NCBI GenBank assembly: GCA_046261875.1 | Contig: JBHENW010000024.1 | Location: forward strand, 955 to 64,954 | Direction: 5' to 3' | Length of the DNA stretch: 64,000 nucleotides | Source of the DNA: Thermoanaerobaculia bacterium | Lineage (GTDB): Bacteria > Acidobacteriota > Thermoanaerobaculia > UBA5066 > Gp7-AA6 | Shown: positions 1 through 64,000 of the stretch, one piece after another | Position numbering within the stretch: the stretch's first letter is position 1 | Layout: each line of letters opens with the position of its first letter | Translations under genes and position numbers: made by a program | Notes under the pieces: model-generated | Seen by the model: only the letters and a program-made list of their open reading frames with translations | Databases searched by the model: none | Told to the model about the DNA's origin: nothing

Positions 1-1039
1 TCATCGGGTCCGCCCCGCGGAGGAGGAGGTCGCGCAGGGCGCGCAGGCCGTACGTGAGCGGATTGACGTCCGAGATCACGCGCAGCCACTTCGGGTAGGA
101 CTCGACGGGATAGAGGGCCCCCGCCGGGAAGAAGAGAACGACGTTGATGATCCCGAACATCCCGCGCAGGACGCTCGTCCGCTGCGCCCGCGCGAAGAGG
201 AGAAACCAGAGCGAAGCGATCGACAGCGAGGTCAAAAAGACCGTCAGGACCCCCGCGCCGATGGACGCGAGCCGGACCGGGAGGGGCGTCAGGAGCAGGA
301 CCCCGAGCAGGACGAGCGCGCCCGCAAACGACGCCACGATCCCGCCGGCCAGGATGTGACCCGCGACGAGGGTGCCCGTGGAGATCGGCGTCACGAGGTA
401 CCCCTCGTGGTAGCCGAACATCCGGTCCTCGATCACCTGGAGGCCCCCCGAGACCATGGATCCCATGAAGATCGCGAGGCACACGATCGCCGGCGAGAGA
501 TACGTCAGGTAGTCCACGTACGGGAACGCTTCGAGCCGCGCGGCCGGAGCGATGTTCTTCCCCGCGCCGCTCGTCTCCGCCCAGATCTGTCCCAGCGCGC
601 TCTCCAGGACGTCGTACGAGAAGCGGTCCGTGTTGTCGCCGATGAACGCGGGCACGGGACCCGCCGGCGACAACCCGAAGGGGAGCACCCAGACCCCGCG
701 GAAGCGACCGCGCCGCAAATCGTCGAGGGCGGTCGCGCGATCGGCGGTGAACGTCGCGCGGACGAGGTCCCGGCCGGTCTGCAGAGCCAGGACACCCCGC
801 CGGCACTCCGCCGACAGCGCGTTGCCCGCTTCGTCCACGACGGCGAGCGGCAGCCCGACGAGCTGGCGGTTCAGAGCGTTTCCGAGGACCAGCAGATAGA
901 CGAGCGGGAAGAGCATCGTGGAAATGAGCAGGATCGGCTGCCGCCACAGCGTCAGGTACGCGCGCTGACAGATCGCGGCGATGCCGAGGACCACGAGACG
1001 CGGACCGCGCGCCGTCGGGCGGCGGGTATCCGGCTTCAC
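1..1039 (-). CDS. ABC-2 type transporter permease (3'-partial; C-terminus lies beyond window start); GTG start at 1039
   Basis: Reverse-strand translation gives VKPDTRRPTARGPRLVVLGIAAICQRAYLTLWRQPILLISTMLFPLVYLLVL ... YPVESYPKWLRVISDVNPLTYGLRALRDLLLRGADPM, the typical ABC-2 permease architecture and C-terminal motif. GTG start overlaps the ATPase stop (GTGA). No stop before position 1. Confidence 0.75.
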   Translation of the reverse strand, partial: MKPDTRRPTARGPRLVVLGIAAICQRAYLTLWRQPILLISTMLFPLVYLLVLGNALNRQLVGLPLAVVDEAGNALSAECRRGVLALQTGRDLVRATFTADRATALDDLRRGRFRGVWVLPFGLSPAGPVPAFIGDNTDRFSYDVLESALGQIWAETSGAGKNIAPAARLEAFPYVDYLTYLSPAIVCLAIFMGSMVSGGLQVIEDRMFGYHEGYLVTPISTGTLVAGHILAGGIVASFAGALVLLGVLLLTPLPVRLASIGAGVLTVFLTSLSIASLWFLLFARAQRTSVLRGMFGIINVVLFFPAGALYPVESYPKWLRVISDVNPLTYGLRALRDLLLRGADPM

Positions 1040-2076
1040 GCGTCCCGCAGGGCGCGGCCCGTGTGCGAGAAGAACACGTCCTCGAGGCTGACGGGCGCGA
1101 TCGTCAGGTGGAGAATGCGGTAGCCTCGTGTCTCGAGCAGCTGCGCCGCGCGCCGACCGATGCCCTCCCCCGGGCGGGCCTGGAACGCGAGGCCCTTCCC
1201 CGAGTCCAGGCGCAAATTGACCGCGCCGAGACTGCGGAGCGCTTCGACGTCGGGCTCCGCGATCGGGCCGTCGATCTCCAGCTCGACGCGCTCGCCCGTC
1301 TGGAGGGCGCGCTTGAGCGCCTCCGGCGATCCTTCGCAGAGGATGCGGCCACGGTCCATGATCGCCACACGGTCGCAGAGGACGTCCGCTTCATCCATGG
1401 CGTGCGTCGTCAGGAGGATGCAGAGACCGGGGTCCAGCGCCTTCAGCTCCCCGAACATCTCCCAGATGCCGCGGCGGCTCTGCGGGTCGAGCCCCGTGGT
1501 CGGCTCGTCGAGGAAAAGGACCTGTGGCGAATGTAGCACGCCGCGGGCGATTTCGAGCCGCCTCCGCATTCCTCCGGAGAGTGTCCTCGTGAGCTGGTTG
1601 CGCCGATCCCAGAGACCGACTTCGCGGAGGCGCCGCTCGATCGAGAGGCGGAGCGTCCGGCCGGAGAGGCCGTACATCTTGCCCTGCACGGAGAGGTTCT
1701 CCCGCAGCGTCAGGTTCTCGTCCGTCGTGACGGCCTGGGACACCGTCCCGATGACGGCCCTCACCGCGGCTTTCTGCTTGCGCAGATCGAGCCCCTGGAT
1801 CTTCGCGGTCCCGGAGGTCGGCGAGAGCAGGGTCGTGAGCATCCGGATCAGCGTGGTCTTGCCGGCGCCGTTGGGTCCGAGCAACCCGAACGTCTCGCCG
1901 GCGCGCACGGTGAAGGACACGGCGTCGTCGGCGACCACGTCTCCGAACTTCCTGGTCAGCTCCAGGACCTCGATCGAGCGTACCGAATCGGCCGGATCCT
2001 CGAGCGAGACCGATTCCTCGCCAGCGACCTCGGCGGGCGCGGGCTCCGGAGACTCCTCGGCCCAGGGCCGGCTCAA
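1036..2076 (-). CDS. ABC transporter ATP-binding protein
   Basis: Walker A GPNGAGKTT, signature LSGGMRRRLEIA, Walker B LFLDEPTTGLD, H-loop LLTTHAM. First in-frame canonical start after the HlyD stop is TTG at 2076 (TTGA overlap with HlyD stop); the track ORF extends upstream into HlyD and is not used. Confidence 0.8.
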   Translation of the reverse strand: MSRPWAEESPEPAPAEVAGEESVSLEDPADSVRSIEVLELTRKFGDVVADDAVSFTVRAGETFGLLGPNGAGKTTLIRMLTTLLSPTSGTAKIQGLDLRKQKAAVRAVIGTVSQAVTTDENLTLRENLSVQGKMYGLSGRTLRLSIERRLREVGLWDRRNQLTRTLSGGMRRRLEIARGVLHSPQVLFLDEPTTGLDPQSRRGIWEMFGELKALDPGLCILLTTHAMDEADVLCDRVAIMDRGRILCEGSPEALKRALQTGERVELEIDGPIAEPDVEALRSLGAVNLRLDSGKGLAFQARPGEGIGRRAAQLLETRGYRILHLTIAPVSLEDVFFSHTGRALRDA

Positions 2077-2984
2077 GGGCTCTGGCCCGTCTGGACGACG
2101 AAGGTCTGGCCCGCGACCACGTGGCCTCCCTCCGGCGCGAGGCGCACGGAGAAGGTCCGCAGGTCGCGGTCCTGCAACCCCCAGTTCTTTCGCGTGGCGA
2201 ACTCGGAGCGCGGCTTGATCGAGACCACGCGCACCGGGAAGCGCTCGGTCGGACGCGCTTGCGGCCAGGCGATCACGCGGCGGCCCACGGTGAAGGACGA
2301 GAGCCGCTCTTCGGGAACCTCCGCACGCAGGTAAGGAGCTTCCACCTGGAGCGTGACGATCGGCGCTCCCGCTTCGACCCATTCCCCCAGCCGGTGGTGC
2401 CGCGTGAGGACCGTTCCGGAAGCGGGAGCGATCAGCGTGCCCTCCCCTTCGAACTCGCGGACCTTCTCGAGCCGCACGCCGAGCGTCGATTCCTCCGCCG
2501 CCAGCTCCTCCTTCTCCGCCTCGCGCGCGCGGATGCCGGCGGCGATCGCCTCACGCCGGTGTTGCAGTGTCTCGAGGTCGGCGCGGGGGGCGATCCCCTC
2601 GCCGACGAGACGCCCGATGCGCCGCTCCTCGCTCAGAACCTGCGCCTGCTCCGCCTTGAGGCGCGAGACTTCTTCGCGCCGCGTCAGCTCGCGGGCGCGG
2701 ACCTGCGCGCGCTGGCGCTCGTAGTCCGTGGCGTCCTGCGCGAGCCCCGGCTGCTCGATGCGAGCGACGACCGACTTCGCCTCCACGGTCTCCCCTTCTT
2801 CGGGGACGCGCGTCACCAGCCGCCCGCTACGCGAGAAGGAGAGGGCCAGGCTCTGTTCTTCGGCCACCGCGAGGAGCCGTAGGGGCTGGCCGGTGTCGTT
2901 TTCCTGCCGAACCAGGGCGCCGTAACCCCAGGCGCCTGCGACAGCGATTCCGATCGCCACCCCCACCCAGATGGCTTTCTTCAT
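2073..2984 (-). CDS. HlyD-family membrane fusion/secretion protein
   Basis: N-terminal TM helix (MKKAIWVGVAIGIAVAGAWGY), coiled-coil region, C-terminal beta-barrel/lipoyl-like segments typical of HlyD/MFP; upstream of an ABC ATPase and ABC-2 permease. Confidence 0.75.
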   Translation of the reverse strand: MKKAIWVGVAIGIAVAGAWGYGALVRQENDTGQPLRLLAVAEEQSLALSFSRSGRLVTRVPEEGETVEAKSVVARIEQPGLAQDATDYERQRAQVRARELTRREEVSRLKAEQAQVLSEERRIGRLVGEGIAPRADLETLQHRREAIAAGIRAREAEKEELAAEESTLGVRLEKVREFEGEGTLIAPASGTVLTRHHRLGEWVEAGAPIVTLQVEAPYLRAEVPEERLSSFTVGRRVIAWPQARPTERFPVRVVSIKPRSEFATRKNWGLQDRDLRTFSVRLAPEGGHVVAGQTFVVQTGQSP

Positions 2985-3112
2985 AGCTCAGAGGATCAAC
3001 TGTCATCTTAACAACATTTTGGAGGGCCAGGCGGCCCCCTCCGGAGGGCCCGGCCGGGGCCGAAGCCCCCGGTCGGTATTCCTTTTGCTTCTGAAGCTCC
3101 GGAGCCACTGCA

Positions 3113-3553
3113 ATGGAGGCCATCTTGGAGCGCGTCGCGACCCCCAGACGGATCCTGCTCGTCGAAGACGACAGGAATCACCGTTGGGTGATGAAACGCG
3201 TGCTCGACAGCGCCTTTGGCGAGGAAATCTCGGTCGAAGAGGCCGACAGCGGCGAGAAAGCCATCGACAGGGCCTCCCGCGCGCCGAACCTGGACCTCAT
3301 TCTGCTCGACCTCCACCTCCCGGGAATCGGGGGGCTCGAGGTCCTCCGCCAGCTCCGGGCCAACCCCCGGACCAAAGGGCTCCCCATCGTCGTCCTGACG
3401 AGCTCGCAGGAAAAGGACGACATCCGGCAGGCGTACGAGTACGGCGCCAACTCCTTCGTCTCCAAGTCGGACACCCCGGAGCTGATGTTCCAGAGGCTCC
3501 GCATGCTGCCGGTTTACTGGCTCGAGCTCAACCGCCTCCCGGAGGATCGCTAA
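3113..3553 (+). CDS. stand-alone response regulator receiver (CheY-like) protein
   Basis: RILLVEDD...DLILLDLHLPGIGG...PIVVLTS...ANSFVSK receiver-domain motifs; 146 aa, no output domain. Confidence 0.8.
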   Translation: MEAILERVATPRRILLVEDDRNHRWVMKRVLDSAFGEEISVEEADSGEKAIDRASRAPNLDLILLDLHLPGIGGLEVLRQLRANPRTKGLPIVVLTSSQEKDDIRQAYEYGANSFVSKSDTPELMFQRLRMLPVYWLELNRLPEDR

Positions 3554-3686
3554 TCCGTCGCTGACTGGGCCGCGTGCGGTCGCCGCGCGACTGGCGGCCA
3601 GATGTTTCAAACCGGGGGCCCAGCAGGCGGTCGCCCGCCAAGGACAGCTCAGAAGCGACTGAGACGCGCCATATAAGATCGCCAAC

Positions 3687-4178
3687 GTGCCGGGCGACGG
3701 TCCTCTCGTCGGGATACTCATGGGAAGCAAGTCGGATTGGGAGACCATGCGGCACGCCTCCGAGACGCTCGAGCAGTTCGGCGTGCCTCACGAGAAGCGC
3801 GTCCTCTCCGCGCACCGAACGCCCGACGAGGCGACCCGTTATGCGCGGGAAGCGGAGGGGCGCGGCATCGAGGTCCTGATCGCCGGAGCCGGCGGGGCGG
3901 CTCACCTGGCCGGCGTCACGGCGGCGAACACGCTCCTGCCGGTTTTCGGCGTCCCCATCGAGTCGAAAGCGTTGAAGGGGCTCGATTCGCTCCTCTCGAC
4001 CGTCCAGATGCCCGGGGGGATACCCGTCGGCACGCTCGCCATCGGCGAGGCCGGCGCTAAGAACGCCGCGCTCCTCGGAATCGCGGTCCTCGCGGGGAAG
4101 CGGCCGGAGCTGAAGGAGAAGCTGCGCCTCTTCCGCGAGGAGCAGGCGGCGAAAGTGCGGGCGAGCGAGCTTCCCTGA
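3687..4178 (+). CDS. purE: N5-carboxyaminoimidazole ribonucleotide mutase
   Basis: [14 protein letters not shown]...SAHRTPD...[12 protein letters not shown]...[23 protein letters not shown], highly conserved PurE motifs. Confidence 0.9.
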
Positions 4179-4185
4179 TCCGCCG

Positions 4186-4950
4186 TCATCGCCCCGTTTC
4201 GCTCGTCAGGGCTTTCTCCAGATCGTCCAGGGCCTCTTCGGCGCGGCCCGCGAGGACGAGGTCCGCGTCCTCCGCGCCCGCGTCCGCATCGGGGTTGACG
4301 ACGGCCACGAAGGCTCCGCGCCGGCGAGCCTCCCCCGCCAGGCCGGCGGCCGGATAAACCACCGAGGACGTCCCGACGACGAGACAGACGTCGCAGTCGA
4401 GCGCGCGGTCGGAGTCGCGCAGGACTTCCGCGTCGATCGACTCGCCGAACCACACCACGCCGGGCCGTATCCAGCCCGCGCAATGCGGGCAGCGGGGGGG
4501 CAGTTCCGGCAATGGCACCGTCTCGTCGCGCCAGCGGTGCGGCGCTCCGCTGCAACGTTTCCAGCACGAGACGTCCCAGAGGGAGCCGTGGAATCGGGTC
4601 ACTCCCCGCGTACCCGCCCGCTCGTGGAGGCCGTCCACGTTCTGCGTGACGAGCCGGAAGACGGGATAACGCCGGCTCCACTCTGCGATGACCTCGTGAG
4701 CCCGGTTGGGGCGGCACCGCGCGACGAGCTGGCGCCTCCAGTCGTACCACTCCCAGACCACCCGCGGATCCCGCGCGAAAGCTTCCGGGGTCGCGAGCTC
4801 TTCCGGCCGGAAGTCCCTCCAGAGCCCGCCCGGACCGCGGAAGGTCGGAACGCCGCTCGCAGCCGAGACTCCCGCTCCGGTCAAAACCGTCAGCCGGGTC
4901 GCGCGGCCCATCCGTGCGGCGAGGAGGTCCAGGTCCGCTTTCGCTTTCAC
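4186..4950 (-). CDS. cobB: NAD-dependent protein deacylase (Sir2/CobB family)
   Basis: LTGAGVSAASGVPTFRG...QNVDGLHERAG..., Zn-ribbon CxxC...CPHC, VGTSSVVYPAAGL. GTG start at 4950 overlaps the upstream gene stop (GTGA). Confidence 0.85.
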   Translation of the reverse strand: MKAKADLDLLAARMGRATRLTVLTGAGVSAASGVPTFRGPGGLWRDFRPEELATPEAFARDPRVVWEWYDWRRQLVARCRPNRAHEVIAEWSRRYPVFRLVTQNVDGLHERAGTRGVTRFHGSLWDVSCWKRCSGAPHRWRDETVPLPELPPRCPHCAGWIRPGVVWFGESIDAEVLRDSDRALDCDVCLVVGTSSVVYPAAGLAGEARRRGAFVAVVNPDADAGAEDADLVLAGRAEEALDDLEKALTSETGR

Positions 4951-5696
4951 GAGCGCGGCTCCTCGCCCCGGCGGAAGAAGACGAGGATGCGTGCGACCGG
5001 CCGGAACCCGAGGGACCTGGCGGCCCGGAGGGACGCCTGGTTGTTCTCGAAGGAGCCCCACACCGGCTCCTTGCCGTGGACCGTCATGTGCTGGATGAGA
5101 AACCGCGCGCAGTCGAGGGCCAGCCCCCGCCGCCGGAAGGGAGCGAGCGTATCGATCGAGACGTCCCAGAGCGTTTCCGTCTCGGAGGCCGTGTAGCAGA
5201 AGGAGACCGGAGCGCCGTCCACGTGCGCCGCGGCCACGTGCGAGCGAGTCTGGAGCGCCTCCTCCAGCTCCCGCCGCAGCTCTTCGGGCACGTGGGGAAG
5301 GGGCGGAGGCCGGTTGCGGCTGAGCAGCGCCACCCGTGACGCTCCCATCGGCGTCGTCTCGGCCACGCCCGGCGGCAGGGAGTGGATCACCGCGACCCAC
5401 CGCTTCCACTCCGGAAGCGTCCGGCCGACGTGATCCTCGGAGTCCGGGGGCACGAGGATCTCCGTCCGTTCAGGGGCGGCGGACGCGGCGTCCCGCAGAG
5501 CATCCGGGTCGGGACGACCGACGACCGCCAGCTGGGGCCACCGCGCCTGGCCGACGATCGAGCCCAGGGGGTCGGTCGACACGCGGCACTCGCCGGAGAG
5601 AAGGATGCTGCGCGTCTCGACCCACTGCGGCGTGTCGGGCAGGTCCCGCAGGAGCGCGGCGGCCGCGCGGTTCGGGGGGTCCGATTCCGCCTGCAT
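4947..5696 (-). CDS. GNAT-family N-acetyltransferase (start uncertain; ATG 5696 chosen)
   Basis: C-terminal acetyltransferase-like segment (FRRRGLALDCARFLIQH...PVWGSFENNQASLRAARSLGF). Track ORF runs to 5837 but that overlaps the DUF4097 gene 3' end. Confidence 0.45.
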   Translation of the reverse strand: MQAESDPPNRAAAALLRDLPDTPQWVETRSILLSGECRVSTDPLGSIVGQARWPQLAVVGRPDPDALRDAASAAPERTEILVPPDSEDHVGRTLPEWKRWVAVIHSLPPGVAETTPMGASRVALLSRNRPPPLPHVPEELRRELEEALQTRSHVAAAHVDGAPVSFCYTASETETLWDVSIDTLAPFRRRGLALDCARFLIQHMTVHGKEPVWGSFENNQASLRAARSLGFRPVARILVFFRRGEEPRS

Positions 5697-5721
5697 GGAG
5701 GCGGAGTCTAGACGCGGCGCG

Positions 5722-6729
5722 TCAGCGAGACCGGGGCTCGACCCGCACGGATCCGCCGCTCGCATGGAGACGCAGCGTCTTCCCTCCGGATCCGAGGCTG
5801 CCCTTGATCTGCCGCCGGGAGATCTCGCCCTGGACACGCACTGGCACGTCCACGGTCACGGGCCCGCCCGACGCGTCGATCTCGAGGTTGGCCTTCGGGT
5901 CCAGCTTCACGAGGATCCCTCCGCCGGACGTCTCGAGCGTCCCGCCGGCCTCGTTGCCCTCCGATAGGTCCGCGCGGATCGAGCCTCCGGAGCTCTCCGC
6001 GTTGACGCGTCCGCGCGCTCCGGTGATCTCGATGGATCCTCCCGAGGTCTGCGCATCGACGTCGGCGCCGATCTCCCGCAACTCGACGGAACCACCGCTC
6101 GTCCGCGCGCGGACCGGGCCGCCGAGGGCGTTCCCCTCGATGTTGCCGCCGGAGCTCTGCACCTCGACCCGGCCTTTGACGTCGCGGACCCGCACCGATC
6201 CGCCCGACGTCGTTGCGCGGACGTCTCCGTCGAGGCGGTCCACGGCGACCGAGCCTCCGGACGTGCTCACGTCGAGGGCGCCGGCGAGGTCCGTCGTGTT
6301 CACGGAACCGCCGGAGGTCTCCAGGTCGGCATCGCCGCGCGTGCCCGTCACCCGGATGCTTCCTCCGGAGGTGTCGATCTGAAGGCGCGTCGGAGCCGGC
6401 ACGCGGACCTCGAAGTGGAGAGAGCCGTAGTTGCCGACGTCGAAGAGGAGGCGCCGCTTGCGTCTGGCCGTCACCTCGACCGCGCCGGGCCGCTCCTCGA
6501 ACTGGAGATCGAAGACGCGCTCGATGTCGCTGCGGCGCGACGTCACGACGACATGGGCTCCGGGCTCGGAGGACCCGGTCACCGTGACGCTGCCGGCGCC
6601 GGCCTCCAGCCGGAACTCGCCCCCCGGGTCGAGCCGCAGGGTCCGCTCGATGCGGGTGTCCGCGGCCGCCAGGGTGGGAACGAAAGCCAGCACCAGAACG
6701 ACGGGCCGGAAATGGACCTTGCGCTTCAT
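5722..6729 (-). CDS. DUF4097-family beta-helix protein (putative adhesin-like), signal peptide
   Basis: MKRKVHFRPVVLVLAFVPTLAAA signal peptide, then >10 iterations of TSGGSV/I.V repeat units characteristic of DUF4097. ATG at 6729; the track ORF upstream of this Met overlaps the cgs 3' end. Confidence 0.7.
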   Translation of the reverse strand: MKRKVHFRPVVLVLAFVPTLAAADTRIERTLRLDPGGEFRLEAGAGSVTVTGSSEPGAHVVVTSRRSDIERVFDLQFEERPGAVEVTARRKRRLLFDVGNYGSLHFEVRVPAPTRLQIDTSGGSIRVTGTRGDADLETSGGSVNTTDLAGALDVSTSGGSVAVDRLDGDVRATTSGGSVRVRDVKGRVEVQSSGGNIEGNALGGPVRARTSGGSVELREIGADVDAQTSGGSIEITGARGRVNAESSGGSIRADLSEGNEAGGTLETSGGGILVKLDPKANLEIDASGGPVTVDVPVRVQGEISRRQIKGSLGSGGKTLRLHASGGSVRVEPRSR

Positions 6730-6797
6730 CGACGAGCCTCCCGTGCGAGGCGATGGGCCTCTCCGAATGAGACGCAATCCCGCAGACAAGGTTCCCG

Positions 6798-9700
6798 TCA
6801 TGAGGCGGCCCCGGGCAGCCCGGCTGTCTCGGGCTGAGCGCCCAGGGTCACGACGACCTGGTGCTCGACGCCGTCGTCGGCGAGCGGTATGGCGCCGTCC
6901 CGCGACGGCGTGGGGGAGCCGTCCACCTCGACGCGGGCGATGCCTCGCGTGACGCCGTGCGGGTTCTGCACTCGGACCCGGTACCGCGCCGAGTGGTACT
7001 GGAACGTCAGTTCGAATCCGGGCCAGGCCCGCGGGATGCACGGATCGAGCTGGAGCGTCGAGCCCCGCAGGCGAAAACCGAGGATCCACTCGAGGCCGGC
7101 GCGGTACATCCAGCCGGAGGAGCCGGTGTACCAGGTCCACCCGCCCCGTCCGACGTGCGGAAACTCGGCGTAGATGTCGGCTGCGGCGACGTAGGGCTCG
7201 ACTTTGTACCGATAGAGCCCCGCGCGGGTGCTCGCGTGATTGATCGGGTTCAAGATCCCGAAGAGCTCGCCCACCTTGTCGCCCTCGCCGAGCGCCGCGA
7301 AGGCGATGACGGCCCAGAGCGCCGCGTGCGTGTACTGGCCCCCGTTCTCGCGGACGCCCGGCAGGTATCCCTTGATGTAACCCGGATCGAGCGGGCTGCG
7401 GTCGAACGGCGGCGTGAAGAGGAGCACGAGCCCGTCGCCGCGCCGCACGAGGTACTCCTCCAGCGCCGCCATCGCCCGCTGCCGCCGCGCGGGATCCGCG
7501 GCGCCCGAGATCACGCCCCAGGACTGCGCGATCGAGTCGATGCGGCACTCCGTGTTCGAAGCCGAGCCGAGCGGCGTGCCGTCGTCGAAATAGGCCCTCC
7601 GGTACCAGTCGCCGTCCCACGCCTCCCGCTCGAGGGCGACCTTGAGGAAGTCCACGTGTTGCCGCCAGCGCTCGGCCCGGTCGCGATCGCCCCGCGCCTC
7701 CGCGAGCTTCGCGAGCTCCCAGAGGTTGGCGTGGAGGAACCAGGCCATCCAGACGCTCTCACCCCGTCCCTGGTGGCCGACCCGGTTCATCCCGTCGTTC
7801 CAGTCTCCCGCGCCCATGAGCGGCAGTCCGTGCGGGCCCACCTCGAGGCGCGCGTCGAGCGTCCGGGCGCAGTGCTCGTAGAGGGTGGCCGTCTCCTTCG
7901 AGACGGACGGGGCGAAATAGGCCTCGTGATGGTCCTTCTCCAGCGGAGGCCCTTCGAGAAACGGGATTAGCTCGTCCAGCACCGCGGCGTCGCCCGTCAC
8001 TTCGATGTAGTGCGTCACGGCGTAAGGGAGCCAGAGGAGGTCGTCGGAGATGCGCGTCCGCACCCCCTTTCCGGAGGGGGGGTGCCACCAATGCTGCACG
8101 TCCCCTTCGCGGAATTGCCGCGCCGCCGCGCGCAGCAGGTGCTCGCGCGCGATCTCGCGGCGGGCGACCGTCAGCGCCATGACGTCCTGCAGCTGGTCCC
8201 GGAAGCCGTACGCGCCTCCGGCCTGGTAGAACGCCGAGCGAGCCCAGATGCGGCAGGCCAGGGCCTGATAGAGGAGCCAGCGGTTCAGCATGAGATCCAT
8301 GGAGCGATCCGGAGTCCGCACCTGGACCGTGCCGAGGAGCACGTCCCAGAGGGCGCGCACCTTCTCGAGCGACTCCGAGGAATTCTGGGAGCGGAGCTGC
8401 TGGACGACCGCCCTCGCCGATTCCGCGTCCCGCGCCTGCCCGATCGCAAAGACGACTTCGATCTCCGCGCCGGCCGGCAGCCGGACGGGCTGCTGTAGCG
8501 CGGCGCAGGGATCGAAGCCGGCGCCGATCCTCCCAGAGAGCTCCTTGCCCCGCGCGAGCGCCGCGGGGCGGTCGAGCGTCCCGTTGCGCCCGAGAAACTC
8601 CGTCCGGTCCGCGGTCCAGGCCGTCTGCCGTCCCGCCAGATCCGCAAAGGCCACGCGCCCCCGAAATTCTTCGTTCCACGGATTCCTCGCGAAGAGGGCG
8701 CCCGTCTGGCGGTCCAGCTCCGTGACGAGATACGGCGCCGAGCCGCTTCGGGCAGACCCGAGCACCCACTCGACGTAGCCCGTCACGGTCAGCCGGCGGA
8801 AACGATCCGAGCGGTTGCGCAGTCTGAGCCGCGAGACCTTCGCCGGGACGTCGGTCGGCACGAAGAGGGTCAGCTCGAGTGCGATGCCGTGGCTCTCGTG
8901 CTCGAACACGGTGTAGCCCTGTCCGTGCCGGATCACGTAAGGCCATTCCTCGCGGATGGGCAGGGGCGTCGGCCCCCAGATCTCGCCGCTCTCCTCGTCG
9001 CGGACGAAGAGCGCGTCTCCGGGAGGATCGGAGACGGAATCGTTCGACCATGGCGTCAGCTGGTTCAGGCGGCTGTTCTCGGCCCAGATGAATCCGGAAC
9101 CCGACTCGGACACCTGGAAGCCGAACTCCGGGGTCGTGATGACGTTGATCCATGGAGTCGGCGTCCACTGGCCTTCCCCGAGCACGGTGACGTACTCGCG
9201 ACCTTCGGCTTCGAAGCCCCCCAGGCCGTTGAAGAACTCGAGCATGAGCCGCGGCGGCGGGACTTCGGCGGGCGGCTGCACCGGCGCGACCGGCCGCGCC
9301 GGCGTCGTCGCGGGCGGCTGGGCCCGCATGAGGCGGACGACCTGCTCCGCGAGGGCGCCGTGTCGCGAGAGCAGGATGGCGCGGGACGCCGCGCGCAGGA
9401 GATCGCGGCTCTCGGGATCGAGCGACTCGCCCTTGAGGACGAAGATGCCGCCGCGGCCAGGATGCGGGTCTTGCCCGGCCGCCGCCTGCGCCGCCCGGAC
9501 GAGCGATTCGATCGCGCCCTGGAGGTCGCCCGCGTAAGAGTGCGCCTGCTCGTTGACGATCACCAGATCGACCACGAGCCCTTTGAGGCGCCAGTAGTGA
9601 TGCGCGCGGAGGAGCTGCCGGACGATCTCACGATCCTCGCTGTGGTCGATGCGCAGGAGCACGATCGGCGCGTCCCCCGAGATGCCGTGCCCCCAGAGCG

Positions 9701-12700
9701 CCGAGGCGCCCCGCGTGTTGCGCTGGAGCAGCTCCGGCGAGGCGCGCAGCGTCGGATCGAAGTAGAGGACCCGGGTGGCGAGCCGCTGGAAGAGATGCGC
9801 CTCGTCCCCGCTGATCCCGAGATGCCGGAGCTGGACCTGCGCCTGGGTCCAGGCGAGCGTCGCGGTGCGCTCGAAGGCGGCGGTATCCCGGTACTTGTCC
9901 GCGGCCCCGACGAGCGCCTCGCGGTCCTTGCCGGCGAGGGTCGTGAAGGTGATGCGCGCGGTAGCGCCCGGAGCCAGCCGCACGCGCCGGTGGATGCTGA
10001 AGATCGGGTCGAGCACCGGGCCGGCCGTGTTGGACAGGGGATGGCCGTCGTGGACGGCCGCCGGGTTGCGGATCGTCCGGCCCCTGCCGAGGAAGCGCGC
10101 CCGATCCGTCTCGTACTGCGGCGCCCCGACGCTCTCCCCTTCGACGCTCACGACGTGCGCAGCCCAGATGCGCTCCTCCTCCTGGGAGCGCGGGCGTCGC
10201 GTCGCGAGGAGGCCGTCGAGCCGCGGGACGTACTCGGTCTGCACGAAGAGGTTCGAGAACGCCGGGTGGGAGAGGTCGGCAGCAGCGGGCGCCAGCACGA
10301 TCTCCGCATAAGAGGTCACCTCGATCTCCCGCGGGCGCACGCCGAGGTTGGTCAGGGAGACCTGCCGCAGCTCGGCGTCGTCCTCGGGGGAGACGAGGAC
10401 CTCGAGCATCGTGGCGATCGTGCCGTCGCGCCGGCGGATCTCCGCGCGGTCTTCGGAATAGGCCACCTCGTAACTGTCGGCTTCCCGGCCGGCGGGCTGA
10501 TACCCGGCCGACCAGACCTCCCCGCTCGCCGCGTCGCGCAGGAAGACGTAGCTGCCCCACGCGTCGCGCGTGACGTCCTCCCGCCAGCGGGTGACGTCCA
10601 GGCCCCCCCAGCGGCTGAACCCCGAGCCCGCGGCGGTGATCATGACGGCGTATCTCCCGTTGGAGAGCAGGTGGGCGCGCGGGGTCGGATCGTGCGGCGA
10701 CCGGAAGCTGCGCAGGACGGGCGGGATGAAATCGCGCACGTGCAGGTGCGTCTGCACTTCCTCTGCCCGGGGCCGGGCCACGGCGACGCCCCGCGGAGTC
10801 CGCTCCTGCAGGAGGAGCTCGGCGGACCGCACGACCGCATGGGCGTGGAAACGTTCGCGCATGATTCCCGACCGCAGGACGTTGGCGAGCGCCACGATCG
10901 TCATTCCCTGGTGGTGGGCCATGTGGGCGCGCACGACCGTGACCCGTTGCCCTTCCTGAACGCGGGCCGCCGTGAAGTCGAGGGCTTCGTAGAAGCCGTA
11001 CGGACCCGCCGCCCCGGCTCTCGCCAGGCGGCGGAAGTTTTCGACGGACTCCGCCGGCGCGATCATCGCCGCGAGCGCCGTGGCATAAGGCGCCACGACG
11101 AGGTCTTCGGAGAGGCCGCGCTTCAGCCCGAGCCCGGAAACACCGAAGTTCGAATACTGGTAGGTCAGCTCGATGTCCCGGGCGCCGTAGGCGGACTCGG
11201 AAACTCCCCAGGGGACGCCCCGCTCGGCGCCGTACCGGATCTGGCGGTGGACGATCAGCCGCGCGCTCTGTTCGAGCAGGCTCCCCGACGGCGACCGCAG
11301 AACGAGCTCGGGCATGAGGTACTCGAACATCGACCCGGACCAGGAGACCAGCGCCGAGCCGCGTCCCACGGGAGTCAGGGCGCGTCCCAGACGGAACCAG
11401 TGGGTCACCGGGACTTCGCCGAAAGCGACGGCGAGGAAGCTCGTGAGGCGGGCTTCCGAGGCGAGCATGTCGTAGTACCCGGAGTCCAGCCGCCCATCGG
11501 AAGGCCGATAACCGATCGAAAAGAGCTTTCGCGTCGGATCGTAGAGGAATCCGAACTCCATGACGTCGGCCATCTCCCGTACCGTGCGCGCGATGGTCTG
11601 GAGCCGCCGGGCCAGCCCGGCGCCCGCCTCGGCTCTGCGGCGCAGACCGGCGAGGATCTGCCGCACGGTCTCCGGGGTCCCCGCCGGAGAGCCCTCGACG
11701 GGGATCCTTTCCAGCGCGTCCGCCGCCTCGGCGAAGGTCTCCGGCGCTTCGGCAATCGGTGGAAGAGAAGCCTCCAGAGGCTCGAGCCGCGCTCGGATCT
11801 CCTCGGGGAAGGCCGGGGGGGAGAAAGCGCCCGTCTCCACCCACGCGGCGGACAGGAACAGGTCGCGTCGATGGCTTTCGATCCCGTCCCGGACCGCGCC
11901 CGACCAGAAAACGACTTCGGTCCATGCGGGGCCCTCCTCTTCGGCGAGGGCCTGGGAGGCGTCCACGAGAACCGCGGCGCGCGCGGCGAGATCGCCCAGG
12001 CGCCCGCGCCACTCCGCCGGGCTCCGCGGGAGGACATGCGCCATCTCCTCGATCTCCTCGAGAACGCGCTCGAGCTCGCGGGTCGTGCCGGCGCGGCCTC
12101 GCCGCTCACCGCGCGCTTCTTCGAATGCTTCGCGGGCGAGATGCAACGCATCGCCGATGCCCGCCAGTGCCTGCTCGCCCAGAGCGGGCTCCCGAAGCTG
12201 CTCGATGCACGCTTCCTGCAGCGCCAGCAGGTGCCCGGCGAGGTTCCCGCTGTCCACAGTGGACACGTACCGTGGCTCCAGCGCCGCCAGCCGTTCCGTG
12301 TCGTACCAGTTGTAGAAGTGGCCGCGGTAGCGCTCGAGCCGGCCCATGCTGGCGAGCGTCGCTTCGAGCCGCTCGACGAGCTCGAGCGTCCCGATCCACC
12401 CCAGGTCGTGGGCAGCCGCGGCCGACAGCAGATAGAGGCCCATGTTCGTCGGGGAGGTGCGGTGGGCCACGACCGGTTTGGGATCCTGCTGGTAGTTGTC
12501 GGGCGGCAGCTGGTTGTCCAACGGCGTGACGAAGGTCTCGAAGTAGCGCCAGGTCTGCCGCGCGATCCGCCGCAGGTACAGCTCCCCGGCGGGGGTCAGG
12601 CCGGGGGCATCGGCGTCTCGGGGCGGCAGGCTGATGGCCCGAGCCACCGCCGGAGAGGCCGCCCACAGGAGGAGGAAAGGCGCCGCCAGGTCGAAGGCCA

Positions 12701-15578
12701 GGGGGCGCCAGATCGCGACGGCTGCCCCGAGGGCAAGGGCGATGAGGGGCGCGGGGACCATGCGGCGGTAGAAGCCGCTCAGCTTCAGGTCCAGCCCGCT
12801 CTGCGCCTGCGCCGCGGTCACCCATTCGAGCAGGCGCCGCCGCGCGATCAAGCGGGCGAATGTGCGCACGGCGGCGTCCGTCATGAGGTACGCCTGGTAC
12901 GCGAGCAGCGTCAGGTTGATCGCCGCCTGTGAGACCGCCAGCGTCACGTCCCTGCCGAGCCCCGCGACGAAGCTTCGCTTGGAAATCCCGAGCCGGCTTG
13001 GTAAGAGCGACGCGATCAGGTGGAGCGCGCTCGGTCCCGCAATCGTGGCGACGATGAAAGAGGCCCACAGCTCCGGCGAGCCGCCCGGCAGGAGCCAGCT
13101 CGCGGCGAACGTCAGCACCGCGGCCGGCGCCGACAGCGTCCGGCGCAGGTTGTCGGCCATCTTCCACCGCGCGATGGCCGTGATGCCGCGGCGCCGACGG
13201 CCCTTCGCGTCGCGCGCGATGCCCAGGATCCATGGGAGGAGCTGCCAGTCCCCGCGCGCCCACCGGTGCTGGCGGGCGGCGGCGACTTCGTAATGGCCCG
13301 GAAAGCTCTCGAAGAGCTCCAGGTCGGATACGAGACCGGCCCGGGCGAAGAGACCTTCGAAGAGGTCGTGGGAGAGGAGGGAGTTCTCCGGCACACGGCG
13401 CGCGAGGGCCGTCTCGAACGCGTCCACCTCGTAGAGTCCTTTTCCTGTGTAGATGCCTTCCCCGAACAGGTCCTGGTAGACGTCGGAGGTCGCGAACGCG
13501 TACGGGTCGATACCCTGCGGCCCAGAAAACACACGCTGGTGCACCGTGCCGGGCCCGTGGAACGGAAGGGTCGTCGTCACGCGCGGCTGCAGCACGGCGT
13601 GCCCCTCGACGATGCGGTCCGCCGCCGGGTCGAAGACGGGGCGGTTCAAGGGGTGCGCGATCGTCCCGACGAGCCGGCGCGCGACCCCGCGGTTCAACCG
13701 CGTGTCGGCGTCCAGCGTGATGACGAAACGGACCCCGGGGGGAGGCGGCCCCGGTGACAGGAACGTCGTGTCCCGGGCGCCGCGCAGCCACCGATTGAGC
13801 TCGTGGAGCTTGCCGCGCTTGCGTTCCCAGCCGATCCACGACTTCTCCGACGCGTTCCAGACGCGGTGGCGATGGAGGAGAAGGAATCGCGGCCCCCCAC
13901 CTTGCGGGGGGGCCGGGTGGCGCGCGTTCAGCTCGGCGATCGCGGCGCGGGCGACCGCCAGCAGGAGCTCGTCCTCCGGTAGCGATTCCGACGGCGCGTC
14001 GACCCAGTCGGTCAGCAGCGCGAAGCGGATCGCCCCGTCGTCGTTGGCGAGGGCGTGGACCTCGAGGCGTCCGATGAGCGCGCGGATGTCCTCCTCGTCG
14101 GTCAAGAGAGCGGGCACCGCGACCAGCGTCGCGAGCTCCGGTGGCACCCCGTGCGCGAGCTCCAGCTTGGGAAGGCGCCTCGGCCCGATCAGATCGGTGA
14201 CGTCCCGGTTCACGACGGCCGTTGCCAGGTCGGAGGCCGGGACGAGCGCGAAGAGAGCGATCAGGAGGAGCGGGAGCCCCGTCATGCCGGTCGCGGCCGC
14301 GAGAACGACCGGCAGGGCGATGAGCGCGGCCGTCAGCACGAACACGCTCGTGACGTATCCGGGCGTGGCGAAGGCGACGAAGGCGCGCCGGAGCCAGCGC
14401 GCGGGCGGAACGCGGTACCCGAGCTCCTTCTCGAACGCCTCGCGCCCACGGGAGATCAGGTAGAAGCCGGGATCCGAGCTTCGCGCGTCCCCGCCGGCCG
14501 CGGCTCCCTCCGCCGCGGCCTCCCGGCCCTTCTCGGCGGCCCGCCGCGCGACCTCGAGCTCCGCGAGCCGGGAGCCCCGCGCCAGCTCCTCGACGGCGTG
14601 GCGATACCGGTCGCGCGTGGCGAAGTCCATTGCCGCCACGAGGGTTCCCTCGCGCAGCGCCGCTTCCACGAGGCTGACCTCCTCGAAGAAGGTCTCCCAG
14701 TCCGTCGAGGAGAGAAGGCGCATGCTCGTGATGACGTTGCGCACCGTCACGTGCGACGCGACCTGCTCCTGGTGCTCCTGCCGGACGAACTCCTCCGGCG
14801 TCGTGCCCTGCGCCGCGAGCCTCTCGTTCAGCCACGACGCGGCGGGGGTCGAGGCCGGGTCCCGGTCGCGGAGACGCTCGGCGAGTTGAACGGCGAAGGC
14901 GGTGGAGAGCGTCCCGGATTCGAGCTCGCGGAGCGCTTCGCGCGGCTTCTCGCCCGGGCCTCCGACCCCGAGGAGCACGTCGGCGAGCCGGTCGGCGCGC
15001 TCCCGGTCCGCTCGCCGCTGCACGATGTATTCGACGAGGCGGCGCAGGTTCTCGACGAGCACGAGTCGCAGCGAGATCGCGATCGCCCACAGCTCGCCGA
15101 TGGTCAGCGGCTGCACGCGCTGGTACGCCGTCACGAATCGGCGCAGCGCCTCCGCCTCGAATCGGCTGTCCGTGTGCTCGACGAACGCCCAGGCGATCCC
15201 GAGCACGCGGGGATACCCGGCGAGGGGCCCGTCCGCGAGCTTGGGCAGCTCGCGGTAATAGCTCGGCGGGAGATCTTCGCGGATCTCGCGCAGCTGCTCT
15301 TCCACGATGTGGAAGTTGTCCACGAGCCATTCCGCCGCCGGGGAGATCGCGCGCTCCTCCCGGATCGCCTGGCCGATCGCCCGGTAGGAAGCGAGCAGGA
15401 CGCGGTGGTTCTCGCGCAGCCGGGGGAGCAGCCGGCTCCCGCGGCGCTTGCCGGGCAGCACGCGATGGGTCGCGGCGAGCGATTCGGCGAACTCCTCGAG
15501 CCGCTCGAGAGAGAACAGCTCCCCGCGGATGGGCAGGTCGGCGGGATGGGCGGAGAGAAATACCGGAGGGGCGGCCAT
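6798..15578 (-). CDS. ndvB: cyclic beta-1,2-glucan synthase (NdvB/ChvB/Cgs; GT84 + GH94 domains), 2926 aa
   Basis: Size; conserved Cgs N-terminal region; multiple TM helices; GT84 region ([13 protein letters not shown]); C-terminal GH94 cellobiose-phosphorylase-like domain ([23 protein letters not shown]..., [13 protein letters not shown]..., [14 protein letters not shown]). Single uninterrupted 8.8-kb ORF, ATG start. Confidence 0.9.
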   Translation of the reverse strand: [2926 protein letters not shown]

Positions 15579-15703
15579 CAGGATCCCGACAAAGATATGA
15601 CGGGGACGAACCCCGCCCGCCCGCGCGTCATCGCAACGGGCCCGTTCCGCTCGCGGCGCGAGGGCCGCGGCCCGCTACCCGTTCGTCGCCGGTGCGACCC
15701 GGC

Positions 15704-17227
15704 TCACCGCCCCGCCGGCTCGACGCGGAAGACCCGCCCGGTCTTCGGGAACACCTTCATCGTCTTCTCGGTCGGGTTGAAGACGCCGAAGTCCAGGATG
15801 TACACGAGGCCGTCCGGGCCGATCTGGACGTCCACGGGCCTCTCGAGGCCGACCTCCAGGTCGAGACGCGAGGCCGGTTGGGGCGCGCCCGCGCCGCGGT
15901 TGCGCGCGAAGACGGTGCGGCGTCCCGTCTGCAGATCGACGGCTTCCACCTGGAAGCCCGTGCGGACGTCCGGGCGGACCGCGTCCGTCGTGGGCTTGAA
16001 GTCTCCCATCTCCGAGATCAGGAGCTGGCCCGACCAGCGGGAGAAAGGCCCCCCCGCCGGCACGACGGACATGCCGCCGAGCGCCGCGTGCGGCTCGGTG
16101 ACCGTGACGAGAAGCGATTTGTCGGGTGCCGCGAGCCCGCTCGCCGCGTGGTCGAAAACGAACTCCAGGCCCGAATGTCCCGGAGCGAGGAACTGCGCGG
16201 GCGCCCGGTGCTTGGGCGCCGTGACCGGCTCGAGGGCCCCGGAGTAATCCGGCCAGCCGTACCAGACGCCCGGCCGGACCCGATAGATCGCGTCGGGGTC
16301 ATCGAGGACCGGACGCGTGCCGCGGATGTCAGCGCCATGCATCCCAACGAGCAGCGTGCCGCGCGGGTCGAAGGCGAGCGCGACAGGGTTGCGGAATCCC
16401 CAGCCGACGAGCTCGGGCGTCGTCGCGCCGGCACGCAAACGGAAGATCGCGCCCGTGCACGGGACTTTCCCGGCGACCTGCGTCGCCGCCGATTCTCCGT
16501 AGGCCTGGTAGGCCCCCGTCGTCGCCTTGTCGTCGTCGGGATCTGTCAGCGCGTTGTCGTCGGTGAACGTCTTACCCGTCAGAACGACGTCGCGGCAGGG
16601 GATGTCCCGCGTCTTCGGACGCTTCTTCAGCCACTTCTGGTTGACCGGATCCTGCGAGGAGACGACGCCCGAGTTGGTCGCGCTCCCGACGCCGAAGTAG
16701 AGGCTCCCCTGGCCGTCGAATGCCAGGTAGTTCACCCAATGGTCGCCGTCGCCCGGCATCCCGCGGATGACGGGCTCGGCCGCTCCACCGGAGGGACGCA
16801 GCCGGCTGATCCCCCAGGTCCCGTCCTTCTCCTCGTGCGACAGATACAGCCAGCCGCCGCGGAACGCGAGCCCGACCGCCGTCTCGCCGGTCGGCGCTCC
16901 GGGGCCTTCCCAGCGGACCTCTTCGAGCTCGCCGTTCCCCGCGACCTTGAGAATCTTCGGCTTGAGCGTCGGGACGGCGACGCTGTGCGACTCGAGGATG
17001 TAGAGGCTGCCCTTGTCGTCCCAGGCCATCGAGCTCGGGAAGTTGAGGCCCTCGACGACCTGCACGGCGCGGTAGCCGTCCGGAACCTGGATGGCGTCGG
17101 CGGGCGCGACTTGCGCCTTGTAGCTCGCGGCCTGCTCCGCGCCGCGGGTGTCTAGCGTGCCGCCGCCGCAGCCGACCAGCGCGCCGCACGGCGCGAGGAG
17201 GAGTGCGGCCCGGAGCAGCGCTCTCAT
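15704..17227 (-). CDS. PQQ-dependent sugar/sorbosone dehydrogenase-like beta-propeller lipoprotein (SGDH family), paralog 1
   Basis: Lipobox signal MRALLRAALLLAPCGALVGC; beta-propeller motifs shared with paralog at 24998..26524 (WGFRNPVALAFDP.G.L, GVWYGWPD, YILDFGV). ATG 17227 overlaps the DUF2231 stop (ATGA). Confidence 0.65.
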   Translation of the reverse strand: MRALLRAALLLAPCGALVGCGGGTLDTRGAEQAASYKAQVAPADAIQVPDGYRAVQVVEGLNFPSSMAWDDKGSLYILESHSVAVPTLKPKILKVAGNGELEEVRWEGPGAPTGETAVGLAFRGGWLYLSHEEKDGTWGISRLRPSGGAAEPVIRGMPGDGDHWVNYLAFDGQGSLYFGVGSATNSGVVSSQDPVNQKWLKKRPKTRDIPCRDVVLTGKTFTDDNALTDPDDDKATTGAYQAYGESAATQVAGKVPCTGAIFRLRAGATTPELVGWGFRNPVALAFDPRGTLLVGMHGADIRGTRPVLDDPDAIYRVRPGVWYGWPDYSGALEPVTAPKHRAPAQFLAPGHSGLEFVFDHAASGLAAPDKSLLVTVTEPHAALGGMSVVPAGGPFSRWSGQLLISEMGDFKPTTDAVRPDVRTGFQVEAVDLQTGRRTVFARNRGAGAPQPASRLDLEVGLERPVDVQIGPDGLVYILDFGVFNPTEKTMKVFPKTGRVFRVEPAGR

Positions 17228-17722
17228 CGCGCGCCTCCCCTCGCTTCGCGCATGCCGATCTCGAGCGCTTCCGGGTCCTTGTTCTCCACGACGCCCACCT
17301 TGTGGTGATAGCTCAGGTTGCCGCCGAGCCAGCCCGAGACGCCGAGGAGCGCGAAGCCGAGGATCGACGTCCCGAGCGCGAGCGGCCACCTTCCCGTTTC
17401 GAGCGCCGCGTCCCCGCGCCGCATCCAGAAGGAGAGCGCGTAGAGCACGACGACGGCGACGTTGAGCCTCGCATGCCACGCGGCGAGACGCTTTCCCCGG
17501 GCGCTCATCGTCACGCCGAAATATTCGATCAGGCCGAAGACGGCCGCGAGCAGCGCGAAGGCGAGGCCCGCTCCGATGCAGACGTAGGAAAAGCGGTACC
17601 AGAAAGGATCCGACCCCCCGGCGTGGATCACGTCGCCGATGAGAGCGAGGAAGAATGCGCCGATGGGGATCGGCACGAGCATGGGGTGGATGGGGTGATC
17701 GCCGATGGCGGCCTTGCTCTTC
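17224..17722 (-). CDS. DUF2231-family integral membrane protein
   Basis: 4 TM helices, HPIHPMLVPIPIGAFF N-terminal motif typical of DUF2231; GGAGGGG RBS upstream of ATG 17722; translationally coupled to downstream SGDH. Confidence 0.6.
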
Positions 17723-17832
17723 ATGGTGGCCCCTCCGCTGGCGTCTCGCGGACGCGTTTTGGAGACAGGAGGATGCAAGACACGGACCGGTGATGGTGCC
17801 GCCCTTGCTTATGCTCCGAGCCTGAAGAAGAG

Positions 17833-20118
17833 ATGAAAAACGCCCGACCGGTTCTCGCGGCCGCTTTCCTGTGCGCATTCGCTTCGGGCGCGGGTCCGGC
17901 CGGGGCGGCGGAGGGACCGGGGGCGCTGCGCGGCGTGGTGGCCGACGAGGCGGGCCGGGCGGTGGCCGGGGCCAACGTGACCCTGGAGACTGCCCGCGGC
18001 CGGCCGCGGACGACGACGGACTCTGACGGCGGCTTTTCCCTCGAGGCTTCCGCTCCCGTAACCCTGCGGGTCGAAGCTCCCGGATTCCGCCCTCTGGAAC
18101 GGCGCGTGGAACCGGCCGATCTCGAGGCCGGCCTGCGTCTGGTGCTCGTGGCGGCCGGGGTGTCCGAACGACTCAGCGTCACGGCGACCCGAACGCCCGC
18201 CCGCCTGGCGGACACGGCGGCGAGCGTCGTCGTCCTGAGCTCGGAAGACCTGGCCTCTTCCGCGTCCCCCGCCCTGGACGACGCGTTGAGACAAGTCCCG
18301 GCTTTTTCGCTGTTCCGGCGGTCGAGCAGCCGGACGGCGAATCCGACCTCGCACGGCGTCTCGCTGCGCGGCGCGGGAGCCAGCGGCGCGAGCCGCGCGG
18401 TCGTGCTCGATGACGGCGTGCCGTTGAACGACCCGTTCGGCGGGTGGATCTACTGGGGGCGCACCCCGCGGGCGGCGGTCGAGAGAATCGAGGTACTGCG
18501 CGGCGGTGCGTCCGATCTCTACGGCAGCGCGGCTCTCGGGGGGGCCGTTCAGATGCTCCGGCGGAGCCCGGCCGATCCCTTTGCCGTGACCCTCGAGACG
18601 TCCTACGGATCACAGGACACTCCGGAGGCGTCGTTCTCCGCATCGGGCCGCCGGGACGGCTGGGGGGCCGTGCTGTCGGGCGAGGCTTTCCGGACCGGCG
18701 GCTACGTGCTCGTAGAGGAGGACGCGCGGGGACCGGTCGATGCGCGCGCCGCGTCGCGGCACGGTACCGTCGACCTGGCCGTCGAGCGCGGCGGCGGCGG
18801 CTCGCGGCTCTTCCTGCGCGGCTCGCGGTTCGAGGAGTCGCGTGAGAACGGAACCCCGCTCCAGGAGAATGACACGGAGAGCCTCCACCTCGCCGCGGGC
18901 GGCGACTGGAGGCTGGGCGGCGGCGGCCTCACGGCGCGGCTCCACGGCGCCGACCAGGATTTCCGCCAGACGTTCTCGGCGATCGCGGCGGACCGCGCGA
19001 CGGAGCGGCTGACGCGGCTCCAGCGGGTCCCCTCCGACGCGGCCGGAGCCGCGCTGCAATGGACGGGAGCCGCGGGTGGGCGGCACCTCCTGGTCGCGGG
19101 CGCGGAGGGACGGCAGGTCCGCGGAGAGAGCCGCGAGGAGGTTCTCACCGATGGCGGTTCGAGCTTCGTGGACGCGGGCGGCCGCGAGCGCACCGCCTCC
19201 GTCTTCCTGGAGGACATCGTCACCGCCGGCGCCCGCTGGACGCTGACGGCGGGGGTGCGCTTCGATCGCTGGTGGAACGCGGAGGCCCGATCGGCCACGC
19301 GCGCGGCGCGCGACGCAGCACCGGTCGTCACGCCACTGTCCGGCCGTTCGGAGACTGCCTGGAGCCCGCGGCTCTCGGCGCTCCATCGCCTCTCCGGCGC
19401 CGTCTCGCTGACCGTTTCCGCCTACCGGTCCTTCCGCGCCCCGACCTTGAACGAGCTGTATCGGACCTTCCGCGTCGGAAACGCCCTGACGCTGGCCAAC
19501 GAGGCGCTCGCGCCCGAGCGTTCCCGGGGCGTGGACGCGGGAGCGATCCTCTCGTCCGGCTCCGGCCGCCTCGGCGCCCGGGCGACCCTTTTCTGGATGG
19601 AGATCGAGGACGCCGTCGGCAACGTGACCCTCTCCGTGACCCCTTCGCTCATCACGCGCCGGAGACAGAACATCGGGGAGATCCGCACCCGGGGAACCGA
19701 GCTCGACTTCGACTGGCGCCCGACGGCGGGCTGGAAGCTGGCCGGCGGCTACCAGCTCGCGGACGCGACCGTCCGGTCGTCGCCCGCGGAGCCGGCTCTC
19801 GCCGGCCTGCGCGTCCCGCAGGTCCCCCGCCATCGCGTCTCGCTGCAAGCGGTTTATTCGAAACCCGCCCTGGCCGCGGCGGGGCTCTCCCTGCGCTGGA
19901 CCTCCAGCCAGTTCGACGACGACAAGAACCTCCTTCCCCTCGCGTCCTTCTGGACGGCGGACGCCGTCGTCTCCCGGAGCCTGTGGCGCGGCCTCGAGGG
20001 CTTCCTCGCCGTGGAGAACGTCTTCGACGAGCGCTACGAGATCGGCCGCACACCCGTGCGCACCCTGGGGCCGCCGAGGGCCCTCCGCGGCGGCCTGCGG
20101 CTGCGGATGCCGGACTGA
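17833..20118 (+). CDS. TonB-dependent receptor with N-terminal carboxypeptidase-regulatory-like domain
   Basis: Signal peptide; Cna-B/CarboxypepD_reg-like segment (GVVADEAGRAVAGANVTLE...DSDGGFSL); plug domain (VPLNDPFGGWIYWG); C-terminal beta-barrel ending in aromatic residue region. Confidence 0.85.
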   Translation: MKNARPVLAAAFLCAFASGAGPAGAAEGPGALRGVVADEAGRAVAGANVTLETARGRPRTTTDSDGGFSLEASAPVTLRVEAPGFRPLERRVEPADLEAGLRLVLVAAGVSERLSVTATRTPARLADTAASVVVLSSEDLASSASPALDDALRQVPAFSLFRRSSSRTANPTSHGVSLRGAGASGASRAVVLDDGVPLNDPFGGWIYWGRTPRAAVERIEVLRGGASDLYGSAALGGAVQMLRRSPADPFAVTLETSYGSQDTPEASFSASGRRDGWGAVLSGEAFRTGGYVLVEEDARGPVDARAASRHGTVDLAVERGGGGSRLFLRGSRFEESRENGTPLQENDTESLHLAAGGDWRLGGGGLTARLHGADQDFRQTFSAIAADRATERLTRLQRVPSDAAGAALQWTGAAGGRHLLVAGAEGRQVRGESREEVLTDGGSSFVDAGGRERTASVFLEDIVTAGARWTLTAGVRFDRWWNAEARSATRAARDAAPVVTPLSGRSETAWSPRLSALHRLSGAVSLTVSAYRSFRAPTLNELYRTFRVGNALTLANEALAPERSRGVDAGAILSSGSGRLGARATLFWMEIEDAVGNVTLSVTPSLITRRRQNIGEIRTRGTELDFDWRPTAGWKLAGGYQLADATVRSSPAEPALAGLRVPQVPRHRVSLQAVYSKPALAAAGLSLRWTSSQFDDDKNLLPLASFWTADAVVSRSLWRGLEGFLAVENVFDERYEIGRTPVRTLGPPRALRGGLRLRMPD

Positions 20119-20133
20119 GCGAGGAGCGGAAAC

Positions 20134-20640
20134 ATGAAAAGGCGAAACGATCCGTGGGCGGGCCTTCTCGCCGGACTGGCCGCCGGCCTCTGCGCGTCCT
20201 GGACGATGAACCAGTTCCAGTTCCTCTGGAACCGGTTCCGGTCGTATCAGCGGGAGATGCCTGAGGACGAGCAGGGCGAAGACACGACGGTGAGGACGGC
20301 GCGCGCGGTCTCCGTGGGGCTCTTCCGCCACGAGCTGTCGCAGAAAGAAGAGCGCTGGGCGGGGCCGCTCGTTCACTACGCGTTCGGCGCGGCCGTCGGA
20401 GGCCTCTACGGCGCGATCGCCGAGAAGGAGCCGCGCGTCACCGCGGGCGCCGGCATCCCGTTCGGGACCGCGTTCTGGCTGGTCGCGGACGAATCCGCCG
20501 TCCCGCTGCTCGGGCTCTCCGAGCCGCCCGGCCGTTACCCTCTTTCCGTCCACCTCTACGCGCTCGTTTCGCACTGGGTCTTCGGAGCGACGGCGGAGTT
20601 CGTCCGGCGCGCGCTCCGCGGGCGCCTTTCCCGCTTCTGA
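20134..20640 (+). CDS. hypothetical small membrane protein
   Basis: 168-aa ORF with 3-4 hydrophobic segments immediately downstream of TonB receptor; no recognisable catalytic motif. Confidence 0.45.
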   Translation: MKRRNDPWAGLLAGLAAGLCASWTMNQFQFLWNRFRSYQREMPEDEQGEDTTVRTARAVSVGLFRHELSQKEERWAGPLVHYAFGAAVGGLYGAIAEKEPRVTAGAGIPFGTAFWLVADESAVPLLGLSEPPGRYPLSVHLYALVSHWVFGATAEFVRRALRGRLSRF

Positions 20641-20644
20641 CGAT

Positions 20645-21787
20645 TCAGCCGCCGGCCGGGGAGTCGGACGCCGCGTCCAGCCAGCCTCCCCGGAAACCGG
20701 CGCGCCGCAGACCCCGGACGAGCGGGACGGAATTCCGCATGAGCTTCCAGATCATCTCCGAGCGCTCGTTCTCGATCATCACGACCACGGGTCCCTGATC
20801 GAGGCCGTAGTAGCCGCGCGCGACCCACCCCGTCCCTCCCTCCGCCCGGAACGAGGGATTGAAGCTGCACATGAACCCGTACCGGCTCCGCATCTGGGGA
20901 TAGCGCTCATTGAAGAACGCGATCGTCGGCCGGACGATCTCGGGCGCGAACGGCAGCGAAGTCACCGCGGCCCATGGCGAGATCGTCCCGTCGTCCGGAC
21001 CGAACGGAACTCCGCGGGCCCGGTAGTCGTAGAAGCGCCGTGTCACGCCGCCGATGCGCCGGACGACGTTGCCCGGCCCGTCGCTCGCCGTCACTCCCCA
21101 GCAGCGGTCGCCGTACGCGGTGAAGCCGTGGGGGTTCCTCGTCGCGTATCGCTGCTGGACGTAGGTCGCGCGGCGGCTGTTCTCGAAATAGTCCGTCTTC
21201 TTCGCGCGCATGAACGCGTCGCGGATGCCGCGGAAGTCGATCCAGATGTGCGAAAGCTGATGCGTGAAGAGCGGCCCGGAGTAGAGGAACCGTTCCCCGT
21301 ACAGGTTCTTCCAGCGGTAGGTCTTCGCCCACGCGTCGTAACTGCCGGGACCGATCGCGTGCCTCCGAGAACCGAGCGCGAGGACGTAGAGGATCAGCGC
21401 CTCGTTGTATCCGTTCCAGGACGTGGGAAGGAACCCGGACTCCGGGTGCCACCCATGGGAGATGAGGCCATTCGGCCTCAGGGTCCAGCGCCAGTCCGCG
21501 CGCTCGTAGAGCCGTTCGCTCGTCTGCCGGATCTCCCGCTCGATCGGCGAGTCCCCGTCGAAGAAGGCGCCGGCCGTGATGGCCCCGCCGAGAAGGATCC
21601 CGGAATCCATGGTGGACAGCTCGCACCCGTGCGCGCGCCGCCCCGTCCGCATGTCGAGAAAGTGATAGTAGAACCCGCGGTTGCCCGTCGCGTCGGCCTC
21701 TACCCCCTGCGGGCTTCGATCGAAGAAGCGCAGAGTCGTCGCCGTGCGCTCAGCGGCCTCCGTCCGGGTCAGCCAACCCCGCTTCAC
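20645..21787 (-). CDS. DUF3131/GH144-like (alpha/alpha)6 glycoside hydrolase, putative endo-beta-1,2-glucanase; the in-frame region 21788..~21960 lacks stops and looks like genuine coding sequence (see findings)
   Basis: Motifs GFYYHFLDMRTG, WNGYNEALILYVLALGS, YSGPLFTHQLSHIWIDFRG, YYGLDQGPVVVMIENERSEMIWKLM resemble the DUF3131/GH144 family as I recall it. GTG at 21787 is the first canonical start. Confidence 0.5.
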   Translation of the reverse strand: MKRGWLTRTEAAERTATTLRFFDRSPQGVEADATGNRGFYYHFLDMRTGRRAHGCELSTMDSGILLGGAITAGAFFDGDSPIEREIRQTSERLYERADWRWTLRPNGLISHGWHPESGFLPTSWNGYNEALILYVLALGSRRHAIGPGSYDAWAKTYRWKNLYGERFLYSGPLFTHQLSHIWIDFRGIRDAFMRAKKTDYFENSRRATYVQQRYATRNPHGFTAYGDRCWGVTASDGPGNVVRRIGGVTRRFYDYRARGVPFGPDDGTISPWAAVTSLPFAPEIVRPTIAFFNERYPQMRSRYGFMCSFNPSFRAEGGTGWVARGYYGLDQGPVVVMIENERSEMIWKLMRNSVPLVRGLRRAGFRGGWLDAASDSPAGG

Positions 21788-21995
21788 GGCGACCGGGTAG
21801 CACGTCAGGGCGAACCCGACCGCCGCGATGCTGCAGGGGGCGCCGTACCGCGTGTTGTCGGGGATCAGACCGTTGCCGGGGTTCGCCTCGTGAAGGAAAT
21901 AGCCGAAGGTCTCGCGCTGCAGCTTCTCTAGCTCGCCTTCGGCCGACTCGGGCGCGGACGGGCGCCGCCCACGCTCCCGCGCGCGCCCGACCGTC

Positions 21996-23387
21996 TCAGC
22001 CCTCCTCGTCCAGCGCGGCCGCCGCGCCCTGCACCGCCTCCGCGAAAGTCGGGTGGATGAACGTCGCGTCCCGCACGACCTGGTACGACCCCTTCGCGTT
22101 CATCAGGGTCACGTACACGTGAACCATCTCGGCGGCCTCGGCCGCCAGGATCGCCGCGCCGAGGATCCGGCCGGACTTTCGATCCGCGAGGAGCTTGATG
22201 AAGCCGCCGGGCTCCCCGACCTCCCGCGCCTTGCCGTTCTTCGGCATCTCGAAGCGCGCGATACGCAGGGGGCGTCTCGCCCTGCGGGCCTCCGCCTCCG
22301 TCATACCGACCCGGCCGAGCTGGGGGTCCGTGTAGATCGCGTAAGGCAGGACGCGGTCCGTCGTCCGCGATCGGTCGCCGGCGAGCTGCGAGAGGAGGAC
22401 CCGGTAGTCGTCCCATGCCGTGTGGGTGAACATCGGCCCGCCGCGCACGTCCCCGGCGGCCCAGACGCCGCGGACGCGCGTCGCCAGCCGCCGGTCCACG
22501 CGGAGAAACCCGTCGCGCGAGCTCCGCAGGCCGATCTTTCCGAGGCCGAGGTCGTCCGTGTTCGCGCGGCGGCCGACCGCCACGAAGAGGTGCGAGCCCT
22601 CCAGGCGGACGCTGCCGCCGTCCTGGCGGATCTGTAGCTGGACTCCCTCTCCAGCGCGGCGCGCCCGCTCGACCCGGGCATTGAGCCGGAACGCGATCTC
22701 TTCGGATTCCAGGAACTGGCGCAGCGCGCCGGCGACCTCGGGGTCCTCACGGCCGGCGACCTCGGGAGACTCGTCGATGACCGTGACCCGCGCGCCCATC
22801 CGCCGGTAGAACTGCGCCATCTCGAGGCCGGTGTAGCCGCCCCCCAGGATGAGCAGGTGCTCCGGCAGCTCCTTGCCGTCCAGCCAGTTCTCCGAGTCGA
22901 TGCGAGGGAGCTTCGACAGCCCCGGGACTGAAGGGATGCGGCTGCGCGTGCCGGTATTGATGACCACCCGCCGCGCCCGGACGTCGGTCGCGCCGACCCG
23001 GAGGCGGAAGCCCTTTCTGTCCCGGCCTTCGAAGCGGGCATGGCCCTCCAGGAGCCGCGGGGCTTCGCCGCCGTGAAAGCCCTCCCGCAGGCCCGCCCGG
23101 AACTGGGTGACGACGTCCCGCGCGCGAGCGAGGACCCGGGAGAAGTCCGGCTTGACGGCGAGGATGCTCAGCCCGAACTCGTCGCCGCGGCGGGCGAGCT
23201 GGGCAACCCGGGCGGAAGCGATCACGGCTTTGGTGGGAGAGCACCCGAAGTTGACGCAGGAGCCGCCGAGGTCCTGGCGCTCCGCGAGCGCCACATGCAT
23301 TCCTTTCTTTGCCAGGGCGTGGGCGAGCGGAATTCCCGCCTGTCCGCCGCCGATCACGAGGACGTCGAACGTCTCCGGATGAGCCAA
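21996..23387 (-). CDS. FAD-dependent pyridine nucleotide-disulfide oxidoreductase (dihydrolipoamide dehydrogenase / mercuric reductase family)
   Basis: FAD site VLVIGGGQAGIPLA, redox-active disulfide GGSCVNFGCSPTK, NAD site LLILGGGYTGLEMAQ, C-terminal dimerisation domain with HPT motif (FIHPTFAE). Confidence 0.8.
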   Translation of the reverse strand: MAHPETFDVLVIGGGQAGIPLAHALAKKGMHVALAERQDLGGSCVNFGCSPTKAVIASARVAQLARRGDEFGLSILAVKPDFSRVLARARDVVTQFRAGLREGFHGGEAPRLLEGHARFEGRDRKGFRLRVGATDVRARRVVINTGTRSRIPSVPGLSKLPRIDSENWLDGKELPEHLLILGGGYTGLEMAQFYRRMGARVTVIDESPEVAGREDPEVAGALRQFLESEEIAFRLNARVERARRAGEGVQLQIRQDGGSVRLEGSHLFVAVGRRANTDDLGLGKIGLRSSRDGFLRVDRRLATRVRGVWAAGDVRGGPMFTHTAWDDYRVLLSQLAGDRSRTTDRVLPYAIYTDPQLGRVGMTEAEARRARRPLRIARFEMPKNGKAREVGEPGGFIKLLADRKSGRILGAAILAAEAAEMVHVYVTLMNAKGSYQVVRDATFIHPTFAEAVQGAAAALDEEG

Positions 23388-23402
23388 GGGTCCCCCGCGG
23401 AG

Positions 23403-24590
23403 CTAGGCGGACTCCCGGGGAACAGCTCCCGCCGCCCGCTCGACCTCCGCGGCGTCGAGGACGAGCCCCGCGTCGAGGCTCGCCTGGCGGATCCGCGCTT
23501 CGAGGCGCGCCCGCTTCCTGTGGGCGTCGCGCAGGCGCGCCGCCGGATCGGAGGCCTCCAGGCGCCGCACGCTCTCCGGCCGGGGCAGGGGCGGCCGCGG
23601 AGTCGTCTGTCCGGTGAGCAGGCGCTCGAGGCGCAGGCCGACGACCTCGAAGGCGCGATAGGTCCCGCTCGAGAACCGCTCCAGCGGGTTGCCGCGCTCG
23701 CGGGCGAGCTTCAGGAGCGCATCGAGGGACTCCTGCTCGATCGCGAGGAGCTCGGACCGTTCCCGGATCAGCCGGGTGATGCGCGCCGGCAGCTCACGGC
23801 TCCGGCGGAGCCGCTCGAGCGCGCAGGCCTCGTCGATCAGGTCGATCTCTTTGTCGGGCCGCTTTCGCTCGCGGTACTCGCCTCCGCGCGCCTCCGAGAG
23901 GTCCAGGGCGCGGTCCAGCGCGGCGTCCGTGATCGCCATCACGTGGTGCATCTCGAGGCGGCGGCGGCGCGCCTGGAGGACCTCCAGGGTCTGCTCCCGC
24001 GTCAGCTCGACGACGTCCACCGGATGGAACCGCCGCTCGAGCGCCGCGTCCGGCCGGATGTACATCTCGTACTCGTTGCGGGTCGTCGCCCCGATGACGC
24101 GCAGCGCTCCCCGCGAGAGGGCCGGCTTCAGCATGTTCGCGGCGTCCAGCGGCTGTCCCATCGCGGAGCCGGCCCCGATGAGGTTGTGGAGCTCGTCTAC
24201 GAAGAGGATCACGTTCGGATCGCGGCTCGCCTGGTCGATGACCCCCTGGAGGCGCTTCTCGAACTGGCCGCGGAAGGTCGTGCCCGCGATCATGTCGATG
24301 TGGGAAAGCATGAGGACGCGGGCGCGCGCGAGCGACGGAGGGACCCGGCCCGAGACGATCCGTTGCGCGAGCCCTTCGGCGATCGCCGTCTTTCCCACCC
24401 CCGCGTCGCCGACGAGGACCGGGTTGTTCTTCGACTGCCGCAGCAGGATCGCGACGACCCGCTCGATCTCGCGGTCGCGGCATCGCACCGGCTCGAGCTC
24501 TTCCCGCAGGGCCGCGTCGGTCAGGTCGCGTGTGTAGCTCTCCAGCGCATTGCGCTCCATCCCGGGCAGGGGCAGCTCGAACTCGGGCAT
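23403..24590 (-). CDS. AAA+ ATPase related to the first nucleotide-binding domain (D1) of ClpA/ClpB, lacking N-domain and D2
   Basis: YTRDLTDAALREELEPVRCRDREIERVVAILLRQSKNNPVLVGDAGVGKTAIAEGLAQRIVSG ... ILFVDELHNLIGAG ... MLKPALSRGALRVIGATT..EY..YI.PDAALERRF aligns with ClpB D1; only 395 aa and ends in a coiled-coil/Arg-rich tail. Confidence 0.7.
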   Translation of the reverse strand: MPEFELPLPGMERNALESYTRDLTDAALREELEPVRCRDREIERVVAILLRQSKNNPVLVGDAGVGKTAIAEGLAQRIVSGRVPPSLARARVLMLSHIDMIAGTTFRGQFEKRLQGVIDQASRDPNVILFVDELHNLIGAGSAMGQPLDAANMLKPALSRGALRVIGATTRNEYEMYIRPDAALERRFHPVDVVELTREQTLEVLQARRRRLEMHHVMAITDAALDRALDLSEARGGEYRERKRPDKEIDLIDEACALERLRRSRELPARITRLIRERSELLAIEQESLDALLKLARERGNPLERFSSGTYRAFEVVGLRLERLLTGQTTPRPPLPRPESVRRLEASDPAARLRDAHRKRARLEARIRQASLDAGLVLDAAEVERAAGAVPRESA

Positions 24591-24638
24591 ACAGCGGGAG
24601 TATAGAAACTGGGAGGGGGAAGGGACAGCCGGCGGGCG

Positions 24639-25001
24639 TCAGCGGCCGTGCTTTCGCACGGCGACGACGTACTCCAGGATGTCGTCGAGCTCCTCGGGGC
24701 TGATTTCCTCCCTGGAGAACCTGGGCATCGCTCCGAGTCCCGCGCGCACCTGGGTCCGCATCAGGAACTTCGGCGCCGGCTTGTTAGAAAGGGCCGGGCT
24801 GAACCCGAACTCCCCGCCCGTATGGCACTGGTTGCAGTGCCTCATGTAGAGGACCTCGCCGCGCTGGAGCTGGAGCGTATTCAAAGGGATCGGGCCGACC
24901 ACGGGCTCGCTGCGCCGGACGGAGCATCCGGAAAAGAGAACAGCGGCCACAGCGGCGGCCGCGAGCGCGGCGAGCGCCCATCCGGTCCGGTTCTTCCTCA
25001 C
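24639..25001 (-). CDS. small mono-heme cytochrome c lipoprotein
   Basis: Signal/lipobox (ALAALAAAAVAAVLFSGCS), heme-binding CNQCH motif, distal Met (GAMPRF). GTG start at 25001 overlaps the upstream SGDH stop (GTGA). Confidence 0.65.
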   Translation of the reverse strand: MRKNRTGWALAALAAAAVAAVLFSGCSVRRSEPVVGPIPLNTLQLQRGEVLYMRHCNQCHTGGEFGFSPALSNKPAPKFLMRTQVRAGLGAMPRFSREEISPEELDDILEYVVAVRKHGR

Positions 25002-26524
25002 GGTTTCGGCTCCGCGATGCTGGAGCGGCCCGTGATCCGCCAGAGCACGCCCGTGTTCTGCCGCGGCTGGGGGTTCTCGCCGATCGTCATGACCCCGAAG
25101 TCCACGACGTAGAGCGCCGAGCCGCTCGGGTCGAAGCGGGCGGCCACGGGCCGCTCGAGACCGCCCCCGCCGATGCGCGAAGCGGGCCCGTTCTTGGGAC
25201 CCTTGTTGGCGGCGAAGTCCTTCACGACACCGGTCCGCGGATCGACGCGAACGACCTTGAAGCCCACCGGGGAAAGGGTCTTTCCCGTGCCCGGCGACAT
25301 GTCCCCGAAGAGCGCGACGAACAGTTGTCCGACGTGCCCGAAGGCTTCGCTGCGAGAGAAGTCGAAGCCGTTGGCGGAGGAATGGACTCCGAAAAGAGCC
25401 GAAGGCTTCGGCGGCTTGCCGGGATGGGACGAGAGGAGAAGCTCCGGCTTCGGGCCCCCCGGCGGATCGAAGTGATCGCCGTCGTCGAGTCGCCGGTCCC
25501 CGTGGTGGTCGGGCCAGCCATACCAGGCTCCCGGGGTGATCTCCCAGAGAACGTCGCCGGTCCCGAACACGGGACGGCTGCCGCGGACGTCGTAGCTGTT
25601 CTCGGTCACGTAGAGTCGCCCGGCCGGCGAGAAGGCCAGGCCGAACGGGTTGCGGAGCCCCCAGGCGACGAGCTCGGGCCGGCCACCCTCCGCGGGCACC
25701 TTCATCACGGCGCCCGTGCAGGGAATCTCCCCCTTCACGATCTGGCCCGCCCGGGAGGGCGTTCCGAACGGCAGATACGCGCCGGTCTGGACCGCCGCAT
25801 TGGAACCGGGCTGGAGGACGTTCGGCGTCTCGAAGTTCCTCCCGGCGAGGGTCACCTCGCGGCAGGGAACGTCGTGAAATTTCGGGTGACGGGCGAGCCA
25901 CCCGAACTTCGCGCTGTCCTCTCCGACGATCCCCGAATTCGTCGCCGTGCCCTGGCCGAAGTAGATCCAGCCGTCCGGGCCCACCGCGGGGCCGTTCGTG
26001 TGGTGGTCGCCGACGCTCGGAAGCTTCTCGACGAGCGTCGAGATCTCTCCCCCGGGAGTGATTCGCAGGATCCGTCCGCCGTCGCGCTCGCCTCCTTCGG
26101 CGACGTAGAAGCTCCCGCCATGGAAAACGACGCCGTTCCACGGGCCGTTGTTCCCGCCGGAAGCGACGGTCGTCGTCCGGCCGTCTTCCTCGACGCGCAA
26201 GAGCCGCGGCGTGGCCCACACCTCCCCGTAGGAGTAACCGGCCTCGACCACGTGCGGGCGGCCGGACGCGTCGAAGGCGACGGCCGAAGGGAGGTTCAGC
26301 CCCTGCGCGATCGCTTCGATCCCGTAGCCTTCCGGGAGCGCCACGCCATCGGGGTGGACGACGCGAGGACCCTGGAAGGTCGTCTGCCCGCCCCCCGAAG
26401 ACGCCCGCATGCTGAAGCACGCGGAGGCGGCGATCACGCCGGGAAGCAGGATGCCGAGCGCAGCCGACCTCCACCGGAATCGCGTCTCAATCGCCATGAC
26501 GCGCACGGGAAGTGCAACGGCCAT
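24998..26524 (-). CDS. PQQ-dependent sugar/sorbosone dehydrogenase-like beta-propeller protein (SGDH family), paralog 2
   Basis: Paralogous to 15704..17227 (LAWGLRNPFGLAFSPAGRLYV, GAWYGWPD, YVVDFGV); N-terminal signal region (LGILLPGVIAASAC). Start could also be the Met at 26497. Confidence 0.7.
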   Translation of the reverse strand: MAVALPVRVMAIETRFRWRSAALGILLPGVIAASACFSMRASSGGGQTTFQGPRVVHPDGVALPEGYGIEAIAQGLNLPSAVAFDASGRPHVVEAGYSYGEVWATPRLLRVEEDGRTTTVASGGNNGPWNGVVFHGGSFYVAEGGERDGGRILRITPGGEISTLVEKLPSVGDHHTNGPAVGPDGWIYFGQGTATNSGIVGEDSAKFGWLARHPKFHDVPCREVTLAGRNFETPNVLQPGSNAAVQTGAYLPFGTPSRAGQIVKGEIPCTGAVMKVPAEGGRPELVAWGLRNPFGLAFSPAGRLYVTENSYDVRGSRPVFGTGDVLWEITPGAWYGWPDHHGDRRLDDGDHFDPPGGPKPELLLSSHPGKPPKPSALFGVHSSANGFDFSRSEAFGHVGQLFVALFGDMSPGTGKTLSPVGFKVVRVDPRTGVVKDFAANKGPKNGPASRIGGGGLERPVAARFDPSGSALYVVDFGVMTIGENPQPRQNTGVLWRITGRSSIAEPKP

Positions 26525-26588
26525 GCCGGCCCTATCGGCCCGGTCTAGGCGCCCGGAGCGGGCGGTTCGGGCGAGGAGCGCCGAACGG

Positions 26589-28640
26589 TCATTCCGGCGG
26601 CATGCGAGTTCCCCAGTAGTGCGCTTCGAAGAAGTCGTCGTACTTCTTCTTCGTGAGGTGCTCGAGCATGCCGGCGACGGTGCGCGTCGATCCGAACTTC
26701 CAGCGAAAGCTCTTCTGGTACGACTTCATGAAGGTCAGGAACATCTGATCGCCGAGGTCTCTGTGGAGCGCCGCGAGCAGGTACGCGCCCTTGTCGTAGA
26801 GCAGGCCCGTCCGGATCGAGAACTCGGTGACGAAGTCGCGCGGCACGGACACGCGGTTGGCGAGCGGAATCGGCGCGGCCTCGGTGGCGAACCTCGCCCG
26901 GGAGCCCCAGTGCCTGAGGAGGCGGTTGTACATGGACTGGCCCTTGAACGCCCGGAGGAAGATCGCCGCGCTGTACTGGGCAAATGACTCGGTGATCCAT
27001 TGCTCCTCGAAGCTCGGCATTTTTACGACGTGTCCCCAGTACTGGTGCGCGATCTCGTGGGCGAATCGCTCGTTGATCCCCTGAGAGAAGAGCTGGTTCA
27101 AATCCCCGATGTACGGGTTGAACGCCTCCTTCGTGATGAACATGACCGCGGGGGGAGCCTGCCCGAACCCGTAGGAGTTGATCTCGATGATGTTGAACTC
27201 GGGAAAAGGAAAGGGGCCGAGGAATACCTGGTAATACTCGATGATCCCGAAGGCCAGGTCCAGGAGCTGCTTGGCGGCGCGCTGGTTGGCCATGGCGTAG
27301 GTCGCGACCCGAACGGTCACGCCGTTGCGGGATTGCTCCTCCAGCGCGTACTTCCCCGCCAGGATCACGCCGAACTGGACCGGCTGCTCGACCCGCGTCT
27401 CGAGCACGTTGACGTCCCCCTCGACCCGCCGGCTCTTCGTGACGCCCGGCGCGAAGGGGACGAAGGGCTTGGGCACCCGGACCGTCGTCGTCAGCGTGTA
27501 GTACTGCGCGCGCAGCTCGGGCTGTGGGAACCACGGCTCGACGCCGAGGAGCCAGTAGTTGTCTCCGCCGGGACGGATCAGGAAGTCGCCATCGATACGG
27601 AACTCGAGGGTGAAGGGCCTGTCCGCGGCGGCCGGCTCCGGAAGGGACACGAGGACCTCGTCGCCGGCGTGATGGAAGGGCAGCTCCTTTCCCCCGGCGT
27701 CCCGCACCGACCGCAGACGGAAAACGCGCGGCTGGAGAGCGCCCGTGCCGACGACGGCGTAGGTCGTGTTGTACAGGTCGAACCGGAACGCGCGGCGCGC
27801 CCTCCCGATGGGCACCACGGTCTCGGTGGCGACGAGCTCCGCGTCTCTTCCGCCGGACGCGGTCAGCTCCAGCCGGACGTCCGTGAGCGTCCAGAGCGGG
27901 TCCGGAACGGTTTTCCGGTCGCGCCCGAGCGGCCGCTCGGCCAGGGTGACGGGATAGAGATAGCGGCGCGTCTCGGCGTCCGTGGATTCGCTCCGCCGCA
28001 GCACGGCAAGCGACTCCTCGCGCCGCTCGAAGTCGTCGTAAACGTAGCGCAGGTCGTCGCCTCCCCCGACTTCCGCGACCACGAGACGGGAGCCGGGGAC
28101 GGAGCGCTGCAGGACGAGGAGGTGCGAAAGCGGGCTCCCCCGAGCACGGCGGAACTTCTCGACGTGATCGCGGAAGGCGCCGCCCAGATCGATTCCGGGC
28201 CCGCCGGCTCCGGGCTCCGGTCGCGAACCGGCGCCCTCTGCGATCCACAGCAGACGCCGGAATCGGCTCCGCAGCGTCAACCGGCCATCGGCCTTTTCGA
28301 CGGCCACCCCGGAGTTCTTCTTCGCGTTGAACAGGACGACGGGATGCTCGACCGGGTCCGAAGCGTTGCACTCGAAGCTGCCTTCTCCGCTGAAGAAGAG
28401 CCCGACGATCTCGTCTCCCGCCTTCACCGGCGCCGCGTGACCGGACCGAAGAAGGAGGGTGACGTTCCCCGAGGCGAGTGAGACGCCGCTGACGGGCGCG
28501 GCGGCCCCCGCCAGCCGCAGCGACTCGAAGCGCTCGATCTCTCCCTGGAAGTCCGCGGCGAGGACCGCGGGGGCGGCGAGCGCCAGGCCCGCGAGGACCG
28601 CAAGGGACCGCCGTCGAGGATTCACTGGGTTTTGCGCCAT
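26589..28640 (-). CDS. M1-family zinc aminopeptidase (aminopeptidase N-like), secreted
   Basis: Signal peptide; GAMEN-like region; zinc-binding FAHEIAHQYWGHVV (HExxHx18E with downstream WITESFAQY). Confidence 0.85.
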   Translation of the reverse strand: MAQNPVNPRRRSLAVLAGLALAAPAVLAADFQGEIERFESLRLAGAAAPVSGVSLASGNVTLLLRSGHAAPVKAGDEIVGLFFSGEGSFECNASDPVEHPVVLFNAKKNSGVAVEKADGRLTLRSRFRRLLWIAEGAGSRPEPGAGGPGIDLGGAFRDHVEKFRRARGSPLSHLLVLQRSVPGSRLVVAEVGGGDDLRYVYDDFERREESLAVLRRSESTDAETRRYLYPVTLAERPLGRDRKTVPDPLWTLTDVRLELTASGGRDAELVATETVVPIGRARRAFRFDLYNTTYAVVGTGALQPRVFRLRSVRDAGGKELPFHHAGDEVLVSLPEPAAADRPFTLEFRIDGDFLIRPGGDNYWLLGVEPWFPQPELRAQYYTLTTTVRVPKPFVPFAPGVTKSRRVEGDVNVLETRVEQPVQFGVILAGKYALEEQSRNGVTVRVATYAMANQRAAKQLLDLAFGIIEYYQVFLGPFPFPEFNIIEINSYGFGQAPPAVMFITKEAFNPYIGDLNQLFSQGINERFAHEIAHQYWGHVVKMPSFEEQWITESFAQYSAAIFLRAFKGQSMYNRLLRHWGSRARFATEAAPIPLANRVSVPRDFVTEFSIRTGLLYDKGAYLLAALHRDLGDQMFLTFMKSYQKSFRWKFGSTRTVAGMLEHLTKKKYDDFFEAHYWGTRMPPE

Positions 28641-28739
28641 TCTATGCCGGCGGGCAGGCGGCGGGACCGGAGGACTCCAAACCTCCGCGCGAGCTCGATC
28701 TCTACGCAGGCGCCGAAAGGGATCTGCGCCGCGACGGCT

Positions 28740-29717
28740 TCAGGAGAAGCGTACGGCTTCCGTGTTGCCGCCGCAGACGATGACTCCGACACGCTCCCCC
28801 GCGCGCGGCACGTAGCGGCCGGAGATCAGCGCCGCCATGGCCGCCGCCCCGCCGGGCTCGGCGGCGATCCGGGCGGTGTCCCGGAGGACCTGCTGGGCGC
28901 GCCGGATCTCCTCGTCCTCCACGAGCAGGACGCCCTTCGCGAAGCGACGGGCGAGCGGGAACATGAACTCCCCCCACGCGGCGCGGCGCGAGAGAGTCGG
29001 CGGCGATACCGCCAGCCGGCGCATCGACCGGGTGCCCCGCCCGGAGCGCCTCGAAGGCGTCGGCGACCCCTTCGGCTCGACTCCGAGGACGGCGGCCGCG
29101 CCCCGATACCAGGCGGCGATCCCGCGGATCAGCCCGCCCCCTCCGACGGCGACGAGGATCGCGTCGAGACCCGGCGCCTGCTCGGAGAGCTCGAGCGCCA
29201 CCGTGCCCTGGCCGAGGAGCGTCTCCTTTTGGTCGTAGGCGTGGATGGCCAGCGCCCCGGAGCCGGCGGTCCCTTCCTCGCTGGCGGCGAGGGCGTCGGC
29301 GTAGAGGTCCCCGGACACGACGAGGTCGGCGCCGCACGCGAATCCGCTCGACCTTCGACGGCGACGCGGCCGTGGGGACGAAGATCCGCGCCGGGATCCA
29401 CAGCCGCATCGCCGCGTACGCCACGGCGAGCCCGTGGTTCCCGCCGGAGGCCGCGGCCACGCCCGCGACCGGGATGTGTCGCAGAAGCAGGTTGGCGAAA
29501 GCCCCGCGTGCCTTGAAGGAGCCGCTATGTTGGAGCACTCGAGCTTGAGGACGACCGTGCAGGGGTTGATCCCGAGCTCCTCGCCGCGAACCTCGAGAAC
29601 CGGCGTCCGCCGTACGTGCTCGCGCAGGATGCCGTAGGCCGCGCGGATGGCTTCCGCGTCGATGGCAGGCAGGGAAGAAGGGTTTGACAGCGGGAGGCTC
29701 GGTAAGTAAATTGGCAA
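28740..29717 (-). pseudogene. threonine/serine dehydratase-like PLP enzyme (fold type II), disrupted by two compensating frameshifts
   Basis: N- and C-terminal parts read in one frame (RTPVLEV...VVLKLE; ...ADLVVSGDLYADALAAS..., QGTVALELSEQAPGLDAILVAVGGGGLI). The PLP-lysine segment LQHSGSFKARGAFANLL...SGGNHGLAVAYAAMRLWIPARIFVP...KVERIR is encoded in the -1 frame between ~29535 and ~29340. Confidence 0.65.
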
Positions 29718-29727
29718 ATGAGCGTAT

Positions 29728-30030
29728 ATGCTTCAAGTAGGAGTGGTCAAGGCCCTCGCCAACGAGAAACGGCTGCGGATCCTCGGCTGGCTGAAGGATC
29801 CGACCCGCCACTTCCCGCCGCAGGTGTACGGAGACCTCGAGCGCGACGGCGTGTGCGGCATCTTCATCGCCCAGAAGCTCGGCGTCACGCCGCCGACCGC
29901 CAGTGAGCACCTCCGCGTCCTCACGCAGGCCGGCCTCCTCCGCGCCCGCCGCATCCGGCAATGGACGTTCTACCGGCGCGACGAGAGCAGGATTGCCGCG
30001 GTGAAACGGGCGTTTCGGTCGACATGGTAG
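29728..30030 (+). CDS. ArsR/SmtB-family transcriptional regulator
   Basis: wHTH motif ALANEKRLRILGWL...IAQKLGVTPPTASEHLRVLTQAGLL. Confidence 0.8.
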   Translation: MLQVGVVKALANEKRLRILGWLKDPTRHFPPQVYGDLERDGVCGIFIAQKLGVTPPTASEHLRVLTQAGLLRARRIRQWTFYRRDESRIAAVKRAFRSTW

Positions 30031-30056
30031 GCGCGAGCGTTGGAGGGAGCGGCCGG

Positions 30057-31019
30057 ATGCACGCGATCCGCGTCTCGGCCCCGGGAGGGCCCGAAATCCT
30101 CGAGCACGTCACGCTCGAGAAGCCGAAGCCGCGCGAGGGGGAGGCGCTCGCCCGCGTCGAGGCGATCGGCGTGAACTACATCGACATCTACCACCGGACC
30201 GGGACCTACGCGATGACCACGCCCTTCATTCCCGGCTCGGAGGCCGCCGGTGTCGTCGAGGAGGTCGGTCCCGGCGCGGCGGGGATCCGGCCGGGCGACC
30301 GCGTGGCCTGGGCGATGGTCCCCGGGTCCTACGCAGAGCACGCGGCCGTGCCGGCGGAGAAGCTCGTCACCGTGCCGCCGGGCGTCGATTTCCCAACCGC
30401 AGCCGCATCCCTGCTCCAGGGCATGACGGCGCACTACCTGCTCGTCAGCACTTACTCGGTTCAGAACGGAGACGCCGTGCTGATCCACGCGGCCGCCGGG
30501 GGGGTCGGCGGGCTCCTCGTCCAGATGGCCCGGCAGCGGGGAGCGCGCGTCTTCGCGACTGCGTCGACGACGAAGCTCGCCACTGTTCGCGACCTCGGCG
30601 CCGACAGCGTCATCGACTACACGACCGGCGACTTCGAGGCGGAAGTGCTGCGGGCGACGAACGGCGCAGGAGTCCGCGCCGTGTACGACGGCGTGGGCCG
30701 GGCGACCTTCGACAAGAGCCTGAACTGCGTGGGCCGCCGCGGCGTCCTCGCTCTCTTCGGGCAGGCGAGCGGCCCGGTTCCTCCCTTCGACCCCTCTCGC
30801 CTGGCGAAGCGGGCGATCTATCTCACCCGTCCCAGCCTCGCGCACTACGTCGCGACGCGCGAGGAGCTGCTGTGGCGAGCCGGGGAGCTCTTCGAGGAAA
30901 TCGTGTCGGGAAAAATCCGCATCCGCATCGACCGGGAGCTGCCCTTGCGCGATGCCGCGCAGGCGCACCGGCTGCTCGAAGGCCGTCAGACCGAGGGGAA
31001 GCTGCTCCTGATTCCCTGA
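30057..31019 (+). CDS. NADPH:quinone oxidoreductase (MDR superfamily, Qor-like)
   Basis: MHAIRVSAPGGPEIL...GVNYIDIY.R.G, nucleotide site LIHAAAGGVGGLLVQMA, C-terminal GKLLL. Met 30057 chosen; the track ORF start at 29961 overlaps arsR. Confidence 0.8.
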   Translation: MHAIRVSAPGGPEILEHVTLEKPKPREGEALARVEAIGVNYIDIYHRTGTYAMTTPFIPGSEAAGVVEEVGPGAAGIRPGDRVAWAMVPGSYAEHAAVPAEKLVTVPPGVDFPTAAASLLQGMTAHYLLVSTYSVQNGDAVLIHAAAGGVGGLLVQMARQRGARVFATASTTKLATVRDLGADSVIDYTTGDFEAEVLRATNGAGVRAVYDGVGRATFDKSLNCVGRRGVLALFGQASGPVPPFDPSRLAKRAIYLTRPSLAHYVATREELLWRAGELFEEIVSGKIRIRIDRELPLRDAAQAHRLLEGRQTEGKLLLIP

Positions 31020-31041
31020 CGCCCGGGGACTGCGGACTCGG

Positions 31042-31434
31042 TCAGCTCGCGCGGTAGCGGTCCACGTACGCGAGCAGCTCGGGAACGGCGACCGGCTTGC
31101 GCACGAAGAACCGGACGCCGCGGGCGCCGGCGATCACGCGGCTCTGGACGTGATCGCTGATGATGATGACCGGCACCTTCAAGAGCTCGGGCGACTTCTC
31201 GAGCGCCGCCTGGAACTGCCATCCGTCCATCACGGGCATCATCAGGTCGAGCAGGATGAGGAACGGCGGGCTCTCGCGCCGGATGATCTCCAACGCTTCC
31301 GCTCCGTTGCATGCCACGAGCGGTCGGAAACCCTCCTCCGCCATGAGGTCCCGGAGCGCTTCTCTCAGGGGGTGGTCGTCGTCGACGATGAGGACCGTAC
31401 TGGCGGTCTCGCGGGGATCCAGTGGGGCATCCAT
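31042..31434 (-). CDS. stand-alone response regulator receiver protein
   Basis: VLIVDDDHPLREAL...FLILLDLMMPVMDGW...KVPVIIIS receiver motifs; start Met 31434 (track ORF begins 31464). Confidence 0.7.
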   Translation of the reverse strand: MDAPLDPRETASTVLIVDDDHPLREALRDLMAEEGFRPLVACNGAEALEIIRRESPPFLILLDLMMPVMDGWQFQAALEKSPELLKVPVIIISDHVQSRVIAGARGVRFFVRKPVAVPELLAYVDRYRAS

Positions 31435-31562
31435 AGGGCTTTGCTGTGCCGCCCAAAGAAGCAAGAAGGTTGCCAGTAACCCCCATGGCTCCTTGAAATG
31501 AAAACTGATGGAGGCGGCCGCCGGAAATCGTCCCGAGGTCCGGGGAATGCCGGGAGGCAGTC

Positions 31563-31829
31563 CTAGTGGTCGCTGCTGAGAAAAGGGGCCTTTGCGAGCA
31601 AACCGCCGGCGAAAGTGTCGGTTTCCAATCTCGGACCCCAGCGCTTGCCGCGACCGCCGATGTAATCAGCGGTTCCTCCGAGGATCCTCGAGAGGGACAT
31701 ACCCTCTTTATTGACGCAAGTCGGACAAACGTCCCACCGTTCCGTGTCATAAACGGTTTCATCGTTCGGACAAAGAACAGCTCGGTCCAACGCGATCCCG
31801 ACCGCTGATTGCGGGTACATGCGACTCAT
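31563..31829 (-). CDS. hypothetical small zinc-ribbon protein in a low-GC pocket
   Basis: CPNDETVYDTERWDVCPTC (CxxC-like pair); AT-rich codon usage unlike neighbours; weak call. Confidence 0.3.
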   Translation of the reverse strand: MSRMYPQSAVGIALDRAVLCPNDETVYDTERWDVCPTCVNKEGMSLSRILGGTADYIGGRGKRWGPRLETDTFAGGLLAKAPFLSSDH

Positions 31830-32085
31830 GGATGGCTCCTCCGTGTCGCTTCCGAGGATAACGATCTCTCACGTTTTCTTCCATACCACCGCCGTGTGGT
31901 CCACCGGCACCAGGGTGCCGTGTGGTCTCAACGCGCTACGCCGGCGGGTGTTAGGCTTCCGAACACGTCGTGTCGCGCCATCCGAACCGGCAGACGGCAC
32001 AGATCCCCCGCATGTTTGCGAGCTTCGCGGTCGAAGCGGAGCTGCCTTACCGAGATTCGCGGCACAACAAGGGGAGGGGACGACC

Positions 32086-33537
32086 ATGAAGACAACCCGT
32101 CTGTTGATCGCGTCCATTTGTCTCGTCCTCGCCTGCCGTCGGGAGGACGCCCCCCCGGAGGCGTCGTCTGCTCCCGCCGACGTCGCGCTGGATGAACAGC
32201 TGATCGAAGTCGCCCGGCGGGTGCCCGGGTTTGGCGGCATGTACTTCGACGACGACGGGAACCTGAACGTGTACATGGTCGGAGACCCGGCGGCTCTGGC
32301 CCCCGAGGCCCAGGATGCGAGGAGGGCGCAACTGGCGCAGGCCGTGATCGAGGTCTACGGAGCGGACTTTCTCGCGCAGGGGAAGGTGCGGCGGTCCGAA
32401 GAGAGGCGGGAGCAGGTCACGGTGACCCCGCCGGTGATTCGAATCATCAAAGCGGACTACGACATCCTGCAGCTCGTTTCCTGGAGAGCGCAGGTGGACG
32501 GCGCGCTCGGGGTCTCGGGCGTCGTCTTCACCGATCTGGATGAACGGAGCAACCGCTTGAAGATCGGCATCGGCCCGGACGCCACACGCGAGCAGGTCGA
32601 GGCCGCGATCCGGCAGAGCGGCGTTCCGCGGGAGGCGGTCGTGCTCGAGACGACGCAGCCCGTCTATCCGCACAGCACGTTGCGCGACAAGGTGCGCCCG
32701 ATGCCCGGGGCGGTCCAGGTCGAAGCGGACACCGGCGTGTTCGCTTACAAGATCTGCACGATGGGCTTCAATGCCATCCGGACCGGGGTGGCCGGATTCG
32801 TCACCAACTCACACTGCACGACGGCGCAGGGCGGAAGCAACGGGACGGACTTTCATCAACCCAACGACCCGTTGCTTTCGGGCAACCACGTCGGTGACGA
32901 GATCGCCGACCCTGGGTATTTCACCGGCGGAGCCTGCCCGAGCGGCCGGCGCTGCCGGTTCAGCGACAGCGCGTTCATCGACTACACCGTGGCGCGAGGC
33001 AGCCACATCGCCCGCACGACCGGATGGAACAACGGCTTGCTGACGATCTCCAGTCCGAATTCCCGGCTGCTGATCGTCGGGGAGATGTCGAGCTGGGTCG
33101 CCGGCAGCGACCTCGACAAGATCGGACGGACGACGGGCTGGACGTTCGGCCTGGTCAATGGCACCTGCCAGAACACCAACGTCGCGGGAACCGACATCAC
33201 CCTGTTCTGCCAGCATCGCGTGAACCGGCTGGCGAGCCAGACGCAAAAGATGTCGGACAACGGTGACAGCGGATCCCCCGTATTCCGATATCAGGGCCTG
33301 ACGGTCCTGCTCTCCGGGATCCTCTGGGGAGGGCCGAATGATGGCAGCTCGTTCGTCTTCAGCCCGATCGACCAGGTCGAGCAGGAGCTCGGGGCCCTGA
33401 CGACGTTCAACTTCCCTCAGCCGCAGCCCCCCACCGGCGGCATGTGCCCCTCCGGGCAGAAGTGCTGCGAGATCGAGATGGTCAACAACAAGCCCAAGTG
33501 CGTGCTGTGCGTGCCCACCGGCGCGCAGTGTCCGTAG
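32086..33537 (+). CDS. S1-family serine peptidase (alpha-lytic protease/streptogrisin-like) lipoprotein with N-terminal pro-region and Cys-rich C-terminal tail
   Basis: Lipobox MKTTRLLIASICLVLAC; GGAGGGG RBS; catalytic His (TNSHCT) and Ser (GDSGSPVF) motifs; S1E-like pro-domain; C-terminal CPSGQKCCEIEMVNNKPKCVLCVPTGAQCP. Confidence 0.75.
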   Translation: MKTTRLLIASICLVLACRREDAPPEASSAPADVALDEQLIEVARRVPGFGGMYFDDDGNLNVYMVGDPAALAPEAQDARRAQLAQAVIEVYGADFLAQGKVRRSEERREQVTVTPPVIRIIKADYDILQLVSWRAQVDGALGVSGVVFTDLDERSNRLKIGIGPDATREQVEAAIRQSGVPREAVVLETTQPVYPHSTLRDKVRPMPGAVQVEADTGVFAYKICTMGFNAIRTGVAGFVTNSHCTTAQGGSNGTDFHQPNDPLLSGNHVGDEIADPGYFTGGACPSGRRCRFSDSAFIDYTVARGSHIARTTGWNNGLLTISSPNSRLLIVGEMSSWVAGSDLDKIGRTTGWTFGLVNGTCQNTNVAGTDITLFCQHRVNRLASQTQKMSDNGDSGSPVFRYQGLTVLLSGILWGGPNDGSSFVFSPIDQVEQELGALTTFNFPQPQPPTGGMCPSGQKCCEIEMVNNKPKCVLCVPTGAQCP

Positions 33538-33603
33538 CGCGCGCCTTTCTCTCGAGCGCGAACCCGAGGCGGAGCGGCGCGAGCCGGGGTCTAGACTCCC
33601 CGC

Positions 33604-33867
33604 GTGGCGCTCCAGAACTGTTTTCTGTGTCGAGGCGCGGACGCTCGTGTCGGACCGGCGATGCATCGCGGCGGCGCACCCGATTCGGAGAAGCGGTTCG
33701 CGGTGCTCTGCGCGATCTGCGGCGGCTACAAGATCGAGCAACGGATGATGGTCCCGGGAGCCATACCGGAAGAGGTCGGCCGGAAGCTCTCCAGGATCGC
33801 TCGCGAGCAACCGGATGCATCGGATCTGCTGTTCGTCACCTCCGTGATAGTTCGATCCCTGGCCTAG
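33604..33867 (+). CDS. hypothetical small Cys-rich protein (possible Zn ribbon)
   Basis: CFLC ... CAIC cysteine pairs; no other support. Confidence 0.25.
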   Translation: MALQNCFLCRGADARVGPAMHRGGAPDSEKRFAVLCAICGGYKIEQRMMVPGAIPEEVGRKLSRIAREQPDASDLLFVTSVIVRSLA

Positions 33868-33943
33868 CTAAAACCTTCTAGCTTCGAGTGGTTATCCCCG
33901 AGCTGACCATTCCGTAAAAAAAGCATTGCGTGTGACATGGTGT

Positions 33944-33957
33944 TGTAGTTGACTACA
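33944..33957. promoter_or_regulatory. perfect palindrome TGTAGT-TG-ACTACA upstream of GntR gene (candidate GntR/YtrA operator)
   Basis: Read directly in sequence; GntR-family operators follow GT-Nx-AC symmetry; lies ~55 nt upstream of the chosen GntR start in an AT-richer intergenic region. Confidence 0.5.
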
Positions 33958-34011
33958 TCACTAGGCCGCTTATGCGTGATTTCAAACTCGAAAGGGCTCA
34001 CTGAAACGCGG

Positions 34012-34404
34012 ATGGATGGTGAGTGGAACGACAGCCAGCCGATTTACCGCCAACTTCGAGACCGCGTCGTCGCTTTGATCCTCGACGGCGTCCTCAAGGA
34101 AGGCGATCCGTTGCCGTCCGTGCGCAACGTCGCGGCCGAGTACCGGGTCAATCCGCTCACGGTTCTCAAGGGCTACCAACAACTCGTCGACGAGCAGCTC
34201 GTCGAGAAGAAGCGAGGTATCGGGATGTTCGTCAAAAGCGGCGCGCGCAACCTGCTCCTGGAGGGGGAACGCCAGAAGTTCCTCGCCGAACAGTGGCCGA
34301 GAGTCCAGGCCATGATCCAACGGCTCGGCCTGACGCCGGAGGACCTGCTGATCTCCGCCGCTCCCCGCGGGCCGTCGCCGGATGCCTCCGGGGAGGAGCG
34401 CTGA
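34012..34404 (+). CDS. GntR-family (YtrA-like, short) transcriptional regulator
   Basis: PIYRQLRDRVVALILDGVLKEGDPLPSVRNVAAEYRVNPLTVLKGYQQLVDEQLVEKKRGIGMFV wHTH; short C-terminal helices typical of the YtrA subfamily. Confidence 0.75.
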   Translation: MDGEWNDSQPIYRQLRDRVVALILDGVLKEGDPLPSVRNVAAEYRVNPLTVLKGYQQLVDEQLVEKKRGIGMFVKSGARNLLLEGERQKFLAEQWPRVQAMIQRLGLTPEDLLISAAPRGPSPDASGEER

Positions 34405-34408
34405 AGCC

Positions 34409-35971
34409 ATGGCCTGGACAGAAGCTCGCGGCCTCCCCGAGGAGATCCCACGACGAAGGCCATCGGGGGGCCGTAGAGGCGCGAGGCGAACGCTCGTCAC
34501 CGAGGATGTTGCCGTCATAGGCGCGGGACTCGCCGGCCTGTGCATGGCGATAGAGCTCAAACGGGCCGGAATGCGCACCTTCACGGTCTTCGAGAAGGGA
34601 AGCGATGTCGGTGGCGTCTGGAGAGAGAACGTCTACCCGGGCGCGGCTTGCGACTCGCCTGCGCACCTCTACTCGTATTCGTTCGAGCCGCACGACCGCT
34701 GGACCCGAACCTACGCGAGCCAGCCCGAGATTCTCGACTATTTGAGGCGTTGTGCACGGAAATACGGCGTCGAATCGCACCTGAAGCTCGGCAGGCAGAT
34801 CACCGAAGTCTCATTCGACTCGGACGGGCAGGTGTGGCGGCTGCGAACTGCCTCAGGGAGCGAGCACCGGGCGCGCGCCCTCGTCACCGCCACCGGCCAG
34901 CTCAGTCACCCGCGCGTGCCGAGCATCCCGGGCCGAGCGGAGTTCACGGGGCGGGCGTTCCACAGCGCGCAATGGGACCCGCGCCACGATCTCCGGGGCC
35001 GAACCGTGGCGGTGATCGGGAACGGTTGCAGCGCCGCGCAGATCGTGCCGCAGATCGCGGCGGAGGTGAGGCAGCTCCACGTCTTTCAGCGTTCGGCGAA
35101 ATGGATCGTCCCCAAGTGGGACCGCCAGTTCGGGCCGGTCGCCCGGTGGGTTTTCCGCCGCTTCCCCGGATCACAGAAGTTGAGCCGGATCATCTGGAGC
35201 CTGCTCGCCGATTTCATCGCGTACTCGCCGATGCGTCCCGGCCTGTTCGCGCGCGCGGTCGAGGTGGTGGCGCATTTCCATCTCCGGCGCCAGATTGCCG
35301 ATCGCGCGCTGCGCTCGAGACTGACTCCGAAGTCCGCTCTCGGGTGCAACCGAATGATCCTCTCGAATGACTACTACCCCGCGCTCACGCGGAGCAACGT
35401 CGAGCTGGTCACCGACAAGATTGTCCGGGTTGTCCCGAACGGCATCGAGACCTCCGACGGCCGCGTTCGAGAAGTCGACACCATCATTTTTGCCACCGGG
35501 TTCGAGTCGACCCACTTCCTCGCGTCCATGGACATCCGCGGACCCGGCGGTCGTCTTTCCGACGTGTGGCGAAGCGGCGCCGCGGCCTACCTGGGCATTA
35601 CGGTGCCCGGTTTTCCGAATTTCTTCATGCTCTACGGCCCGAACACGAGCTCGATCAACAACTCGGTCATTTCCATGATCGAGAGCCAGGTCCGGTACGT
35701 GATGGGGTGCCTCGAGATGATCCCGAGAGGCGGAGCGATCGAGGTGAGACCCGACGTCTTTGCCGAGTATCAGCGGAAGATGGCGTCGTGGCTTCAGGGC
35801 ACCGTCTGGAACGGCGAATGCCGTAGCTGGTACAAGACGGAGTCCGGTCGCATCACCAACACCTGGCCCCTGCGCGTCTATCGCTACCGGCTCGCCACGC
35901 GCCGCCCGAGCCCCGCCCAATTCGTCGTGTCGCGAGCCGCTGGAGGGACGTTGAGACCATGGCCTGCATAG
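34409..35971 (+). CDS. FAD-dependent Baeyer-Villiger/flavin-containing monooxygenase
   Basis: FAD site VAVIGAGLAGL; BVMO fingerprint FTGRAFHSAQW (FxGxxxHxxxW); second Rossmann VAVIGNGCSAAQ; ATG 34409 directly after the GntR stop with GGAGG RBS. Confidence 0.8.
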   Translation: MAWTEARGLPEEIPRRRPSGGRRGARRTLVTEDVAVIGAGLAGLCMAIELKRAGMRTFTVFEKGSDVGGVWRENVYPGAACDSPAHLYSYSFEPHDRWTRTYASQPEILDYLRRCARKYGVESHLKLGRQITEVSFDSDGQVWRLRTASGSEHRARALVTATGQLSHPRVPSIPGRAEFTGRAFHSAQWDPRHDLRGRTVAVIGNGCSAAQIVPQIAAEVRQLHVFQRSAKWIVPKWDRQFGPVARWVFRRFPGSQKLSRIIWSLLADFIAYSPMRPGLFARAVEVVAHFHLRRQIADRALRSRLTPKSALGCNRMILSNDYYPALTRSNVELVTDKIVRVVPNGIETSDGRVREVDTIIFATGFESTHFLASMDIRGPGGRLSDVWRSGAAAYLGITVPGFPNFFMLYGPNTSSINNSVISMIESQVRYVMGCLEMIPRGGAIEVRPDVFAEYQRKMASWLQGTVWNGECRSWYKTESGRITNTWPLRVYRYRLATRRPSPAQFVVSRAAGGTLRPWPA

Positions 35972-36834
35972 AAGCACGCGGCCTCCGCAAGGTCTACGGA
36001 AAAACCGTCGCGCTGGACGGGGTCGATCTCCGCGTCGAAGAGGGCCGCATCCTCGGTCTCATCGGCCCCAACGGCGCCGGGAAGACCACGGCGCTCAACG
36101 CGATCCTCGGCCTCACCTCTTATCAGGGAGACCTGACGGTGCTCGGAAGGGAGCCCTGGACCGATCGCGACCAGCTCATGCGCGACGTCTCCTTCATCGC
36201 CGACGTCGCCGTGCTGCCGCGCTGGATGAGGGTGCGGCAGGCGCTCGACTACGTCCAGGGGGTGCACCCGCGATTCGACCGGGCGAAAGCCGAGGCCTTC
36301 CTGGCGAAGACCACGATCCAGCGCGGCAGCAAGGTCCGGGAGCTGTCGAAGGGCATGGTGACCCAGCTGCACCTCGCTCTCGTCATGGCACTCGACGCGA
36401 AGCTGCTGGTTCTGGACGAGCCGACGCTCGGCCTGGACATCCTGTATCGCAAGCAGTTCTACGACTCGCTGCTCAACGACTACTTCGACGGCACCCGCAC
36501 GATCCTCGTGACGACACATCAGGTGGAAGAGATCCAGGACGTCCTGACGGATCTCATGTTCATCGACCGGGGTCGCATCGTGCTCGAGTGCAGCATGGAG
36601 GAGTTCGAGAGGCGCTACACGCAGGTCATGGTGAACCCCGAGAACCTCGAGGCGGCGCAGGCGCTGAAGCCCATGAGCGAACGGCAGGTCTTCGGCCGCA
36701 GCATCCTGCTCTTCGACGGAGCCGATCGACAGAAGCTCGGCGCCCTCGGCGACGTGCGCACGCCCGGCATCGCCGATCTCTTCGTCGCGGTGATGGGTAA
36801 TCCGTCTGCCGCCCCGCAGGGAGGCGCCCGATGA
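35959..36834 (+). CDS. ABC transporter ATP-binding protein
   Basis: Walker A GPNGAGKTT, signature LSKGMVTQLHLA, Walker B LLVLDEPTLGLD, H-loop VTTHQ. Confidence 0.85.
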   Translation: MACIEARGLRKVYGKTVALDGVDLRVEEGRILGLIGPNGAGKTTALNAILGLTSYQGDLTVLGREPWTDRDQLMRDVSFIADVAVLPRWMRVRQALDYVQGVHPRFDRAKAEAFLAKTTIQRGSKVRELSKGMVTQLHLALVMALDAKLLVLDEPTLGLDILYRKQFYDSLLNDYFDGTRTILVTTHQVEEIQDVLTDLMFIDRGRIVLECSMEEFERRYTQVMVNPENLEAAQALKPMSERQVFGRSILLFDGADRQKLGALGDVRTPGIADLFVAVMGNPSAAPQGGAR

Positions 36835-37748
36835 CCTCACCGAACGCTGTGCCGGCCGCGGCCCCGCCCCTCACGGCTGCGCCCGCGCGGGAGATCCGTC
36901 CGATGTACTGGTCCGTGCGGCGGGAGCTCTGGGAGAATCGCTCCCTCTACCTCGCGCCCGCAATCGTCTCGGCGGTGGTGCTGTTCGGCACGCTCATCGG
37001 CACGATCGGCCTGCCGGGCCGCGTGCGGAACGCGGCGAGCGATCCGGCGAAGCTGCACGACGTCCTGGTTGGCTCCCCCAGCACGGCGCCGTCGCCGGTC
37101 ATGTTCGTCGCGCTGATGGTCGGCCTCTTCTACTGCCTCGAGGCTCTCCACGGAGAGCGCAAGGATCGCAGCATCCTGTTCTGGAAGTCGCTTCCGGTCT
37201 CGGATCGGACGACCGTGCTCTCCAAAGCGAGCATCCCGCTGCTGGTTCTGCCCGTGATCGCCTACGTGCTCGGCATGTCCACGCAGCTCCTCCTGCTCTA
37301 CGCGAGGAGCGCTGTCCTTTGGGCCAGCGGGCTGAGCGCCTCCGCGATGTGGGCGGAAATGCGTTTCTTCGAGGGCCTGGTGATCATGGCCTACGGCCTG
37401 GCCGCCTTCGTGCTCTGGTGGGCGCCGATCCACGGCTGGTTTCTGCTGGTGTCGGCGTGGGCGAAACGCGCGGTCCTTCTGTGGGCCGTGCTGCCTTGGC
37501 TCGCGGTCGCGGGATTGGAACGCATGGTGTTCGGCTCCTTGTCCTTCATGCGCATGCTCCAGTACCGGTGGACGGGCGCCATGACCGAGGCGTTCACCCT
37601 CAAACCGGGCTCTCACGACATCGATCGGCTGGCGCAGCTCAGGCCGGGCCACTTCCTGACCCGGCCCGGCCTGTGGCTGGGGCTGGCCTTTGCGGCGGCA
37701 TGTCTCGCCGCCGCGGTGAGGCTGCGCCGTCATCGGGAACCGATCTAG
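36831..37748 (+). CDS. putative ABC-2-like transporter permease / integral membrane protein
   Basis: 6 predicted TM segments; ATGA overlap with the preceding ATPase stop. Confidence 0.55.
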   Translation: MTSPNAVPAAAPPLTAAPAREIRPMYWSVRRELWENRSLYLAPAIVSAVVLFGTLIGTIGLPGRVRNAASDPAKLHDVLVGSPSTAPSPVMFVALMVGLFYCLEALHGERKDRSILFWKSLPVSDRTTVLSKASIPLLVLPVIAYVLGMSTQLLLLYARSAVLWASGLSASAMWAEMRFFEGLVIMAYGLAAFVLWWAPIHGWFLLVSAWAKRAVLLWAVLPWLAVAGLERMVFGSLSFMRMLQYRWTGAMTEAFTLKPGSHDIDRLAQLRPGHFLTRPGLWLGLAFAAACLAAAVRLRRHREPI

Positions 37749-37787
37749 TCGCAGCAAGGCGATTCATTTCGCGCAAGGAGAACGAGC

Positions 37788-38552
37788 ATGAGCACAGGCA
37801 TCCGTACGGAGGGGGTTACAGAAACGGCGGCGCGGTTCAAGGCGAGGACGGCCGGTTTCTTCTGGCTGATGACGTTTCTGACGGGCAGCTTCGCGATGGT
37901 CGCCGGCGGGCGGCAGATCGTGGCCGGCGACCCCGCGGCCACGTCGGCCAACATCCTGGCGAACGAGTCCCTGTATCGGCTGGCGCTCACGTCCAACCTG
38001 ATCGCCGGCGCATGCTATCTCGCGGCGACGCTGCTCGTGTACGAGCTGCTCAAGCCGGTGAACAGGGGCATCTCGCTGCTCGCGGCGTTCTTCAGTCTCC
38101 TGGGCGTCGGGAGCGGTGCCGTGACCTCACTTCTCTATTTCGCTCCATTGGTCGTCTAGGGAGCGGCGCGATATCTGAGCGTCTACACGGGGGAACAGAC
38201 GCAGGCGCTGGCGCTCCTGTTTCTCGGATTGGGGGAGCAGGCCTCCGCCATCTCCTTCGGGTTTTTCGGGCTGCACTGCCTCCTCGTCGGCTGGCTCATT
38301 CTCCGGTCGACCTTTCTGCCCCGCCTCGTGGGGGCCCTGATGGCATTGGGAGGGCTGGGCTGGCTGACCCTCTGCCTCGCCAATCTGCTGTCGCCGGCGC
38401 TCGGGCAGTCTCTGATCCCGTTCATCGCGATCCCCGGCCTCATCGGAGAGCTGTCGCTGATCTTCTGGCTACTCGTGAAGGCCGTGAACGCTCAGCGGTG
38501 GAAGGAGCAGGCGATCGCATCGGCCGCCGTGACCATCCCGGAGCATGCATGA
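37788..38552 (+). pseudogene. DUF4386-family membrane protein interrupted by a single in-frame TAG at 38157..38159
   Basis: Track ORFs 37788..38159 and 38229..38552 are in the same frame; the intervening in-frame translation (GAARYLSVYTGEQTQALALLFLGLGEQASAISFGFF) is continuous DUF4386-like sequence and matches the intact paralog immediately downstream. Confidence 0.55.
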
Positions 38553-39259
38553 CGCGCACGACGAACGCGCGGCTCGCCGGCTTCACTTTCCTCTTCTACA
38601 TCGCGGCCGGCATCACCCGCATGATTCTGTCCAGCCGGGCGATGAGCGGGGAGGGGACCGCGGCAAAGCTCGAGAGCCTCGCCGGACACGCGACGGAGTT
38701 GCGCTTCATCGTCGTGCTCTCCCTGCTCATGAGCCTTTCGGCCCTGGTGCTGGGCGTGACGCTCTGGGCGATCACGCGCGAGCAGGATCCGGATCTCGCC
38801 ATGCTGGCGATGACCTGTCGCGTCGTCGAGGGCGTCAACAATGCGAGCTCGATACCGCAGACGCTCGGATTGTTCTGGCTCGCTACGGCCACCGGAGCCA
38901 ACGCGCCGGACTCCGCGGCCGCGCAGGCGCTCGCCGCGTACTTTTTCCGTGAGGGAGCGGGCGTCAGCGCAACGTTCTTCGCCGTGGGCAGCACCCTTTT
39001 CTCGTGGCTCCTCCTGCGCGGCCGGATGATTCCCGTCCCTCTGGCCTGGCTGGGCGTGGTCGCCTCGGTCCTGCTCGTCTTGCTCCTTCCCCTGCAGCTC
39101 GCCGGATCCGTCCGGTCCTTCTCCGGCGCAGTTGGCTGGCTCATGTGGATGCCCATGCTCGTGTTCGAGCTCGTGTTCGCGCTCTGGCTGCTCATCAAGG
39201 GTGTCGCCGCGCCGGCCGCCCGGCGTTCGCCTCTCAACCAACCCTCAACGGTTTCATGA
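38549..39259 (+). CDS. DUF4386-family membrane protein (intact paralog)
   Basis: MTRTTNARLAGFTFLFYIAAGI... 6 TM; ATGA overlap with the upstream gene stop. Confidence 0.6.
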   Translation: MTRTTNARLAGFTFLFYIAAGITRMILSSRAMSGEGTAAKLESLAGHATELRFIVVLSLLMSLSALVLGVTLWAITREQDPDLAMLAMTCRVVEGVNNASSIPQTLGLFWLATATGANAPDSAAAQALAAYFFREGAGVSATFFAVGSTLFSWLLLRGRMIPVPLAWLGVVASVLLVLLLPLQLAGSVRSFSGAVGWLMWMPMLVFELVFALWLLIKGVAAPAARRSPLNQPSTVS

Positions 39260-39290
39260 CAAGACCAGTCCTGGTCTAAAGGAGAACCCC

Positions 39291-39872
39291 ATGCACCGCG
39301 TCATTCCCGGAATCCTTCTGATCTGTTTTCTCACGCCAGCCGCCATCGGCCTGGCCCAAAGCACTCCGCCGCCAGCCGCCCCCACGCCCCAGCCCAATCC
39401 TCTCAGCGCACACAGCCGGATGATGTATCGAGGGGTAAAAGGAATCCTGATCCGCTCAGCGGAGCTCATGCCCGAGGAGAACTATTCCTTCAAGCCGACG
39501 GAGTCGGTCCGCAGCTTCGGCCAGATCATCGGACACGTCGCCGACTCGCAGTACACATTTTGCTCCAGGGTACTCGGGGAAACGAGGCCAGCCCTGAAAA
39601 TCGAGGAGACCAAGACCTCGAAGGCCGACCTGATCGCCGCACTCAAAGCCGCCGTCGCCTACTGCGACAAGGCCTACGACGGGATGACCGACGCGTCAGC
39701 GGTCGAGAGAGTGAAGCTCATGGGAAGCGAATCGCCCAAGCTCGGCGCGCTCGCCGTCAACAACACACATACCATCGAGCACTACGGAAACCTCATCGTC
39801 TACTTGCGGATGAAGAAGATCGTCCCTCCGACGAGCGACCAGGCGTTCATGCAGGAGATCATGAAGAAGTAA
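39291..39872 (+). CDS. DinB/YfiT-like (DinB_2 superfamily) protein with signal peptide
   Basis: AAAGGAGAA RBS then ATG; signal peptide MHRVIPGILLICFLTPAAIGLAQ; conserved His residues (GHVADSQY ... HTIEHYGNLIVYLRM) typical of the DinB_2 metal-binding triad; lower GC than surroundings. Confidence 0.6.
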   Translation: MHRVIPGILLICFLTPAAIGLAQSTPPPAAPTPQPNPLSAHSRMMYRGVKGILIRSAELMPEENYSFKPTESVRSFGQIIGHVADSQYTFCSRVLGETRPALKIEETKTSKADLIAALKAAVAYCDKAYDGMTDASAVERVKLMGSESPKLGALAVNNTHTIEHYGNLIVYLRMKKIVPPTSDQAFMQEIMKK

Positions 39873-39963
39873 TGTCTCCGGGCCGGCCCGCTTTTTGATC
39901 CTGGCGAGTCCCTGGTTCATGTTTTGCCTGTGATCCAGGGCGCACGGGAGGACTCGCTCGAGC

Positions 39964-40989
39964 ATGAAAGCGATCGTCTATCGCAACTATGGCTCACCCG
40001 ATGTTCTCCGGCTCGAGGACGTCGAGAAGCCGGCGCCTCGTGACGACGAGGTCCTGGTAAGAGTTCGCGCGGCTTCTGTCAACCCGCTCGACTGGCACGT
40101 CATGAGAGGTGAGCCGCGCTTCATGCGCCTGCTGGCCGGACTGCGCAAGCCAAAGGACATTCGGCTGGGAGTGGATCTGGCGGGAGAGGTCGAAGCAGTC
40201 GGCAGCGGCGTGACTCGGTTTCGACCGGGAGACGCTGTCTTTGGCTCGAGTGACGGCGCATTCGCCGAGCATGTCTGTGCCCGCCCGAATCACCTGGCCT
40301 TGAAGCCCGAGAAGCTCACCTTCGAGCAGGCGGCGGCCGTGAACGTGGCGGGGCTGACCGCCTTGCAGGGCCTTCGCGACAAGGGACGGCTTCAGCCGGG
40401 GCAGAGGGTCCTCATCAACGGCGCCGCGGGGGGCGTGGGAACGTTCGCCGTGCAGATCGCGCGGACGTTCGGCGCCCATGTGACCGGTGTCTGCAGCACC
40501 CGGAACGTGGACATGGTCCGATCCATCGGGGCGGACCGGATCGTCGATTACACCCGGGAGGACTTCACCGGCGGCGGGGAGCGGTACGACCTGATCTTCG
40601 ACTGCATCGGGAACCATTCGCTATCCGCCTTCCGGCGCGTCCTGAGCCCGAGAGGGATTTACCTGATGATCGGGGCAGGGTCCGGTCGATGGATCGACCC
40701 TTTTCCTCGTGCAATCAGGGCGCTCCTGCTGTCTCCCTTCGTGAGCCAGGAGCTCTCCATGTTCATCGCGAAAAGGAAGTCAGAGGACCTGGAGATCCTG
40801 GGCCGGCTCATCGAAGAGGGGCAGGTGAAACCGGTCATCGACAGGCGTTACCGGTTGAGCGAGGTCCCCGAGGCGATCCGGTATCTGGAGACGATGCGCG
40901 CGCGAGGAAAAGTCATCATCATCGTGGACCCCGACGAAAGGGGTCGACGTGCCGGGATGGGAAGAGAGGGCGCAGGCGTGAGCACGTAG
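39964..40989 (+). CDS. zinc-type alcohol dehydrogenase-like / MDR-family NAD(P)-dependent oxidoreductase
   Basis: MKAIVYRNYGSPDVLRLEDVEKP..., nucleotide site VLINGAAGGVGTFAVQIAR, C-terminal GKVIIIV. Confidence 0.8.
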   Translation: MKAIVYRNYGSPDVLRLEDVEKPAPRDDEVLVRVRAASVNPLDWHVMRGEPRFMRLLAGLRKPKDIRLGVDLAGEVEAVGSGVTRFRPGDAVFGSSDGAFAEHVCARPNHLALKPEKLTFEQAAAVNVAGLTALQGLRDKGRLQPGQRVLINGAAGGVGTFAVQIARTFGAHVTGVCSTRNVDMVRSIGADRIVDYTREDFTGGGERYDLIFDCIGNHSLSAFRRVLSPRGIYLMIGAGSGRWIDPFPRAIRALLLSPFVSQELSMFIAKRKSEDLEILGRLIEEGQVKPVIDRRYRLSEVPEAIRYLETMRARGKVIIIVDPDERGRRAGMGREGAGVST

Positions 40990-41094
40990 CGTCACGAAAG
41001 GACTGCGACGTTCAACCAGCTTCTTCCCCGGCGCATCGATAATACGTATCGCGGTTACAAGATCGCGCTCTGGCTCTTTGCCCTGGTTCTGTTC

Positions 41095-41472
41095 ATGAAG
41101 GGTGCCATGAGCCTGAACGGGATCTTCAACGGTTACTCCGTGGCGAGTTCCGCCGACGGAATCCCCATGGACACTTACCCGCCGGCCGCTGCAGGGACGA
41201 TCGTTTCTCTCTTCGCGCTCCTGGGGCTCTCCCGCCTCATGATCTCCTTGCTTGGTCTATTGGTCTTGGTTCGGTATCGCAGCATGATTCCGTTGATGTT
41301 CGCGTTGCTCCTGCTGGAACATCTGAGCGCAAGACTGGTTCGGTTGTTCATTCCCATCGTCAGGACCGGAACGCCACCCGCTGGTGTCATAAACCTCGCA
41401 CTCCTCGGCCTGATGATCGTTGGCTTCGCGCTATCGCTACGGCGCCAAGGCAATCTTCGAGTACAGGAGTGA
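41095..41472 (+). CDS. hypothetical membrane protein
   Basis: 3 hydrophobic helices; hydrophobic in-frame sequence continues upstream to the ADH stop without a canonical start, so the boundary is uncertain. Confidence 0.35.
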   Translation: MKGAMSLNGIFNGYSVASSADGIPMDTYPPAAAGTIVSLFALLGLSRLMISLLGLLVLVRYRSMIPLMFALLLLEHLSARLVRLFIPIVRTGTPPAGVINLALLGLMIVGFALSLRRQGNLRVQE

Positions 41473-42852
41473 CCTACGAGTGTCGTTGCCCCGTGCCCGG
41501 CGGGCCCATCGGCTCGTCGCCGGCTGTACGGCTTCCGGCTTGTCCACCTCTTCGATGCGGACATCCGAAGGCGGTCTTTCCTTCTGCAGGCGTGCCGCGG
41601 CGGCTTCGGCCTTCCGCATGACCCGGAGCACGTTGCGGCCCGCGATGCCCTCGAGCTGCTCGTCCGTGTAGCCGCGCCGGACGAGCTCGGCGAAGAGAAC
41701 GGGGGTAGGCGGCCACGCTCTCCAGGCCTTCCGGCGTGGTGGAAATCCCATCCAGGTCGGCGCCCACTCCGGCGTGCGCGGCGCCGGCCACCCGCACCAC
41801 GTGGTCGATGTGATCGGCGACGTCCTGCAGGGTCGCCCGCGGTGCGGGATTCGCGCCTTCCCACGGGGCGAGCGCCCCCTTCGTCTTCTCCGGCTGCCCG
41901 CGATACAGGGCCTTGAGGCGCGCCTCTTCAGCGTCTTTCGCGGCGTCGCGCGCGCGCACCTTCTCCGAGACGAACGCGGGCACCCACGTGACCATTTACC
42001 ACGCCGTCGTTCTCCCGGACGCGGCGCAGAACGTCATCGGGAACGTTTCGCGCGTGATCCGTGATCGCCCGCGCGGAGGAATGCGAAAAGACGACCGGCG
42101 CTGCGGTCGCGTCCAGGATGTCGTGCATCGTCTTCGGCGCGACGTGCGAGAGATCGACGAGCATGCCGAGACGATTCATTTCCGCGATGACCAGCTTCCC
42201 GAACGGGGTGAGGCCGCCGTGGACCGGATCGGCCGTCGCCGAATCGGCCCAGTCGGGTTCGCGCCGTGCGTGATCGTCAGATATCGCGCGCCCGCCGCGA
42301 AGAGCTGGGGAGAACGGCGAGTGAGTTGAGAATGGAGTGGCCGCCTTCCACTCCGATGCGCGAGGCGATCTTGCCGCGGCGATGGATGCGCACGACGTCA
42401 TCGGCGGTGCGAGCGAGCTCGAACGTGTCCGGGTAGAGCTCGCCCAGGCGGTGGACGACATCGATCTGCTCGAGGACGGCCCGCACGGCGTCCGTGCCCG
42501 TGCGCGTCGTCGGGACGTATGCGGACCAGAACTGCCCGCCGATCCTCCTCTGCCGCAGCCGCGGGATGTCCGTGTGCAGCGCGGGGGTGAGCTTGCTCTG
42601 GTCCTGCCGGATGTCCAGCTGCGCAAGATGATTCCTGACCCGCTCCTCGTACTGGGAGGGAAGGTCGTTGTGTCCGTCGATCAGCGGCACTTCGCGGAGG
42701 ATGCGGTCGATGCGCGCGTCCACGGAGTTCGTCTGGGCAGTTGCGGGAACGGCGAGAGCGACGAACAGCGTCACTCCACAGAGGACGCGCCGCCGCGTGA
42801 GCCAGCTCGACCTCGCCGTGGAGGCGGGCGTGTCATCGCGCCACGTGAGCAT
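41437..42852 (-). pseudogene. M19-family membrane dipeptidase, fragmented by at least three frameshifts
   Basis: Four ORF fragments in different frames together cover a colinear M19 dipeptidase: IDGHNDLP...[18 protein letters not shown]...IGVEGGHSI | [11 protein letters not shown]...[27 protein letters not shown]...[25 protein letters not shown] | MVTWVPAFV...LQDVADHIDHVVRVAG..HAGVGADLDGI | LFAELVRRGYTDEQLEGIAGRNVLRVMRKAE. The 41995 junction is a single extra A in an AAA run. Confidence 0.7.
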
Positions 42853-43549
42853 CGAGACGGGCCGCGCCCAGCCCAGTCGGGAAATGGTCCTTCTGCTCGG
42901 CCGCGCGCTCGACGTGCCCCTGCGCGACCGGGAACGATCTCCTGGTCGCGGCCGGCTACGCGGCCATGTACCGCGCCACCGATTCCGACGCGCCGGCCCT
43001 CGAGCAGGCGCGACGGGCGCTCGATTTCATGCCGCGCCAGCAGGAGCTTTACCCCGCCATCGTGGTCGATCGCCATTGGACGATCCTGAAGGCCAACGAC
43101 GGCGCCGTGCGGCTGGTGGGGGCCTTCGCAAACGCTTCGGCCGCGGCCGAATGGCGCGGCAACGCGAGGCGGCTCATGTTCCATCCGCCCGGCTTTCGGC
43201 CGTGCATCGTTCAACTGGGAGGCCATGGCGGCGGCGCTGATCCAGTGGCTCCACCGTGACGTCCTGGCGGGGGCTCGGCGGCGCCGAGACCCGCGGGCTC
43301 CTGGACGAGCTGCTCTCCTATCCCGGCGTGCCGCCCCGGTGGCGCACGCTTGACCTCGACGTCTCCACCGCTCCCTTCCTGGCGATCGAGTTCGAAAAGG
43401 GAGACCTCCGCCTCTCCTTCTTCTCCACCTTGACCAGCCTCGGGACCCCGCAGGACATCACCCTCCAGGAGCTCCGGATCGAGTCGTTCCTCCCGGCCGA
43501 CGCGGCGACCGAGGAGGCGTCGCGGCGTCTGGCGGGCGGATCTGAATGA
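42776..43549 (+). pseudogene. MmyB-like XRE-family transcriptional regulator, 5'-truncated and fragmented by several frameshifts
   Basis: HTH (RRRVSQLDLAVEAGVSSRHVSIETGRAQPSREMVLLLGRALDVPLRDRE) then MmyB-like ligand-binding segments in two other frames (LLVAAGYAAMYRATD...YPAIVVDRHWTILKANDGAVRLVG...FHPPGFRPCIV | EAMAAALIQWLHRDVLAG | LLDELLSYPGVPPRWRTLDLDV...LSFFSTLTSLGTPQDITLQELRIESFLPAD). Confidence 0.6.
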
Positions 43550-44441
43550 GGGCGACGCCCGCCAGGATGATCGCCATCGACGCGATCATGCGCAGCGTCA
43601 CCGGCTCCCGAAGCAGGAGCGCCCCCGTGAGCACCGCGATCCCCGGATTGACGTACGCGTACGACGACACCTGGCCCGCGCTCAACTTGGTCTGCGCGTA
43701 GTTGTAGGCGGTGTAGGCGACGACCGAGCCGAGCACTGCCAGGTAGAGCACAGCGACGGACGACCGGACGGAGAACATGCCCGCCGTGGCGCGCTCGCCG
43801 GCCGCGAGCGCGGCGAGCGTCACCGCCACCCCTCCGGCGAGCATCTGCACGACGGCCGCGGCCATCGGGTCCGCGCTCGCCCGATGGCGGCGCGAGATGA
43901 GCGTTCCGCCGTTCCAGCAGATCGCGCTCAACTGCATCGCTCCGACCGCGAGAAGGAATCGTCCCGAGAGATCGACACGGCCGATCGCCGGCGCGACGAG
44001 CAGTCCCACGCCGCCGAACCCCAGGACGAGGCCGGCGATCTTCCTCCCGGTCAGCGAAGAGAGCCCGAGGACCGCCTCCATGGCGGCCATCCAGATCGGA
44101 ATCGTCGCGGCGAGGAGGGCGGCCAGGCCGCTGGTCAGCGTGTGCTCGGCATAGACGACGAGGGTGTTCCCGGCGCCGGCCATGAGGACACCGGCGATCG
44201 TCTGGTCGCGCCACTCCCGCGTGCTCTTCGGAAAGCGCGCTCCGCTCAGCCCGGCGATCAAAAGAAGGAGAAGGCCCGCAATGAGGAAGCGGGCGCCCCC
44301 GACGATCAGCGTCGGGATCGTCTCGATGGCCACGCGGATCGCGGCGAACGTCGTCCCCCAGATGACGCAGATCGCCGCGAAGGCGAGATACGCGCCGACG
44401 CGGCTCTCGCGCGGGGAGCGCGCGAGAGCCGACTCCATCAC
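43458..44441 (-). CDS. EamA/DMT-family transporter
   Basis: 10 TM helices in two EamA repeats (ICVIWGTTFAAIRVAIE..., YAQTKLSAGQVSSYAYVNPGIAV). GTG 44441 / ATG 44438 start. Confidence 0.75.
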   Translation of the reverse strand: MMESALARSPRESRVGAYLAFAAICVIWGTTFAAIRVAIETIPTLIVGGARFLIAGLLLLLIAGLSGARFPKSTREWRDQTIAGVLMAGAGNTLVVYAEHTLTSGLAALLAATIPIWMAAMEAVLGLSSLTGRKIAGLVLGFGGVGLLVAPAIGRVDLSGRFLLAVGAMQLSAICWNGGTLISRRHRASADPMAAAVVQMLAGGVAVTLAALAAGERATAGMFSVRSSVAVLYLAVLGSVVAYTAYNYAQTKLSAGQVSSYAYVNPGIAVLTGALLLREPVTLRMIASMAIILAGVALIQIRPPDAATPPRSPRRPGGTTRSGAPGG

Positions 44442-44551
44442 TTGGAAGCCGGCGGGAGACCGTAACTCATCGTGGGGCGAAGGCTCAGGATCTCGACGGT
44501 CGTCTTGGCGATCGAGGCGCCGGCCTCGTCCGGCAACGCCTGCTCGGTCAT
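44438..44551 (-). CDS. tiny 37-aa ORF translationally coupled on both sides (speculative)
   Basis: ATG overlaps the stop of the upstream gene (ATGA at 44548..44551) and its TGA overlaps the EamA ATG (TGATG at 44436..44440); peptide MTEQALPDEAGASIAKTTVEILSLRPTMSYGLPPASK. Confidence 0.3.
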   Translation of the reverse strand: MTEQALPDEAGASIAKTTVEILSLRPTMSYGLPPASK

Positions 44552-45168
44552 TCCATCGAGATCGAAGACAGGCTGGGCCGGGGACGCAACCGGACGTAGC
44601 GGGGATGCGGTCCGCCCGCCACCATCCGATACCAGAGCGTCTCCCCCTGCAGCCGCGGCTGCTCGGCGCCGAGGGCTGCCTCGAACGCCTTCGCCGTCCC
44701 GGGCACGAGGTCCACGGTCGTGAACTCGAGCCGCGCGGTCGACTGGGGGGTGCCCGTGCCCCGCGAAAGCCCGGGGAGGAACTCGAAGAGCGCGTTCCCG
44801 ACGAACCGGGCGTGTCCTATGACGTTCAGGACGTTGTCCCTCTCGTCCTCCGCAGGGGCCACGGGGTTGTCCAGGCTCGCGGCCGAGTGCCCGAACGTCG
44901 CGTAAACGAACCACCGCTGCCGTTCACCGGCCCAGATGGTCCAGCCGTACCAGACCCAGGGGTCCCGAGCCTGCCGGTGCCACTCCAGGTGCCGGACGTA
45001 TCCGGCCTCGAAGTCCACGGTGTCCCCGTCGTGGGGACGCAGGATCGCGATGCGGGCATACGGACCCCGTTCGGTCTGGGCGGGGAGCCGCGCGGGAAGC
45101 ACGGAGCCGATCAGAAGCACCGTGGAGACGATCCAGAGCCAATGAGGCTTCATGAAGTTCCTCCTCAC
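44548..45168 (-). CDS. hypothetical secreted protein
   Basis: Signal peptide MKPHWLWIVSTVLLIGSVLPARLPAQ; Trp-rich mature domain; no recognised family. Confidence 0.5.
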   Translation of the reverse strand: MRRNFMKPHWLWIVSTVLLIGSVLPARLPAQTERGPYARIAILRPHDGDTVDFEAGYVRHLEWHRQARDPWVWYGWTIWAGERQRWFVYATFGHSAASLDNPVAPAEDERDNVLNVIGHARFVGNALFEFLPGLSRGTGTPQSTARLEFTTVDLVPGTAKAFEAALGAEQPRLQGETLWYRMVAGGPHPRYVRLRPRPSLSSISME

Positions 45169-45204
45169 GAGCGCGCAGAATCGGCTTCTCGGCGCAGCCG
45201 GTCA

Positions 45205-45221
45205 ATTACCTGACAGGTAAT
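45205..45221. promoter_or_regulatory. perfect 17-bp palindrome ATTACCTG-A-CAGGTAAT in an intergenic region
   Basis: Read directly; located between the NmrA stop (45257) and the start of the secreted hypothetical gene (45168); candidate operator. Confidence 0.4.
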
Positions 45222-45256
45222 CGCACGCGACCGGTCGGCCGCGGCCCGGCGAGGGG

Positions 45257-46207
45257 CTATCCGAGCGGTATCTCTTTCTTGTGCCGGCCGAGCCAGTCCT
45301 CGAAGCTCTGAAGCTCGGGGTTCAAAGCCCGCGTCGCCTCGATGTCTCTCGCGCCGCGGAACTGCTCGTTGAAGTCCCTCTTGTACTGGAACATGTTGCC
45401 CATGTCGTCCGCGCCGGGGAAACCGAAGCCGCGGTAGGTCTCGGGAGTCACGGCGTTGTACCGGATCTCCTGGCCGAGGGCGCGCGTCATGGCGGCCGCC
45501 ATTTCCGAGCCGGACAGGTGCTCTCCCGCGATGCCCACCGTCTTGCCGATGAATTCCTTTCCGCGCTTGAAGATGGCGTACGCGGTCTTTCCGATGTCTT
45601 CCACAGCGATTCCCGGGAGCTTCTTGTCGTCCATCGGAAACGTGAGGGCGAGCCTGCCGTCCGGCCCTCTCTTGGGGCCGGCGCCGAAGTAGATGAAGTT
45701 GTCCCAGTAGAAGGACGTGACGAGAAACGTGGTCGGAACCCCGAGGTCGCGAAAGATCTGATCGGCCTCGCCCTTGCCGTCGAAGTGCGGGACCTTGTAC
45801 TTGCCCATCAATGTCGGCATCCGGTCGTCTTCGAGCGGGATGCTCCTGCGCGTGTCTTCGAGGGTGGACCAGATCACGTGCTCGAGACGGGCGGCCTTTG
45901 CGGCGCGGGCCATGTTCCCGGCTTGGGCCAGTTCGCGCTCCGGCGAGAAATACTCCCAGTAGTTCGTGACGCAGAAAGCGCCGTACGCGCCGGTGAAGGC
46001 GCGCTCGAGGCTCGCCGCGTCGTCCAGGTCCGCCGCGACGGCCTCCACGCCGGAGGCGGAGAGGGCCTTTCCTTTCTCGGACTCCGGTTTGCGGGTGAGC
46101 GCGCGAGCCTGGAACGGCCCGCTCTTGTCCGCGACGATTGCGCGTACGAGACCCCCGCCCTGCGCGCCGGTTGCTCCGACGACCGCGATCGTTCTCTTTT
46201 CTGCCAT
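45257..46207 (-). CDS. NmrA-family NAD(P)-binding protein
   Basis: TIAVVGATGAQGGGLVRAIV Rossmann motif; NmrA-like length; AAGGAGG RBS before ATG 46207. The track ORF extends upstream with no support. Confidence 0.8.
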   Translation of the reverse strand: MAEKRTIAVVGATGAQGGGLVRAIVADKSGPFQARALTRKPESEKGKALSASGVEAVAADLDDAASLERAFTGAYGAFCVTNYWEYFSPERELAQAGNMARAAKAARLEHVIWSTLEDTRRSIPLEDDRMPTLMGKYKVPHFDGKGEADQIFRDLGVPTTFLVTSFYWDNFIYFGAGPKRGPDGRLALTFPMDDKKLPGIAVEDIGKTAYAIFKRGKEFIGKTVGIAGEHLSGSEMAAAMTRALGQEIRYNAVTPETYRGFGFPGADDMGNMFQYKRDFNEQFRGARDIEATRALNPELQSFEDWLGRHKKEIPLG

Positions 46208-46248
46208 GAGAACCTCCTTGAAGCGGCGGGAGTGTACTCCGGGGTCAT

Positions 46249-47757
46249 TCAGACCTTCTCCGGAGGCTCTTCCCAGTCCAGCGCGCGCGCAACCGCCTTG
46301 CGCCAGCGGCGATGGAGGGTGTCCCGCTCCGACTCGGAGATCGTCGGGAGGAACTCGCGGTCGAGCGTCCACGCGCGCGAAAGCTCGGCCGTGTCCTTCC
46401 AGTAACCGACGGCGAGGCCCGCCAGGTGCGCCGCCCCCAGGGCGGTCGTTTCGGTCACGGCGGGGCGCCGGACCGGCACCCCGAGCAGATCCGCCTGGAA
46501 CTGGAGGAGCGGGTCGTTGACCGCGGCGCCGCCGTCCACCTGGAGGTGATCGAGCGCGATCCCGGAGTCTGCCCGCATGGCGTCCAGGACGTCGCGCGTC
46601 TGGAAGGCCATGGCCTCGATGGCCGCGCGGGCGATGTGGGCGATCGTCGTGTCGCGCGTGATGCCGAGGATCGCGCCGCGCGCGTAGGGGTCCCAGTGGG
46701 GCGCTCCGAGACCGACGAAAGCGGGCACCAGGAACACGCCGCCCGTTCCGTCCGCGGCCTCGCGCGCGAGACTCTCGACGTCCCCGGAGGTCCGGATGGC
46801 CTTCAAACCGTCCCGGAGCCACTGGACCGCGGCGCCGGCGACGAAGACCGAGCCCTCCAGGCAGTACGTGACCTCGCCGCCCAGCTTCCATCCGACGGTC
46901 GTGACGAGACCGCTGGTGGAGGAAACGGGCGCCGCGCCGGTGTTGAGCAGGAGGAAGCAGCCCGTGCCGTAGGTGTTCTTCGCGCTTCCGGGCTCGAAGC
47001 AGGCCTGGCCGAAGAGCGCCGCCTGCTGGTCGCCGGCGACGCCGGAGATTGGAACCGGCGCGCCGAAATGCTCCTCCGCCGTCATGCCGTAGATCTCGCT
47101 CGAACCGCGGACTTCGGGAAGGATGGCGTGGGGGATGTCGAGGATCCGCAGGAGCTCCTCGTCCCAGTCGAGCGTGTGGATGTTGAAGAGGAGAGTGCGG
47201 CTCGCGTTGGAGACATCGGTGACGTGGGAGCGGCCTCCAGTCAGCCGGAAGATGAGGAACGTCTCGACCGTGCCGAACAGGATCTCGCCCCTCTCCGCGC
47301 GCTCTCGCAGGCCGGGGACCGTGTCGAGCAGATGCCGGATCTTGGTCCCCGAGAAGTAAGGGTCCAGGACGAGCCCGGTCTTCGCCCGGAAGAGGTCCTC
47401 GAGCCCTTCGGCCTTCAGCCTCTGACAGAGCGAGGCCGAAACACGACTCTGCCAGACGATGGCGTTCGCGACGGGCTTTCCCGTGCGCCGGTCCCAGAGA
47501 ATCGCCGTTTCGCGCTGGTTCGTCACGCCGATCGCGGCAAGGTCGCCGGCGGTGAGGCCGGCCGCATGCAGGGCCTCGCGGGCGACCGCGAGCTGTCCGG
47601 ACCAGATCTCCTCCGGGTCATGCTCGACTTCGCCGGGACCGGGATAGATCTGCGGGAGCTCGCGCTGTGCGGAGGAGACCGGGCGCCCGTCGTGGCCGAA
47701 CACGATCGCGCGGCTCGAGGTCGTGCCCTGATCCAGGGAGAGAACGAAGCGGCTCAT
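46249..47757 (-). CDS. glpK: glycerol kinase
   Basis: [15 protein letters not shown]..., [36 protein letters not shown] signature FGGY-kinase motifs; 502 aa. Confidence 0.9.
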
Positions 47758-47761
47758 CGCC

Positions 47762-49438
47762 TCATCGATAGTCCCGCGATCTGGCGATCTCGGAAAGATA
47801 GTCCTGAACGGCGGCGTCCTCGCGCGCTCTGTCCCAGCCGAGCTCGCGCGCGCAGAGGGCCGCGACCCGCGGCAGCGCCCCGACCCCCTGATCGGCAGCC
47901 TGCCAGAAGAGGTGCGTGCGGCGGATCAGGAGGTCCGATATGGAACGGGCATCCTCGGCCCTCAGCGCGAAAACGATCTCGGCCGCGATGTCGGGAAGGC
48001 CGGGCGTGAGCCGTTCGGAGAGAGCGCGGTCGTCGGCGGCGAGCTTCAGGACCTCCGGGGCACGCCGGCCGTAGCGGAGGGACAGGTGACTGGCGGTCTC
48101 TCGATCGAGCGAGAGTCCTTCCGCCTCTGTCTCGAGCTTCGAGCAGAAAACGGGGAGCGGCTCGGCGGGCGCGCCGGGAAAAGGCCGGTCTTGGGTTCGG
48201 CTCTTCGCGACGGCGAGTCCTCCGCGGCGCAGCTCCTCTGCCGCGCTGTCGATCGCGCGCTCGCCCATCCGCCGGTGCGTCGTGAGCTTTCCTCCGGAGA
48301 CGGTGACGAGTCCCGAGGGAGAAACGGCCACTGAATCCTCGCGGCTGGTGTCCTGAACGCTCTTGCCGGATTCCCGCAGAAGTGGCCGCAGCGCCGCGAA
48401 GGTCGCCACGACGTCCGCGGTGGCCAGGGCCGCGGAGGGAAACAGGCCGTTCGCGGCGTTCAGCAGGAACTGCACGTCCGCGCCGTCCGCGGCCACGTCG
48501 TCGGGAGAGCCGGTGAAATCCCGGTCCGTCGTTCCCAGAAGCGTCACCGACCCGTAGGGAATCGCAAAGAGCAGACGTCCATCGGGAGAAGGCGAGACGA
48601 CGGGCTGTCGCAGAGGAAGGCGGGCCGCCGGGACGGTCACGTGCGCTCCTTTGGACAGGCGCAGCTGCGGCAGTGTACCGGGCTGGTCCTCGCCTCTGAG
48701 CCGGTCTCCCCAGGGTCCCGTGGCGTTGACCACGCAGAGCGCCGAGACGTCGAAGTCCCGACCCGTCTCCCCGTCGCGTGCGGCGACACCCCTGATCCTT
48801 CCCGAGGCGCGCTTCTGGAGCCCCGTGACGGCGATTCGGGAAACCGTGACGGCGCTGAGCGCCTCCGCGTCGAGGACGTTCTCGAGCGTGAGCCGCGCGT
48901 CGTCGGTGCGCGCATCCGTGTAGAGAGCGCCGGAGAGGAGGTCCGGGTTCTCCAGAAGGCGCTCGCGGGCGAGAAGCGCCTCCCGCGACAGCGATCGGTG
49001 CCGGGCGGAGCGGCCCAACGCCAGCGCGTCGTAAAGGGACAGGCCGAGCCGCAGGAGGAGGGGAGAAACACCCCGGTCCCGGTAGGCCGCGAACAGGAAT
49101 TCCGCAGGCTGCACCAGGTGCGGAGCGAGCCTCGCCAGGCGGTTCCGTTCCGCCAGCGACTCGAAGACCAGGTGGACCTGTCCGCTCGCGAGATAGCGCA
49201 GGCCCCCGTGGATCAGCTTGGAAGAGCGCCAGGACGTGCCGGAGGCCCAGTCGTCGCGGTCCAGAAGCGCCACGCGGAGGCCTCGCGAGGCCGCGTCGCG
49301 GGCCGCGGCCGCCCCGGTGATCCCGCCGCCCACGACGAGAACGTGGAATGGCGTGGACTCGAGCAGGGCGATCCGCTCGGCGCGGGGCCTCACTGGGGGC
49401 ACTCTATCCCGGAGGGCGAGCGAAGCTGCGCTGAGCAC
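47762..49438 (-). CDS. glpD: FAD-dependent glycerol-3-phosphate dehydrogenase
   Basis: FAD site [49 protein letters not shown]; immediately upstream of glpK on the same strand. Confidence 0.85.
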
Positions 49439-49811
49439 GCCTCCGGCCGTCGAGCCGCGGTCTGTGTCCGCGCTTACGGCGAGGGCGGATAGGGCCCGAT
49501 GAAGTATGGCGGCGTCATCTCGGGGTCACCAGGCGGTGGCGACCGCTTTTCCGCCGACGACATCGTCGATCTCGTGAGCATCGAGCTCGATCAGCGGATA
49601 TGCCGTGCCAGTCCCCCGATGACGAGGCCCAAGATCTTCTCGCCGTCAGCGAGTCTCGCATCGTCGGCAGGCCAGAACGTCGGGTGGCGGTCTAGGACCT
49701 GCACATCGGATCCTCCTCCGGCGACGTCCAACTCGGTTGCTGCGCGAGGCTCGTCGAAGCCCCCCCAGTCCGAAAAGTGCCGAGAGACCCTTAAGCAGTC
49801 TGCCCACGACG

Positions 49812-50279
49812 CTAAGCGGGCCTCACGCCCGCGATGGTCGCCCGGCTGCGGAGCCCCACGAACGCGAGACCGAGAATCACGCCGAAGATCAGGTGACCCA
49901 TCAGGCTTCCCATCGCCACCGGCATCATCATCCTGAGCGGCGCGAACGGCGGCATCCCGAGGAAGATCGGCATCAGGACGAGAGCGCCGAGCACCCACCA
50001 GATCACGCCGTAGACTGCCCCCCAACCGAAGCCGGGGCGGTAGCTCGCCACTCGATTGCCGAAGAGCCAGCCGAAGATCGCGCCGATCAAGGCGCTGTTG
50101 AACAGGTGGTAGATCCAGCCGACGGCGAGGCTCTCCGAGCGGACGACCTTCGCGACCATTGCCATCATGGGCATCCGCCCGCCCTCCGGCGTGGGCGCGG
50201 TCATCATCTGCATCATCACTCCGAAGACGATTCCCGCGAGAATCCCGGCCACGATTCCGACTCCGATCTTCGATCGCAT
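49812..50279 (-). CDS. hypothetical integral membrane protein (Met/Gly-rich)
   Basis: 4 hydrophobic helices, no identifiable motif. Confidence 0.45.
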   Translation of the reverse strand: MRSKIGVGIVAGILAGIVFGVMMQMMTAPTPEGGRMPMMAMVAKVVRSESLAVGWIYHLFNSALIGAIFGWLFGNRVASYRPGFGWGAVYGVIWWVLGALVLMPIFLGMPPFAPLRMMMPVAMGSLMGHLIFGVILGLAFVGLRSRATIAGVRPA

Positions 50280-50316
50280 GATTCCTCCTCCTCGTTGAGC
50301 GGCTCGAGTGGTTCCG

Positions 50317-50913
50317 CTACTTCATCGCCGCGGGACGGTCTGGATCCGCCGTGCCGCCATTGGGCACGGGGAACTGCAGCTTCTGGGTGTAGGGATCTTT
50401 CTTGCCCTGTTTGAACGCCATCGCGGTCTTCGCATAGAAGCTGCGCGCGTCCTCCACGCTCCGCTTTCCGGTCGCGATGTCGTTCGCGAGGTTGAGAGCG
50501 AGAAAGTTCATCTCCTCCTTGTCGCAGCGCGCCGATATCTCGCCTTTCGTCCTTTCGACGATGACGCTGCCGTCGTAGCGCGCGAGCTCGTCGAACTTGT
50601 CCGGCGGTACGCGGTAGTCGATGAACTGCTCGAGCAGGTCCGTGTGGGCCATGGGGAAGCTGTGCGGCACTTCCTCGCGATAGAGGATCGTCCGCTTCCA
50701 GGGTCGGTTGCCGTTCCAGATCATCCTGCTCGCCGTCATCTCGTCCGGCGGGCCATATCTGTCGACCATCGCGCGGCCGACTTCCTGCGGCTTGGCGGGC
50801 CAGCCCGAGAGCCCGCTTTGCGCATCCTCGCGCGAGGGCCTTGCCTGCGCGAAAAGCGCGGCCACGCCCAGCGTCACCACCGTCAGAACCGCAAATGCTT
50901 TCGATAGCCTCAT
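50317..50913 (-). CDS. hypothetical secreted protein
   Basis: Signal peptide MRLSKAFAVLTVVTLGVAALFAQA; moderate-GC codon usage. Confidence 0.5.
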   Translation of the reverse strand: MRLSKAFAVLTVVTLGVAALFAQARPSREDAQSGLSGWPAKPQEVGRAMVDRYGPPDEMTASRMIWNGNRPWKRTILYREEVPHSFPMAHTDLLEQFIDYRVPPDKFDELARYDGSVIVERTKGEISARCDKEEMNFLALNLANDIATGKRSVEDARSFYAKTAMAFKQGKKDPYTQKLQFPVPNGGTADPDRPAAMK

Positions 50914-51054
50914 CGTTCACCTCTTAATCTGGATGCGGGAGACGTCGATGAGCCCCACGCCCTCGCAGCTCCGCATCCATACAGAGCAACAGCCGGAGCC
51001 CCCAGGAAGGTTCCGCGACCTCCCAGCGATTAGACTCGCGCTGGACAGGCGAAG

Positions 51055-51630
51055 GTGAGGACGGATTCTTCCGAAGGACGTGAGCGATTCGAGGCGACGG
51101 CGCTGCCGCTTCTTCCGGCCGTGTACGCGTACGCGATCCGGCTCTCGCGGAATGCCGAAACGGCGCGCGACCTCGTCCCGGAAACTTACCTGCGCGCCTA
51201 CCGGACGTTCAACAACTTCCGGCCGGGAACCAACTGCAAAGCCTGGCTGTTTACGATCCTGTATTCGATTTTCGTCAACCGTTACTGGAAGAGACGCCGG
51301 GAGCTGAAAACCGTGCCGCTCGAGGAGATCGAGGGTAGATTCCAGGCGTCGCTCGACCCGAACGATGCGCTTCGAGCGGGCAGTCCCGGTCCGAACTGGA
51401 CTAACCGGGACATCGAGGCGGCGCTCGACGAGCTACCCGAGGATTTCCGCGCGACCGTGATCCTGGTCGACATCGAGGAGCTCTCGTACGAGGAGGCAGC
51501 CGCCGCTCTGCGCTGCCCGGTCGGAACCGTTCGATCACGCCTGTCGCGCGCGCGCAAGCTGCTCTACTCGGCGCTCGAGGAGCACGCTCGGCGGGTCGGA
51601 TACCTCCGGGAGACTGGTTCGGAACGATGA
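51055..51630 (+). CDS. ECF-subfamily RNA polymerase sigma-70 factor
   Basis: Region 2 (AVYAYAIRLSRNAETARDLVPETYLRAYRTFNNF) and region 4 (ELSYEEAAAALRCPVGTVRSRLSRARKLL); GTG start with AGGCGAAGG RBS. Confidence 0.85.
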   Translation: MRTDSSEGRERFEATALPLLPAVYAYAIRLSRNAETARDLVPETYLRAYRTFNNFRPGTNCKAWLFTILYSIFVNRYWKRRRELKTVPLEEIEGRFQASLDPNDALRAGSPGPNWTNRDIEAALDELPEDFRATVILVDIEELSYEEAAAALRCPVGTVRSRLSRARKLLYSALEEHARRVGYLRETGSER

Positions 51631-52400
51631 AGCGCTCCGAGTCCCGTTTCCGTCGCGAGATCCCCGACTTGCTCGACGGACGCCTCAGCGCTCGCCGGCG
51701 CGTCCGGCTGGAGAGACATCTGGAAGAGTGTGCGGACTGTCGCCGCGAGTGGCGTGCGATCGTCCCGGTCAAGGACGCGGTGCGATCGGTGCGAAGCGAC
51801 CGAGAGCCGCCGAGCGATCTGGTCGCTCAGGTTCGGTCGGCGCTCGACCGGGAGGACCAGCTCGGAGAACGATCCCTCGCGGTTCAGGGAAGGTGGCTGA
51901 CGGCGCTGGCGGCCGCGGCCGTCCTCGTTATCGTTTTCCTCCTCGCCCGACAGAAACCGACCGACCCATCCCGCCAGGCCGCGCAAGACTGGAAGGGCTG
52001 GAAGTCGGGACGCGTTCAACTGGAGATCCGCTCGGATAGCCCCCAGGCGATCTCGCGGTTCTTTTCCGAGCGCGACATCGGTTTTCCCGTTGGGGCTGCC
52101 TCTCTGCACGTTCCGGGCTACCGCCTCGTCGGAGCCCGCGTGCACGTGCTCGGGGGACATCCGAGCGCGTTCTCGGTGTATCGGGGCCGCCAGACCGAGA
52201 TCCTCGTCTGCCAGATGTACGAAGGCCACCTGACACACCTCTCTTCCCCCTCACGCGTCCTCGAAAAAGGCGGCGTGCGTCTATACGTGTACCTGGGCGC
52301 TGATCTGACGCGGGTGGCCTGGCAGGATGGACCGCTCGTTTGCGTGATCGTGTCCAACGGCGCACCCGGGGAGGTCGTCGGGCTCGCCCTGGCCCAGGCC
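51627..52400 (+). CDS. anti-sigma factor (zinc-finger, single TM, periplasmic domain); 3' boundary uncertain
   Basis: ATGA overlap with the sigma gene; Zn-binding H..EEC..C (HLEECADCRREW); TM helix WLTALAAAAVLVIVFLLA. The track ORF runs on to 52970 without a stop through low-complexity Arg-rich sequence and through the tRNA-fragment repeat; the end given here is an estimate of the folded domain end. Confidence 0.55.
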
Positions 52401-52757
52401 CGCCGGGTCAGAACGCGACGGAAACGTCGCGGAGTCCTGATCCGTCCTGTACGATCCGGCGTTCGACGCCGTCCGACCGGAGCTCGCGAAAGTCTTCGCC
52501 GTCGCGTGGAAGACGTACGACGAGTACGACAAGAGCCCGAGGAAGCGGAAAGCGGGTCCCGACTCTCGGGACCCGGACCTCGAGCTGACGGTCGAATGGC
52601 CGAGACCTGGGATCGAATCCTCGAAGCCGAGCACAGAAGGATACCGGAGACGCCGTCAAACGTTCTCTTCGGCTACTACGAGCCGTACGCGATGAGCCTC
52701 GCGGCCACAAGCGCCGCCCCTACCGCGCCGCGAAAACCCGACCCCGCCCCGCCAACA

Positions 52758-52825
52758 ATAGAAACGCCGGGAGTCTCCTCCCGGCGTTTCAGAACCTTGG
52801 TTGCGGGGCAGGATTCGCCGCGGGC
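52758..52825. repeat. direct-repeat copy of the tRNA-fMet 3' end (~20 nt) plus its downstream terminator hairpin (attR-like)
   Basis: 52758..52790 AATAGAAACGCCGGGAGTCTCCTCCCGGCGTTTC vs 59027..59060 AAAAGAAACGCCCGGAGTCTCCTCCCGGCGTCTT; 52796..52815 CTTGGTTGCGGGGCAGGATT vs tRNA 3' end 59066..59087 CTTGGTTGCGGGGGCAGGATTT; followed by CGCCGCGGGC, a partial copy of the 58925..58946 hairpin. Confidence 0.7.
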
Positions 52826-53168
52826 AAACCTGCCGCGTCTCCATCTCGGCTGCAGTTCGCGTTCAGCTGAAAGACGGCTTTCGCCGCGGGCCGACCCGCG
52901 GCTGCCTCCCAGCGCGGCGATTTCGGCGTCTCGGCTTCAGACGGCCGCCCCCGCGACCTTTGGGGCATGAGAACGGTCCAGAGGTCGGCGCAACGCAACG
53001 GTTGTCAGCGAAACGACTCTGAAGTCGTCGATTCGTTAAGGCTTCCTTCACGATTGCCGATGGACCACCGTCGTCACGGAACACTTGACAAGCGGATCGG
53101 CCGGGACCTAGCGTGCCCTTGCGTCGTCCCGGGGTAGTGCTCACTGACTTCGGATCACGGAGGCTGGC

Positions 53169-53783
53169 ATGGGAGATGACGATCCCAAACCGCCGAACGA
53201 AGAGGGCGGGTTCTCGCGGCGCGACTTCCTCAAGATCTCGGGCATCACGGCTGCCGTGCCCATCGTGGTGGGCCCGCGGGTCGTCCGCGCCGCGGACGCC
53301 GACGTGGCCGTATACGGTCCCGGGAAGACCCCGATCGCGCTCACCGTCAACGGGAAGAAAGTCGCGGCCGAGCTCGAGCCGCGGGTCACGCTGCTCGACG
53401 CTCTCCGCGACAGCTTCGACCTGACGGGGACGAAACGCGTCTGCGACCGCGCCGAATGCGGCGCCTGCACCGTGCTCGTGGACGGCAGGCCGGTGTACTC
53501 CTGCTCCATGCTCGCCATCGACGCCCAGGGCCACCGCATCACCACCGTCGAGGGCTTGACGCAGGCCGGACGCCTCCACCCCCTCCAACAGGCGTTCATC
53601 GACAACGACGCGCAGCAGTGCGGCTTCTGTACGCCCGGATTCATCGTCGCCGGCAAGGCGCTTCTCGACCGGCATCCGAACCCGACGGCGGAGCAGGTCC
53701 AGAAAGGGCTGAGCGGAAACTTCTGCCGGTGCGGCACCTACTCCGGCATGCGCGCCGCGTTCGCGCTGCGGAAGGGGGTCTGA
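53169..53783 (+). CDS. xanthine dehydrogenase-family [2Fe-2S]-binding subunit with twin-arginine (Tat) signal
   Basis: Tat motif SRRDFLKISGITAAV; two 2Fe-2S cysteine clusters (CDRAECGACTV; QCGFCTPG...CRCGTY). Confidence 0.85.
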   Translation: MGDDDPKPPNEEGGFSRRDFLKISGITAAVPIVVGPRVVRAADADVAVYGPGKTPIALTVNGKKVAAELEPRVTLLDALRDSFDLTGTKRVCDRAECGACTVLVDGRPVYSCSMLAIDAQGHRITTVEGLTQAGRLHPLQQAFIDNDAQQCGFCTPGFIVAGKALLDRHPNPTAEQVQKGLSGNFCRCGTYSGMRAAFALRKGV

Positions 53784-53786
53784 GCC

Positions 53787-56150
53787 ATGGCCGAATACGC
53801 ATGGCCGGACGCGAGCCGGCGCAGTCAGATCGGCAAGCGCGTCTCCCGCGTGGACGGGGCCGCCAAGGTGACGGGCCGCGCGAGGTACACCTACGATCAG
53901 AACCCGCCGGGCCTCCTGCACGCCCGCATGCTCGGCAGCCCGCACGCGCACGCGAAGATCGTCTCCATCGACGTCAGCGCCGCCGAGAGGATGCCGGGCG
54001 TCAAAGCGATCAAGATCATCCAGCAGCCCGGCGCCGAGGTCTTCTGGGTCGGCGACGAGGTCGTCGCGATCGCCGCCGTCACCGACGGCGCCGCGGAGGA
54101 CGCGCTGCGCGCCGTCAAGGTCGAGTACCAGCCGCTCCCGCACTTCGTGGACGACTTCGCCGAACCGCGTGACGTCCAGGAAGACACGGGCCCTCTGACC
54201 CGCGGGGATCTCGGCAACCTGCTCAACAACCAGGTGCCGGAGCCGCAGATCATCGACGCGATCCAGAAGAAGGGCATCGCGTTCGCAGTGAACGAGTCGT
54301 ATATCGGGGCGCTGCGCCGCAACGAGGTCGGGGAGGAAGTGATCGAGGCCTTGCAGGCGGCGAAGGTCCACGAGCCTCCGAGCGGCCCTCGGCCCCGCTA
54401 TCGGCGCGTGACCGATACGACGGTAGCCGACGCCGCCGCGGCGTTCGCGCAGGCCGACGCCGTCAGCGAGGGGTTCTACGGCGCGGCGGTGATCACCCAT
54501 TGCTGCCTGGAGCCCCACGGCGCGGTCGCCTCGTGGCCTGACGCGAGCCACCTCGACTTCCAGGTCTCCACGCAGAACGTCTCGGGCATCGCTGACCAGC
54601 TCGCCGGCCCTTTGAAGATGCAGGCCTCGAACATCCACGTCCACCAGGAGCACGTGGGCGGCGGGTTCGGGAGCAAGTTCGGGCCGGATCGCTGGGGCCG
54701 GGTCTGCGCCGAGCTCTCCCAGCTCGCCGGCGGCGCGCCCGTGAAGCTGTTCCTCGACCGCGCCCGCGAGCTGGAAGTGGCCGGCGCGCGGCCATCTCAC
54801 TTCGCCCGCGTGAAGCTCGGCGCGAAGAAGGACGGCACGCTGCTCGTCTGGCAATCCACCTCCTGGGGGACCGGCGGCCCGGGCGGCGGAGGATCTCCCC
54901 CGCTGCCTTACGTCTTCCGCGTTCCCGTCCAGCGCCGGGAGCACGTCGCGGTCTCGACCAACACGGGTCCGGCGCGGGCCTGGCGGGCGCCCAGCCATCC
55001 GCAGGCCGCGGTCCTCACGATGTGCGCGCTCGAAGATCTCGCGGCGAAGCTCGAGATGAATCCCCTGGACTTCTTCATCAAGAACATCGGGCTCACCCGC
55101 CACCCCGAGGTCTACACGCACGAGCTGCGGAAGGCGGACGAGCTGATGGGATGGTCGAAGCGCTGGCATCCGCGCGGCGACAAAACCTCCGGACCCGTCA
55201 AACGCGGCCTCGGCCTGTCGATCCACACGTGGGGCGGGCGCGGCCACGAGAGCAATTGCGACGTAACCATCCATCCCGACGGCGCCGTCGCCGTCAGCCT
55301 GGGCACGCAGGACCTCGGCACAGGGACACGCACCGCGATCCTGATGGTCGCGGCGGAGACGCTCGGCCTCCCCATCACCGCGATCACCCTGAACATCGGC
55401 GACAACAGGTTCCCGTCCTCCGGCGGCTCCGGCGGCAGCACCACCATCGGCGGCGTGTCCTCCTCCACCCGGCGCGCAGCCGTGGACGCGCTCAATCAGC
55501 TCCTCGCGGTCGTCGCGCCGTCGCTTTCCACCCAGGCCAGCGAGCTGGAGGCCGTGAATGGCGCCGTCCGCGTCAAGGCGGCGCCCGGCCGCAGCCTCAC
55601 CTGGAAGCAAGCGTGCGCAAAGCTCGGCGCCAAAGGAGTCACCGCGCGAGGGAAGAACCCCGACGAGACGAAGCCCGATCTCACGAACGAGAGCGTCGGC
55701 GGCGCGCAGATGGCCGACGTTTCCGTGGATGTCGAGACCGGCGTCGTGCGCGTCGAAAAGATGGTCGCGGTCCAGGACTGCGGCCTCGTGATCAACCTGA
55801 AGACCGCCGAGAGCCAGTGTTACGGCGCGCTCATCATGGGCATCAGCTACGCCCTCTACGAGGAAAAGATCATGGACCCGAGCACGGGACGCATGCTGAA
55901 CCCCAACATGCAGTTCTACCGCCTCGCGGGCTACGGCGACATCCCGGAGCTCGTCGTGCACATGATGACGGGCAAGGGTTACGACGAGCGCGGCGTCATC
56001 GGCCTGGGCGAGCCGCCGGTCGTCTCTCCGGGCGCGGCGATATCGAACGCCGTCGCCAACGCCATCGGCGTCCGCGTCCCCGTGATTCCGCTCACGCCCG
56101 ACCGGGTCCTGGCCGCACTCGAGCAGGCCCGGGAGAGGGGAGGTGCCTGA
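53787..56150 (+). CDS. xanthine dehydrogenase-family molybdopterin-binding large subunit
   Basis: 787 aa; aldehyde oxidase/xanthine dehydrogenase a/b hammerhead and Moco-binding domains (GGGFGSK motif at HVGGGFGSKFG; C-terminal dimerisation region). Confidence 0.85.
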   Translation: MAEYAWPDASRRSQIGKRVSRVDGAAKVTGRARYTYDQNPPGLLHARMLGSPHAHAKIVSIDVSAAERMPGVKAIKIIQQPGAEVFWVGDEVVAIAAVTDGAAEDALRAVKVEYQPLPHFVDDFAEPRDVQEDTGPLTRGDLGNLLNNQVPEPQIIDAIQKKGIAFAVNESYIGALRRNEVGEEVIEALQAAKVHEPPSGPRPRYRRVTDTTVADAAAAFAQADAVSEGFYGAAVITHCCLEPHGAVASWPDASHLDFQVSTQNVSGIADQLAGPLKMQASNIHVHQEHVGGGFGSKFGPDRWGRVCAELSQLAGGAPVKLFLDRARELEVAGARPSHFARVKLGAKKDGTLLVWQSTSWGTGGPGGGGSPPLPYVFRVPVQRREHVAVSTNTGPARAWRAPSHPQAAVLTMCALEDLAAKLEMNPLDFFIKNIGLTRHPEVYTHELRKADELMGWSKRWHPRGDKTSGPVKRGLGLSIHTWGGRGHESNCDVTIHPDGAVAVSLGTQDLGTGTRTAILMVAAETLGLPITAITLNIGDNRFPSSGGSGGSTTIGGVSSSTRRAAVDALNQLLAVVAPSLSTQASELEAVNGAVRVKAAPGRSLTWKQACAKLGAKGVTARGKNPDETKPDLTNESVGGAQMADVSVDVETGVVRVEKMVAVQDCGLVINLKTAESQCYGALIMGISYALYEEKIMDPSTGRMLNPNMQFYRLAGYGDIPELVVHMMTGKGYDERGVIGLGEPPVVSPGAAISNAVANAIGVRVPVIPLTPDRVLAALEQARERGGA

Positions 56151-57133
56151 TGCGACCGTTCGAGTATGCGAGTCCCCGCCAGAAAGAGCAGGCGGTCGCG
56201 CTCCTTGGCGAGAGCTGGGCCGACGCGCAGGTCCTCGCCGGAGGGACCGACCTCCTCGCGCTGATGAAAGACGACGTCGTCAGCCCGAAGCGGCTCGTCG
56301 ACATCAAGTCGGTCGCCGGCATGAACACGGTCACGTTCAGCCCCGGAACCGGTTTGCGCGTCGGCGCGCTCGTCCGACTGCAGGATTTCGCGGACCATGC
56401 CGAGGTGCGCCGCCGCTACCCGATGCTGGCTCATGCCGCCGGCGACGCCGCCAGCCCGCAGATACGCAACATGGCGACTCTGGGCGGAAACCTCTGCCAG
56501 CGTCCCCGGTGCTGGTACTTCCGAAACGGGCTCGGCCTCGTGCCGAAGAGCGAAGGCGGCAAGTCGCCGGTCCTCGAAGGGGACAACCGGTATCACGCGA
56601 TTCTCGGAAACGACGGCCCGGCGTACTTCGTCAGCCCCTCGAGCGTCGCCCCGGCGCTGATCGCGCTCGGCGCGCGCGCGCGCATCTTCGGGCCCGGCGG
56701 CGCGCGCGAGGTTCCGCTGGAGAAGTTCTTCCGGATCCCGCTGAGCGAGAGCGATCGCGAGCACGACCTGAAGCCCAACGAGATCGTCACGGAGATCGTC
56801 GTGCCGGCGCCGGCCGGTATGCGGACCGGTCATTACGAGGTCCGGCAGAGGGAAGACTTCGACTGGCCGCTCGCCACCGCTTCCGTCGCTCTCGCCTTGA
56901 ACGGCGGCGCCGTGCGGTCCGCCAGGGTCGTGCTCGGTCACGTCGCTCCGGTGCCCTGGCTGTCCGAAGAGGCGGCGGTGGCACTCGCCGGAAAGACGAT
57001 CGATGAGCGGACGGCGGAGGCCGCCGGAGTCGCGGCCCTCGCCAAAGCGAAGAGCCTCGGCCGCAACGAATACAAGATCCAGCTCGCCCGTGTCGCGATC
57101 AAGCGCGCGCTCCTCGCCGCGGCGAAGGCATGA
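56150..57133 (+). CDS. xanthine dehydrogenase-family FAD-binding subunit (CoxM/XdhB-like)
   Basis: FAD-binding PCMH-type domain (VLAGGTDLLALMKD, ATLGGNLCQRP), CO-dehydrogenase flavoprotein C-terminal domain. Confidence 0.8.
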   Translation: MRPFEYASPRQKEQAVALLGESWADAQVLAGGTDLLALMKDDVVSPKRLVDIKSVAGMNTVTFSPGTGLRVGALVRLQDFADHAEVRRRYPMLAHAAGDAASPQIRNMATLGGNLCQRPRCWYFRNGLGLVPKSEGGKSPVLEGDNRYHAILGNDGPAYFVSPSSVAPALIALGARARIFGPGGAREVPLEKFFRIPLSESDREHDLKPNEIVTEIVVPAPAGMRTGHYEVRQREDFDWPLATASVALALNGGAVRSARVVLGHVAPVPWLSEEAAVALAGKTIDERTAEAAGVAALAKAKSLGRNEYKIQLARVAIKRALLAAAKA

Positions 57134-57348
57134 TCGCCGACCCGTTCGACACGAATCGCCCGGGCATTTGCCCGATGCTGCGGTGGAAGAACCAGTTCGT
57201 GCTCGTGGAGCGCGGGGTCGAGCCGGCCAGCCATGAAGGGCTCTTCTGGTGCCTGCAGACCCAGACCTGCATCGGCCCCGACGGCGGCATCGCCGAGCCG
57301 GAGCCTTGCAGCACGCGGTACCGTGAGTGCTACGGCGGAGTGGAATAA
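57130..57348 (+). CDS. hypothetical 72-aa Cys-containing protein translationally coupled to the FAD subunit
   Basis: ATGA overlap at 57130..57133; 6 Cys (C14, C41, C47, C60, C67...); no family assignment. Confidence 0.35.
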   Translation: MIADPFDTNRPGICPMLRWKNQFVLVERGVEPASHEGLFWCLQTQTCIGPDGGIAEPEPCSTRYRECYGGVE

Positions 57349-57387
57349 AGCGGACGATAAAATCCCTCTTTCGGTGAGGAGAGTCCC

Positions 57388-58059
57388 ATGAAGAAGCTCG
57401 CGTTTTGCGTGATCCTGTTCTCCACCGTCGGCATCGCCGTCTCAACCGCCCAGCAGATCCAGGGCGATTACATCGAGACCCGGAGCGCCGACGTGTACAC
57501 CGGCTCCTGCTTCGCCAACGGCGAGGTCGGGCTGGTCGGCAACGAGGCCATCCTCGGCTGGCGCGTCTCGAAAGGCTCCTGGAACGGAGTCTCGCTCGAG
57601 GGCAAGAGCGTGGTCGCCGCGGTAAAGGCCAGGGCGACGCTCGGCGACCCCTATGACGATCCCTACCCGGCCAGGGCCGTGGTCATCGTGGACGAGAGAG
57701 CCAGCGCCCCGCAGCGGACTGCCCTGCTGGCCTTCGCGAAACAGATGGGGGGACGCCTGCTGGAGAACGTGAACACCGTGATCGAGGCGCCGATCTCCTT
57801 CGACGTCGCGGACCACGCGTCCGGCCGACACGGGGCGGCGCTGCTCCGCGCGGGGCGCTTCGTGACCGTGCAAACCAGGTCCGTGAACGAGAACGACCAC
57901 CTGTGCGGTAACGAGGAAACGTTCTATCCCCCGCTGACGAAGACCACGCACGCGATGCCCGCGGTCGCTCTGACGGACCGGTTCCAGGGCCCCGGCCTCG
58001 GCGAGACCTGGAACAGCCGCGACAAGCGGAGCGCGTTCGTCGGCACCTTCGCGCGCTGA
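57388..58059 (+). CDS. hypothetical secreted protein
   Basis: Signal peptide MKKLAFCVILFSTVGIAVSTAQQ; AGGAG RBS; no catalytic motif recognised. Confidence 0.5.
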   Translation: MKKLAFCVILFSTVGIAVSTAQQIQGDYIETRSADVYTGSCFANGEVGLVGNEAILGWRVSKGSWNGVSLEGKSVVAAVKARATLGDPYDDPYPARAVVIVDERASAPQRTALLAFAKQMGGRLLENVNTVIEAPISFDVADHASGRHGAALLRAGRFVTVQTRSVNENDHLCGNEETFYPPLTKTTHAMPAVALTDRFQGPGLGETWNSRDKRSAFVGTFAR

Positions 58060-58151
58060 GGACCGAAAGTAGCGGCGATCGCCGCTCTTTGCAACTTGCT
58101 GAATTACGGTTGCTTGCCGTAATTCCGGTTCTTGCCGAAATTCCATGCCCA

Positions 58152-58212
58152 CTTGACAACGCGTAACCAATTTGTACAAAATGGCGTACATTTGGCTGTA
58201 CAGAATGTGAAG
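58152..58212 (+). promoter_or_regulatory. AT-rich promoter of the TA operon: -35 TTGACA (58152..58157), -10-like TACAAA (58174..58179) and three TGTACA / GTACA half-palindromes at ~11-bp spacing (candidate antitoxin operator)
   Basis: Read directly: CTTGACAACGCGTAACCAATTTGTACAAAATGGCGTACATTTGGCTGTACAGAATG; flanked by a 13-nt direct repeat TTGCCGTAATTCC / TTGCCGAAATTCC at 58122..58146; GC far below the local mean. Confidence 0.5.
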
Positions 58213-58219
58213 GCATGGA

Positions 58220-58492
58220 ATGACCTATGAACTCTCAATTACCCAGGCGCGCGCTGAGCTGACCAAGCTTCCGGAGCGGCTGGCGAAGAGTCCCGACACG
58301 ATTAAGGTGACGCGCCAAGGGAAGGCCGTTCTCGCCGTTCTGCCCTGGGAACTCTACGAGTCAATCCTCGAAACGATGGAAGTGCTGGGCGACCGCGAGC
58401 TCCTGGATTCGCTTCGCCAGAGCGAGCAGGATATTCGGCGCGGTCGCACCGCCTCCCATGAGGAGGTCGGGCGGCGACTCGGGTTGGCCTGA
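58220..58492 (+). CDS. type II antitoxin, Phd/YefM family
   Basis: MTYELSITQARAELTKLPERL...TIKVTRQGKAVLAVLPWELYESILETMEVLGD.ELL.SL, the classic Phd/YefM fold signature. Confidence 0.8.
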   Translation: MTYELSITQARAELTKLPERLAKSPDTIKVTRQGKAVLAVLPWELYESILETMEVLGDRELLDSLRQSEQDIRRGRTASHEEVGRRLGLA

Positions 58493-58539
58493 CGCCCTCG
58501 CGTACCCATCAAGTTCGCTGGACTGAAACCGCGACGGGC

Positions 58540-58842
58540 TTGCTAAAAGCCGTCGGCGACAAGCGCCATCGGAAGAAGATCTACGAAACGGCCGGCCGAC
58601 TCTCGGCCAATTCGCTTCTGCAAGGAAAACCGCTCGCGGAGGATCTGATCGGATTTCGCGGTTTGCGCGCCGTGGGCCAGCGATATCGAATCATCTACTC
58701 CGTCGACCCCGACATCGTCCATGTCTGGGCCGTGGGGGGACTGCGACGAGAGGGCTCCCGCTCTGACATCTACGAACTCGCTCGACGACTACTTCGCCAG
58801 GGTCTTATTGGGCCGTCGCGTGGACGGGGGAAAAAGAAGTGA
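58540..58842 (+). CDS. type II toxin, RelE/ParE family (annotated start is TTG; family-like sequence continues upstream)
   Basis: GKPLAEDLIGFRGLRAVGQRYRIIYSVDPDIVHVWAVGGLRREG RelE/ParE core. In-frame upstream codons encode HQVRWTETATG, resembling the RelE N-terminus, but no ATG/GTG/TTG is available there. Confidence 0.65.
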   Translation: MLKAVGDKRHRKKIYETAGRLSANSLLQGKPLAEDLIGFRGLRAVGQRYRIIYSVDPDIVHVWAVGGLRREGSRSDIYELARRLLRQGLIGPSRGRGKKK

Positions 58843-58903
58843 CTACGAAGCCCGTCAGCCGACGGGCCGGGTAATCGCGCCCCTAGATACCGGCTTTCGT
58901 TTT

Positions 58904-58946
58904 CTGGTTGCGGGAGCAGGATTTAGCCGCGGGCGGACCCGCGGCT
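58904..58946. repeat. second partial copy of the tRNA-fMet 3' end (CTGGTTGCGGGAGCAGGATTT) abutting a 9-bp-stem GC hairpin (AGCCGCGGG-CGGA-CCCGCGGCT)
   Basis: Read directly; the hairpin recurs at 52881..52902 (TCGCCGCGGGCCGACCCGCGGCTG). Confidence 0.6.
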
Positions 58947-59020
58947 GTCTCTGATTGCGATGACTTTGAGCGGGCGGCCACGACGGCCGCCCCTACGGCA
59001 CGCCGAGGCGATCCCAATCC

Positions 59021-59056
59021 CGCCGAAAAAGAAACGCCCGGAGTCTCCTCCCGGCG
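59021..59056 (-). terminator. intrinsic terminator downstream of tRNA-fMet
   Basis: On the minus strand: CGCCGGGAG-GAGA-CTCCGGGCG stem-loop (9-bp stem with one mismatch) followed by TTTCTTTTT. Confidence 0.6.
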
Positions 59057-59066
59057 TCTTAGAAAC

Positions 59067-59144
<78 letters not shown>

Positions 59145-59189
59145 TCTGGAATGGCGCACCTTATCGAAGGCCTCGTTTGCCGTCAAGCC

Positions 59190-62230
<3,041 letters not shown>

Positions 62231-62238
<8 letters not shown>

Positions 62239-62290
62239 TCGTGCATTCCTGCACTTTTGGGCCGCAAAAATGCAATATGCACGATTGACC
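62231..62290. promoter_or_regulatory. perfect 16-bp inverted repeat GGGGTCAATCGTGCAT ... ATGCACGATTGACCCC separated by 28 nt, in the divergent pgm / CAP-gene control region
   Basis: Read directly; the left arm contains the pgm TTG start (62236..62238, minus strand), the right arm ends 4 nt before the CAP-gene ATG (62295); the spacer carries a nested imperfect repeat TGCACTTTTGG / CAAAAATGCA. Confidence 0.5.
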
Positions 62291-62294
62291 CCCA

Positions 62295-63326
62295 ATGCAT
62301 GCCGCGAGCAAGCTAACACGGAGCCTTCTCGCCGGCGCCGCGCTGCAGGCCGCGGCGCTCGGTTGCATCCGCGACGGTTCCTTCGGAGGTCGGCTCTCCG
62401 CCACGTCCCCGCCTGCCGGGGAGCTACGGATCGTCGCACCGGACCTGGCGGCACCACTCTCCGAGCGGATCCCCGATCTGACGTACCCCCACGATCCCGT
62501 CCGCGTGGCCGTCTTCGAGCGCATCAATCGCGATCGGATCGACGGGGGCTTGACGCCGGTCCTATGGGACGAGGGCGCGGCCCGGGTCGCCGACGCGTTC
62601 TGCGTCCGGCAGGTGCGCGAGCGCTCGCGCGGGCACTACCTCACCGACGGCGTCCCGCCGTACGCGCGCACCGGACTGGCGGGCGTCTTCGGCCTGCAGT
62701 CGGAGAACTCGTTCTCCTGGATCACGTCGGCGCTGGAGATCCGCGAGAAGCTCGAGGACCTCGCCCTGATCGGCCACGAGCAAATGGTGTCGGAGAAGCC
62801 GCCGCACGACGGCCACCGCCGGACGATCCTCGACCCGGACGCGACGCACGTCGGCGTGGGGTACGCGGCGGCAGACGGCCGGTTTCAGATGGCTCAGGAA
62901 TTCCTGACGCGGCACCTCGAGCGACTGAGCCTCTCGCGGGCGGCGCACCTCCGGCATGTCGTCCGGCTGGAGGGGCGGACGGTCGAGCGGCGCAGGCTCC
63001 AGTTCGTCACCGTGTCCGTCGAGCCCCCGCCGCGTCCTCTCACGCGCGCCGAGGCGAGCTCCCGGTCGAGCTATTCCTATCCCCGCCCGAGCTTCGCCTA
63101 CGTGCCGGAAGGCCGGCGGGCGATCGAGGTGGCGGGAGTCGGCACGCAACCGGCGATCCGGATGCGAGGCGACCGGGGGTTCTCCTTCACGCTCCTTCCC
63201 GATTCCCCGGGCCTCTGGACGGTCCTCTTCCACACGAGCTGGGCCGACGGCTCGGCCACGACTCCGGGAGGCCTCGCGGTCGTGCGGGTCGAGCGGGCGC
63301 CCCCCGCGGACGCCGCCACCCGATGA
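62295..63326 (+). CDS. CAP (SCP/PR-1-like) domain-containing secreted/lipoprotein
   Basis: Signal/lipobox LLAGAALQAAALGC; CAP-like motifs (GHYLTDG...; GHEQMV...THVGVGYAA). Confidence 0.5.
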   Translation: MHAASKLTRSLLAGAALQAAALGCIRDGSFGGRLSATSPPAGELRIVAPDLAAPLSERIPDLTYPHDPVRVAVFERINRDRIDGGLTPVLWDEGAARVADAFCVRQVRERSRGHYLTDGVPPYARTGLAGVFGLQSENSFSWITSALEIREKLEDLALIGHEQMVSEKPPHDGHRRTILDPDATHVGVGYAAADGRFQMAQEFLTRHLERLSLSRAAHLRHVVRLEGRTVERRRLQFVTVSVEPPPRPLTRAEASSRSSYSYPRPSFAYVPEGRRAIEVAGVGTQPAIRMRGDRGFSFTLLPDSPGLWTVLFHTSWADGSATTPGGLAVVRVERAPPADAATR

Positions 63327-63643
63327 TAACGGTCCTCATCGTCGCGCCCCCCCGCCCGGACCTCGCGGAGCTGGAAGTCCGGGATCCTTCCATCGAAATC
63401 CTCTTCGCGCGGGACGCGGAAGAGACGCTCGAGAAGCTCGGCCGGAACCGCCGGATCGACGCGGTACTCCTTCTCGAGAAAGACCCGCGGGCGACTGCCG
63501 AAGAGATCCTCCAGGACAATCCGGCTGCACCGCCGCTCTATGCACCGCTCCCGGGCGCCGGCGTCGCCGGTGTACGCCCCCTCGCACCGGCACCCCCCTG
63601 GGACCTGCTGTCCTGGATCCGGCGCGACCTTTCGGCCGCCTGA
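63323..63643 (+). CDS. hypothetical protein with degenerate CheY-like (pseudo-receiver) pattern
   Basis: ATGA overlap with the CAP gene stop; MITVLIVAPPRPDLAELEV...IEILFARDAEETLEKL...IDAVLLLEKD mimics a receiver beta/alpha layout, but the phospho-acceptor Asp position is Glu/Lys; weak. Confidence 0.3.
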   Translation: MITVLIVAPPRPDLAELEVRDPSIEILFARDAEETLEKLGRNRRIDAVLLLEKDPRATAEEILQDNPAAPPLYAPLPGAGVAGVRPLAPAPPWDLLSWIRRDLSAA

Positions 63644-63786
63644 AAAGGCCGGGTGGCCCCGGCCGGCGTCGGTTAAGATGTCGGTCCGGCGTCTTACCGG
63701 ACGCGGAAGAAAAGATGAACACGGATGCCCCCGCTTCGGGCGCCGAGCGGCGTCAAATGCGGCATCCATGAGGGTTAGGGGGCGCG

Positions 63787-64000
63787 ATGGCTGGCTGCGG
63801 AGGCTGCTCGGCTGGAGGCAACTCGTTCAATCCCGGCGGGCACTACATCGGGATCCGAATCAACGAAAACGAGGACGGGCGGGTCGTCTTTTGCGAGACG
63901 CTCGGGCAGACCGTCGAGAAGGGTCAGCGGGTCATCGTCGAGGGGGACATCGGGCTCGAGTACGGCCAGGTCGTCAGCCTCCGCCCCATGATCCTCAAGC
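63787..64000 (+). CDS. hypothetical protein, 5'-partial view (ORF continues beyond window end)
   Basis: Open to the window edge; MAGCGGCSAGG... then IGIRINENEDGRVVFCETLGQTVEKGQRVIVEGDIGLEYGQVVSL; no firm family call. Confidence 0.25.
   Translation, partial: MAGCGGCSAGGNSFNPGGHYIGIRINENEDGRVVFCETLGQTVEKGQRVIVEGDIGLEYGQVVSLRPMILK

Follow-up and report, generated by a model that had tools for sequence, protein, structure and literature searches.

Cyclic β-1,2-glucans are known chiefly for the part that, once exported, they play in osmoprotection and host interaction in the Rhizobiales, Brucella and Xanthomonas. In the Rhizobiaceae, the exporter gene chvA/ndvA adjoins the synthase gene chvB/ndvB. 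On the degradative side, the founding GH144 endo-β-1,2-glucanase, CpSGL (Cpin_6279), serves the use of external β-1,2-glucan. Functional roles have been assigned to individual residues of the cyclic glucan synthase (Cgs) of Agrobacterium tumefaciens (AtCgs): D527 and D624 bind UDP, D739 is the catalytic base and R773 belongs to the RW motif, and the motifs of the GT84 (GT2-like) domain also include R586 and R776 (PMC10901819). Among the GH144 enzymes, XcSGL hydrolyses β-1,2-glucan and has a signal peptide at residues 1–27, and CpSGL was cloned without its N-terminal signal peptide (PMC12102758). The family also includes an exo-acting sophorohydrolase, BDI_3064 (PMC11842490). In the literature surveyed, β-1,2-glucanases are handled as secreted enzymes or as part of external-glucan clusters and none is described as cytoplasmic; likewise, a literature search found no description of cytoplasmic GH144 enzymes or of a GH144–Cgs pairing.

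The locus described here lies in a window of 64,000 nucleotides (the whole stretch of DNA analysed) from a soil metagenome-assembled genome (MAG) of the Thermoanaerobaculia, Acidobacteriota. The window encodes a Cgs (6798..15578, reverse strand) and, 5 kb upstream of it on the same strand, a GH144-family β-1,2-glucanase homologue (20645..22009). The two genes do not form one operon: four unrelated genes intervene, two of them on the opposite strand, and the pairing in the window is thus a loose one. The gene order matches that of an 88%-identical relative, the P0003 contig (JGI 3300056388); in a metagenome scan, no relative closer than 67% was present among the matches listed. A scan of the window for promoters and terminators was uninformative, with no promoters and with 9 terminator-like sites against 5.3 ± 2.3 expected. 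Generic public annotations already exist for both the Cgs and the GH144 genes. The explanation preferred here, with a confidence that is only modestly better than even, is that the GH144 protein is a cytoplasmic endo-β-1,2-glucanase which breaks down or trims the polymer made by Cgs.

The product of 6798..15578 (2926 aa, from an ATG start) is, by family, a full-length Cgs, and the intact NdvB/Cgs-type synthase with GT84 and GH94 parts that the first-pass annotation had proposed is borne out. It matches the A. tumefaciens Cgs/NdvB structures (8rf0/8rf9) at E=0 and 2419 bits, colinearly and in two stretches that span the protein, and the cyclase domain of TiCGS (8wy1) at 2.4e-127. Pfam recognizes GH94_b-supersand twice (2.6e-171) and the catalytic Glyco_hydro_94 domain (2.1e-121), and the GH189 cyclase domain shows up as a weak match to PF10091 at residues 1368–1580. 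All ten functionally defined AtCgs residues for which the alignment was read (D527, R586, D624, Y694, D739, R773, R776, D1104, E1300 and D2528) are kept. Those of the GT84 domain (D527, R586, D624, D739, R773 and R776) are matched by the motifs LLTDWVDAP, WERKRGK, LDADT, LSHDLFEG and QHRWARGDW; the priming tyrosine Y694 of the IF1-homology loop lies in GIDPYAF, against GIDPYVF in AtCgs; the cyclase residues D1104 and E1300 align with TVDSGN and LASEARL; and the catalytic Asp of the GH94 phosphorylase, D2528, aligns with GDWNDG. By a crude hydropathy scan, the segments 404–430, 837–855 and 939–978 are hydrophobic, the membrane anchor of the AtCgs type being made of six transmembrane helices. 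By homology, the enzyme would be primed on the tyrosine, elongate the chain from UDP-glucose (GT84), trim it by phosphorolysis (GH94) and cyclize it (GH189), with all of these steps expected on the side of the inner membrane that faces the cytoplasm.

The presence of a complete Cgs in this lineage had been put forward as worth noting in itself, a view that the number of homologues does not sustain. Outside the Rhizobiales Cgs is common, with more than 7800 homologues at E<=1e-50; the best 120 of these are nearly all full-length (about 2820–3070 aa) and share 62–75% identity with the window protein. None of the four closest Cgs orthologues has a GH144 gene at a distance of 10 kb or less; full 10-kb flanks are available for three of them and only 118 nt of upstream sequence for the fourth (P0121).

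The product of 20645..22009 is, judged by its alignments, a true member of GH144. It matches PF10091 (‘Glycoamylase’) at 1.4e-81, XcSGL (8xul) at 7e-124 with 47% identity over 418 residues, BDI_3064 at 4.8e-37 and CpSGL (5gzh) at 1.9e-34. Of the earlier label ‘DUF3131/GH144-like’ the second half therefore stands on these matches, and DUF3131 (PF11329) gives no match at E<=0.01. Window residue 13 aligns with XcSGL chain residue 49 (residue 63 in the paper, where the barrel is 55–477) and the alignment reaches the C-terminal end of the barrel; this end-to-end correspondence with solved barrels suggests an (α/α)6-barrel fold. The structures that it matches are those of GH144 rather than of GH15 or GH63, which the first-pass annotation had named as competing assignments, and the catalytic acids are kept. 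The general acid Glu (CpSGL E211, XcSGL E239) corresponds to E187, whose motif GYNE aligns with GYNQ of the E239Q mutant in 8XUL, and E187 is invariant across 16 clade members. At the proposed general-base site (CpSGL E142, AtCgs D1104), motif and alignment place D119 in STMDSG, against SSVDTA in XcSGL and SAVDSGN in AtCgs, and the Phe and Tyr of the SGL clan (XcSGL F286 and Y367) are represented by F232 and Y313; D119, F232 and Y313 are likewise invariant in the clade. An Asp base in a VDSG-like motif, as found in Cgs, raised the idea of a GH189-like transglycosylase, which was set aside: XcSGL is a hydrolase with an Asp at the same position, and the transglycosylase reading is therefore without support. 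Endo action is less than certain for the window protein, because GH144 also contains the exo-acting sophorohydrolase.

The clade to which the GH144 homologue belongs is very large and uncharacterized. Its thousands of sequences, most of which come from Acidobacteriota and Gemmatimonadota of soil, lack a signal peptide, and members are 425–466 aa long. Their N-termini are short and polar, with only 8–30 residues ahead of the first helix. Hydropathy and alignment are the grounds on which a signal peptide was judged to be absent: the top 12-residue hydropathy within the first 45 residues is 0.05 for the window protein and –0.2 to 1.9 for the clade (a stretch that extends into the first barrel helices), and a hydrophobic N-terminal segment was found neither in 16 clade members nor in the Cgs-linked members. 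The window protein and its clade are therefore predicted to be cytoplasmic.

The 5′ end of the GH144 gene is unusual. Its frame stays open from 22099, the first ATG, GTG or TTG in it being the GTG at 21787, use of which would remove the first barrel helices. The extent of 20645..21960 first given to the gene has to be abandoned, as 21960 is out of frame and no start; homologous coding sequence reaches at least 21961 and probably the ACG codon at 22007..22009 (reverse strand). A DNA alignment, with a check of the frame, places the in-frame ATG start of the closest relatives (L161 and L162) at this codon, ‘CTGGATGAG’ in the relatives standing against ‘CTGGACGAG’ in the window, so that the window has ACG at 22009 where the relatives have ATG. 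A frameshift after the GTG at 21972 had been considered as the cause of the missing start, and was dropped because of this alignment. The ACG falls within the 3′ end of the next gene upstream, which encodes a pyridine nucleotide-disulfide oxidoreductase (21996..23387, reverse strand; Pfam Pyr_redox_2 and Pyr_redox_dim) and overlaps the ancestral GH144 start; the change is synonymous there (GAT to GAC). This oxidoreductase gene is a conserved upstream partner of GH144 in the Thermoanaerobaculia: the P0003 contig and L162 share this order, and L003, L016 and L026 have the same junction with a GTGA/ATGA stop-start overlap. The NCBI record MFN2385032.1 starts instead at the CTG at 21922 and gives a product of 425 aa; the window product read from this CTG is identical to P0241.

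Because only non-canonical starts (ACG 22009 and CTG 21922) are on offer, the level of expression of the GH144 gene is uncertain, and poor expression or a recent inactivation is possible. The stronger form of this idea, that it has recently been silenced in this lineage through the ATG to ACG change and is an incipient pseudogene, would fit both the ACG at the relatives' start site and the lack of any ATG, GTG or TTG before 21787, with its cost of the first barrel helices, and in the 88%-identical relative the gene as called by JGI is likewise truncated (335 aa). It is nevertheless improbable. The reading frame shows no decay, being free of frameshifts and stops across 454 codons, and the window protein departs from the clade at only 2 of 139 invariant columns, which is typical of intact members (range 0–7). 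Weak initiation is possible at the ACG and at the CTG, from which NCBI annotates its product, and the assembly may also contain a base-call or consensus error. Moreover, should the 88%-identical relative share the defect, survival of the frame across that divergence argues for continued selection.

Evidence that bears on a functional link between the GH144 clade and Cgs comes from 160 loci of the signal-peptide-less clade, for which neighbours within 10 kb were compiled. A Cgs or GH94-only gene stands beside GH144 at seven of them (L053, L056, L067, L071, L112, L122 and L160), usually directly downstream and on the same strand; six of the seven pairs are co-directional, and 2 kb or more of sequence downstream is available at 113 loci. 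The pairs are embedded among genes of sugar-phosphate metabolism (zwf, tal, pgi, pgm, pgl, gnd, rpiA, tkt and xfp), and at L053 and L112 the group consists of GH144, a GH94-only gene and a phosphoglucomutase (PGM) gene. These other genomes lend support to the link, which might still be read as chance: the proximity in the window would then be coincidental, the GH144 protein serving cytoplasmic sugar catabolism (of imported β-1,2-oligosaccharides or of another glucan) with nothing specific to Cgs. Such a reading is doubtful, although it is a serious contender. No Cgs is within reach at 153 of the 160 loci; commoner neighbours over all 160 are GH39 (46 loci), at least one sugar-phosphate gene (43), DUF1440 (35) and one particular PGM subfamily (20); opposite-strand genes part Cgs from GH144 in the window; and a PIG-L/NPCBM_assoc protein, not GH144, is the neighbour of the closest Cgs orthologues. 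Against coincidence, an 8.8-kb single-copy gene is the direct neighbour of GH144 on the same strand in 5–6 of the 113 informative loci, well above a rough chance estimate (no formal test) of less than 1% of loci; the linked loci are spread across the clade tree rather than confined to one sub-clade; and the arrangement of the window is kept in its 88%-identical relative.

Between the pair, the first-pass annotation had listed only a PQQ-dehydrogenase/DUF2231 pair and a TonB receptor; all three genes are there, and a fourth had been missed. This is a DUF1440 membrane protein gene (20134..20640, forward strand; PF07274 at 3.3e-12), which lies downstream of the receptor gene and converges on GH144 with a 4-nt gap. 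The TonB-dependent receptor (17833..20118, forward strand) has Plug, TonB_dep_Rec_b-barrel and an N-terminal CarboxypepD_reg domain by Pfam, and falls below the cut-off of every NCBIfam model. The DUF2231 membrane protein (17224..17724, reverse strand, its start position being inferred; PF09990 at 2.7e-35) and a GSDH-like β-propeller protein of the PQQ glucose/sorbosone dehydrogenase type (15704..17227, reverse strand) are encoded with a 4-nt ATGA overlap, and the same pair is found in the P0003 contig. The GSDH-like protein matches PF07995 (1.2e-7; 31.8 bits, the cut-off being 25), is encoded 125 nt upstream of Cgs and is, from its N-terminus ‘MRALLRAALLLAPCGALVGC’, probably a lipoprotein. 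Downstream of Cgs is a gene for a secreted 335-aa protein (5722..6729, reverse strand) with a signal-peptide-like N-terminus. Its description as a DUF4097 β-helix adhesin-like protein was not confirmed, since Pfam DUF4097 gives no match even at E<=1; its weak similarity to LiaG (NF049997, 6.8e-16) reaches 58 bits against a cut-off of 285, and a distant DUF4097/LiaG relationship is possible.

These intervening genes bear on the proposal of a make/remodel/uptake neighbourhood, according to which the TonB-dependent receptor would import β-1,2-glucan fragments and GH144 would process them in the envelope. The position of a CarboxypepD_reg receptor between Cgs and GH144, and the retention of the same block in the close relative, speak for such a scheme. 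The receptor, DUF1440, DUF2231 and PQQ-dehydrogenase genes are, however, not conserved partners of GH144, and the uptake idea is therefore unsupported: a receptor homologue is found near GH144 at one of the 160 loci and a GSDH at none. The receptor is transcribed with DUF1440 from the opposite strand, scores 80 bits with the SusC/RagA model (TIGR04056) against a cut-off of 368, and has no SusD-like partner; no inner-membrane sugar transporter lies adjacent. A glucanase without a signal peptide would, besides, not meet periplasmic material. Uptake is accordingly rated as very unlikely, and of the neighbourhood as first proposed it is the synthase–glucanase link that survives.

The preferred reading, a cytoplasmic endo-β-1,2-glucanase working on the Cgs polymer, can be set out as a route. 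The GH144 protein, if produced, would cut linear or cyclic β-1,2-glucan inside the cell; this cutting would be coupled to Cgs as the break-down or trimming arm for its product; and the fragments would pass through a GH94 phosphorylase and phosphoglucomutase to glucose-6-phosphate and the pentose-phosphate pathway. The ORFs that were scanned over the window include no ChvA/NdvA/Cgt-type exporter, GH3 β-glucosidase or separate phosphorylase (SOGP). The 560–590-aa ORFs at 46–49.5 kb and 61–62.5 kb encode GlpK, GlpD and a PGM/PMM-family protein, the last with only 27% identity to the GH144-linked PGM subfamily. A wider and more speculative proposal, which is thought rather unlikely as it stands, is that the signal-peptide-less clade constitutes the first intracellular β-1,2-glucanase family, forming with Cgs (or GH94-only derivatives) and a dedicated phosphoglucomutase a cytoplasmic make-and-break cycle connected to the metabolism of glucose-6-phosphate and the pentose phosphates. 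This would make the polymer a pool that is turned over, as an osmolyte or a glycogen-like carbon reserve, and not only an exported periplasmic glucan, and the window would be a loosened instance with a start-codon-impaired glucanase. The Cgs and GH144 genes of the window are clear members of known families, and cytoplasmic turnover of β-1,2-glucan is a moderately interesting lead. Should the clade indeed cleave β-1,2-glucan inside the cytoplasm, an internal route for turnover of the polymer would exist in many abundant soil bacteria, and Cgs would have a previously unrecognized accessory enzyme.

Compared with the Cgs of A. tumefaciens (ChvB/NdvB; 8RF0/8RF9) and of Brucella, the window Cgs belongs to the same length class and has a colinear arrangement of N-terminal domain, GT84, putative transmembrane segments, GH189 cyclase and GH94 phosphorylase. 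It differs from them in being about 100 residues longer, the extra residues lying between roughly 900 and 1320, and in its host, an acidobacterial MAG; unlike in the Rhizobiaceae, no ChvA/NdvA-type exporter gene is adjacent. The GH144 homologue most resembles XcSGL (XCC2207, 8XUL) of Xanthomonas campestris, to which it is 47% identical over the whole (α/α)6 barrel and with which it shares the Glu that serves as acid, the Phe and Tyr of the clan and an Asp at the proposed base site (PMC12102758). The signal peptide (1–27) and disordered C-terminal tail of XcSGL are both missing from the window protein and its clade. CpSGL (5GZH/5GZK) is of the same family and fold class, with equivalents of its E211 and E142 in the window protein, and is much more distant than XcSGL; its base is a Glu, whereas the window has an Asp at that position.

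The genetic tie between a synthase and a hydrolase of the same linkage recalls BcsA/BcsZ for cellulose and OpgH with OpgG/OpgD for the osmoregulated periplasmic glucans (GH186, PMC10514313), and the logic proposed for Cgs and GH144 is one of analogy, not homology. The hydrolases of those systems work outside the cytoplasm, whereas both the Cgs and the GH144 activities are predicted to be cytoplasmic here, and the linkage is facultative across the clade and loose in the window. The catabolic SGL/SOGP clusters of Listeria, Chitinophaga and Bacteroides combine a β-1,2-glucanase with a GH94 phosphorylase that yields glucose-1-phosphate (PMC11842490), a pairing also seen in L053 and L112. The binding proteins, transporters and β-glucosidases with which those clusters handle external glucan (PMC11842490) were not found here, and the GH94 partner, in contrast to theirs, is Cgs itself or a derivative of its C-terminal half.

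The window carries an intact cyclic β-1,2-glucan synthase (Cgs) gene at 6798..15578 on the minus strand, with exactly the position and 2926-aa size reported in the first-pass annotation. Its protein product matches the cryo-EM chains of the A. tumefaciens Cgs at E=0 (2419 bits), and it matches the cyclase domain of the Thermoanaerobacter Cgs, solved in isolation, at 2.4e-127. Pfam detects two GH94 supersandwich domains and a GH94 catalytic domain, alongside a weak PF10091 match across the cyclase domain. When sub-regions were aligned to the solved chain (8rf0 numbering, which is the native numbering), all residues to which Sedzicki et al. (PMC10901819) assign a role were found to be conserved: D527 and D624 (UDP binding), D739 (catalytic base), R773 of the RW motif, R586 and R776, Y694 (the priming Tyr), D1104 and E1300 (cyclase) and D2528 (phosphorylase acid). 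A crude hydropathy scan placed hydrophobic segments at residues 404-430, 837-855 and 939-978; given the full-length match and the conserved residues, the gene looks fully functional by sequence. Its occurrence in this lineage, initially considered worth noting, is no taxonomic surprise: there are >7800 homologues at E≤1e-50, the best 120 of which are nearly all full-length (~2820-3070 aa) and 62-75% identical.

The second enzyme, a homologue of the GH144 β-1,2-glucanases (20645..22009, minus strand), had been labelled DUF3131 (PF11329), but its Pfam match is PF10091 (1.4e-81); the DUF4097 label of the gene following Cgs likewise found no support, whilst both enzyme identities held. The product matches every solved GH144 protein, foremost XcSGL (XCC2207, 8XUL; 7e-124, 47% identity over 418 residues), which hydrolyses β-1,2-glucan (PMC12102758), and also CpSGL (1.9e-34). 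The residues that define the clan and mechanism in PMC12102758 are all present and are invariant in a 16-member clade alignment: E187 falls opposite the Q substituted in the E239Q structure 8XUL, F232 and Y313 are equivalent to F286 and Y367, and D119 occupies the position of CpSGL E142 and AtCgs D1104 (motif STMDSG versus SAVDSGN). With these family matches and four conserved residues, the protein neither belongs to another family nor lacks the acidic residues, and its GH144 membership stands. Both proteins are new members of known families.

The GH144 clade to which it belongs is distinguished by its N-terminus. At E≤1e-20 a homology search returned at least 8000 proteins; nearly all of the best 120 are 422-466 aa long with 95-100% query coverage. 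In XcSGL a signal peptide spans residues 1-27, and such peptides were left out when the characterised enzymes were cloned (PMC12102758). Clade members have 8-30 polar residues ahead of the first barrel helix, and hydropathy and alignment revealed no hydrophobic N-terminal stretch in the members examined, including those adjoining Cgs. Because this N-terminus is without a signal peptide, the clade is predicted to be cytoplasmic.

The neighbourhood of the clade was surveyed at 160 GH144 loci (80 from species-representative genomes, 80 from metagenomes; ≤10 kb of flank each), searched with the proteins of the window. Cgs/GH94 genes are recurrent neighbours: a Cgs-like gene lies within 10 kb at 7 loci, and co-directional Cgs or GH94 genes occur at 6 of the 113 loci with ≥2 kb of downstream sequence, where a rough estimate, not a formal test, puts chance adjacency to one particular gene at well below 1% of loci. 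In L056, L071 and L122 a full, co-directional Cgs begins 4-330 nt after GH144, and in L067 a full Cgs on the GH144 strand follows after one pgl-like gene; the contig of L160 ends in a convergent GH94 gene. In L053 and L112 a GH94-type gene lies directly downstream. The L053 protein (1426 aa; 6908-11188) shares 58% identity with the C-terminal half of the window Cgs but has neither the GT84 nor the cyclase portion, and the L112 gene (6923-8521) matches Cgs from residue 1619 at 44% identity until the contig ends after 535 residues; these stand-alone proteins look like Cgs-derived phosphorylases. The GH144 genes of L053 (5952-7217), a Dokdonella-binned contig (Gammaproteobacteria), and of L071 (10001-11263), a Gemmatimonadales MAG, share 84% identity, a sign of either horizontal transfer or faulty binning. 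Linked GH144 genes are spread across the clade tree, clustering being limited to L071, L122 and L053, and the nearest neighbours of the others are unlinked at 75-88% identity, so the linkage has been repeatedly gained or lost. No separate PF10091 gene was found within 10 kb of the four Cgs homologues that are closest among the best matches listed (at 67-75% identity; three with full flanks, P0121 with 118 nt upstream). Their common downstream neighbour is a ~870-aa PIG-L (de-N-acetylase family)/NPCBM_assoc protein (L163 8887-11502; L164 18774-21410; L165 18810-21428; L166 22807-25446), with a solute-binding protein and then an ABC ATPase beyond it; the window lacks this partner, and the gene after its Cgs encodes a LiaG-like secreted protein. 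Taken by family, the GH144-Cgs association is real, yet facultative, and it is loose in the window.

Sugar-phosphate genes also recur, with at least one within 10 kb at 43 of the 160 loci. GH144-Cgs and GH144-GH94 pairs are found amid glucose-phosphate and pentose-phosphate genes, as in L067 (zwf ... tal-pgi-DUF2090-pgm-GH144-pgl-Cgs), L122 (tal-GH144-Cgs), L071 (gnd-like-GH144-Cgs-rpiA, preceded by two mechanosensitive MscS channels), L053 (phosphoketolase-class-I aldolase-GH144-GH94-only) and L112 (transketolase-DeoC-type aldolase-pgm-GH144-GH94). This setting was recorded at L067 2203-12015, L122 8083-9231, L071 6239-9939 and 20008-20733, L053 2322-5854 and L112 526-5538. A ~600-aa PGM subfamily occurs at 20 of the 160 loci (near-full-length match in 14), often directly adjacent. 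All these partners are cytoplasmic enzymes, in agreement with the lack of a signal peptide, and they point to the clade as a supplier of glucose or glucose-1-phosphate to central metabolism. A GH39 glycoside hydrolase is commoner than Cgs (46/160) and stands immediately upstream of GH144 in L056 (7161-8606), the sole locus inspected. In the window none of these partners lies nearby; its PGM/PMM-family gene (60844..62523) is only 27% identical to the GH144-linked subfamily, and the ORFs scanned along its length yielded no cyclic-glucan exporter, GH3 enzyme or separate phosphorylase.

In the window (G+C ~70%) the minus-strand order is Pyr_redox (23387..21996), GH144 (22009..20645), DUF2231 (17724..17224), a GSDH-like protein (17227..15704), Cgs (15578..6798), a secreted 335-aa protein (6729..5722) and a GNAT acetyltransferase (5837..4947), with a TonB-dependent receptor (17833..20118) and DUF1440 (20134..20640) on the plus strand between GH144 and DUF2231. 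An 88%-identical relative keeps exactly this order until its contig breaks off within Cgs, leaving a 1230-aa fragment. A second GSDH-like paralogue (24998-26725, minus) lies between AAA ATPase and M1 peptidase genes that are adjacent in this relative, and is thus an insertion or duplication specific to the window's lineage. A terminator-like GC-rich hairpin with a T-rich tail (15599-15617, minus) separates the GSDH-like gene from Cgs and ends 21 nt ahead of the Cgs ATG; it comes from a scan barely above background (9 sites versus 5.3 ± 2.3 expected). The proposed synthesis, remodelling and uptake neighbourhood survives in part: a synthase-glucanase link is plausible, whilst the uptake component is not supported, with receptor homologues within 10 kb at 1 of the 160 loci and GSDH homologues at none. 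DUF2231 homologues occur at 3 (4 with L056, Pfam-detected), Pyr_redox at 11 and DUF1440 at 35. The small membrane proteins DUF1440 and DUF2231 recur near the clade in different Acidobacteriota classes, in an order and orientation that vary by lineage (window 20134-20640 and 17224-17724; L056 1918-3936; L022, L025, L030).

The Pyr_redox homologues that lie directly upstream of GH144 at 56-64% identity all belong to Thermoanaerobaculia-like loci. In other Thermoanaerobaculia relatives the GH144 start overlaps the Pyr_redox stop as GTGA or ATGA (L003 ~1315, L016 ~3351, L026 ~1265), so translational coupling is ancestral; a 14-nt overlap occurs in L162 (1485-1498) and the window (21996-22009). Such overlap implies conserved coupling of two seemingly unrelated enzymes, Pyr_redox being a disulfide oxidoreductase. 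The window GH144 gene has no canonical start there: its frame is open from 22099 without ATG, GTG or TTG before GTG 21787 (21785-21787), a start that would remove 58 conserved residues aligned with the first XcSGL barrel helices. The two closest relatives with DNA among the matches listed (81% and 77% identity) have an in-frame ATG within the Pyr_redox 3' end (CTGGATGAG), where the window (CTGGACGAG) has ACG at 22009-22007, synonymous in the overlapping Pyr_redox frame. NCBI starts the protein at CTG 21922 (21920-21922; identical to MFN2385032.1, 'MAG: glucoamylase family protein [Thermoanaerobaculia bacterium]', an identity that makes a Thermoanaerobaculia (Acidobacteriota) metagenome-assembled genome the source of the window), and JGI starts the protein of the 88%-identical relative at an internal Met (335 aa). 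The ORF is otherwise pristine, with 2 mismatches at 139 clade-invariant columns versus 0-7 in other members; it may be translated weakly from a non-canonical codon, may have been silenced very recently, or may contain a base error from assembly.

Cgs builds, trims and cyclises its glucan on the cytoplasmic side (PMC10901819). On that same side GH144 could cut β-1,2-glucan, a GH94 module could release glucose-1-phosphate from the pieces by phosphorolysis, and PGM could hand this on, the three together forming a putative turnover or quality-control arm for Cgs. The literature searched, an incomplete sample and hence weak evidence of novelty, mentions neither GH144 enzymes in the cytoplasm nor GH144-Cgs pairing. 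What the analysis adds is a clade-level lead on cytoplasmic location and Cgs/GH94/PGM linkage, together with the start-codon anomaly. The Cgs-GH144 arrangement is analogous, not homologous, to BcsZ with BcsA and to OpgG-OpgD with OpgH.

What the first reader, a model, noticed from the sequence alone, without database searches (positions are those of the whole stretch)
15704..26524. Two paralogous PQQ-type sugar dehydrogenase beta-propellers, each translationally coupled to a different small electron-transfer-like partner
Paralog 1 (15704..17227) is a lipoprotein whose ATG overlaps the stop of a DUF2231 four-TM protein (17224..17722). Paralog 2 (24998..26524) has its TGA overlapped by the GTG start of a mono-heme cytochrome c lipoprotein (24639..25001). 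Soluble PQQ sugar dehydrogenases need an electron acceptor. The cytochrome c pairing is the expected one, and by analogy the DUF2231 protein may be an alternative membrane-bound acceptor. Paralog 1 sits between the glucan synthase and a TonB receptor.
Basis: partly seen in the sequence, partly recalled or inferred. Interest (0 to 1): 0.5.

Follow-up and report, generated by a model that had tools for sequence, protein, structure and literature searches.

The report
Paired sugar-dehydrogenase propellers with redox partners
Two diverged copies of a periplasmic six-bladed, quinoprotein-like dehydrogenase each overlap by four bases with a small partner gene: one partner is a cytochrome c, a pairing already described, and the other is an uncharacterised four-helix membrane protein (DUF2231) that recurs with this enzyme type and is probably a membrane electron-transfer module.

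Summary
On the minus strand, DUF2231 (17724-17224) overlaps propeller 1 (17227-15704) by ATGA. Propeller 2 (26524-24998) overlaps a mono-haem cytochrome c lipoprotein (25001-24639) by GTGA. The propellers are 34% identical over their full length.

Both belong to a distinct, uncharacterised clade of the sGDH/AA12 fold. The catalytic His, the Arg-Asn dyad, the Ca-loop Asp and one C-terminal Arg are invariant in about 320 relatives. Three sGDH PQQ ligands are replaced. PQQ dependence is therefore likely but unproven.

The propeller-cytochrome c unit recurs in 20 of 23 paralog-2-type loci from many phyla, and a 2026 preprint describes the same kind of pairing. DUF2231 sits directly upstream of paralog-1-type propellers in 11 of 19 informative loci and in two distant lineages. 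Its presence tracks an [H/Q]GAD active-site motif, against N-x-[Y/F]-D in the cytochrome-c-linked forms.

Other DUF2231 proteins carry a C-terminal cytochrome c or Rieske domain, which argues for an electron-transfer role. However, most close DUF2231 homologues are not next to propellers, and no cofactor could be shown.

Verdict: a new variant of a known kind, of moderate interest.

The parts
17224..17724 (-). DUF2231 membrane protein, 166 aa: a four-helix transmembrane bundle with an invariant HPxHP motif (H10, H13) and invariant H84, D31, R102 and W132; H141 is >=90% conserved. It is module 1, gene 1.
   Evidence: Pfam PF09990 at 122.6 bits. AF2 pLDDT 84, four long helices. Conservation. ATG at 17724 preceded by GGAGG.
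15704..17227 (-). Propeller 1: a lipoprotein and six-bladed sGDH/AA12-like propeller of the [H/Q]GAD type. Key residues are H163, R279-N280, H297-G-A-D300, R302, R305, D312, H380, D409 and R463. It is module 1, gene 2, and its ATG overlaps the DUF2231 stop (ATGA at 17227-17224).
24998..26524 (-). Propeller 2: a lipoprotein paralog (34% identity) of the N-x-[Y/F]-D type. Key residues are H174, R291-N292, N309-S-Y-D312 and R458. It is module 2, gene 1.
24639..25001 (-). Mono-haem class I cytochrome c lipoprotein, 120 aa. CNQCH lies at 24822-24836 and the Met ligand (GAMP) at 24723-24734. The GTG start overlaps the propeller 2 stop (GTGA at 25001-24998). It is module 2, gene 2.
17833..20118 (+). 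TonB-dependent receptor, divergent from DUF2231. Orthologues lie next to both propeller types in other genomes. It is not a PqqU orthologue.
   Evidence: Pfam. Synteny. NCBIfam PqqU 86 bits against a cut-off of 1200. PDB.
20134..20640 (+). DUF1440 membrane protein. It follows paralog-1-type propellers in L001, L003 and L018.
20645..21970 (-). GH144 beta-1,2-glucanase homologue. In relatives it is the last gene of a DUF2231-propeller-pyr_redox-GH144 operon. The start codon is unclear.
   Evidence: PDB 8XUL (XcSGL) E 8e-124. Enzyme activity reported in PMC12102758. Synteny. Start problem.
21996..23387 (-). Cytoplasmic class I FAD/NAD(P)H disulfide oxidoreductase (active-site CVNFGC). It follows paralog-1-type propellers in relatives.
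6798..15578 (-). Cyclic beta-1,2-glucan synthase (GH94 plus a GH144-like middle domain), 125 nt downstream of propeller 1 on the same strand.
   Evidence: A terminator-like hairpin lies at 15617-15599. A glucan synthase also lies next to DUF2231 in L095.

Best explanation
**What the two modules are**

Both propellers are periplasmic, lipid-anchored enzymes of one distinct clade of the sGDH/AA12 six-bladed quinoprotein superfamily. They most likely bind PQQ and a divalent metal, and oxidise a sugar or glycan hydroxyl.

Propeller 2 (N-S-Y-D type) passes its electrons to its own co-translated mono-haem cytochrome c lipoprotein, and from there to the respiratory chain.

Propeller 1 (H-G-A-D type) lies in a beta-1,2-glucan, TonB-receptor gene neighbourhood. 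It works with the co-translated four-helix membrane protein DUF2231. DUF2231 carries a cluster of invariant histidines on the side of the membrane where, in other lineages, a cytochrome c or Rieske domain is fused. DUF2231 is therefore most likely a membrane-integral electron-transfer partner, taking the place of the soluble cytochrome.

**Shown**
- Gene structure, paralogy and fold.
- Conservation of the catalytic residues.
- Conserved adjacency and conserved 4-nt overlaps.
- The link between partner type and active-site motif.
- DUF2231 fusions to redox domains.

**Inferred**
- PQQ binding.
- The substrate.
- That DUF2231 holds a redox cofactor, which cofactor it is, and the direction of electron flow.
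For: **Fold and active site**
- AF2 pLDDT is 94.5.
- Foldseek top 22 PDB hits are all PQQ enzymes (3DAS, 6I1Q, 6JT5, 1CQ1, 2ISM, 2G8S, 3A9G, 7CDY), with E from 1e-13 to 1e-9.
- hhalign against YliI gives 95% probability, E 3.8e-8. It aligns H163 with the catalytic His, R279-N280 with the RN dyad, H297-G298 with HG, and R463 with the first Arg of RIR.
- D300 sits at the spacing of the Ca-ligand Asp of CcPDH (D451) and TrAA12 (D242).
- All these residues are invariant in about 320 sequences.
- All 83 members tested match Pfam GSDH.

**Module 2 (propeller 2 and cytochrome c)**
- A cytochrome c follows in 20 of 23 loci that are >=50% identical to paralog 2, from Deinococcota, Myxococcota, Bacteroidota, Nitrospirota, Verrucomicrobiota and Proteobacteria.
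- The junction is [A/G]TGA in 12 of 21 loci.
- The same arrangement appears in L168.
- The best PDB relative of the cytochrome is the cytochrome subunit of p-cresol methylhydroxylase.

**Module 1 (DUF2231 and propeller 1)**
- DUF2231 lies directly upstream in 11 of 19 informative paralog-1-type loci, and upstream of the distant propellers in L050 and L055.
- The junction is [A/G]TGA in 10 of 13 loci.
- Propeller-linked DUF2231 proteins mostly form one subclade.
- The two modules lie in tandem in L007, L010, L016, L086 and L087.

**Partner type tracks the motif at residues 297-300**
- N-type propellers have cytochrome c, cupredoxin or Cu/Zn-SOD-like partners or fusions.
- H/Q-type propellers have DUF2231 or transmembrane anchors.

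**DUF2231 as an electron-transfer module**
- It is fused to cytochrome c in P0412, and to Rieske domains in L059, P0470 and P0482.
- In L059 the gene order is propeller, cytochrome c, DUF2231::Rieske.
Against: **PQQ site**
- Pfam GSDH is matched only marginally and over one stretch.
- TIGR03606 scores 23 bits against a cut-off of 434.
- sGDH ligands Q231, K377 and R408 are replaced by V/F, G and V.
- Several of the nine CcPDH signature residues could not be mapped or differ.
- No pqq genes were found among the window ORFs scanned.

**DUF2231**
- Only 5 of 52 metagenomic loci of close homologues have a propeller downstream.
- Other homologues are coupled to a PF04120 'low affinity iron permease' or sit in unrelated contexts.
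- The conserved residues are the same in coupled and uncoupled DUF2231 proteins.
- The positive-inside rule weakly favours the opposite topology, and the fused Rieske domains look like cytoplasmic ferredoxins.
- Eight of 19 paralog-1-type loci lack an adjacent DUF2231.
Confidence: 0.45

Rival explanations
1. DUF2231 is a metal-handling inner-membrane protein (Fe, Cu or another cation; transport, reduction or delivery), not an electron acceptor for the propeller. It would sit in the locus because the TonB receptor, DUF2231 and the propeller together import and insert the enzyme's metal or cofactor.
For: - The invariant residues are three to four His plus Asp and Asn at or within the membrane.
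- A recurrent translationally coupled pair of DUF2231 with a PF04120 'low affinity iron permease' is seen in L084 and L111-L115.
- DUF2231 lies directly upstream of the orthologous TonB receptor in L089 and L122, and TonB receptors lie next to both propeller types.
- The 2026 preprint links six-bladed PQQ enzymes with TBDT-mediated metal uptake.
- In L167 a secreted His-rich small protein replaces DUF2231.
Against: - Fusions of DUF2231 to cytochrome c and to Rieske domains point to electron transfer, not transport.
- A four-helix protein is small for a transporter.
- The TonB receptor is not assignable to any metal or to PQQ.
Confidence: 0.2
2. DUF2231 is a transmembrane conduit that brings electrons from the cytoplasm to the periplasmic propeller. 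Propeller 1 would then be an electron-consuming enzyme rather than a dehydrogenase feeding the respiratory chain. The arrangement would resemble MsrQ-MsrP or STEAP.
For: - The fused Rieske domains resemble cytoplasmic Rieske ferredoxins (BphF E 2.5e-10, no disulfide cysteines).
- The positive-inside count favours an N-in/C-in topology.
- A cytoplasmic FAD/NAD(P)H oxidoreductase follows the propeller in the operon of relatives (L166, L002, L003, L018).
- The top Foldseek hits, though not significant, are STEAP and cytochrome b561.
Against: - The DUF2231::cytochrome c fusion P0412 requires a periplasmic C-terminus.
- All invariant histidines lie on one face, so there is no second redox site to span the membrane.
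- The propeller keeps the dehydrogenase-type catalytic His and RN dyad.
- The flavoprotein has a CxxxxC disulfide centre typical of disulfide or metal reductases, and it may belong with the cytoplasmic GH144 gene instead.
Confidence: 0.12
3. The propellers are not PQQ enzymes. They would use another cofactor or only a metal, or act as binding or lyase-type proteins. The partners would then reflect something other than re-oxidation of PQQH2.
For: - Similarity to GSDH is only marginal, and TIGR03606 is far below its cut-off.
- Three sGDH PQQ ligands are replaced, while the family has its own invariant residues R302, R305, D312, H380, D409, N443 and E462.
- The non-PQQ protein HHIP is the next-best fold match.
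- No pqq genes were seen in the window.
- Family members are also fused to fasciclin or Cu/Zn-SOD-like domains.
Against: - The catalytic His, RN dyad, Ca-loop Asp and C-terminal Arg are invariant in about 320 sequences.
- The top 22 structural matches are all PQQ enzymes.
- A dedicated cytochrome c or cupredoxin partner implies redox chemistry.
- R302 and R305 could replace the lost basic ligands.
- PQQ can be imported, so pqq genes are not required.
Confidence: 0.15
4. The DUF2231-propeller adjacency has no direct functional meaning. A common small membrane gene would simply have been carried along in an operon.
For: - DUF2231 is a large family (4828 clusters at 50% identity), and most members lie in other contexts.
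- Eight of 19 orthologous propeller loci lack it.
Against: - The 4-nt overlap is conserved in 10 of 13 loci.
- The coupling is present in lineages as distant as Gemmatimonadales (L050, L055).
- The propeller-linked DUF2231 proteins form a subclade.
- The coupling correlates with the HGAD motif.
Confidence: 0.08

Closest known systems
Bacterial six-bladed PQQ propellers with adjacent periplasmic cytochrome c (Voutsinos, Robinson, Grinter, Banfield, bioRxiv 10.64898/2026.07.10.737718)
   Same: - Six-bladed sGDH/AA12-like periplasmic enzymes in many phyla, including Acidobacteria.
- An adjacent mono-haem cytochrome c predicted to dock near the PQQ.
- Association with TonB-dependent transporters and carbohydrate-active enzyme clusters.
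   Different: - The preprint's nine-residue CcPDH signature and its NERD...D and NGRD...D metal motifs are not evident here. The window proteins have NSYD and HGAD.
- DUF2231, Rieske fusions and lipoprotein anchoring are not mentioned (0 occurrences).
Soluble PQQ glucose / aldose sugar dehydrogenases (A. calcoaceticus sGDH 1C9U/1CQ1; E. coli YliI/Asd 2G8S)
   Same: - The fold.
- The catalytic His, the Arg-Asn dyad, the HG of the Ca loop (propeller 1) and the first C-terminal Arg.
- Periplasmic location.
   Different: - Sequence identity is only 14-18%.
- A roughly 50-residue insertion follows blade 2, and a 7-residue insertion with invariant R302 and R305 follows the Ca loop.
- Q231, K377 and R408 are replaced.
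- The window proteins are lipoproteins.
- sGDH and YliI have no co-translated partner. From my own knowledge, cytochrome b562 has been proposed as the acceptor for sGDH.
Fungal AA12 PQQ dehydrogenases (CcPDH 6JWF/6JT5, TrAA12 6H7T/6I1T)
   Same: - They are among the four best fold matches.
- The Ca site is built from a main-chain carbonyl plus an Asp side chain at RN+18 and RN+20. Propeller 2 has N-S-Y-D against CcPDH N-S-L-D.
- CcPDH carries its own cytochrome domain as acceptor.
   Different: - The cytochrome of CcPDH is a fused haem b domain, not a separate c-type lipoprotein.
- Other PQQ-contacting residues (E539, E560, W563, N564) are not recognisably conserved.
Membrane-bound quinoprotein glucose dehydrogenase (mGDH) and periplasmic-enzyme/small membrane partner pairs such as MsrP-MsrQ (analogy, from general knowledge)
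   Same: A periplasmic catalytic domain is coupled to a small helical membrane module that links it to the membrane redox pool.
   Different: - mGDH is eight-bladed with a fused five-helix anchor.
- MsrQ is a six-helix haem b protein of the ferric-reductase family.
- DUF2231 matches neither family.
PchC, cytochrome c subunit of p-cresol methylhydroxylase (1DII_C)
   Same: It is the best solved relative of the window cytochrome c (E 1.8e-6), and it is a small dedicated c-type acceptor subunit of a periplasmic dehydrogenase.
   Different: Its partner is a flavoprotein, not a propeller, and it is not a lipoprotein.

Membership tests
sGDH / Asd family (Pfam PF07995 GSDH; NCBIfam TIGR03606) | Six-bladed beta-propeller fold of sGDH | tested here: met
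   AF2 pLDDT 94.5. The top 22 Foldseek PDB hits are sGDH, Asd or AA12 enzymes, with TM-score (target-normalised) 0.54-0.73.
sGDH / Asd family (Pfam PF07995 GSDH; NCBIfam TIGR03606) | Score above the curated family thresholds | tested here: inconclusive
   PF07995 scores 31.8 and 25.8 bits against a cut-off of 25, but covers only profile positions 168-227 of 332. TIGR03606 scores 23 bits against 434.55 and is not met. All 83 relatives hit GSDH at E<=0.01.
sGDH / Asd family (Pfam PF07995 GSDH; NCBIfam TIGR03606) | Catalytic base His (sGDH His144) and the Arg228/Asn229 dyad | tested here: met
   H163/H174 and R279-N280/R291-N292 align to YliI by hhalign. They are invariant in about 320 sequences.
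sGDH / Asd family (Pfam PF07995 GSDH; NCBIfam TIGR03606) | PQQ-carboxylate ligands Gln231, Lys377 and Arg408, and Arg406 | tested here: not met
   Q231 becomes V/F, K377 becomes G408 and R408 becomes V465. Only the Arg406 equivalent (R463) is kept. The residue roles are from my own knowledge of the sGDH structure and from PMC6881810.
sGDH / Asd family (Pfam PF07995 GSDH; NCBIfam TIGR03606) | Binds PQQ and Ca2+ and oxidises aldoses | not testable with these tools
   This needs ligand-aware modelling or biochemistry.
AA12-like bacterial PQQ-6-beta enzymes (nine-residue CcPDH signature of the 2026 preprint) | R273, H285, R430, N431, E539, E560, W563, N564 and R622 all present | tested here: inconclusive
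   Equivalents of R430, N431 and R622 are present. By spacing only, E539, E560, W563 and N564 correspond to H380, E/Q406, D409 and F410. R273 and H285 cannot be mapped without a superposition.
AA12-like bacterial PQQ-6-beta enzymes (nine-residue CcPDH signature of the 2026 preprint) | Active-site metal loop (CcPDH N448-S-L-D451; Ln-type NERD...D or NGRD...D) | tested here: inconclusive
   At identical spacing from the RN dyad, propeller 2 has N-S-Y-D (Ca-type, like CcPDH) and propeller 1 has H-G-A-D. Neither has the proposed lanthanide motif.
PVC-type haem-binding CxxCH quinohaemoproteins (TIGR02604 + TIGR02603) | Propeller domain above the cut-off, fused to a C-terminal CxxCH domain | tested here: not met
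   TIGR02604 scores 41 and 49 bits against a cut-off of 122. The cytochrome is a separate gene.
Class I c-type cytochrome (PF13442 / PF00034) | CxxCH haem-attachment motif, distal Met and an export signal | tested here: met
   PF13442 scores 53 bits against a cut-off of 27. CNQCH, GAMPRF and a lipoprotein signal are present.
DUF2231 (PF09990) | Full-length match above the cut-off; four TM helices; N-terminal HPxHP motif | tested here: met
   The match scores 122.6 bits against 26.4 over profile positions 2-138 of 139. The AF2 model is a four-helix bundle.
Known membrane cytochromes b / ferric-reductase-type domains (PF01292, cytochrome b561, STEAP/MsrQ) | Sequence or fold match, and paired His ligands on two helices within the membrane | tested here: not met
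PqqU (YncD) PQQ transporter, tested for the adjacent TonB receptor | NCBIfam equivalog score | tested here: not met
   NF041535 scores 86 bits against a cut-off of 1200. YncD is no better than FhuA or PiuA in the PDB search.

The most novel reading that the evidence does not exclude
DUF2231 would be a previously unrecognised family of small membrane-integral electron-transfer proteins. Its cofactor would be bound by the invariant HPxHP/His84 cluster on the periplasmic face. The family would serve as the dedicated membrane acceptor of the HGAD-type six-bladed quinoprotein dehydrogenases, and elsewhere would be wired to fused cytochrome c or Rieske domains. That would make the pair a two-component analogue of membrane-bound glucose dehydrogenase, here tied to beta-1,2-glucan metabolism.
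Probability: 0.3. Interest if true: 0.65.

Novelty: new variant of a known kind. Interest (0 to 1): 0.45.

Why it matters
Six-bladed PQQ dehydrogenases are very widespread, yet their physiological electron acceptors are mostly unknown.

The cytochrome c module here adds a clean, phylum-spanning example of a pairing that has only just been described. The DUF2231 module offers a testable candidate for a second, membrane-bound route. It would also give a first functional handle on a domain of unknown function with thousands of members: 4828 clusters at 50% identity.

The link between the active-site motif (N-x-Y-D against H-G-A-D) and the partner type gives a simple rule for sorting these enzymes. 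The link to beta-1,2-glucan genes suggests a substrate class to try.

Tried and rejected
1. An exact-sequence lookup of propeller 1 in the contig index found nothing, although the same protein is in the homologue database as P0001.
2. Direct sequence searches of the PDB were dominated by designed 'Pizza' propellers and gave only weak sGDH hits. I switched to fold search and to hhalign against YliI taken from the E. coli genome.
3. Literature searches for DUF2231, PF09990, COG4244 and IPR019251 found nothing functional.
5. The idea that the C-terminal multi-TM domain of the Acidimicrobiales propellers is related to the window's DUF1440 was rejected (E 0.12).
6. The idea that the TonB receptor is PqqU was rejected.
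7. The small secreted His-rich protein upstream of the L167 propeller is not recurrent.
8. Apparent DUF2231-propeller 'fusions' (P0003, P0369, P0495) are deletion or frameshift read-throughs, not real fusions.
9. I first mapped CcPDH His285 onto the catalytic His. PMC6881789 shows the catalytic His is His363, so that mapping was dropped.
10. The positive-inside rule suggested a cytoplasmic His cluster. The later finding of a cytochrome c fusion outweighs it, and I report the conflict rather than resolve it.
11. The paper by Southall et al. on YliI could not be retrieved.

Full report
**1. What is in the sequence**

The window is about 70% G+C. It matches a metagenome-assembled Thermoanaerobaculia (Acidobacteriota) genome. 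The proteins are 100% identical to NCBI entries named 'sorbosone dehydrogenase family protein' and 'DUF2231 domain-containing protein', on a 77-kb contig.

The minus strand carries, in order:
- DUF2231, 17724-17224, 166 aa.
- Propeller 1, 17227-15704, 507 aa.
- After a 125-nt gap, a 2926-aa cyclic beta-1,2-glucan synthase.

Further along the same strand are:
- An M1 peptidase.
- Propeller 2, 26524-24998, 508 aa.
- Cytochrome c, 25001-24639, 120 aa.
- A ClpB-like AAA protein.
- A class I FAD disulfide oxidoreductase.
- A GH144 glucanase homologue.

A TonB-dependent receptor and a DUF1440 gene lie between the two modules on the plus strand. Both 4-nt overlaps, ATGA and GTGA, were read directly. 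The DUF2231 start is at 17724, not 17722. Both propellers and the cytochrome have lipoprotein-type signals.

**2. The propellers**

The two are 34% identical over their whole length (E 5e-73). Each has hundreds of close relatives, and a pattern scan of one genome per species found 534 loci.

Family models give only a marginal hit:
- Pfam GSDH scores 31.8 and 25.8 bits against a cut-off of 25, over about 60 residues.
- There are sub-threshold hits to DUF7133, to TIGR02604 and to ScyE.
- TIGR03606 is far below its cut-off.
- All 83 relatives tested nevertheless hit GSDH.

The AlphaFold2 model is confident (pLDDT 94.5, pTM 0.92). Its 22 best PDB matches are all PQQ-dependent sGDH, Asd or AA12 enzymes, with the non-PQQ protein HHIP next. 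Profile comparison with E. coli YliI, taken from the K-12 genome, gives 95% probability.

| sGDH / AA12 residue | Propeller 1 | Propeller 2 | Status |
|---|---|---|---|
| Catalytic His (sGDH H144) | H163 | H174 | aligned to YliI |
| Arg-Asn dyad (sGDH R228/N229) | R279-N280 | R291-N292 | aligned to YliI |
| HG of the Ca loop | H297-G298 | N309-S310 | aligned to YliI (propeller 1) |
| Ca-ligand Asp (CcPDH D451, TrAA12 D242) | D300 | D312 | same spacing from the RN dyad |
| First Arg of the C-terminal RxR | R463 | R458 | aligned to YliI |

The published residue numbers are from PMC6881810 and PMC6881789.

In an alignment of 322 sequences the following positions are invariant or nearly so: H163, R279, N280, D300, R302, R305, D312, H380, D409, N443, E462 and R463. 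This is therefore a real, conserved active site and not a scaffold propeller.

Against a textbook sGDH site, Q231, K377 and R408 are replaced by V/F, G and V. Two invariant arginines in a family-specific 7-residue loop (R302, R305) may compensate. That is an inference, because I had no access to the model coordinates.

**3. The cytochrome c module**

In 80 related genome loci, a CxxCH ORF homologous to the window cytochrome starts within a few bases of the propeller stop. This holds in 20 of the 23 loci that are >=50% identical to paralog 2, across at least eight phyla. In 12 of 21 loci the start codon overlaps the TGA stop exactly as in the window. L168 shows the same arrangement in called genes.

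All of these cytochromes are lipoproteins with a conserved Cys-(Gly)-Ser-Ala-Arg-Arg-Ser-Glu-Pro start. The closest solved relative is the cytochrome subunit of p-cresol methylhydroxylase.

A July 2026 preprint reports adjacent mono-haem or di-haem cytochromes c for bacterial six-bladed PQQ enzymes. It also reports their association with TonB transporters and carbohydrate gene clusters. This half of the finding is therefore correct but already known in kind.

**4. The DUF2231 module**

DUF2231 lies directly upstream of paralog-1-type propellers in 11 of 19 loci with enough upstream DNA. It also lies upstream of distant propellers in two further MAGs, L050 (unclassified) and L055 (Gemmatimonadales). 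The [A/G]TGA overlap is kept in 10 of 13 loci. In L166 the called genes form DUF2231, propeller, pyr_redox and GH144 with 4-nt overlaps.

In five loci the two modules are contiguous: propeller-2-like, cytochrome c, DUF2231, propeller-1-like. A gap of about 230-280 nt separates the two units.

The partner type tracks residues 297-300:

| Motif at 297-300 | Partners or fusions seen |
|---|---|
| N-x-[Y/F]-D | cytochrome c; fused cupredoxin, Cu/Zn-SOD-like or fasciclin domains |
| [H/Q]-G-[A/M/F/I]-D | DUF2231; C-terminal transmembrane anchors |

Seen from the DUF2231 side, the coupling is a minority state. Only 5 of 52 metagenomic loci of close homologues have a propeller downstream. Others are coupled to a PF04120 'low affinity iron permease' or lie next to unrelated genes. 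The propeller-linked DUF2231 proteins mostly form one subclade, but they share the same conserved residues as the rest.

**5. What DUF2231 might be**

The AF2 model is a four-helix transmembrane bundle (pLDDT 84). The invariant residues are H10 and H13 (HPxHP, just before TM1), H84 (start of TM3), D31, N88, R102 and W132, with H141 (after TM4) in >=90% of sequences. All four histidines lie on the same membrane face.

The most informative evidence is domain fusion:
- In L059 (Parafilimonas) the gene order is propeller, cytochrome c, DUF2231::Rieske.
- A profile search of 1.84 billion representatives found 4828 DUF2231 clusters. Among the longer top hits, two more are Rieske fusions (P0470, P0482).
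- One hit (P0412) is DUF2231, a proline-rich linker and a mono-haem cytochrome c.

Two different electron-transfer domains at the same position argue that DUF2231 is a membrane module of electron-transfer chains.

A c-type cytochrome must be periplasmic. The C-terminus, and with it the His cluster, should therefore face the periplasm, where the propeller lipoprotein is. This conflicts with a weak positive-inside count and with the ferredoxin-like character of the fused Rieske domains. I regard the cytochrome c constraint as the stronger evidence, but the conflict remains open.

**6. Context and possible substrate**

The GH gene is a close homologue (E 8e-124) of XcSGL, a GH144 beta-1,2-glucanase with measured activity. 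In relatives, this gene and the flavoprotein directly follow the paralog-1-type propeller.

In the window the propeller is followed by the cyclic beta-1,2-glucan synthase, and in L095 a glucan synthase precedes DUF2231. TonB receptors orthologous to the window's receptor flank both propeller types, but this receptor is not PqqU.

A role in oxidising beta-1,2-glucan-derived sugars is a reasonable guess. It is only a guess.

**7. Verdict**

The cytochrome c pairing is ordinary for this newly described enzyme class.

The DUF2231 pairing is, as far as the searchable literature shows, undescribed. Four things support it: conserved synteny, conserved overlap, the motif correlation and the redox-domain fusions. 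Its mechanism remains inferred. I rate it a new variant of a known kind, with interest 0.45.

Noticed in passing
window 20645-22099 (-): Homology of the GH144 glucanase gene to its orthologue (65% identity) begins near nt 21952. There is no in-frame ATG, GTG or TTG between 22099 and 21787, just after the TGA of the upstream flavoprotein gene (21998-21996). The cause is either a non-canonical start (CTG) or a frameshift or assembly indel.
   Followed up: partly
window 37749-38552 (+): A DUF4386 gene is split into two contiguous in-frame ORFs (Pfam profile positions 1-102 and 113-209) by a TAG codon at 38157-38159. This could be a pseudogene, a sequencing error or read-through.
   Followed up: partly
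L034, L060, L038, L049, L042/L045/L080 (related loci): Other members of the propeller family carry C-terminal fusions: Cu/Zn-superoxide-dismutase-like domains, a cupredoxin, a fasciclin domain, or a roughly 200-aa multi-helix membrane domain with no clear family.
   Followed up: partly
L084 6001-6983; L111-L115: Close DUF2231 homologues form a recurrent overlapped pair with a PF04120 'low affinity iron permease' protein. This is a second conserved DUF2231 partnership of unknown meaning.
   Followed up: partly
L167 8412-8996: In one relative the gene upstream of the propeller is a 194-aa secreted protein instead of DUF2231. It has a low-complexity linker and a small His-rich C-terminal domain (GQGHLHYQVDGG...GDHTIKV), with no family match. 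It did not recur in the other loci.
   Followed up: yes
L171 652-1994; P0366, P0378, P0386: DUF2231 occurs as tandem duplicates within one protein, and as a plain DUF2231 gene overlapping a DUF2231::Rieske gene. This hints that the four-helix unit works as a dimer.
   Followed up: no
window 23403-24590 (-): A 395-aa AAA protein corresponding only to the first nucleotide-binding domain of ClpB/ClpA follows the cytochrome c gene. This neighbour is not conserved in any related locus.
   Followed up: partly
window 15599-15617 (-): A terminator-like hairpin lies between the propeller 1 stop and the glucan synthase start. DUF2231 and propeller 1 may therefore form a separate two-gene transcript. The T-tract is weak.
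   Followed up: no

Follow-up and report, generated by a model that had tools for sequence, protein, structure and literature searches.

A PALP-family dehydratase gene on the minus strand of a Thermoanaerobaculia (Acidobacteriota) MAG contig is probably a genuine and fairly young pseudogene, a reading to which we assign, judging from the sequence, a probability of about 0.68. The DNA analyzed is a stretch of 64,000 nucleotides, referred to below as the window, and the gene occupies positions 28740-29717. It shows four frame changes, is colinear over its full length with intact homologues, is followed by a remnant of a RidA gene and lies among intact neighbours. We infer that its lesions arose by mutation and not in assembly, and its inactivation appears to be recent.

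In the proposed course of events, the ancestor would have possessed a three-gene module composed of an ArsR-family regulator, an ACT-less PRK08246-type dehydratase and a RidA/YjgF-family imine deaminase. This module would then have decayed in the lineage of the window: the RidA gene would have lost ~400 bp, leaving a tail of ~17 codons, and four small indels of the slippage type would have arisen in the dehydratase gene: -1, then -2 within a CG repeat, -1 again, and +1 within a run of G. A product started at the TTG at 29717 would contain two garbled stretches in place of SFKARG, the SGGNHG loop and the GIAADSL segment.

Four frame changes in the dehydratase gene

As it stands, the minus strand of 28740-29717 presents a 325-codon ORF, here called frame A, which opens with TTG and closes with TGA. 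In a three-frame translation, dehydratase-like text switched back and forth between two frames. The frame changes were placed with a frameshift-aware dynamic-programming routine, using as reference the closest homologue (P0001, 321 aa, 80% identity; source, JGI metagenome 3300056388), and the exact position of each lesion was set by pattern look-ups in the DNA. P0001 was colinear with the DNA over 321 aa, with zero amino-acid gaps and four frame changes, which correspond in order to shifts of -1, -2, -1 and +1 nt. Because the four indels total -3, the native stop is in the same frame as the start. The features of the gene are as follows:

28740-29717, minus strand: whole dehydratase locus, probable pseudogene; frame-A ORF, TTG start at 29717, native TGA stop at 28740-28742
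29538-29717, minus strand: segment 1, in frame A, from the N-terminus to ..RTPVLEVRGEELGINPCTVVLKLE (VVLKLE)
29536-29538, minus strand: lesion 1, GAG^TG, 1-nt deletion between 29538 and 29537; homologues read E-L-L/H-Q-H-S-G
29337-29537, minus strand: segment 2, shifted out of the frame of the start, (L)LQHSGSFKARGAF..AASGGNHG..SKVERIR
29337-29340, minus strand: lesion 2, loss of 2 nt (CG) from a CGCG(CG) repeat; R-I-R-A-C-G-A in homologues
29057-29336, minus strand: segment 3, in frame A again, CGADLVVSGD..GGGGLIRGIAAWY..GVEPKGSPT
29056-29057, minus strand: lesion 3, ACGC^CTTC, 1-nt deletion
28976-29055, minus strand: segment 4, out of frame, FEALRAGHPVDAPAGGIAADSLAPRRV
28970-28975, minus strand: lesion 4, 1-nt insertion, six G where five are expected (GTG GGG GAG)
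28743-28969, minus strand: segment 5, in frame A, EFMFPLA..EPGGAAAMAAL..VCGGNTEAVRFS, then the native stop codon

A preliminary description of this DNA had placed the PLP-lysine core out of frame between two frameshifts. The core is indeed displaced: SFKARG and SGGNHG could be read only in the neighbouring frame, with flanks in frame A. The codon of the catalytic Schiff-base Lys (AAG, 29514-29512) lies inside segment 2, and the frame-0 ORF over this segment covers positions 44-111 of NF006094; where this neighbouring frame encodes the Lys motif and the SGGNHG loop (29337-29537), frame A gives CSNIAAPSRHAGLSP.. instead. Both frameshifts had been sited correctly (~29537 and 29337-29340), and the single missing base proposed for the first agrees with the deletion found at GAG^TG. 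A second pair, at ~29056 and 28970-28975, had been overlooked. It encloses another out-of-frame stretch, FEALRAGHPVDAPAGGIAADSLAPRRVG (about 29056-28971), between lesions 3 and 4. The text that had been taken for a normal flank, GSPTPSRRSGRGTRSMRRLAVSPPTLSRRAAWG, is the garbled frame-A translation of this same stretch. As for the second frameshift, formerly attributed to one extra base, a 2-nt CG deletion is the simpler explanation, because the homologues are equal in length across the site and, at this point, the alignment calls for a codon of 1 nt.

The Lys codon and SGGNHG lie in the neighbouring frame and are therefore untranslated from the only start left, the TTG at 29717, which is five codons upstream of the place where the P0001 start codon aligns with a CCG of the window. 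No active PLP enzyme would be possible, since the Schiff-base lysine, the SGGNHG loop and the GIAADSL segment are all replaced. The ORF stays open to the native stop only because out-of-frame stops are rare at 70% GC.

In profile searches, the repaired translation matched NF006094 with 394 bits over positions 6-309 of 310 (cut-off 331), whereas the frame-A ORF as it stands scored 228.5 bits, below the cut-off, and covered only positions 112-309. For Pfam PALP (PF00291), the scores were 198 bits after repair and 99 bits for the unrepaired ORF. The dehydratase signal is well beyond what chance would give. By descent the gene belongs to NF006094, given its full-length homology, the lack of gaps relative to P0001 and the conserved neighbourhood. 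Functional membership is a different matter: the Lys motif (S-F-K-x-R-G) and S-G-G-N-H-G fall outside the translated frame of the ORF, and whereas homologues have one continuous ORF of about 310-345 codons, colinearity here takes four frame changes.

Among the matches listed, the homologues were full-length single-ORF proteins of ~300-365 aa, none of them frameshifted, and the 10 that were aligned were colinear. With disabling lesions here and intact orthologues elsewhere (P0001 and the other matches listed), the locus would correspond to a unitary pseudogene. When contigs from genome and metagenome collections were scanned with the repaired protein, the relatives obtained were no more than 70% identical to it, and exact look-ups of the M1 peptidase, frame-A ORF, ArsR and ADH proteins in a contig index found the same allele in no other assembly. 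A tblastn search for a second PALP dehydratase copy within the 64-kb window gave only chance matches.

An ORF with no stop between its TTG and the native one, and with a net shift that is a multiple of three, could also be read as a new, selected non-PLP protein of 325 aa, in which the compensating frameshifts would be an evolutionary innovation. When the frame-A product was compared with 5.8 billion protein clusters, however, no match shared the shifted segments, and the best match was P0001 with 59% identity; the frame-A protein thus shows no sign of being a conserved entity. Codon usage in the shifted segments still prefers the ancestral frame. In addition, an open wrong frame is expected by chance at 70% GC, as illustrated by the 419-aa ORF that is open in frame 0 over the same dehydratase DNA. 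We consider that such a protein has a very slight chance of existing.

Programmed frameshifting, for which a test had been advised before pseudogene status was accepted, would require an active dehydratase to be made by recoding at each of the four sites, through either ribosomal frameshifting or transcriptional slippage. The frame does return to the native stop, site 4 is a GGGGGGA heptamer, and a GC-rich hairpin overlaps this site. However, four events of mixed sign (-1, +1 or -2, -1, +1) would be needed on each mRNA, and three of the four sites (sites 1-3) have no slippery heptamer of the XXXYYYZ type. The only such heptamers in the gene are AAACCCT at 29685, away from the shifts, and the G run of site 4, which is lesion 4 itself and not a conserved signal. 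There is no long homopolymer for transcriptional slippage, the homologues among the matches listed are ordinary single-ORF proteins, so that recoding is not conserved, and the RidA partner gene is deleted. Taken with these points, the chance that the enzyme is still produced by recoding is close to nil.

The ArsR, dehydratase and RidA genes and their neighbourhood

On the contig that carries P0001, the gene order is ADH <- ArsR <- | -> dehydratase -> RidA/YjgF (150 aa) -> M1 (683 aa) -> AAA -> Pyr_redox -> glycoamylase. The window keeps this order on both flanks, and the flanking genes common to the two contigs are those for ADH, ArsR, M1, AAA, Pyr_redox, glycoamylase, DUF1440, a TonB receptor and DUF2231. 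Between the M1 and AAA ATPase genes, the window has two extra genes relative to the P0001 contig, which encode a GSDH/NHL-like protein and a small cytochrome c (24639-26524, minus strand). The features next to the dehydratase gene are as follows:

26589-28640, minus strand: intact M1-family peptidase gene, 683 aa, the same length as its orthologue on the P0001 contig
28688-28738, minus strand: RidA/YjgF C-terminal remnant (AVAAQIPFGACVEIELA), ~17 codons in the third frame, with no start codon left
29684-29712, plus strand: predicted sigma-70-like arsR promoter, TTGACA-17-TAAATT (10/12 matches), inside the 5' end of the dehydratase gene
29728-30030, plus strand: intact, divergent ArsR/SmtB-family regulator gene, 100 aa, identical to NCBI MFN2385038.1

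MFN2385038.1 is a protein of an NCBI Thermoanaerobaculia MAG, and an ArsR of 100 aa is also encoded on the P0001 contig. The quinone oxidoreductase encoded nearby in the window is likewise identical to a protein from the MAG contig of MFN2385038.1.

A Rid-family gene directly follows the dehydratase gene in other loci as well (L011, L024, L040, L042, L043, L044, L046, L049 and L063), and an ArsR gene precedes the dehydratase gene in 12 loci (L011, L023, L024, L030, L035, L040-L044, L046 and L061). Across many Acidobacteriota loci, the ArsR-dehydratase-RidA linkage occurs in head-to-head or co-oriented form, and head-to-head starts are 10-25 nt apart. The Rid protein of L011 matches both PF14588 and PF01042.

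In the window, the stop of the dehydratase gene and the start of the M1 gene are separated by 99 nt only. Within this spacer, AQIPFGACVEIEL is the best RidA match of the window (11/13 residues identical to the L011 RidA, E=0.005), and the C-terminus of the L046 RidA reads ..VAQIPLGACVEIEMIVEV. The Rid gene has thus lost ~400 bp and kept its tail alone. A 400-bp deletion that leaves a remnant is no base-calling error. The losses of the dehydratase and RidA genes may well be functionally linked; a joint loss would be expected once one of the two turns dispensable or harmful.

The tight spacing of the dehydratase and arsR starts had previously been regarded as a sign of gene death, on the grounds that it left no room for a promoter. 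This argument does not hold, because intact relatives are also closely spaced: the gap from the dehydratase TTG (29717) to the arsR ATG (29728) is 10 nt, and the matching gap next to an intact dehydratase gene is 25 nt on the P0001 contig and ~17 nt in L046. The segment between the putative arsR promoter and the arsR ATG (TTGGCAAA..TATATG) is kept in L046. No promoter of the dehydratase gene's own was recognised; it would need to sit within arsR. An intergenic motif, TTTGCCAA / GCATATA, is common to the window (29680-29730) and L046 (480-560) and could be an operator or promoter.

Distribution of damage across the window

Codon usage was modelled on the long ORFs of the window and applied in a seven-state Viterbi pass, in which the ends of coding segments were compared with the next in-frame stop. 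A 60-nt scan for internal stretches favouring another frame was also run, from which compensated pairs less than ~15-20 codons apart could escape. These two were used instead of a GC3-phase plot, which was too coarse for the short second pair of shifts in the dehydratase gene. In the Viterbi pass, almost all of the ~60 coding segments finished within ~50 nt of their stop, and the 60-nt scan flagged one internal stretch in the whole window, namely the region of dehydratase sites 3-4. Among the ~62 genes of the window, damage was limited to the dehydratase/RidA module, an M19 dipeptidase gene, an MmyB-like regulator gene and one copy of a DUF4386 gene. The genes outside the module are as follows:

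37788-38552, plus strand: damaged DUF4386 gene, with a single in-frame TAG at 38157-38159 (..LLYFAPLVV*GAARYL..)
38498-39259: intact DUF4386 paralogue, directly downstream of the damaged copy
41461-42852, minus strand: damaged M19 membrane-dipeptidase gene, its Pfam profile spread over three frames
~42700-43549, plus strand: MmyB-like regulator gene (HTH + MLTR_LBD), divergent from the M19 gene and read in three frames

The M19 gene lacks 1 nt near 42308 and again near 42252, and it carries a surplus A near 41996 and a surplus C, within a C run, near 41702. Once these were repaired, the gene matched PF01244 with 359 bits over positions 2-319 of 319, and its metal-ligand motifs, read by eye in the repaired translation, appear intact. 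Three 1-nt insertions were found in the MmyB-like gene (near 42930, 43212 and 43270-43290). Together, these two genes form a ~2-kb tract (41.7-43.3 kb) with seven small indels.

The remaining genes showed full-length Pfam coverage, including those for the 2926-aa GH94 protein, enolase, phosphoglucomutase (PGM), PurE, the FGGY kinase, the glycerol-3-phosphate-oxidase-like DAO and the molybdopterin dehydrogenase trio. The intact gene for the 2926-aa protein (6798-15578, minus strand) contains two GH94 supersandwich domains together with GH94 catalytic and glucoamylase-like domains, and it resembles giant cyclic beta-1,2-glucan synthase or glucan phosphorylase proteins. Elsewhere, between 58.0 and 59.3 kb, GC is lower and the coding signal is weak. 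This stretch holds, at 58220-58842 on the plus strand, a gene for a Phd/YefM-type antitoxin (58220-58492) and, after it, an ORF of 100 codons without a Pfam match, possibly the toxin partner.

This distribution bears on the possibility that the dehydratase gene is intact and that its indels are local consensus errors, arising from a low-coverage or poorly polished long-read patch or from a strain-variable region. The sequence comes from a 77-kb MAG contig, and assembler, platform and coverage can each yield spurious pseudogenes (PMC11017572). Indels are many relative to substitutions, as local consensus errors would also produce, the lesions sit in two tight tracts, two of the four dehydratase lesions fall in short runs or repeats (the G run and the CG repeat), and the second patch adds seven further +/-1 indels in two adjacent genes. 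On the other hand, the eleven small indels all lie within ~3.2 kb, while the remaining ~53 kb of coding sequence, an 8.8-kb ORF included, showed no detected indel. The damage also tracks functional units (dehydratase with RidA, dipeptidase with regulator) and spares housekeeping genes, and the 400-bp RidA deletion with its recognisable remnant is no type of sequencing or assembly error. Two replacements of conserved residues, I31L and W280R, fall outside the span of the dehydratase indels. We therefore regard local error, the main rival reading, as an unlikely explanation, if one that still carries appreciable weight.

These two replacements are among five changes found in the dehydratase at residues that are at least 95% conserved among 120 homologues, the others being W150G, G199R and A219S. 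None of the five is common with P0001, and W150G, G199R (in the GGGGLIxG loop) and W280R are radical. Changes at conserved sites amounted to 5/144 in the dehydratase and 4/129 in the intact ADH used as control, so that the test is too weak given this control. The changes in ADH were all conservative, and two of them were common with its orthologue. Identity to the orthologue was 80% for the dehydratase and 84% for ADH. At rough mutation-accumulation rates, four indels correspond to some 20-40 neutral substitutions and ~3-4 extra changes at conserved sites. This rough estimate is compatible with the changes observed.

The indels of the three genes with multiple frameshifts sum to -3 in the dehydratase, 0 in the M19 and +3 in the MmyB-like gene. 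The net shift is thus 0 mod 3 in all three, which would happen by chance about 1 time in 27; it should be noted that this regularity was noticed only after the fact. Neutral decay gives no reason to expect it in all three genes, a point that speaks against the pseudogene reading. A further idea, that the open ORF of the dehydratase was kept to avoid polarity on the downstream M1 gene, was rejected because the M19 and MmyB-like genes share the net-zero shift, yet have no co-oriented downstream gene. There is also a small chance that the indels, clustered in two short tracts, were not independent neutral events, and arose instead in localised 'showers' (for example, through error-prone repair synthesis) or under selection that restored the downstream frame. 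Chance or local assembly error accounts equally well for the clustered net-zero indels.

Other points also favour decay of the locus as a pseudogene: the lesions are of several types, since a large deletion and a nonsense codon occur besides the small indels; the damage is restricted to accessory genes and functional pairs; five conserved residues are changed; and a CCG aligns with the P0001 start codon. The preliminary description had left a choice between two independent errors and a dead gene. With four lesions instead of the two then counted, a RidA remnant and localised damage, the dead gene is now the better supported of these options.

Implications and comparison with known systems

The dehydratase locus is most likely a routine case of gene decay. 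Its proper annotation is that of a pseudogene frameshifted by four lesions, and not of a recoded or novel gene, and the organism should not be credited with the serine/threonine dehydratase of the window or with the linked RidA activity. More generally, in genomes of 70% GC a long open frame is no proof of an intact gene. The case also suggests that the conserved ArsR-dehydratase-RidA module of Acidobacteriota is open to loss as a whole, in keeping with the metabolic coupling that is known between dehydratases of this kind and Rid proteins. If the indels were artefacts, the window would instead be a case of patchy consensus error in a public MAG.

Genes with programmed frameshifts, such as prfB (+1), dnaX (-1) and the transposases of the IS3 family, rely on a single shift, which takes place on a conserved slippery sequence aided by a stimulator and recurs in their orthologues. 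The window dehydratase resembles them in that its coding sequence is split over two frames. It differs from them in having four shifts of mixed sign, with neither signals nor conservation.

With the PRK08246/NF006094 dehydratases (PF00291, fold-type II PLP, no ACT domain), the repaired gene shares SFKARG, SGGNHG, GGGGL and EPGGA, and family members such as P0001 have gene neighbours in common with it. In contrast with these dehydratases, the present gene is unable to encode a family protein, its lysine loop and GIAADSL segment being out of frame.

Many annotated bacterial pseudogenes, including those with internal stops, are assembly artefacts (Cooley & Wright, 2024; PMC11017572). Such spurious pseudogenes likewise show multiple small indels in a recognisable gene, whereas the window has its lesions in no more than a few accessory genes, with a large deletion in a partner gene besides, which argues for real decay rather than for error throughout the assembly.

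Finally, RidA proteins quench the enamine/imine that PLP serine/threonine dehydratases release (PMC3565831, PMC9127364). The adjacency of dehydratase and Rid genes in relatives of the window is reminiscent of the pairing of IlvA/TdcB with RidA that is known from 2-aminoacrylate stress in Salmonella enterica (PMC3565831, PMC9127364). Unlike archetypal RidA, the Rid gene of these relatives belongs to the YjgF_endoribonc (PF14588) branch. In keeping with such a pairing, the module in the window appears to have lost both members together.

Follow-up and report, generated by a model that had tools for sequence, protein, structure and literature searches.

A conserved dipeptidase, regulator, p238 and EamA module in probable recent decay in a Thermoanaerobaculia MAG

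The pseudogenes described in Burkholderia and Ca. Burkholderia (PMC6054270) and in Salmonella (PMC2916853) carry multiple independent small indels per gene, with insertions and deletions similar in number and deletions far larger in total size. Some of these deletions are flanked by microhomology, and the decayed genes retain high similarity to functional orthologues and lie beside intact neighbours. In the Burkholderia pseudogenes the insertion:deletion ratio is 0.76-0.94 by count and 0.18-0.32 by size (PMC6054270). Spurious pseudogenes, in which frameshifts fragment conserved genes of draft genomes and MAGs, are produced by sequencing and assembly error (Cooley & Wright 2024, PMC11017572), including nanopore homopolymer indels (PMC9262707), and their insertions lengthen runs of the same base. 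The regulator MltR of Chloroflexus aurantiacus (PDB 3pxp; PMC3406030) combines an N-terminal XRE-type HTH with a C-terminal MmyB-like domain (PF17765), and genes of MmyB-like regulators are typically divergent from their targets (PMC3406030).

The window analysed here, a 64-kb stretch of the MAG of an uncultured, soil-type acidobacterium with locus tags ABR576_, contains a cluster of disrupted genes that shares all these pseudogene features with the Burkholderia and Salmonella cases. It differs from them in that the host is a free-living-type, high-GC bacterium and not a host-restricted symbiont, and its indel:substitution ratio appears higher than is usual for bacterial pseudogene decay. With the spurious pseudogenes it shares frameshifts that fragment conserved genes and insertions that lengthen same-base runs. 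In contrast to them, few genes are hit, large and codon-sized deletions and radical substitutions are present, and no such damage is seen in the longest homopolymers, in one embedded gene or in the 11 kb for which a short-read relative allowed a check. The regulator in the cluster has the domain order of MltR, whereas it differs from the MmyB-like family in appearing to be a dead copy, and its apparent targets, an M19 gene and a p238-EamA operon with ATTACCTNNNAGGTAAT as read from the sequence, are unlike the antibiotic- and fatty-acid-linked genes of that family. We propose that the cluster probably reflects genuine recent decay of a conserved four-gene module, in the manner of ordinary gene decay.

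Remnants of the dipeptidase and the regulator

The two most heavily disrupted genes and their lesions are as follows.

41437..42789, minus strand: pseudogene of a Peptidase M19 (membrane/periplasmic dipeptidase), from Pfam pieces, tblastn HSPs and the repaired translation
41701..41705, minus strand: +1 insertion, giving G5 (coding strand C5) where C4 is implied by relatives
41995..41997, minus strand: +1 insertion, TTT on the plus strand and AAA on the coding strand; GTAAATG against GTGATG in relatives
42255..42258 (about 42256), minus strand: -1 deletion, TCGGGTT against TCGGTGTT or TCGTTGTT in relatives
42307..42310 (about 42309), minus strand: -1 deletion, CTGGGGAG against CTGGCGAAG in relatives
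42779..42797, no strand: junction of a deletion of about 150-220 bp, from alignment to four intact relatives, the relatives' gene maps and the tblastn ends
42782..43549, plus strand: pseudogene of an MmyB-like (XRE HTH + MLTR_LBD) transcriptional regulator, from Pfam, reading frames and the repaired translation
42849..42850, plus strand: in-frame 3-nt deletion (CTT), Phe of the SFIETGR motif (HTH) lost
42930..42932, plus strand: +1 insertion, GGG against GG in relatives
43210..43211, plus strand: +1 insertion, CGTTCAAC against CGTCAAC or CGTGAAC in relatives
43269..43273, plus strand: +1 insertion in a G run, now G5 where G4 or less is implied by relatives

The profile PF01244 (Peptidase_M19) matches four separate, colinear minus-strand ORFs at profile positions 2-125, 142-230, 231-290 and 289-319, with scores of 93.8, 120.2, 51.9 and 26.7 bits, all at or above the gathering score. 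Positions 125-142 were found in a fifth short piece in a different frame. Searches by tblastn with intact homologues of 420-440 aa gave HSPs in three frames, abutting at 42310/42296, 41995-41997 and 41702/41703, over a homologous span from about 41512 to about 42789. Pfam pieces and HSPs agree on a colinear dipeptidase spread over several frames, which a preliminary description of this DNA had read from the letters. After repair, the translation shares 85-87% identity with intact homologues annotated as dipeptidases. Alignment of the DNA to four intact relatives (L004-L007) was used to place the lesions of both genes, and since four were located in the dipeptidase it carries four frameshifts, in keeping with the minimum of three claimed earlier; the extra A that had been noticed in the AAA run at 41995 is among them, as the relatives' coding strand shows. 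The deletion at 42255..42258 lies outside any pre-existing homopolymer, and that at 42307..42310 leaves a conserved Arg codon without its middle base. With four frameshifts, its start codon and promoter region deleted and no single ORF, the gene fails as a functional M19 member. The binuclear zinc ligands of peptidase family M19 are an HxD motif, a Glu and two His. GHNDL, VEGGH, DLSHV and FSHSS are still readable in the conceptual translation, as candidate catalytic HxD, Glu and His motifs that would supply these ligands.

The regulator runs through its frames in the order HTH_3 (first), MLTR_LBD 2-66 (second), 66-89 (third) and 89-168 (first again). Its MmyB-like ligand-binding domain is recognised by PF17765 (MLTR_LBD) at 2-66 with 43.8 bits and at 89-168 with 30.8 bits, and the repaired translation is 84-88% identical to intact homologues of 265-292 aa. 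The XRE-type HTH is incomplete, with HTH_3 scoring 22.7 bits (cutoff 23) and beginning only at profile position 5. The three +1 lesions fit the earlier reading of a regulator over three frames with at least three frameshifts. The Phe of SFIETGR lost from the window copy is kept in 4/4 aligned relatives.

The relatives carry about 19-27 N-terminal codons that are absent here, so that the 5' truncation described before was genuine relative to them. These codons were taken by the deletion of about 150-220 bp, together with the dipeptidase start (about 1-12 codons) and the entire 87-100 bp divergent intergenic region including a palindromic operator, and the dipeptidase and regulator homologies now abut or overlap in GGACGCGCCGCCGCG. 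A 31-mer across the deletion junction had no match in a collection of genome contigs that excludes the source MAG, so that this search turned up no other genome with the deletion.

The preliminary description had called for comparison with orthologues in sister genomes, and intact syntenic dipeptidase/regulator pairs were found in L004, L005, L006 and L007; the same divergent arrangement with an intergenic region of 87-100 bp is present in L004, L005 and L007. All lesions of the window are derived relative to these four relatives in the DNA alignment, the state of a pseudogene. The related MAG L009, with an EamA 90% identical, has a syntenic locus with neither dipeptidase nor regulator, which indicates that the pair is dispensable elsewhere. 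The dipeptidase contexts in L001 and L003 were dropped as comparison loci because they are not syntenic. No same-species assembly was found among the 90% protein clusters of the checked window proteins, which hold their own sequence and at most one more distant member. The closest DNA found, L008 at 92% identity, ends 100 bp short of the locus.

The p238-EamA operon and the candidate operator

Downstream of the regulator the cluster continues with the following features.

43458..44441, minus strand: EamA-family transporter, open ORF, 85-91% identical to orthologues
43538..43539, no strand: deletion of at least 27-34 nt at the convergent regulator/EamA 3' ends, from alignment to five relatives with the same convergent arrangement
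44450..45153, minus strand: homologue of p238 (230-238 aa secreted protein of unknown function), tblastn in two frames
45205..45221, no strand: 17-bp palindrome ATTACCTGACAGGTAAT, putative operator upstream of p238, the only copy surviving in the window

In p238, the first gene of the p238-EamA operon, the DNA alignment places a -1 frameshift at 44560/44561 (TCGAG-ATCG against TCGAGAATCG). The site of the deletion at the 3' ends is flanked by a GATC direct repeat in the relatives. This deletion removed the last approximately 9 EamA codons and the stop, and therefore the EamA frame now runs on for 26 codons antisense to the regulator.

The secreted M19 dipeptidase, the regulator, p238 and EamA are found together in shuffled orders on many independent contigs, and the sequences indicate a conserved four-gene module of Thermoanaerobaculia, apparently controlled through a putative 17-bp palindromic operator, ATTACCTNNNAGGTAAT. 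In relatives each locus has the palindrome twice, once between the regulator and M19 and once ahead of the p238 operon, and the window has one match against 0 expected. It is quite possible, though short of probable, that the module represents an undescribed and widespread Thermoanaerobaculia regulon, in which the MmyB-like regulator would autoregulate and control M19 and p238-EamA via ATTACCTNNNAGGTAAT; the window would then display a module-wide loss starting at the regulator's own promoter/operator, and L009, with the pair gone, its end state. If so, an MmyB-like regulator outside actinomycetes would have a defined operator and target set.

Gene decay weighed against consensus error and recoding

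Frames were followed across the window by codon-usage Viterbi segmentation, which replaced a crude GC3 and ORF census that was too noisy. At this census stage at least 8 of 10 frameshifts lay in a single 2.9-kb part of the 64-kb window (binomial P ~7e-10), a clustering in few genes that had been claimed before and is far beyond chance; 12 frameshifts are located in the window, all within four genes. The 8.8-kb ORF (6798-15578, 2926 aa) and the other large ORFs of the window are open, and none of them leaves its frame for a stretch of about 27 codons or longer, which agrees with the earlier statement that large ORFs nearby are intact. The frame-change candidates at 21996, 29983, 50300, 51045-52442 and 57126 were rejected as normal gene boundaries or as having no homology support. 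Comparison of 11.3 kb of the contig with a 92%-identical short-read contig revealed no frameshifting indel in genes. Elsewhere 169/169 homopolymer runs of at least 5 nt are in frame, including 13 runs of at least 7 nt; four in-frame runs of at least 7 nt lie in the 8.8-kb ORF. The lesions themselves sit in runs of at most 5 nt or outside runs, which is not the pattern of homopolymer-length or contig-wide error.

Between 41.4 and 45.3 kb, five one-nt insertions stand against six deletions (three single-nt losses, one 3-nt loss, one loss of at least 27 nt and one of about 150-220 bp), to which a seventh would be added by a possible 21-nt gap where the signal peptide is variable. With similar counts and a deletional bias by size, the spectrum looks natural and matches that of Burkholderia pseudogenes (PMC6054270). 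Private deviations at near-invariant columns number 7/182 in M19 (mean 1.4 and maximum 6 in the other sequences) and 7/142 in the regulator (mean 0.7 and maximum 6), each the highest rank of 121 sequences, with many of them radical (G>R, L>R twice, L>P, P>L, M>R). EamA, an internal control inside the lesion cluster, deviates at 0/129 invariant columns. Private changes at second codon positions are 27/108 in the window versus 42/279 in relatives. These data suggest relaxed purifying selection in the disrupted genes and not in EamA, an effect that is modest and that raw-read error would mimic. Invariant-site tests with only 6-8 orthologues had too small a sample to inform, and the comparison of GC>AT with AT>GC changes is confounded by lineage-specific GC drift.

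The main alternative is a local assembly or consensus artefact, in which low-coverage or unpolished patches of a long-read MAG at 41.7-43.3 kb, 44.56 kb and 28.99-29.54 kb, with indels and substitutions close to the error level of raw reads, would disrupt genes that are intact in the organism. We regard it as unlikely, with enough in its favour to be taken seriously, as a locally low-quality consensus patch would be non-uniform as well. Some 10 indel events stand beside an excess of first- and second-position substitutions estimated at approximately 14, which translates into about 20 neutral substitutions. Substitutions thus outnumber indels by a ratio near 2:1, whereas the ratio from mutation-accumulation data, in the summary of PMC6054270, is generally about 10:1. 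This ratio, with about 3 indels/kb, is nearer raw long-read error than the mutation-accumulation expectation, and there are more indels than the inferred age of the decay would suggest. In addition, all five insertions extend same-base runs as sequencing errors do, several closely related MAGs of the clade are nanopore assemblies with fragmented genes (L004/L010, from Microflora Danica, shows a fragmented M13 peptidase gene), and many purported bacterial pseudogenes arise from assembly (PMC11017572). Three genes also have a frame sum that comes to zero modulo 3, namely M19 (-1-1+1+1), the regulator (+3) and the PALP gene, a mildly surprising coincidence of about 1/27 that is not significant. 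However, such patches must match gene boundaries three times and yet skip the 0.98-kb EamA in between, where the probability of no lesion is about 0.03 and that of no invariant-site deviation, at the M19/regulator rate, about 0.004. The promoter/operator deletion, the clean codon deletion and the repeat-flanked deletion of at least 27 nt are atypical of consensus errors, two of the 1-nt deletions lie outside homopolymers, longer homopolymers elsewhere are correct, and the 11.3 kb compared with the short-read relative are free of frameshifts. The earlier preference for localised decay over uniform error is therefore supported by tests that are independent of reads, namely lesion types, radical replacements, the clean EamA, the clean 11 kb and the in-frame homopolymers.

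Could the genes be functional through programmed ribosomal frameshifting, transcriptional slippage, other recoding or separate functional fragments? A net frame change of zero modulo 3 in both dipeptidase and regulator would suit this, as would the candidate catalytic HxD, Glu and His motifs that remain readable in the dipeptidase. Against it, the seven shifts go in both directions and have no slippery or stimulatory motif in common, each of them is followed by stop codons (with ORF ends at 42277, 41928, 43240 and 43259), both genes are without start codon and promoter after the deletion, and the regulator has lost the Phe of its recognition helix. Moreover, the 240 homologue matches listed are all full length (263-465 aa) and none needs recoding. 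Recoding is thus effectively refuted and extremely improbable.

Proposed course of the decay

Under genuine decay, which we favour, the observed lesions are most economically arranged in the following order. A single deletion of about 150-220 bp would have removed the divergent promoter/operator and both 5' ends, and so, we propose, silenced regulator and dipeptidase at once. The two genes, released from selection, would then have gathered 1-nt indels (four in the dipeptidase and three in the regulator), the codon deletion, the microhomology-flanked deletion of at least 27 nt at the regulator 3' end and radical replacements at invariant positions. One frameshift would finally have been gained by p238. 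As EamA is still open and conserved, it may either have kept its usefulness or have escaped selection very recently. The decay appears to be young, since the conceptual translations and the intact orthologues still share 85-88% identity, and the excess of first- and second-codon-position changes would correspond to roughly 1% neutral divergence.

In biological terms the locus would be an ordinary example of the loss of a dispensable module, promoter deletion first and indels after. It also brings to light, in an uncultured class of Acidobacteriota, a conserved dipeptidase/EamA/p238 module for which there is a clear candidate operator. As a matter of method, where reads are not at hand, the case for or against assembly error can be argued from intact genes embedded among damaged ones, from the load at invariant sites and from the range of lesion sizes. 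The 97-aa hypothetical proteins ABR576_01980 and ABR576_01985 in GenBank are fragments of the dead MmyB-like regulator, and the 201-aa hypothetical protein ABR576_01995 is a fragment of the frameshifted secreted protein p238; therefore, these three entries should not seed new protein families.

Broken reading frames of the dipeptidase and regulator genes

Colinear Pfam matches to PF01244 (Peptidase_M19) are spread over four minus-strand ORFs between 41437 and ~42789 (profile positions 2-125, 142-230, 231-290 and 289-319), and the profile stretch absent from them (125-142) can be read from a fifth, short piece. Alignments of intact dipeptidase homologues to the window switch frame at ~42300, 41995 and 41702. 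MmyB-like proteins join an XRE HTH to a ligand-binding domain (PMC3406030); in the plus-strand regulator (42782-43549) the HTH lies in the first frame, MLTR_LBD positions 2-66 in the second, 66-89 in the third and 89-168 in the first again. Hundreds of full-length proteins from metagenomes of Thermoanaerobaculia and Acidobacteriota match the stitched translations, at 85-87% identity for the dipeptidase and 84-88% for the regulator.

The window has a G+C content of ~69%. Exact protein matches place the locus under GenBank tags ABR576_ (proteins MFN2385027-63). The 125-aa ORF is ABR576_01970, two 97-aa 'hypothetical proteins' (ABR576_01980 and ABR576_01985) are regulator pieces, and a 201-aa 'hypothetical protein' (ABR576_01995) is the N-terminal piece of p238, a homologue of 230-238-aa secreted proteins. 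No dipeptidase was found among the GenBank proteins around the locus; the tag _01975, between _01970 and _01980, is unused and would suit its position, so that the gene is presumably annotated as a pseudogene.

Lesions of the dipeptidase, the regulator and the stretch between them were defined as derived states of the window in a DNA alignment with four relatives (L004-L007).

Lesions of the window between 41.4 and 45.3 kb
41701-41705, minus strand: dipeptidase, +1 in a G5 run
41995-41997, minus strand: dipeptidase, +1 in TTT (AAA on the coding strand)
~42256, minus strand: dipeptidase, -1
~42309, minus strand: dipeptidase, -1
~42781: between dipeptidase and regulator, ~150-220 bp missing
42849/42850, plus strand: regulator, CTT lost, the Phe of SFIETGR
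42930-42932, plus strand: regulator, +1
43210-43211, plus strand: regulator, +1
43269-43273, plus strand: regulator, +1
44560/44561, minus strand: -1 frameshift in p238 (44450-45153)

The preliminary description had given each gene at least three frameshifts, with colinear dipeptidase sequence in several frames, the regulator in three, a single extra A in an AAA run at 41995 and a 5'-truncated regulator. That description is sound, and the alignment raises the dipeptidase count to four. The damage had been understated: the promoter region is deleted, the regulator has lost a codon and further sequence at its 3' end, and a third gene (p238) is damaged as well. The ~150-220 bp gap covers the first ~19-27 codons of the regulator, the entire intergenic region and the dipeptidase start. 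Because the two homologies now meet or overlap in GGACGCGCCGCCGCG, 'TRRRV' is read on both strands and the HTH starts abruptly.

At the 3' junction of the regulator with the minus-strand EamA-family transporter gene (43458-44441), the window is without at least 27-34 nt present in each of the five relatives whose EamA gene converges on the regulator, and in these a GATC direct repeat flanks the segment. This deletion of at least 27 nt took away the stop codon of EamA together with the ~9 codons before it. The EamA frame now continues for 26 codons antisense to the regulator and overlaps the regulator remnant by 92 nt (43458-43549); the EamA C-terminus (ALIQI-RPPDAATPPRS...) is unlike that of all relatives (ALIQIDRS...stop). 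There are five insertions and six deletions, or seven deletions if a possible 21-nt gap within the variable signal-peptide region is counted; by length, the bias towards deletion is overwhelming.

A proposed four-gene module and its palindrome

Homologue matches suggested, and contig inspection confirmed, that dipeptidase and regulator share contigs in many relatives. The proposed check of orthologues in sister genomes yielded intact divergent pairs in L004, L005, L006 and L007, with called genes 87-100 bp apart in three of them. L004 also matches the window in its flanks: GntR-FMO-ABC-permease-DUF4386-DinB borders the pair at one end, and EamA with a 238-aa protein at the other. Across 26 further metagenome loci found with EamA, the dipeptidase, regulator, p238 and EamA genes co-recur in varied orders, including the regulator divergent from EamA-M19, p238-EamA-M19, and p238-EamA convergent with the regulator. 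p238, which has no Pfam or NCBIfam match, lies beyond EamA as the first gene of their operon.

A 17-bp palindrome, ATTACCTNNNAGGTAAT, occurs in two copies per locus in relatives; sites lie in L004 (9949-9965 and 12535-12551), L005 (5841-5857), L006, L007, L023 and L035. One copy lies upstream of the regulator, in most relatives in the intergenic region common with the dipeptidase, and the other upstream of the p238(-EamA) operon. The window has it once, at 45205-45221 upstream of p238 (0 expected), and the second copy was within the deleted ~150-220 bp segment. In view of the co-recurrence and the paired palindromes, we interpret these four genes as a single module controlled by the MmyB-like regulator, whose DNA binding and ligand we infer. 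ATTACCTNNNAGGTAAT is a candidate operator of a dipeptidase/p238/EamA regulon, and this conserved module, together with a clear candidate for the operator of an MmyB-like regulator, is the by-product of interest. In the window, three of these four genes are broken.

Synteny breaks at 45222-45257, where the p238 operator is only ~35 bp from an NmrA-like gene. A Ser/Thr kinase lies near p238 or EamA in L004, L012, L023 and L028, separated from p238 by a 168-aa gene in L004, and the 92%-identical L008 has kinase-FHA immediately before NmrA. The comparison with L004 and L008 suggests a possible ~3.5-kb loss of a 168-aa/kinase/FHA block.

Damage elsewhere in the window

A window-wide census by codon-usage Viterbi segmentation, checked by Pfam and tblastn, found only two further damaged genes, both flagged in the preliminary description.

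28743-29732, minus strand: PLP-dependent (PALP, threonine-dehydratase-like) gene, four frameshifts in two compensating pairs (~29537/29342 and ~29075/28994)
37749-38549, plus strand: DUF4386 gene, in-frame TAG at 38157-38159, mid-domain, the two parts (Pfam positions 1-102 and 113-209) sharing one frame

The PALP gene retains an open 330-codon ORF, with the segment containing the SGSFKARGA motif, which in this fold carries the PLP-binding lysine, readable only in the alternate frame; its longest-ORF product (28740-29717) has no exact match in the protein collection. An intact DUF4386 paralogue follows at ~38547-39256, and DUF4386 calls are also oddly split in L004 (201 aa + 46 aa) and L005 (169 aa + 45 aa). 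Downstream of a zf-HC2 anti-sigma gene, ~400 bp of the window (52480-52875) are absent from L008, where the ORF at 51627-52970 (447 aa) measures 261 aa; three 1-nt indels against L008 lie nearby, at 52427 (intergenic in L008) and, downstream of the extra segment, at 52910 and 52947.

As had been claimed, the large ORFs are uninterrupted, with no out-of-frame excursions found down to ~27 codons, and frameshifts are confined to a handful of genes: all 12 in the window fall in four genes totalling ~4 kb.

Gene decay and consensus error

The earlier reasoning for localised decay over uniform error is sound, and we consider genuine decay of the module genes probable, on indirect argument; no same-species sequence was found in the searched collections. 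A local assembly or consensus artefact is the less likely reading, at perhaps a third of that weight, and recoding or other explanations are very improbable. An artefact would fit the ~10 indel events against first- and second-position substitutions in an estimated excess of ~14, a ratio more indel-rich than mutation-accumulation data suggest (PMC6054270), and the insertions that extend same-base runs. It would also fit a net frame change of 0 modulo 3 in the dipeptidase (-1,-1,+1,+1), regulator (+1,+1,+1) and PALP gene (-1,+1,-1,+1), with a chance of ~1/27 for the three; in p238 it is not zero. Assembly-made pseudogenes are common (PMC11017572), and related MAGs include nanopore assemblies. 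In one of these, L004 (= L010, MAG MFD09206.bin.2.36), a Peptidase_M13 gene is called as three separate pieces of 259, 65 and 77 aa, and a short fragment of a Peptidase_M3 gene occurs (fragment regions 1637-3058 and 16886-17500), indicating clustered fragmentation, by error or as pseudogenes, in sister MAGs too. Patchy poor consensus would have to follow gene boundaries on three occasions and leave EamA untouched.

Genuine decay, under which this is a young and biologically ordinary cluster of pseudogenes in a MAG, is supported by lesions of five size classes (1, 3, at least 27, ~150-220 nt and possibly ~3.5 kb) with one repeat-flanked junction. Pseudogenes of high-GC Burkholderia show the same near-equal insertion and deletion counts with deletional length bias (PMC6054270). 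The largest deletion takes out precisely the shared promoter/operator, which would give decay a simple causal order. Private deviations at near-invariant columns, many of them radical, number 7 of 182 in the dipeptidase and 7 of 142 in the regulator, each the top of 121 sequences, and second-codon-position changes are in excess in both genes. EamA, between damaged genes, has no deviation at 129 invariant columns, against ~5.6 expected at the M19/regulator rate (P ~0.004), and no indel; the chance that none of eight interior lesions hit its 983 nt is ~0.03. The absence of both dipeptidase and MmyB regulator from the 20.9-kb syntenic locus of L009 (MAG MFD09206.bin.1.14; 2777-10894 region) also counts for genuine decay; there a 90%-identical EamA lies directly beside GntR, at the other end of the GntR-FMO-ABC-DUF4386-DinB block. 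Elsewhere the contig is accurate: across 11.3 kb aligned to a short-read Logan contig at 92% identity no frameshifting indels were found in genes, and long homopolymers elsewhere in the window are all in frame.
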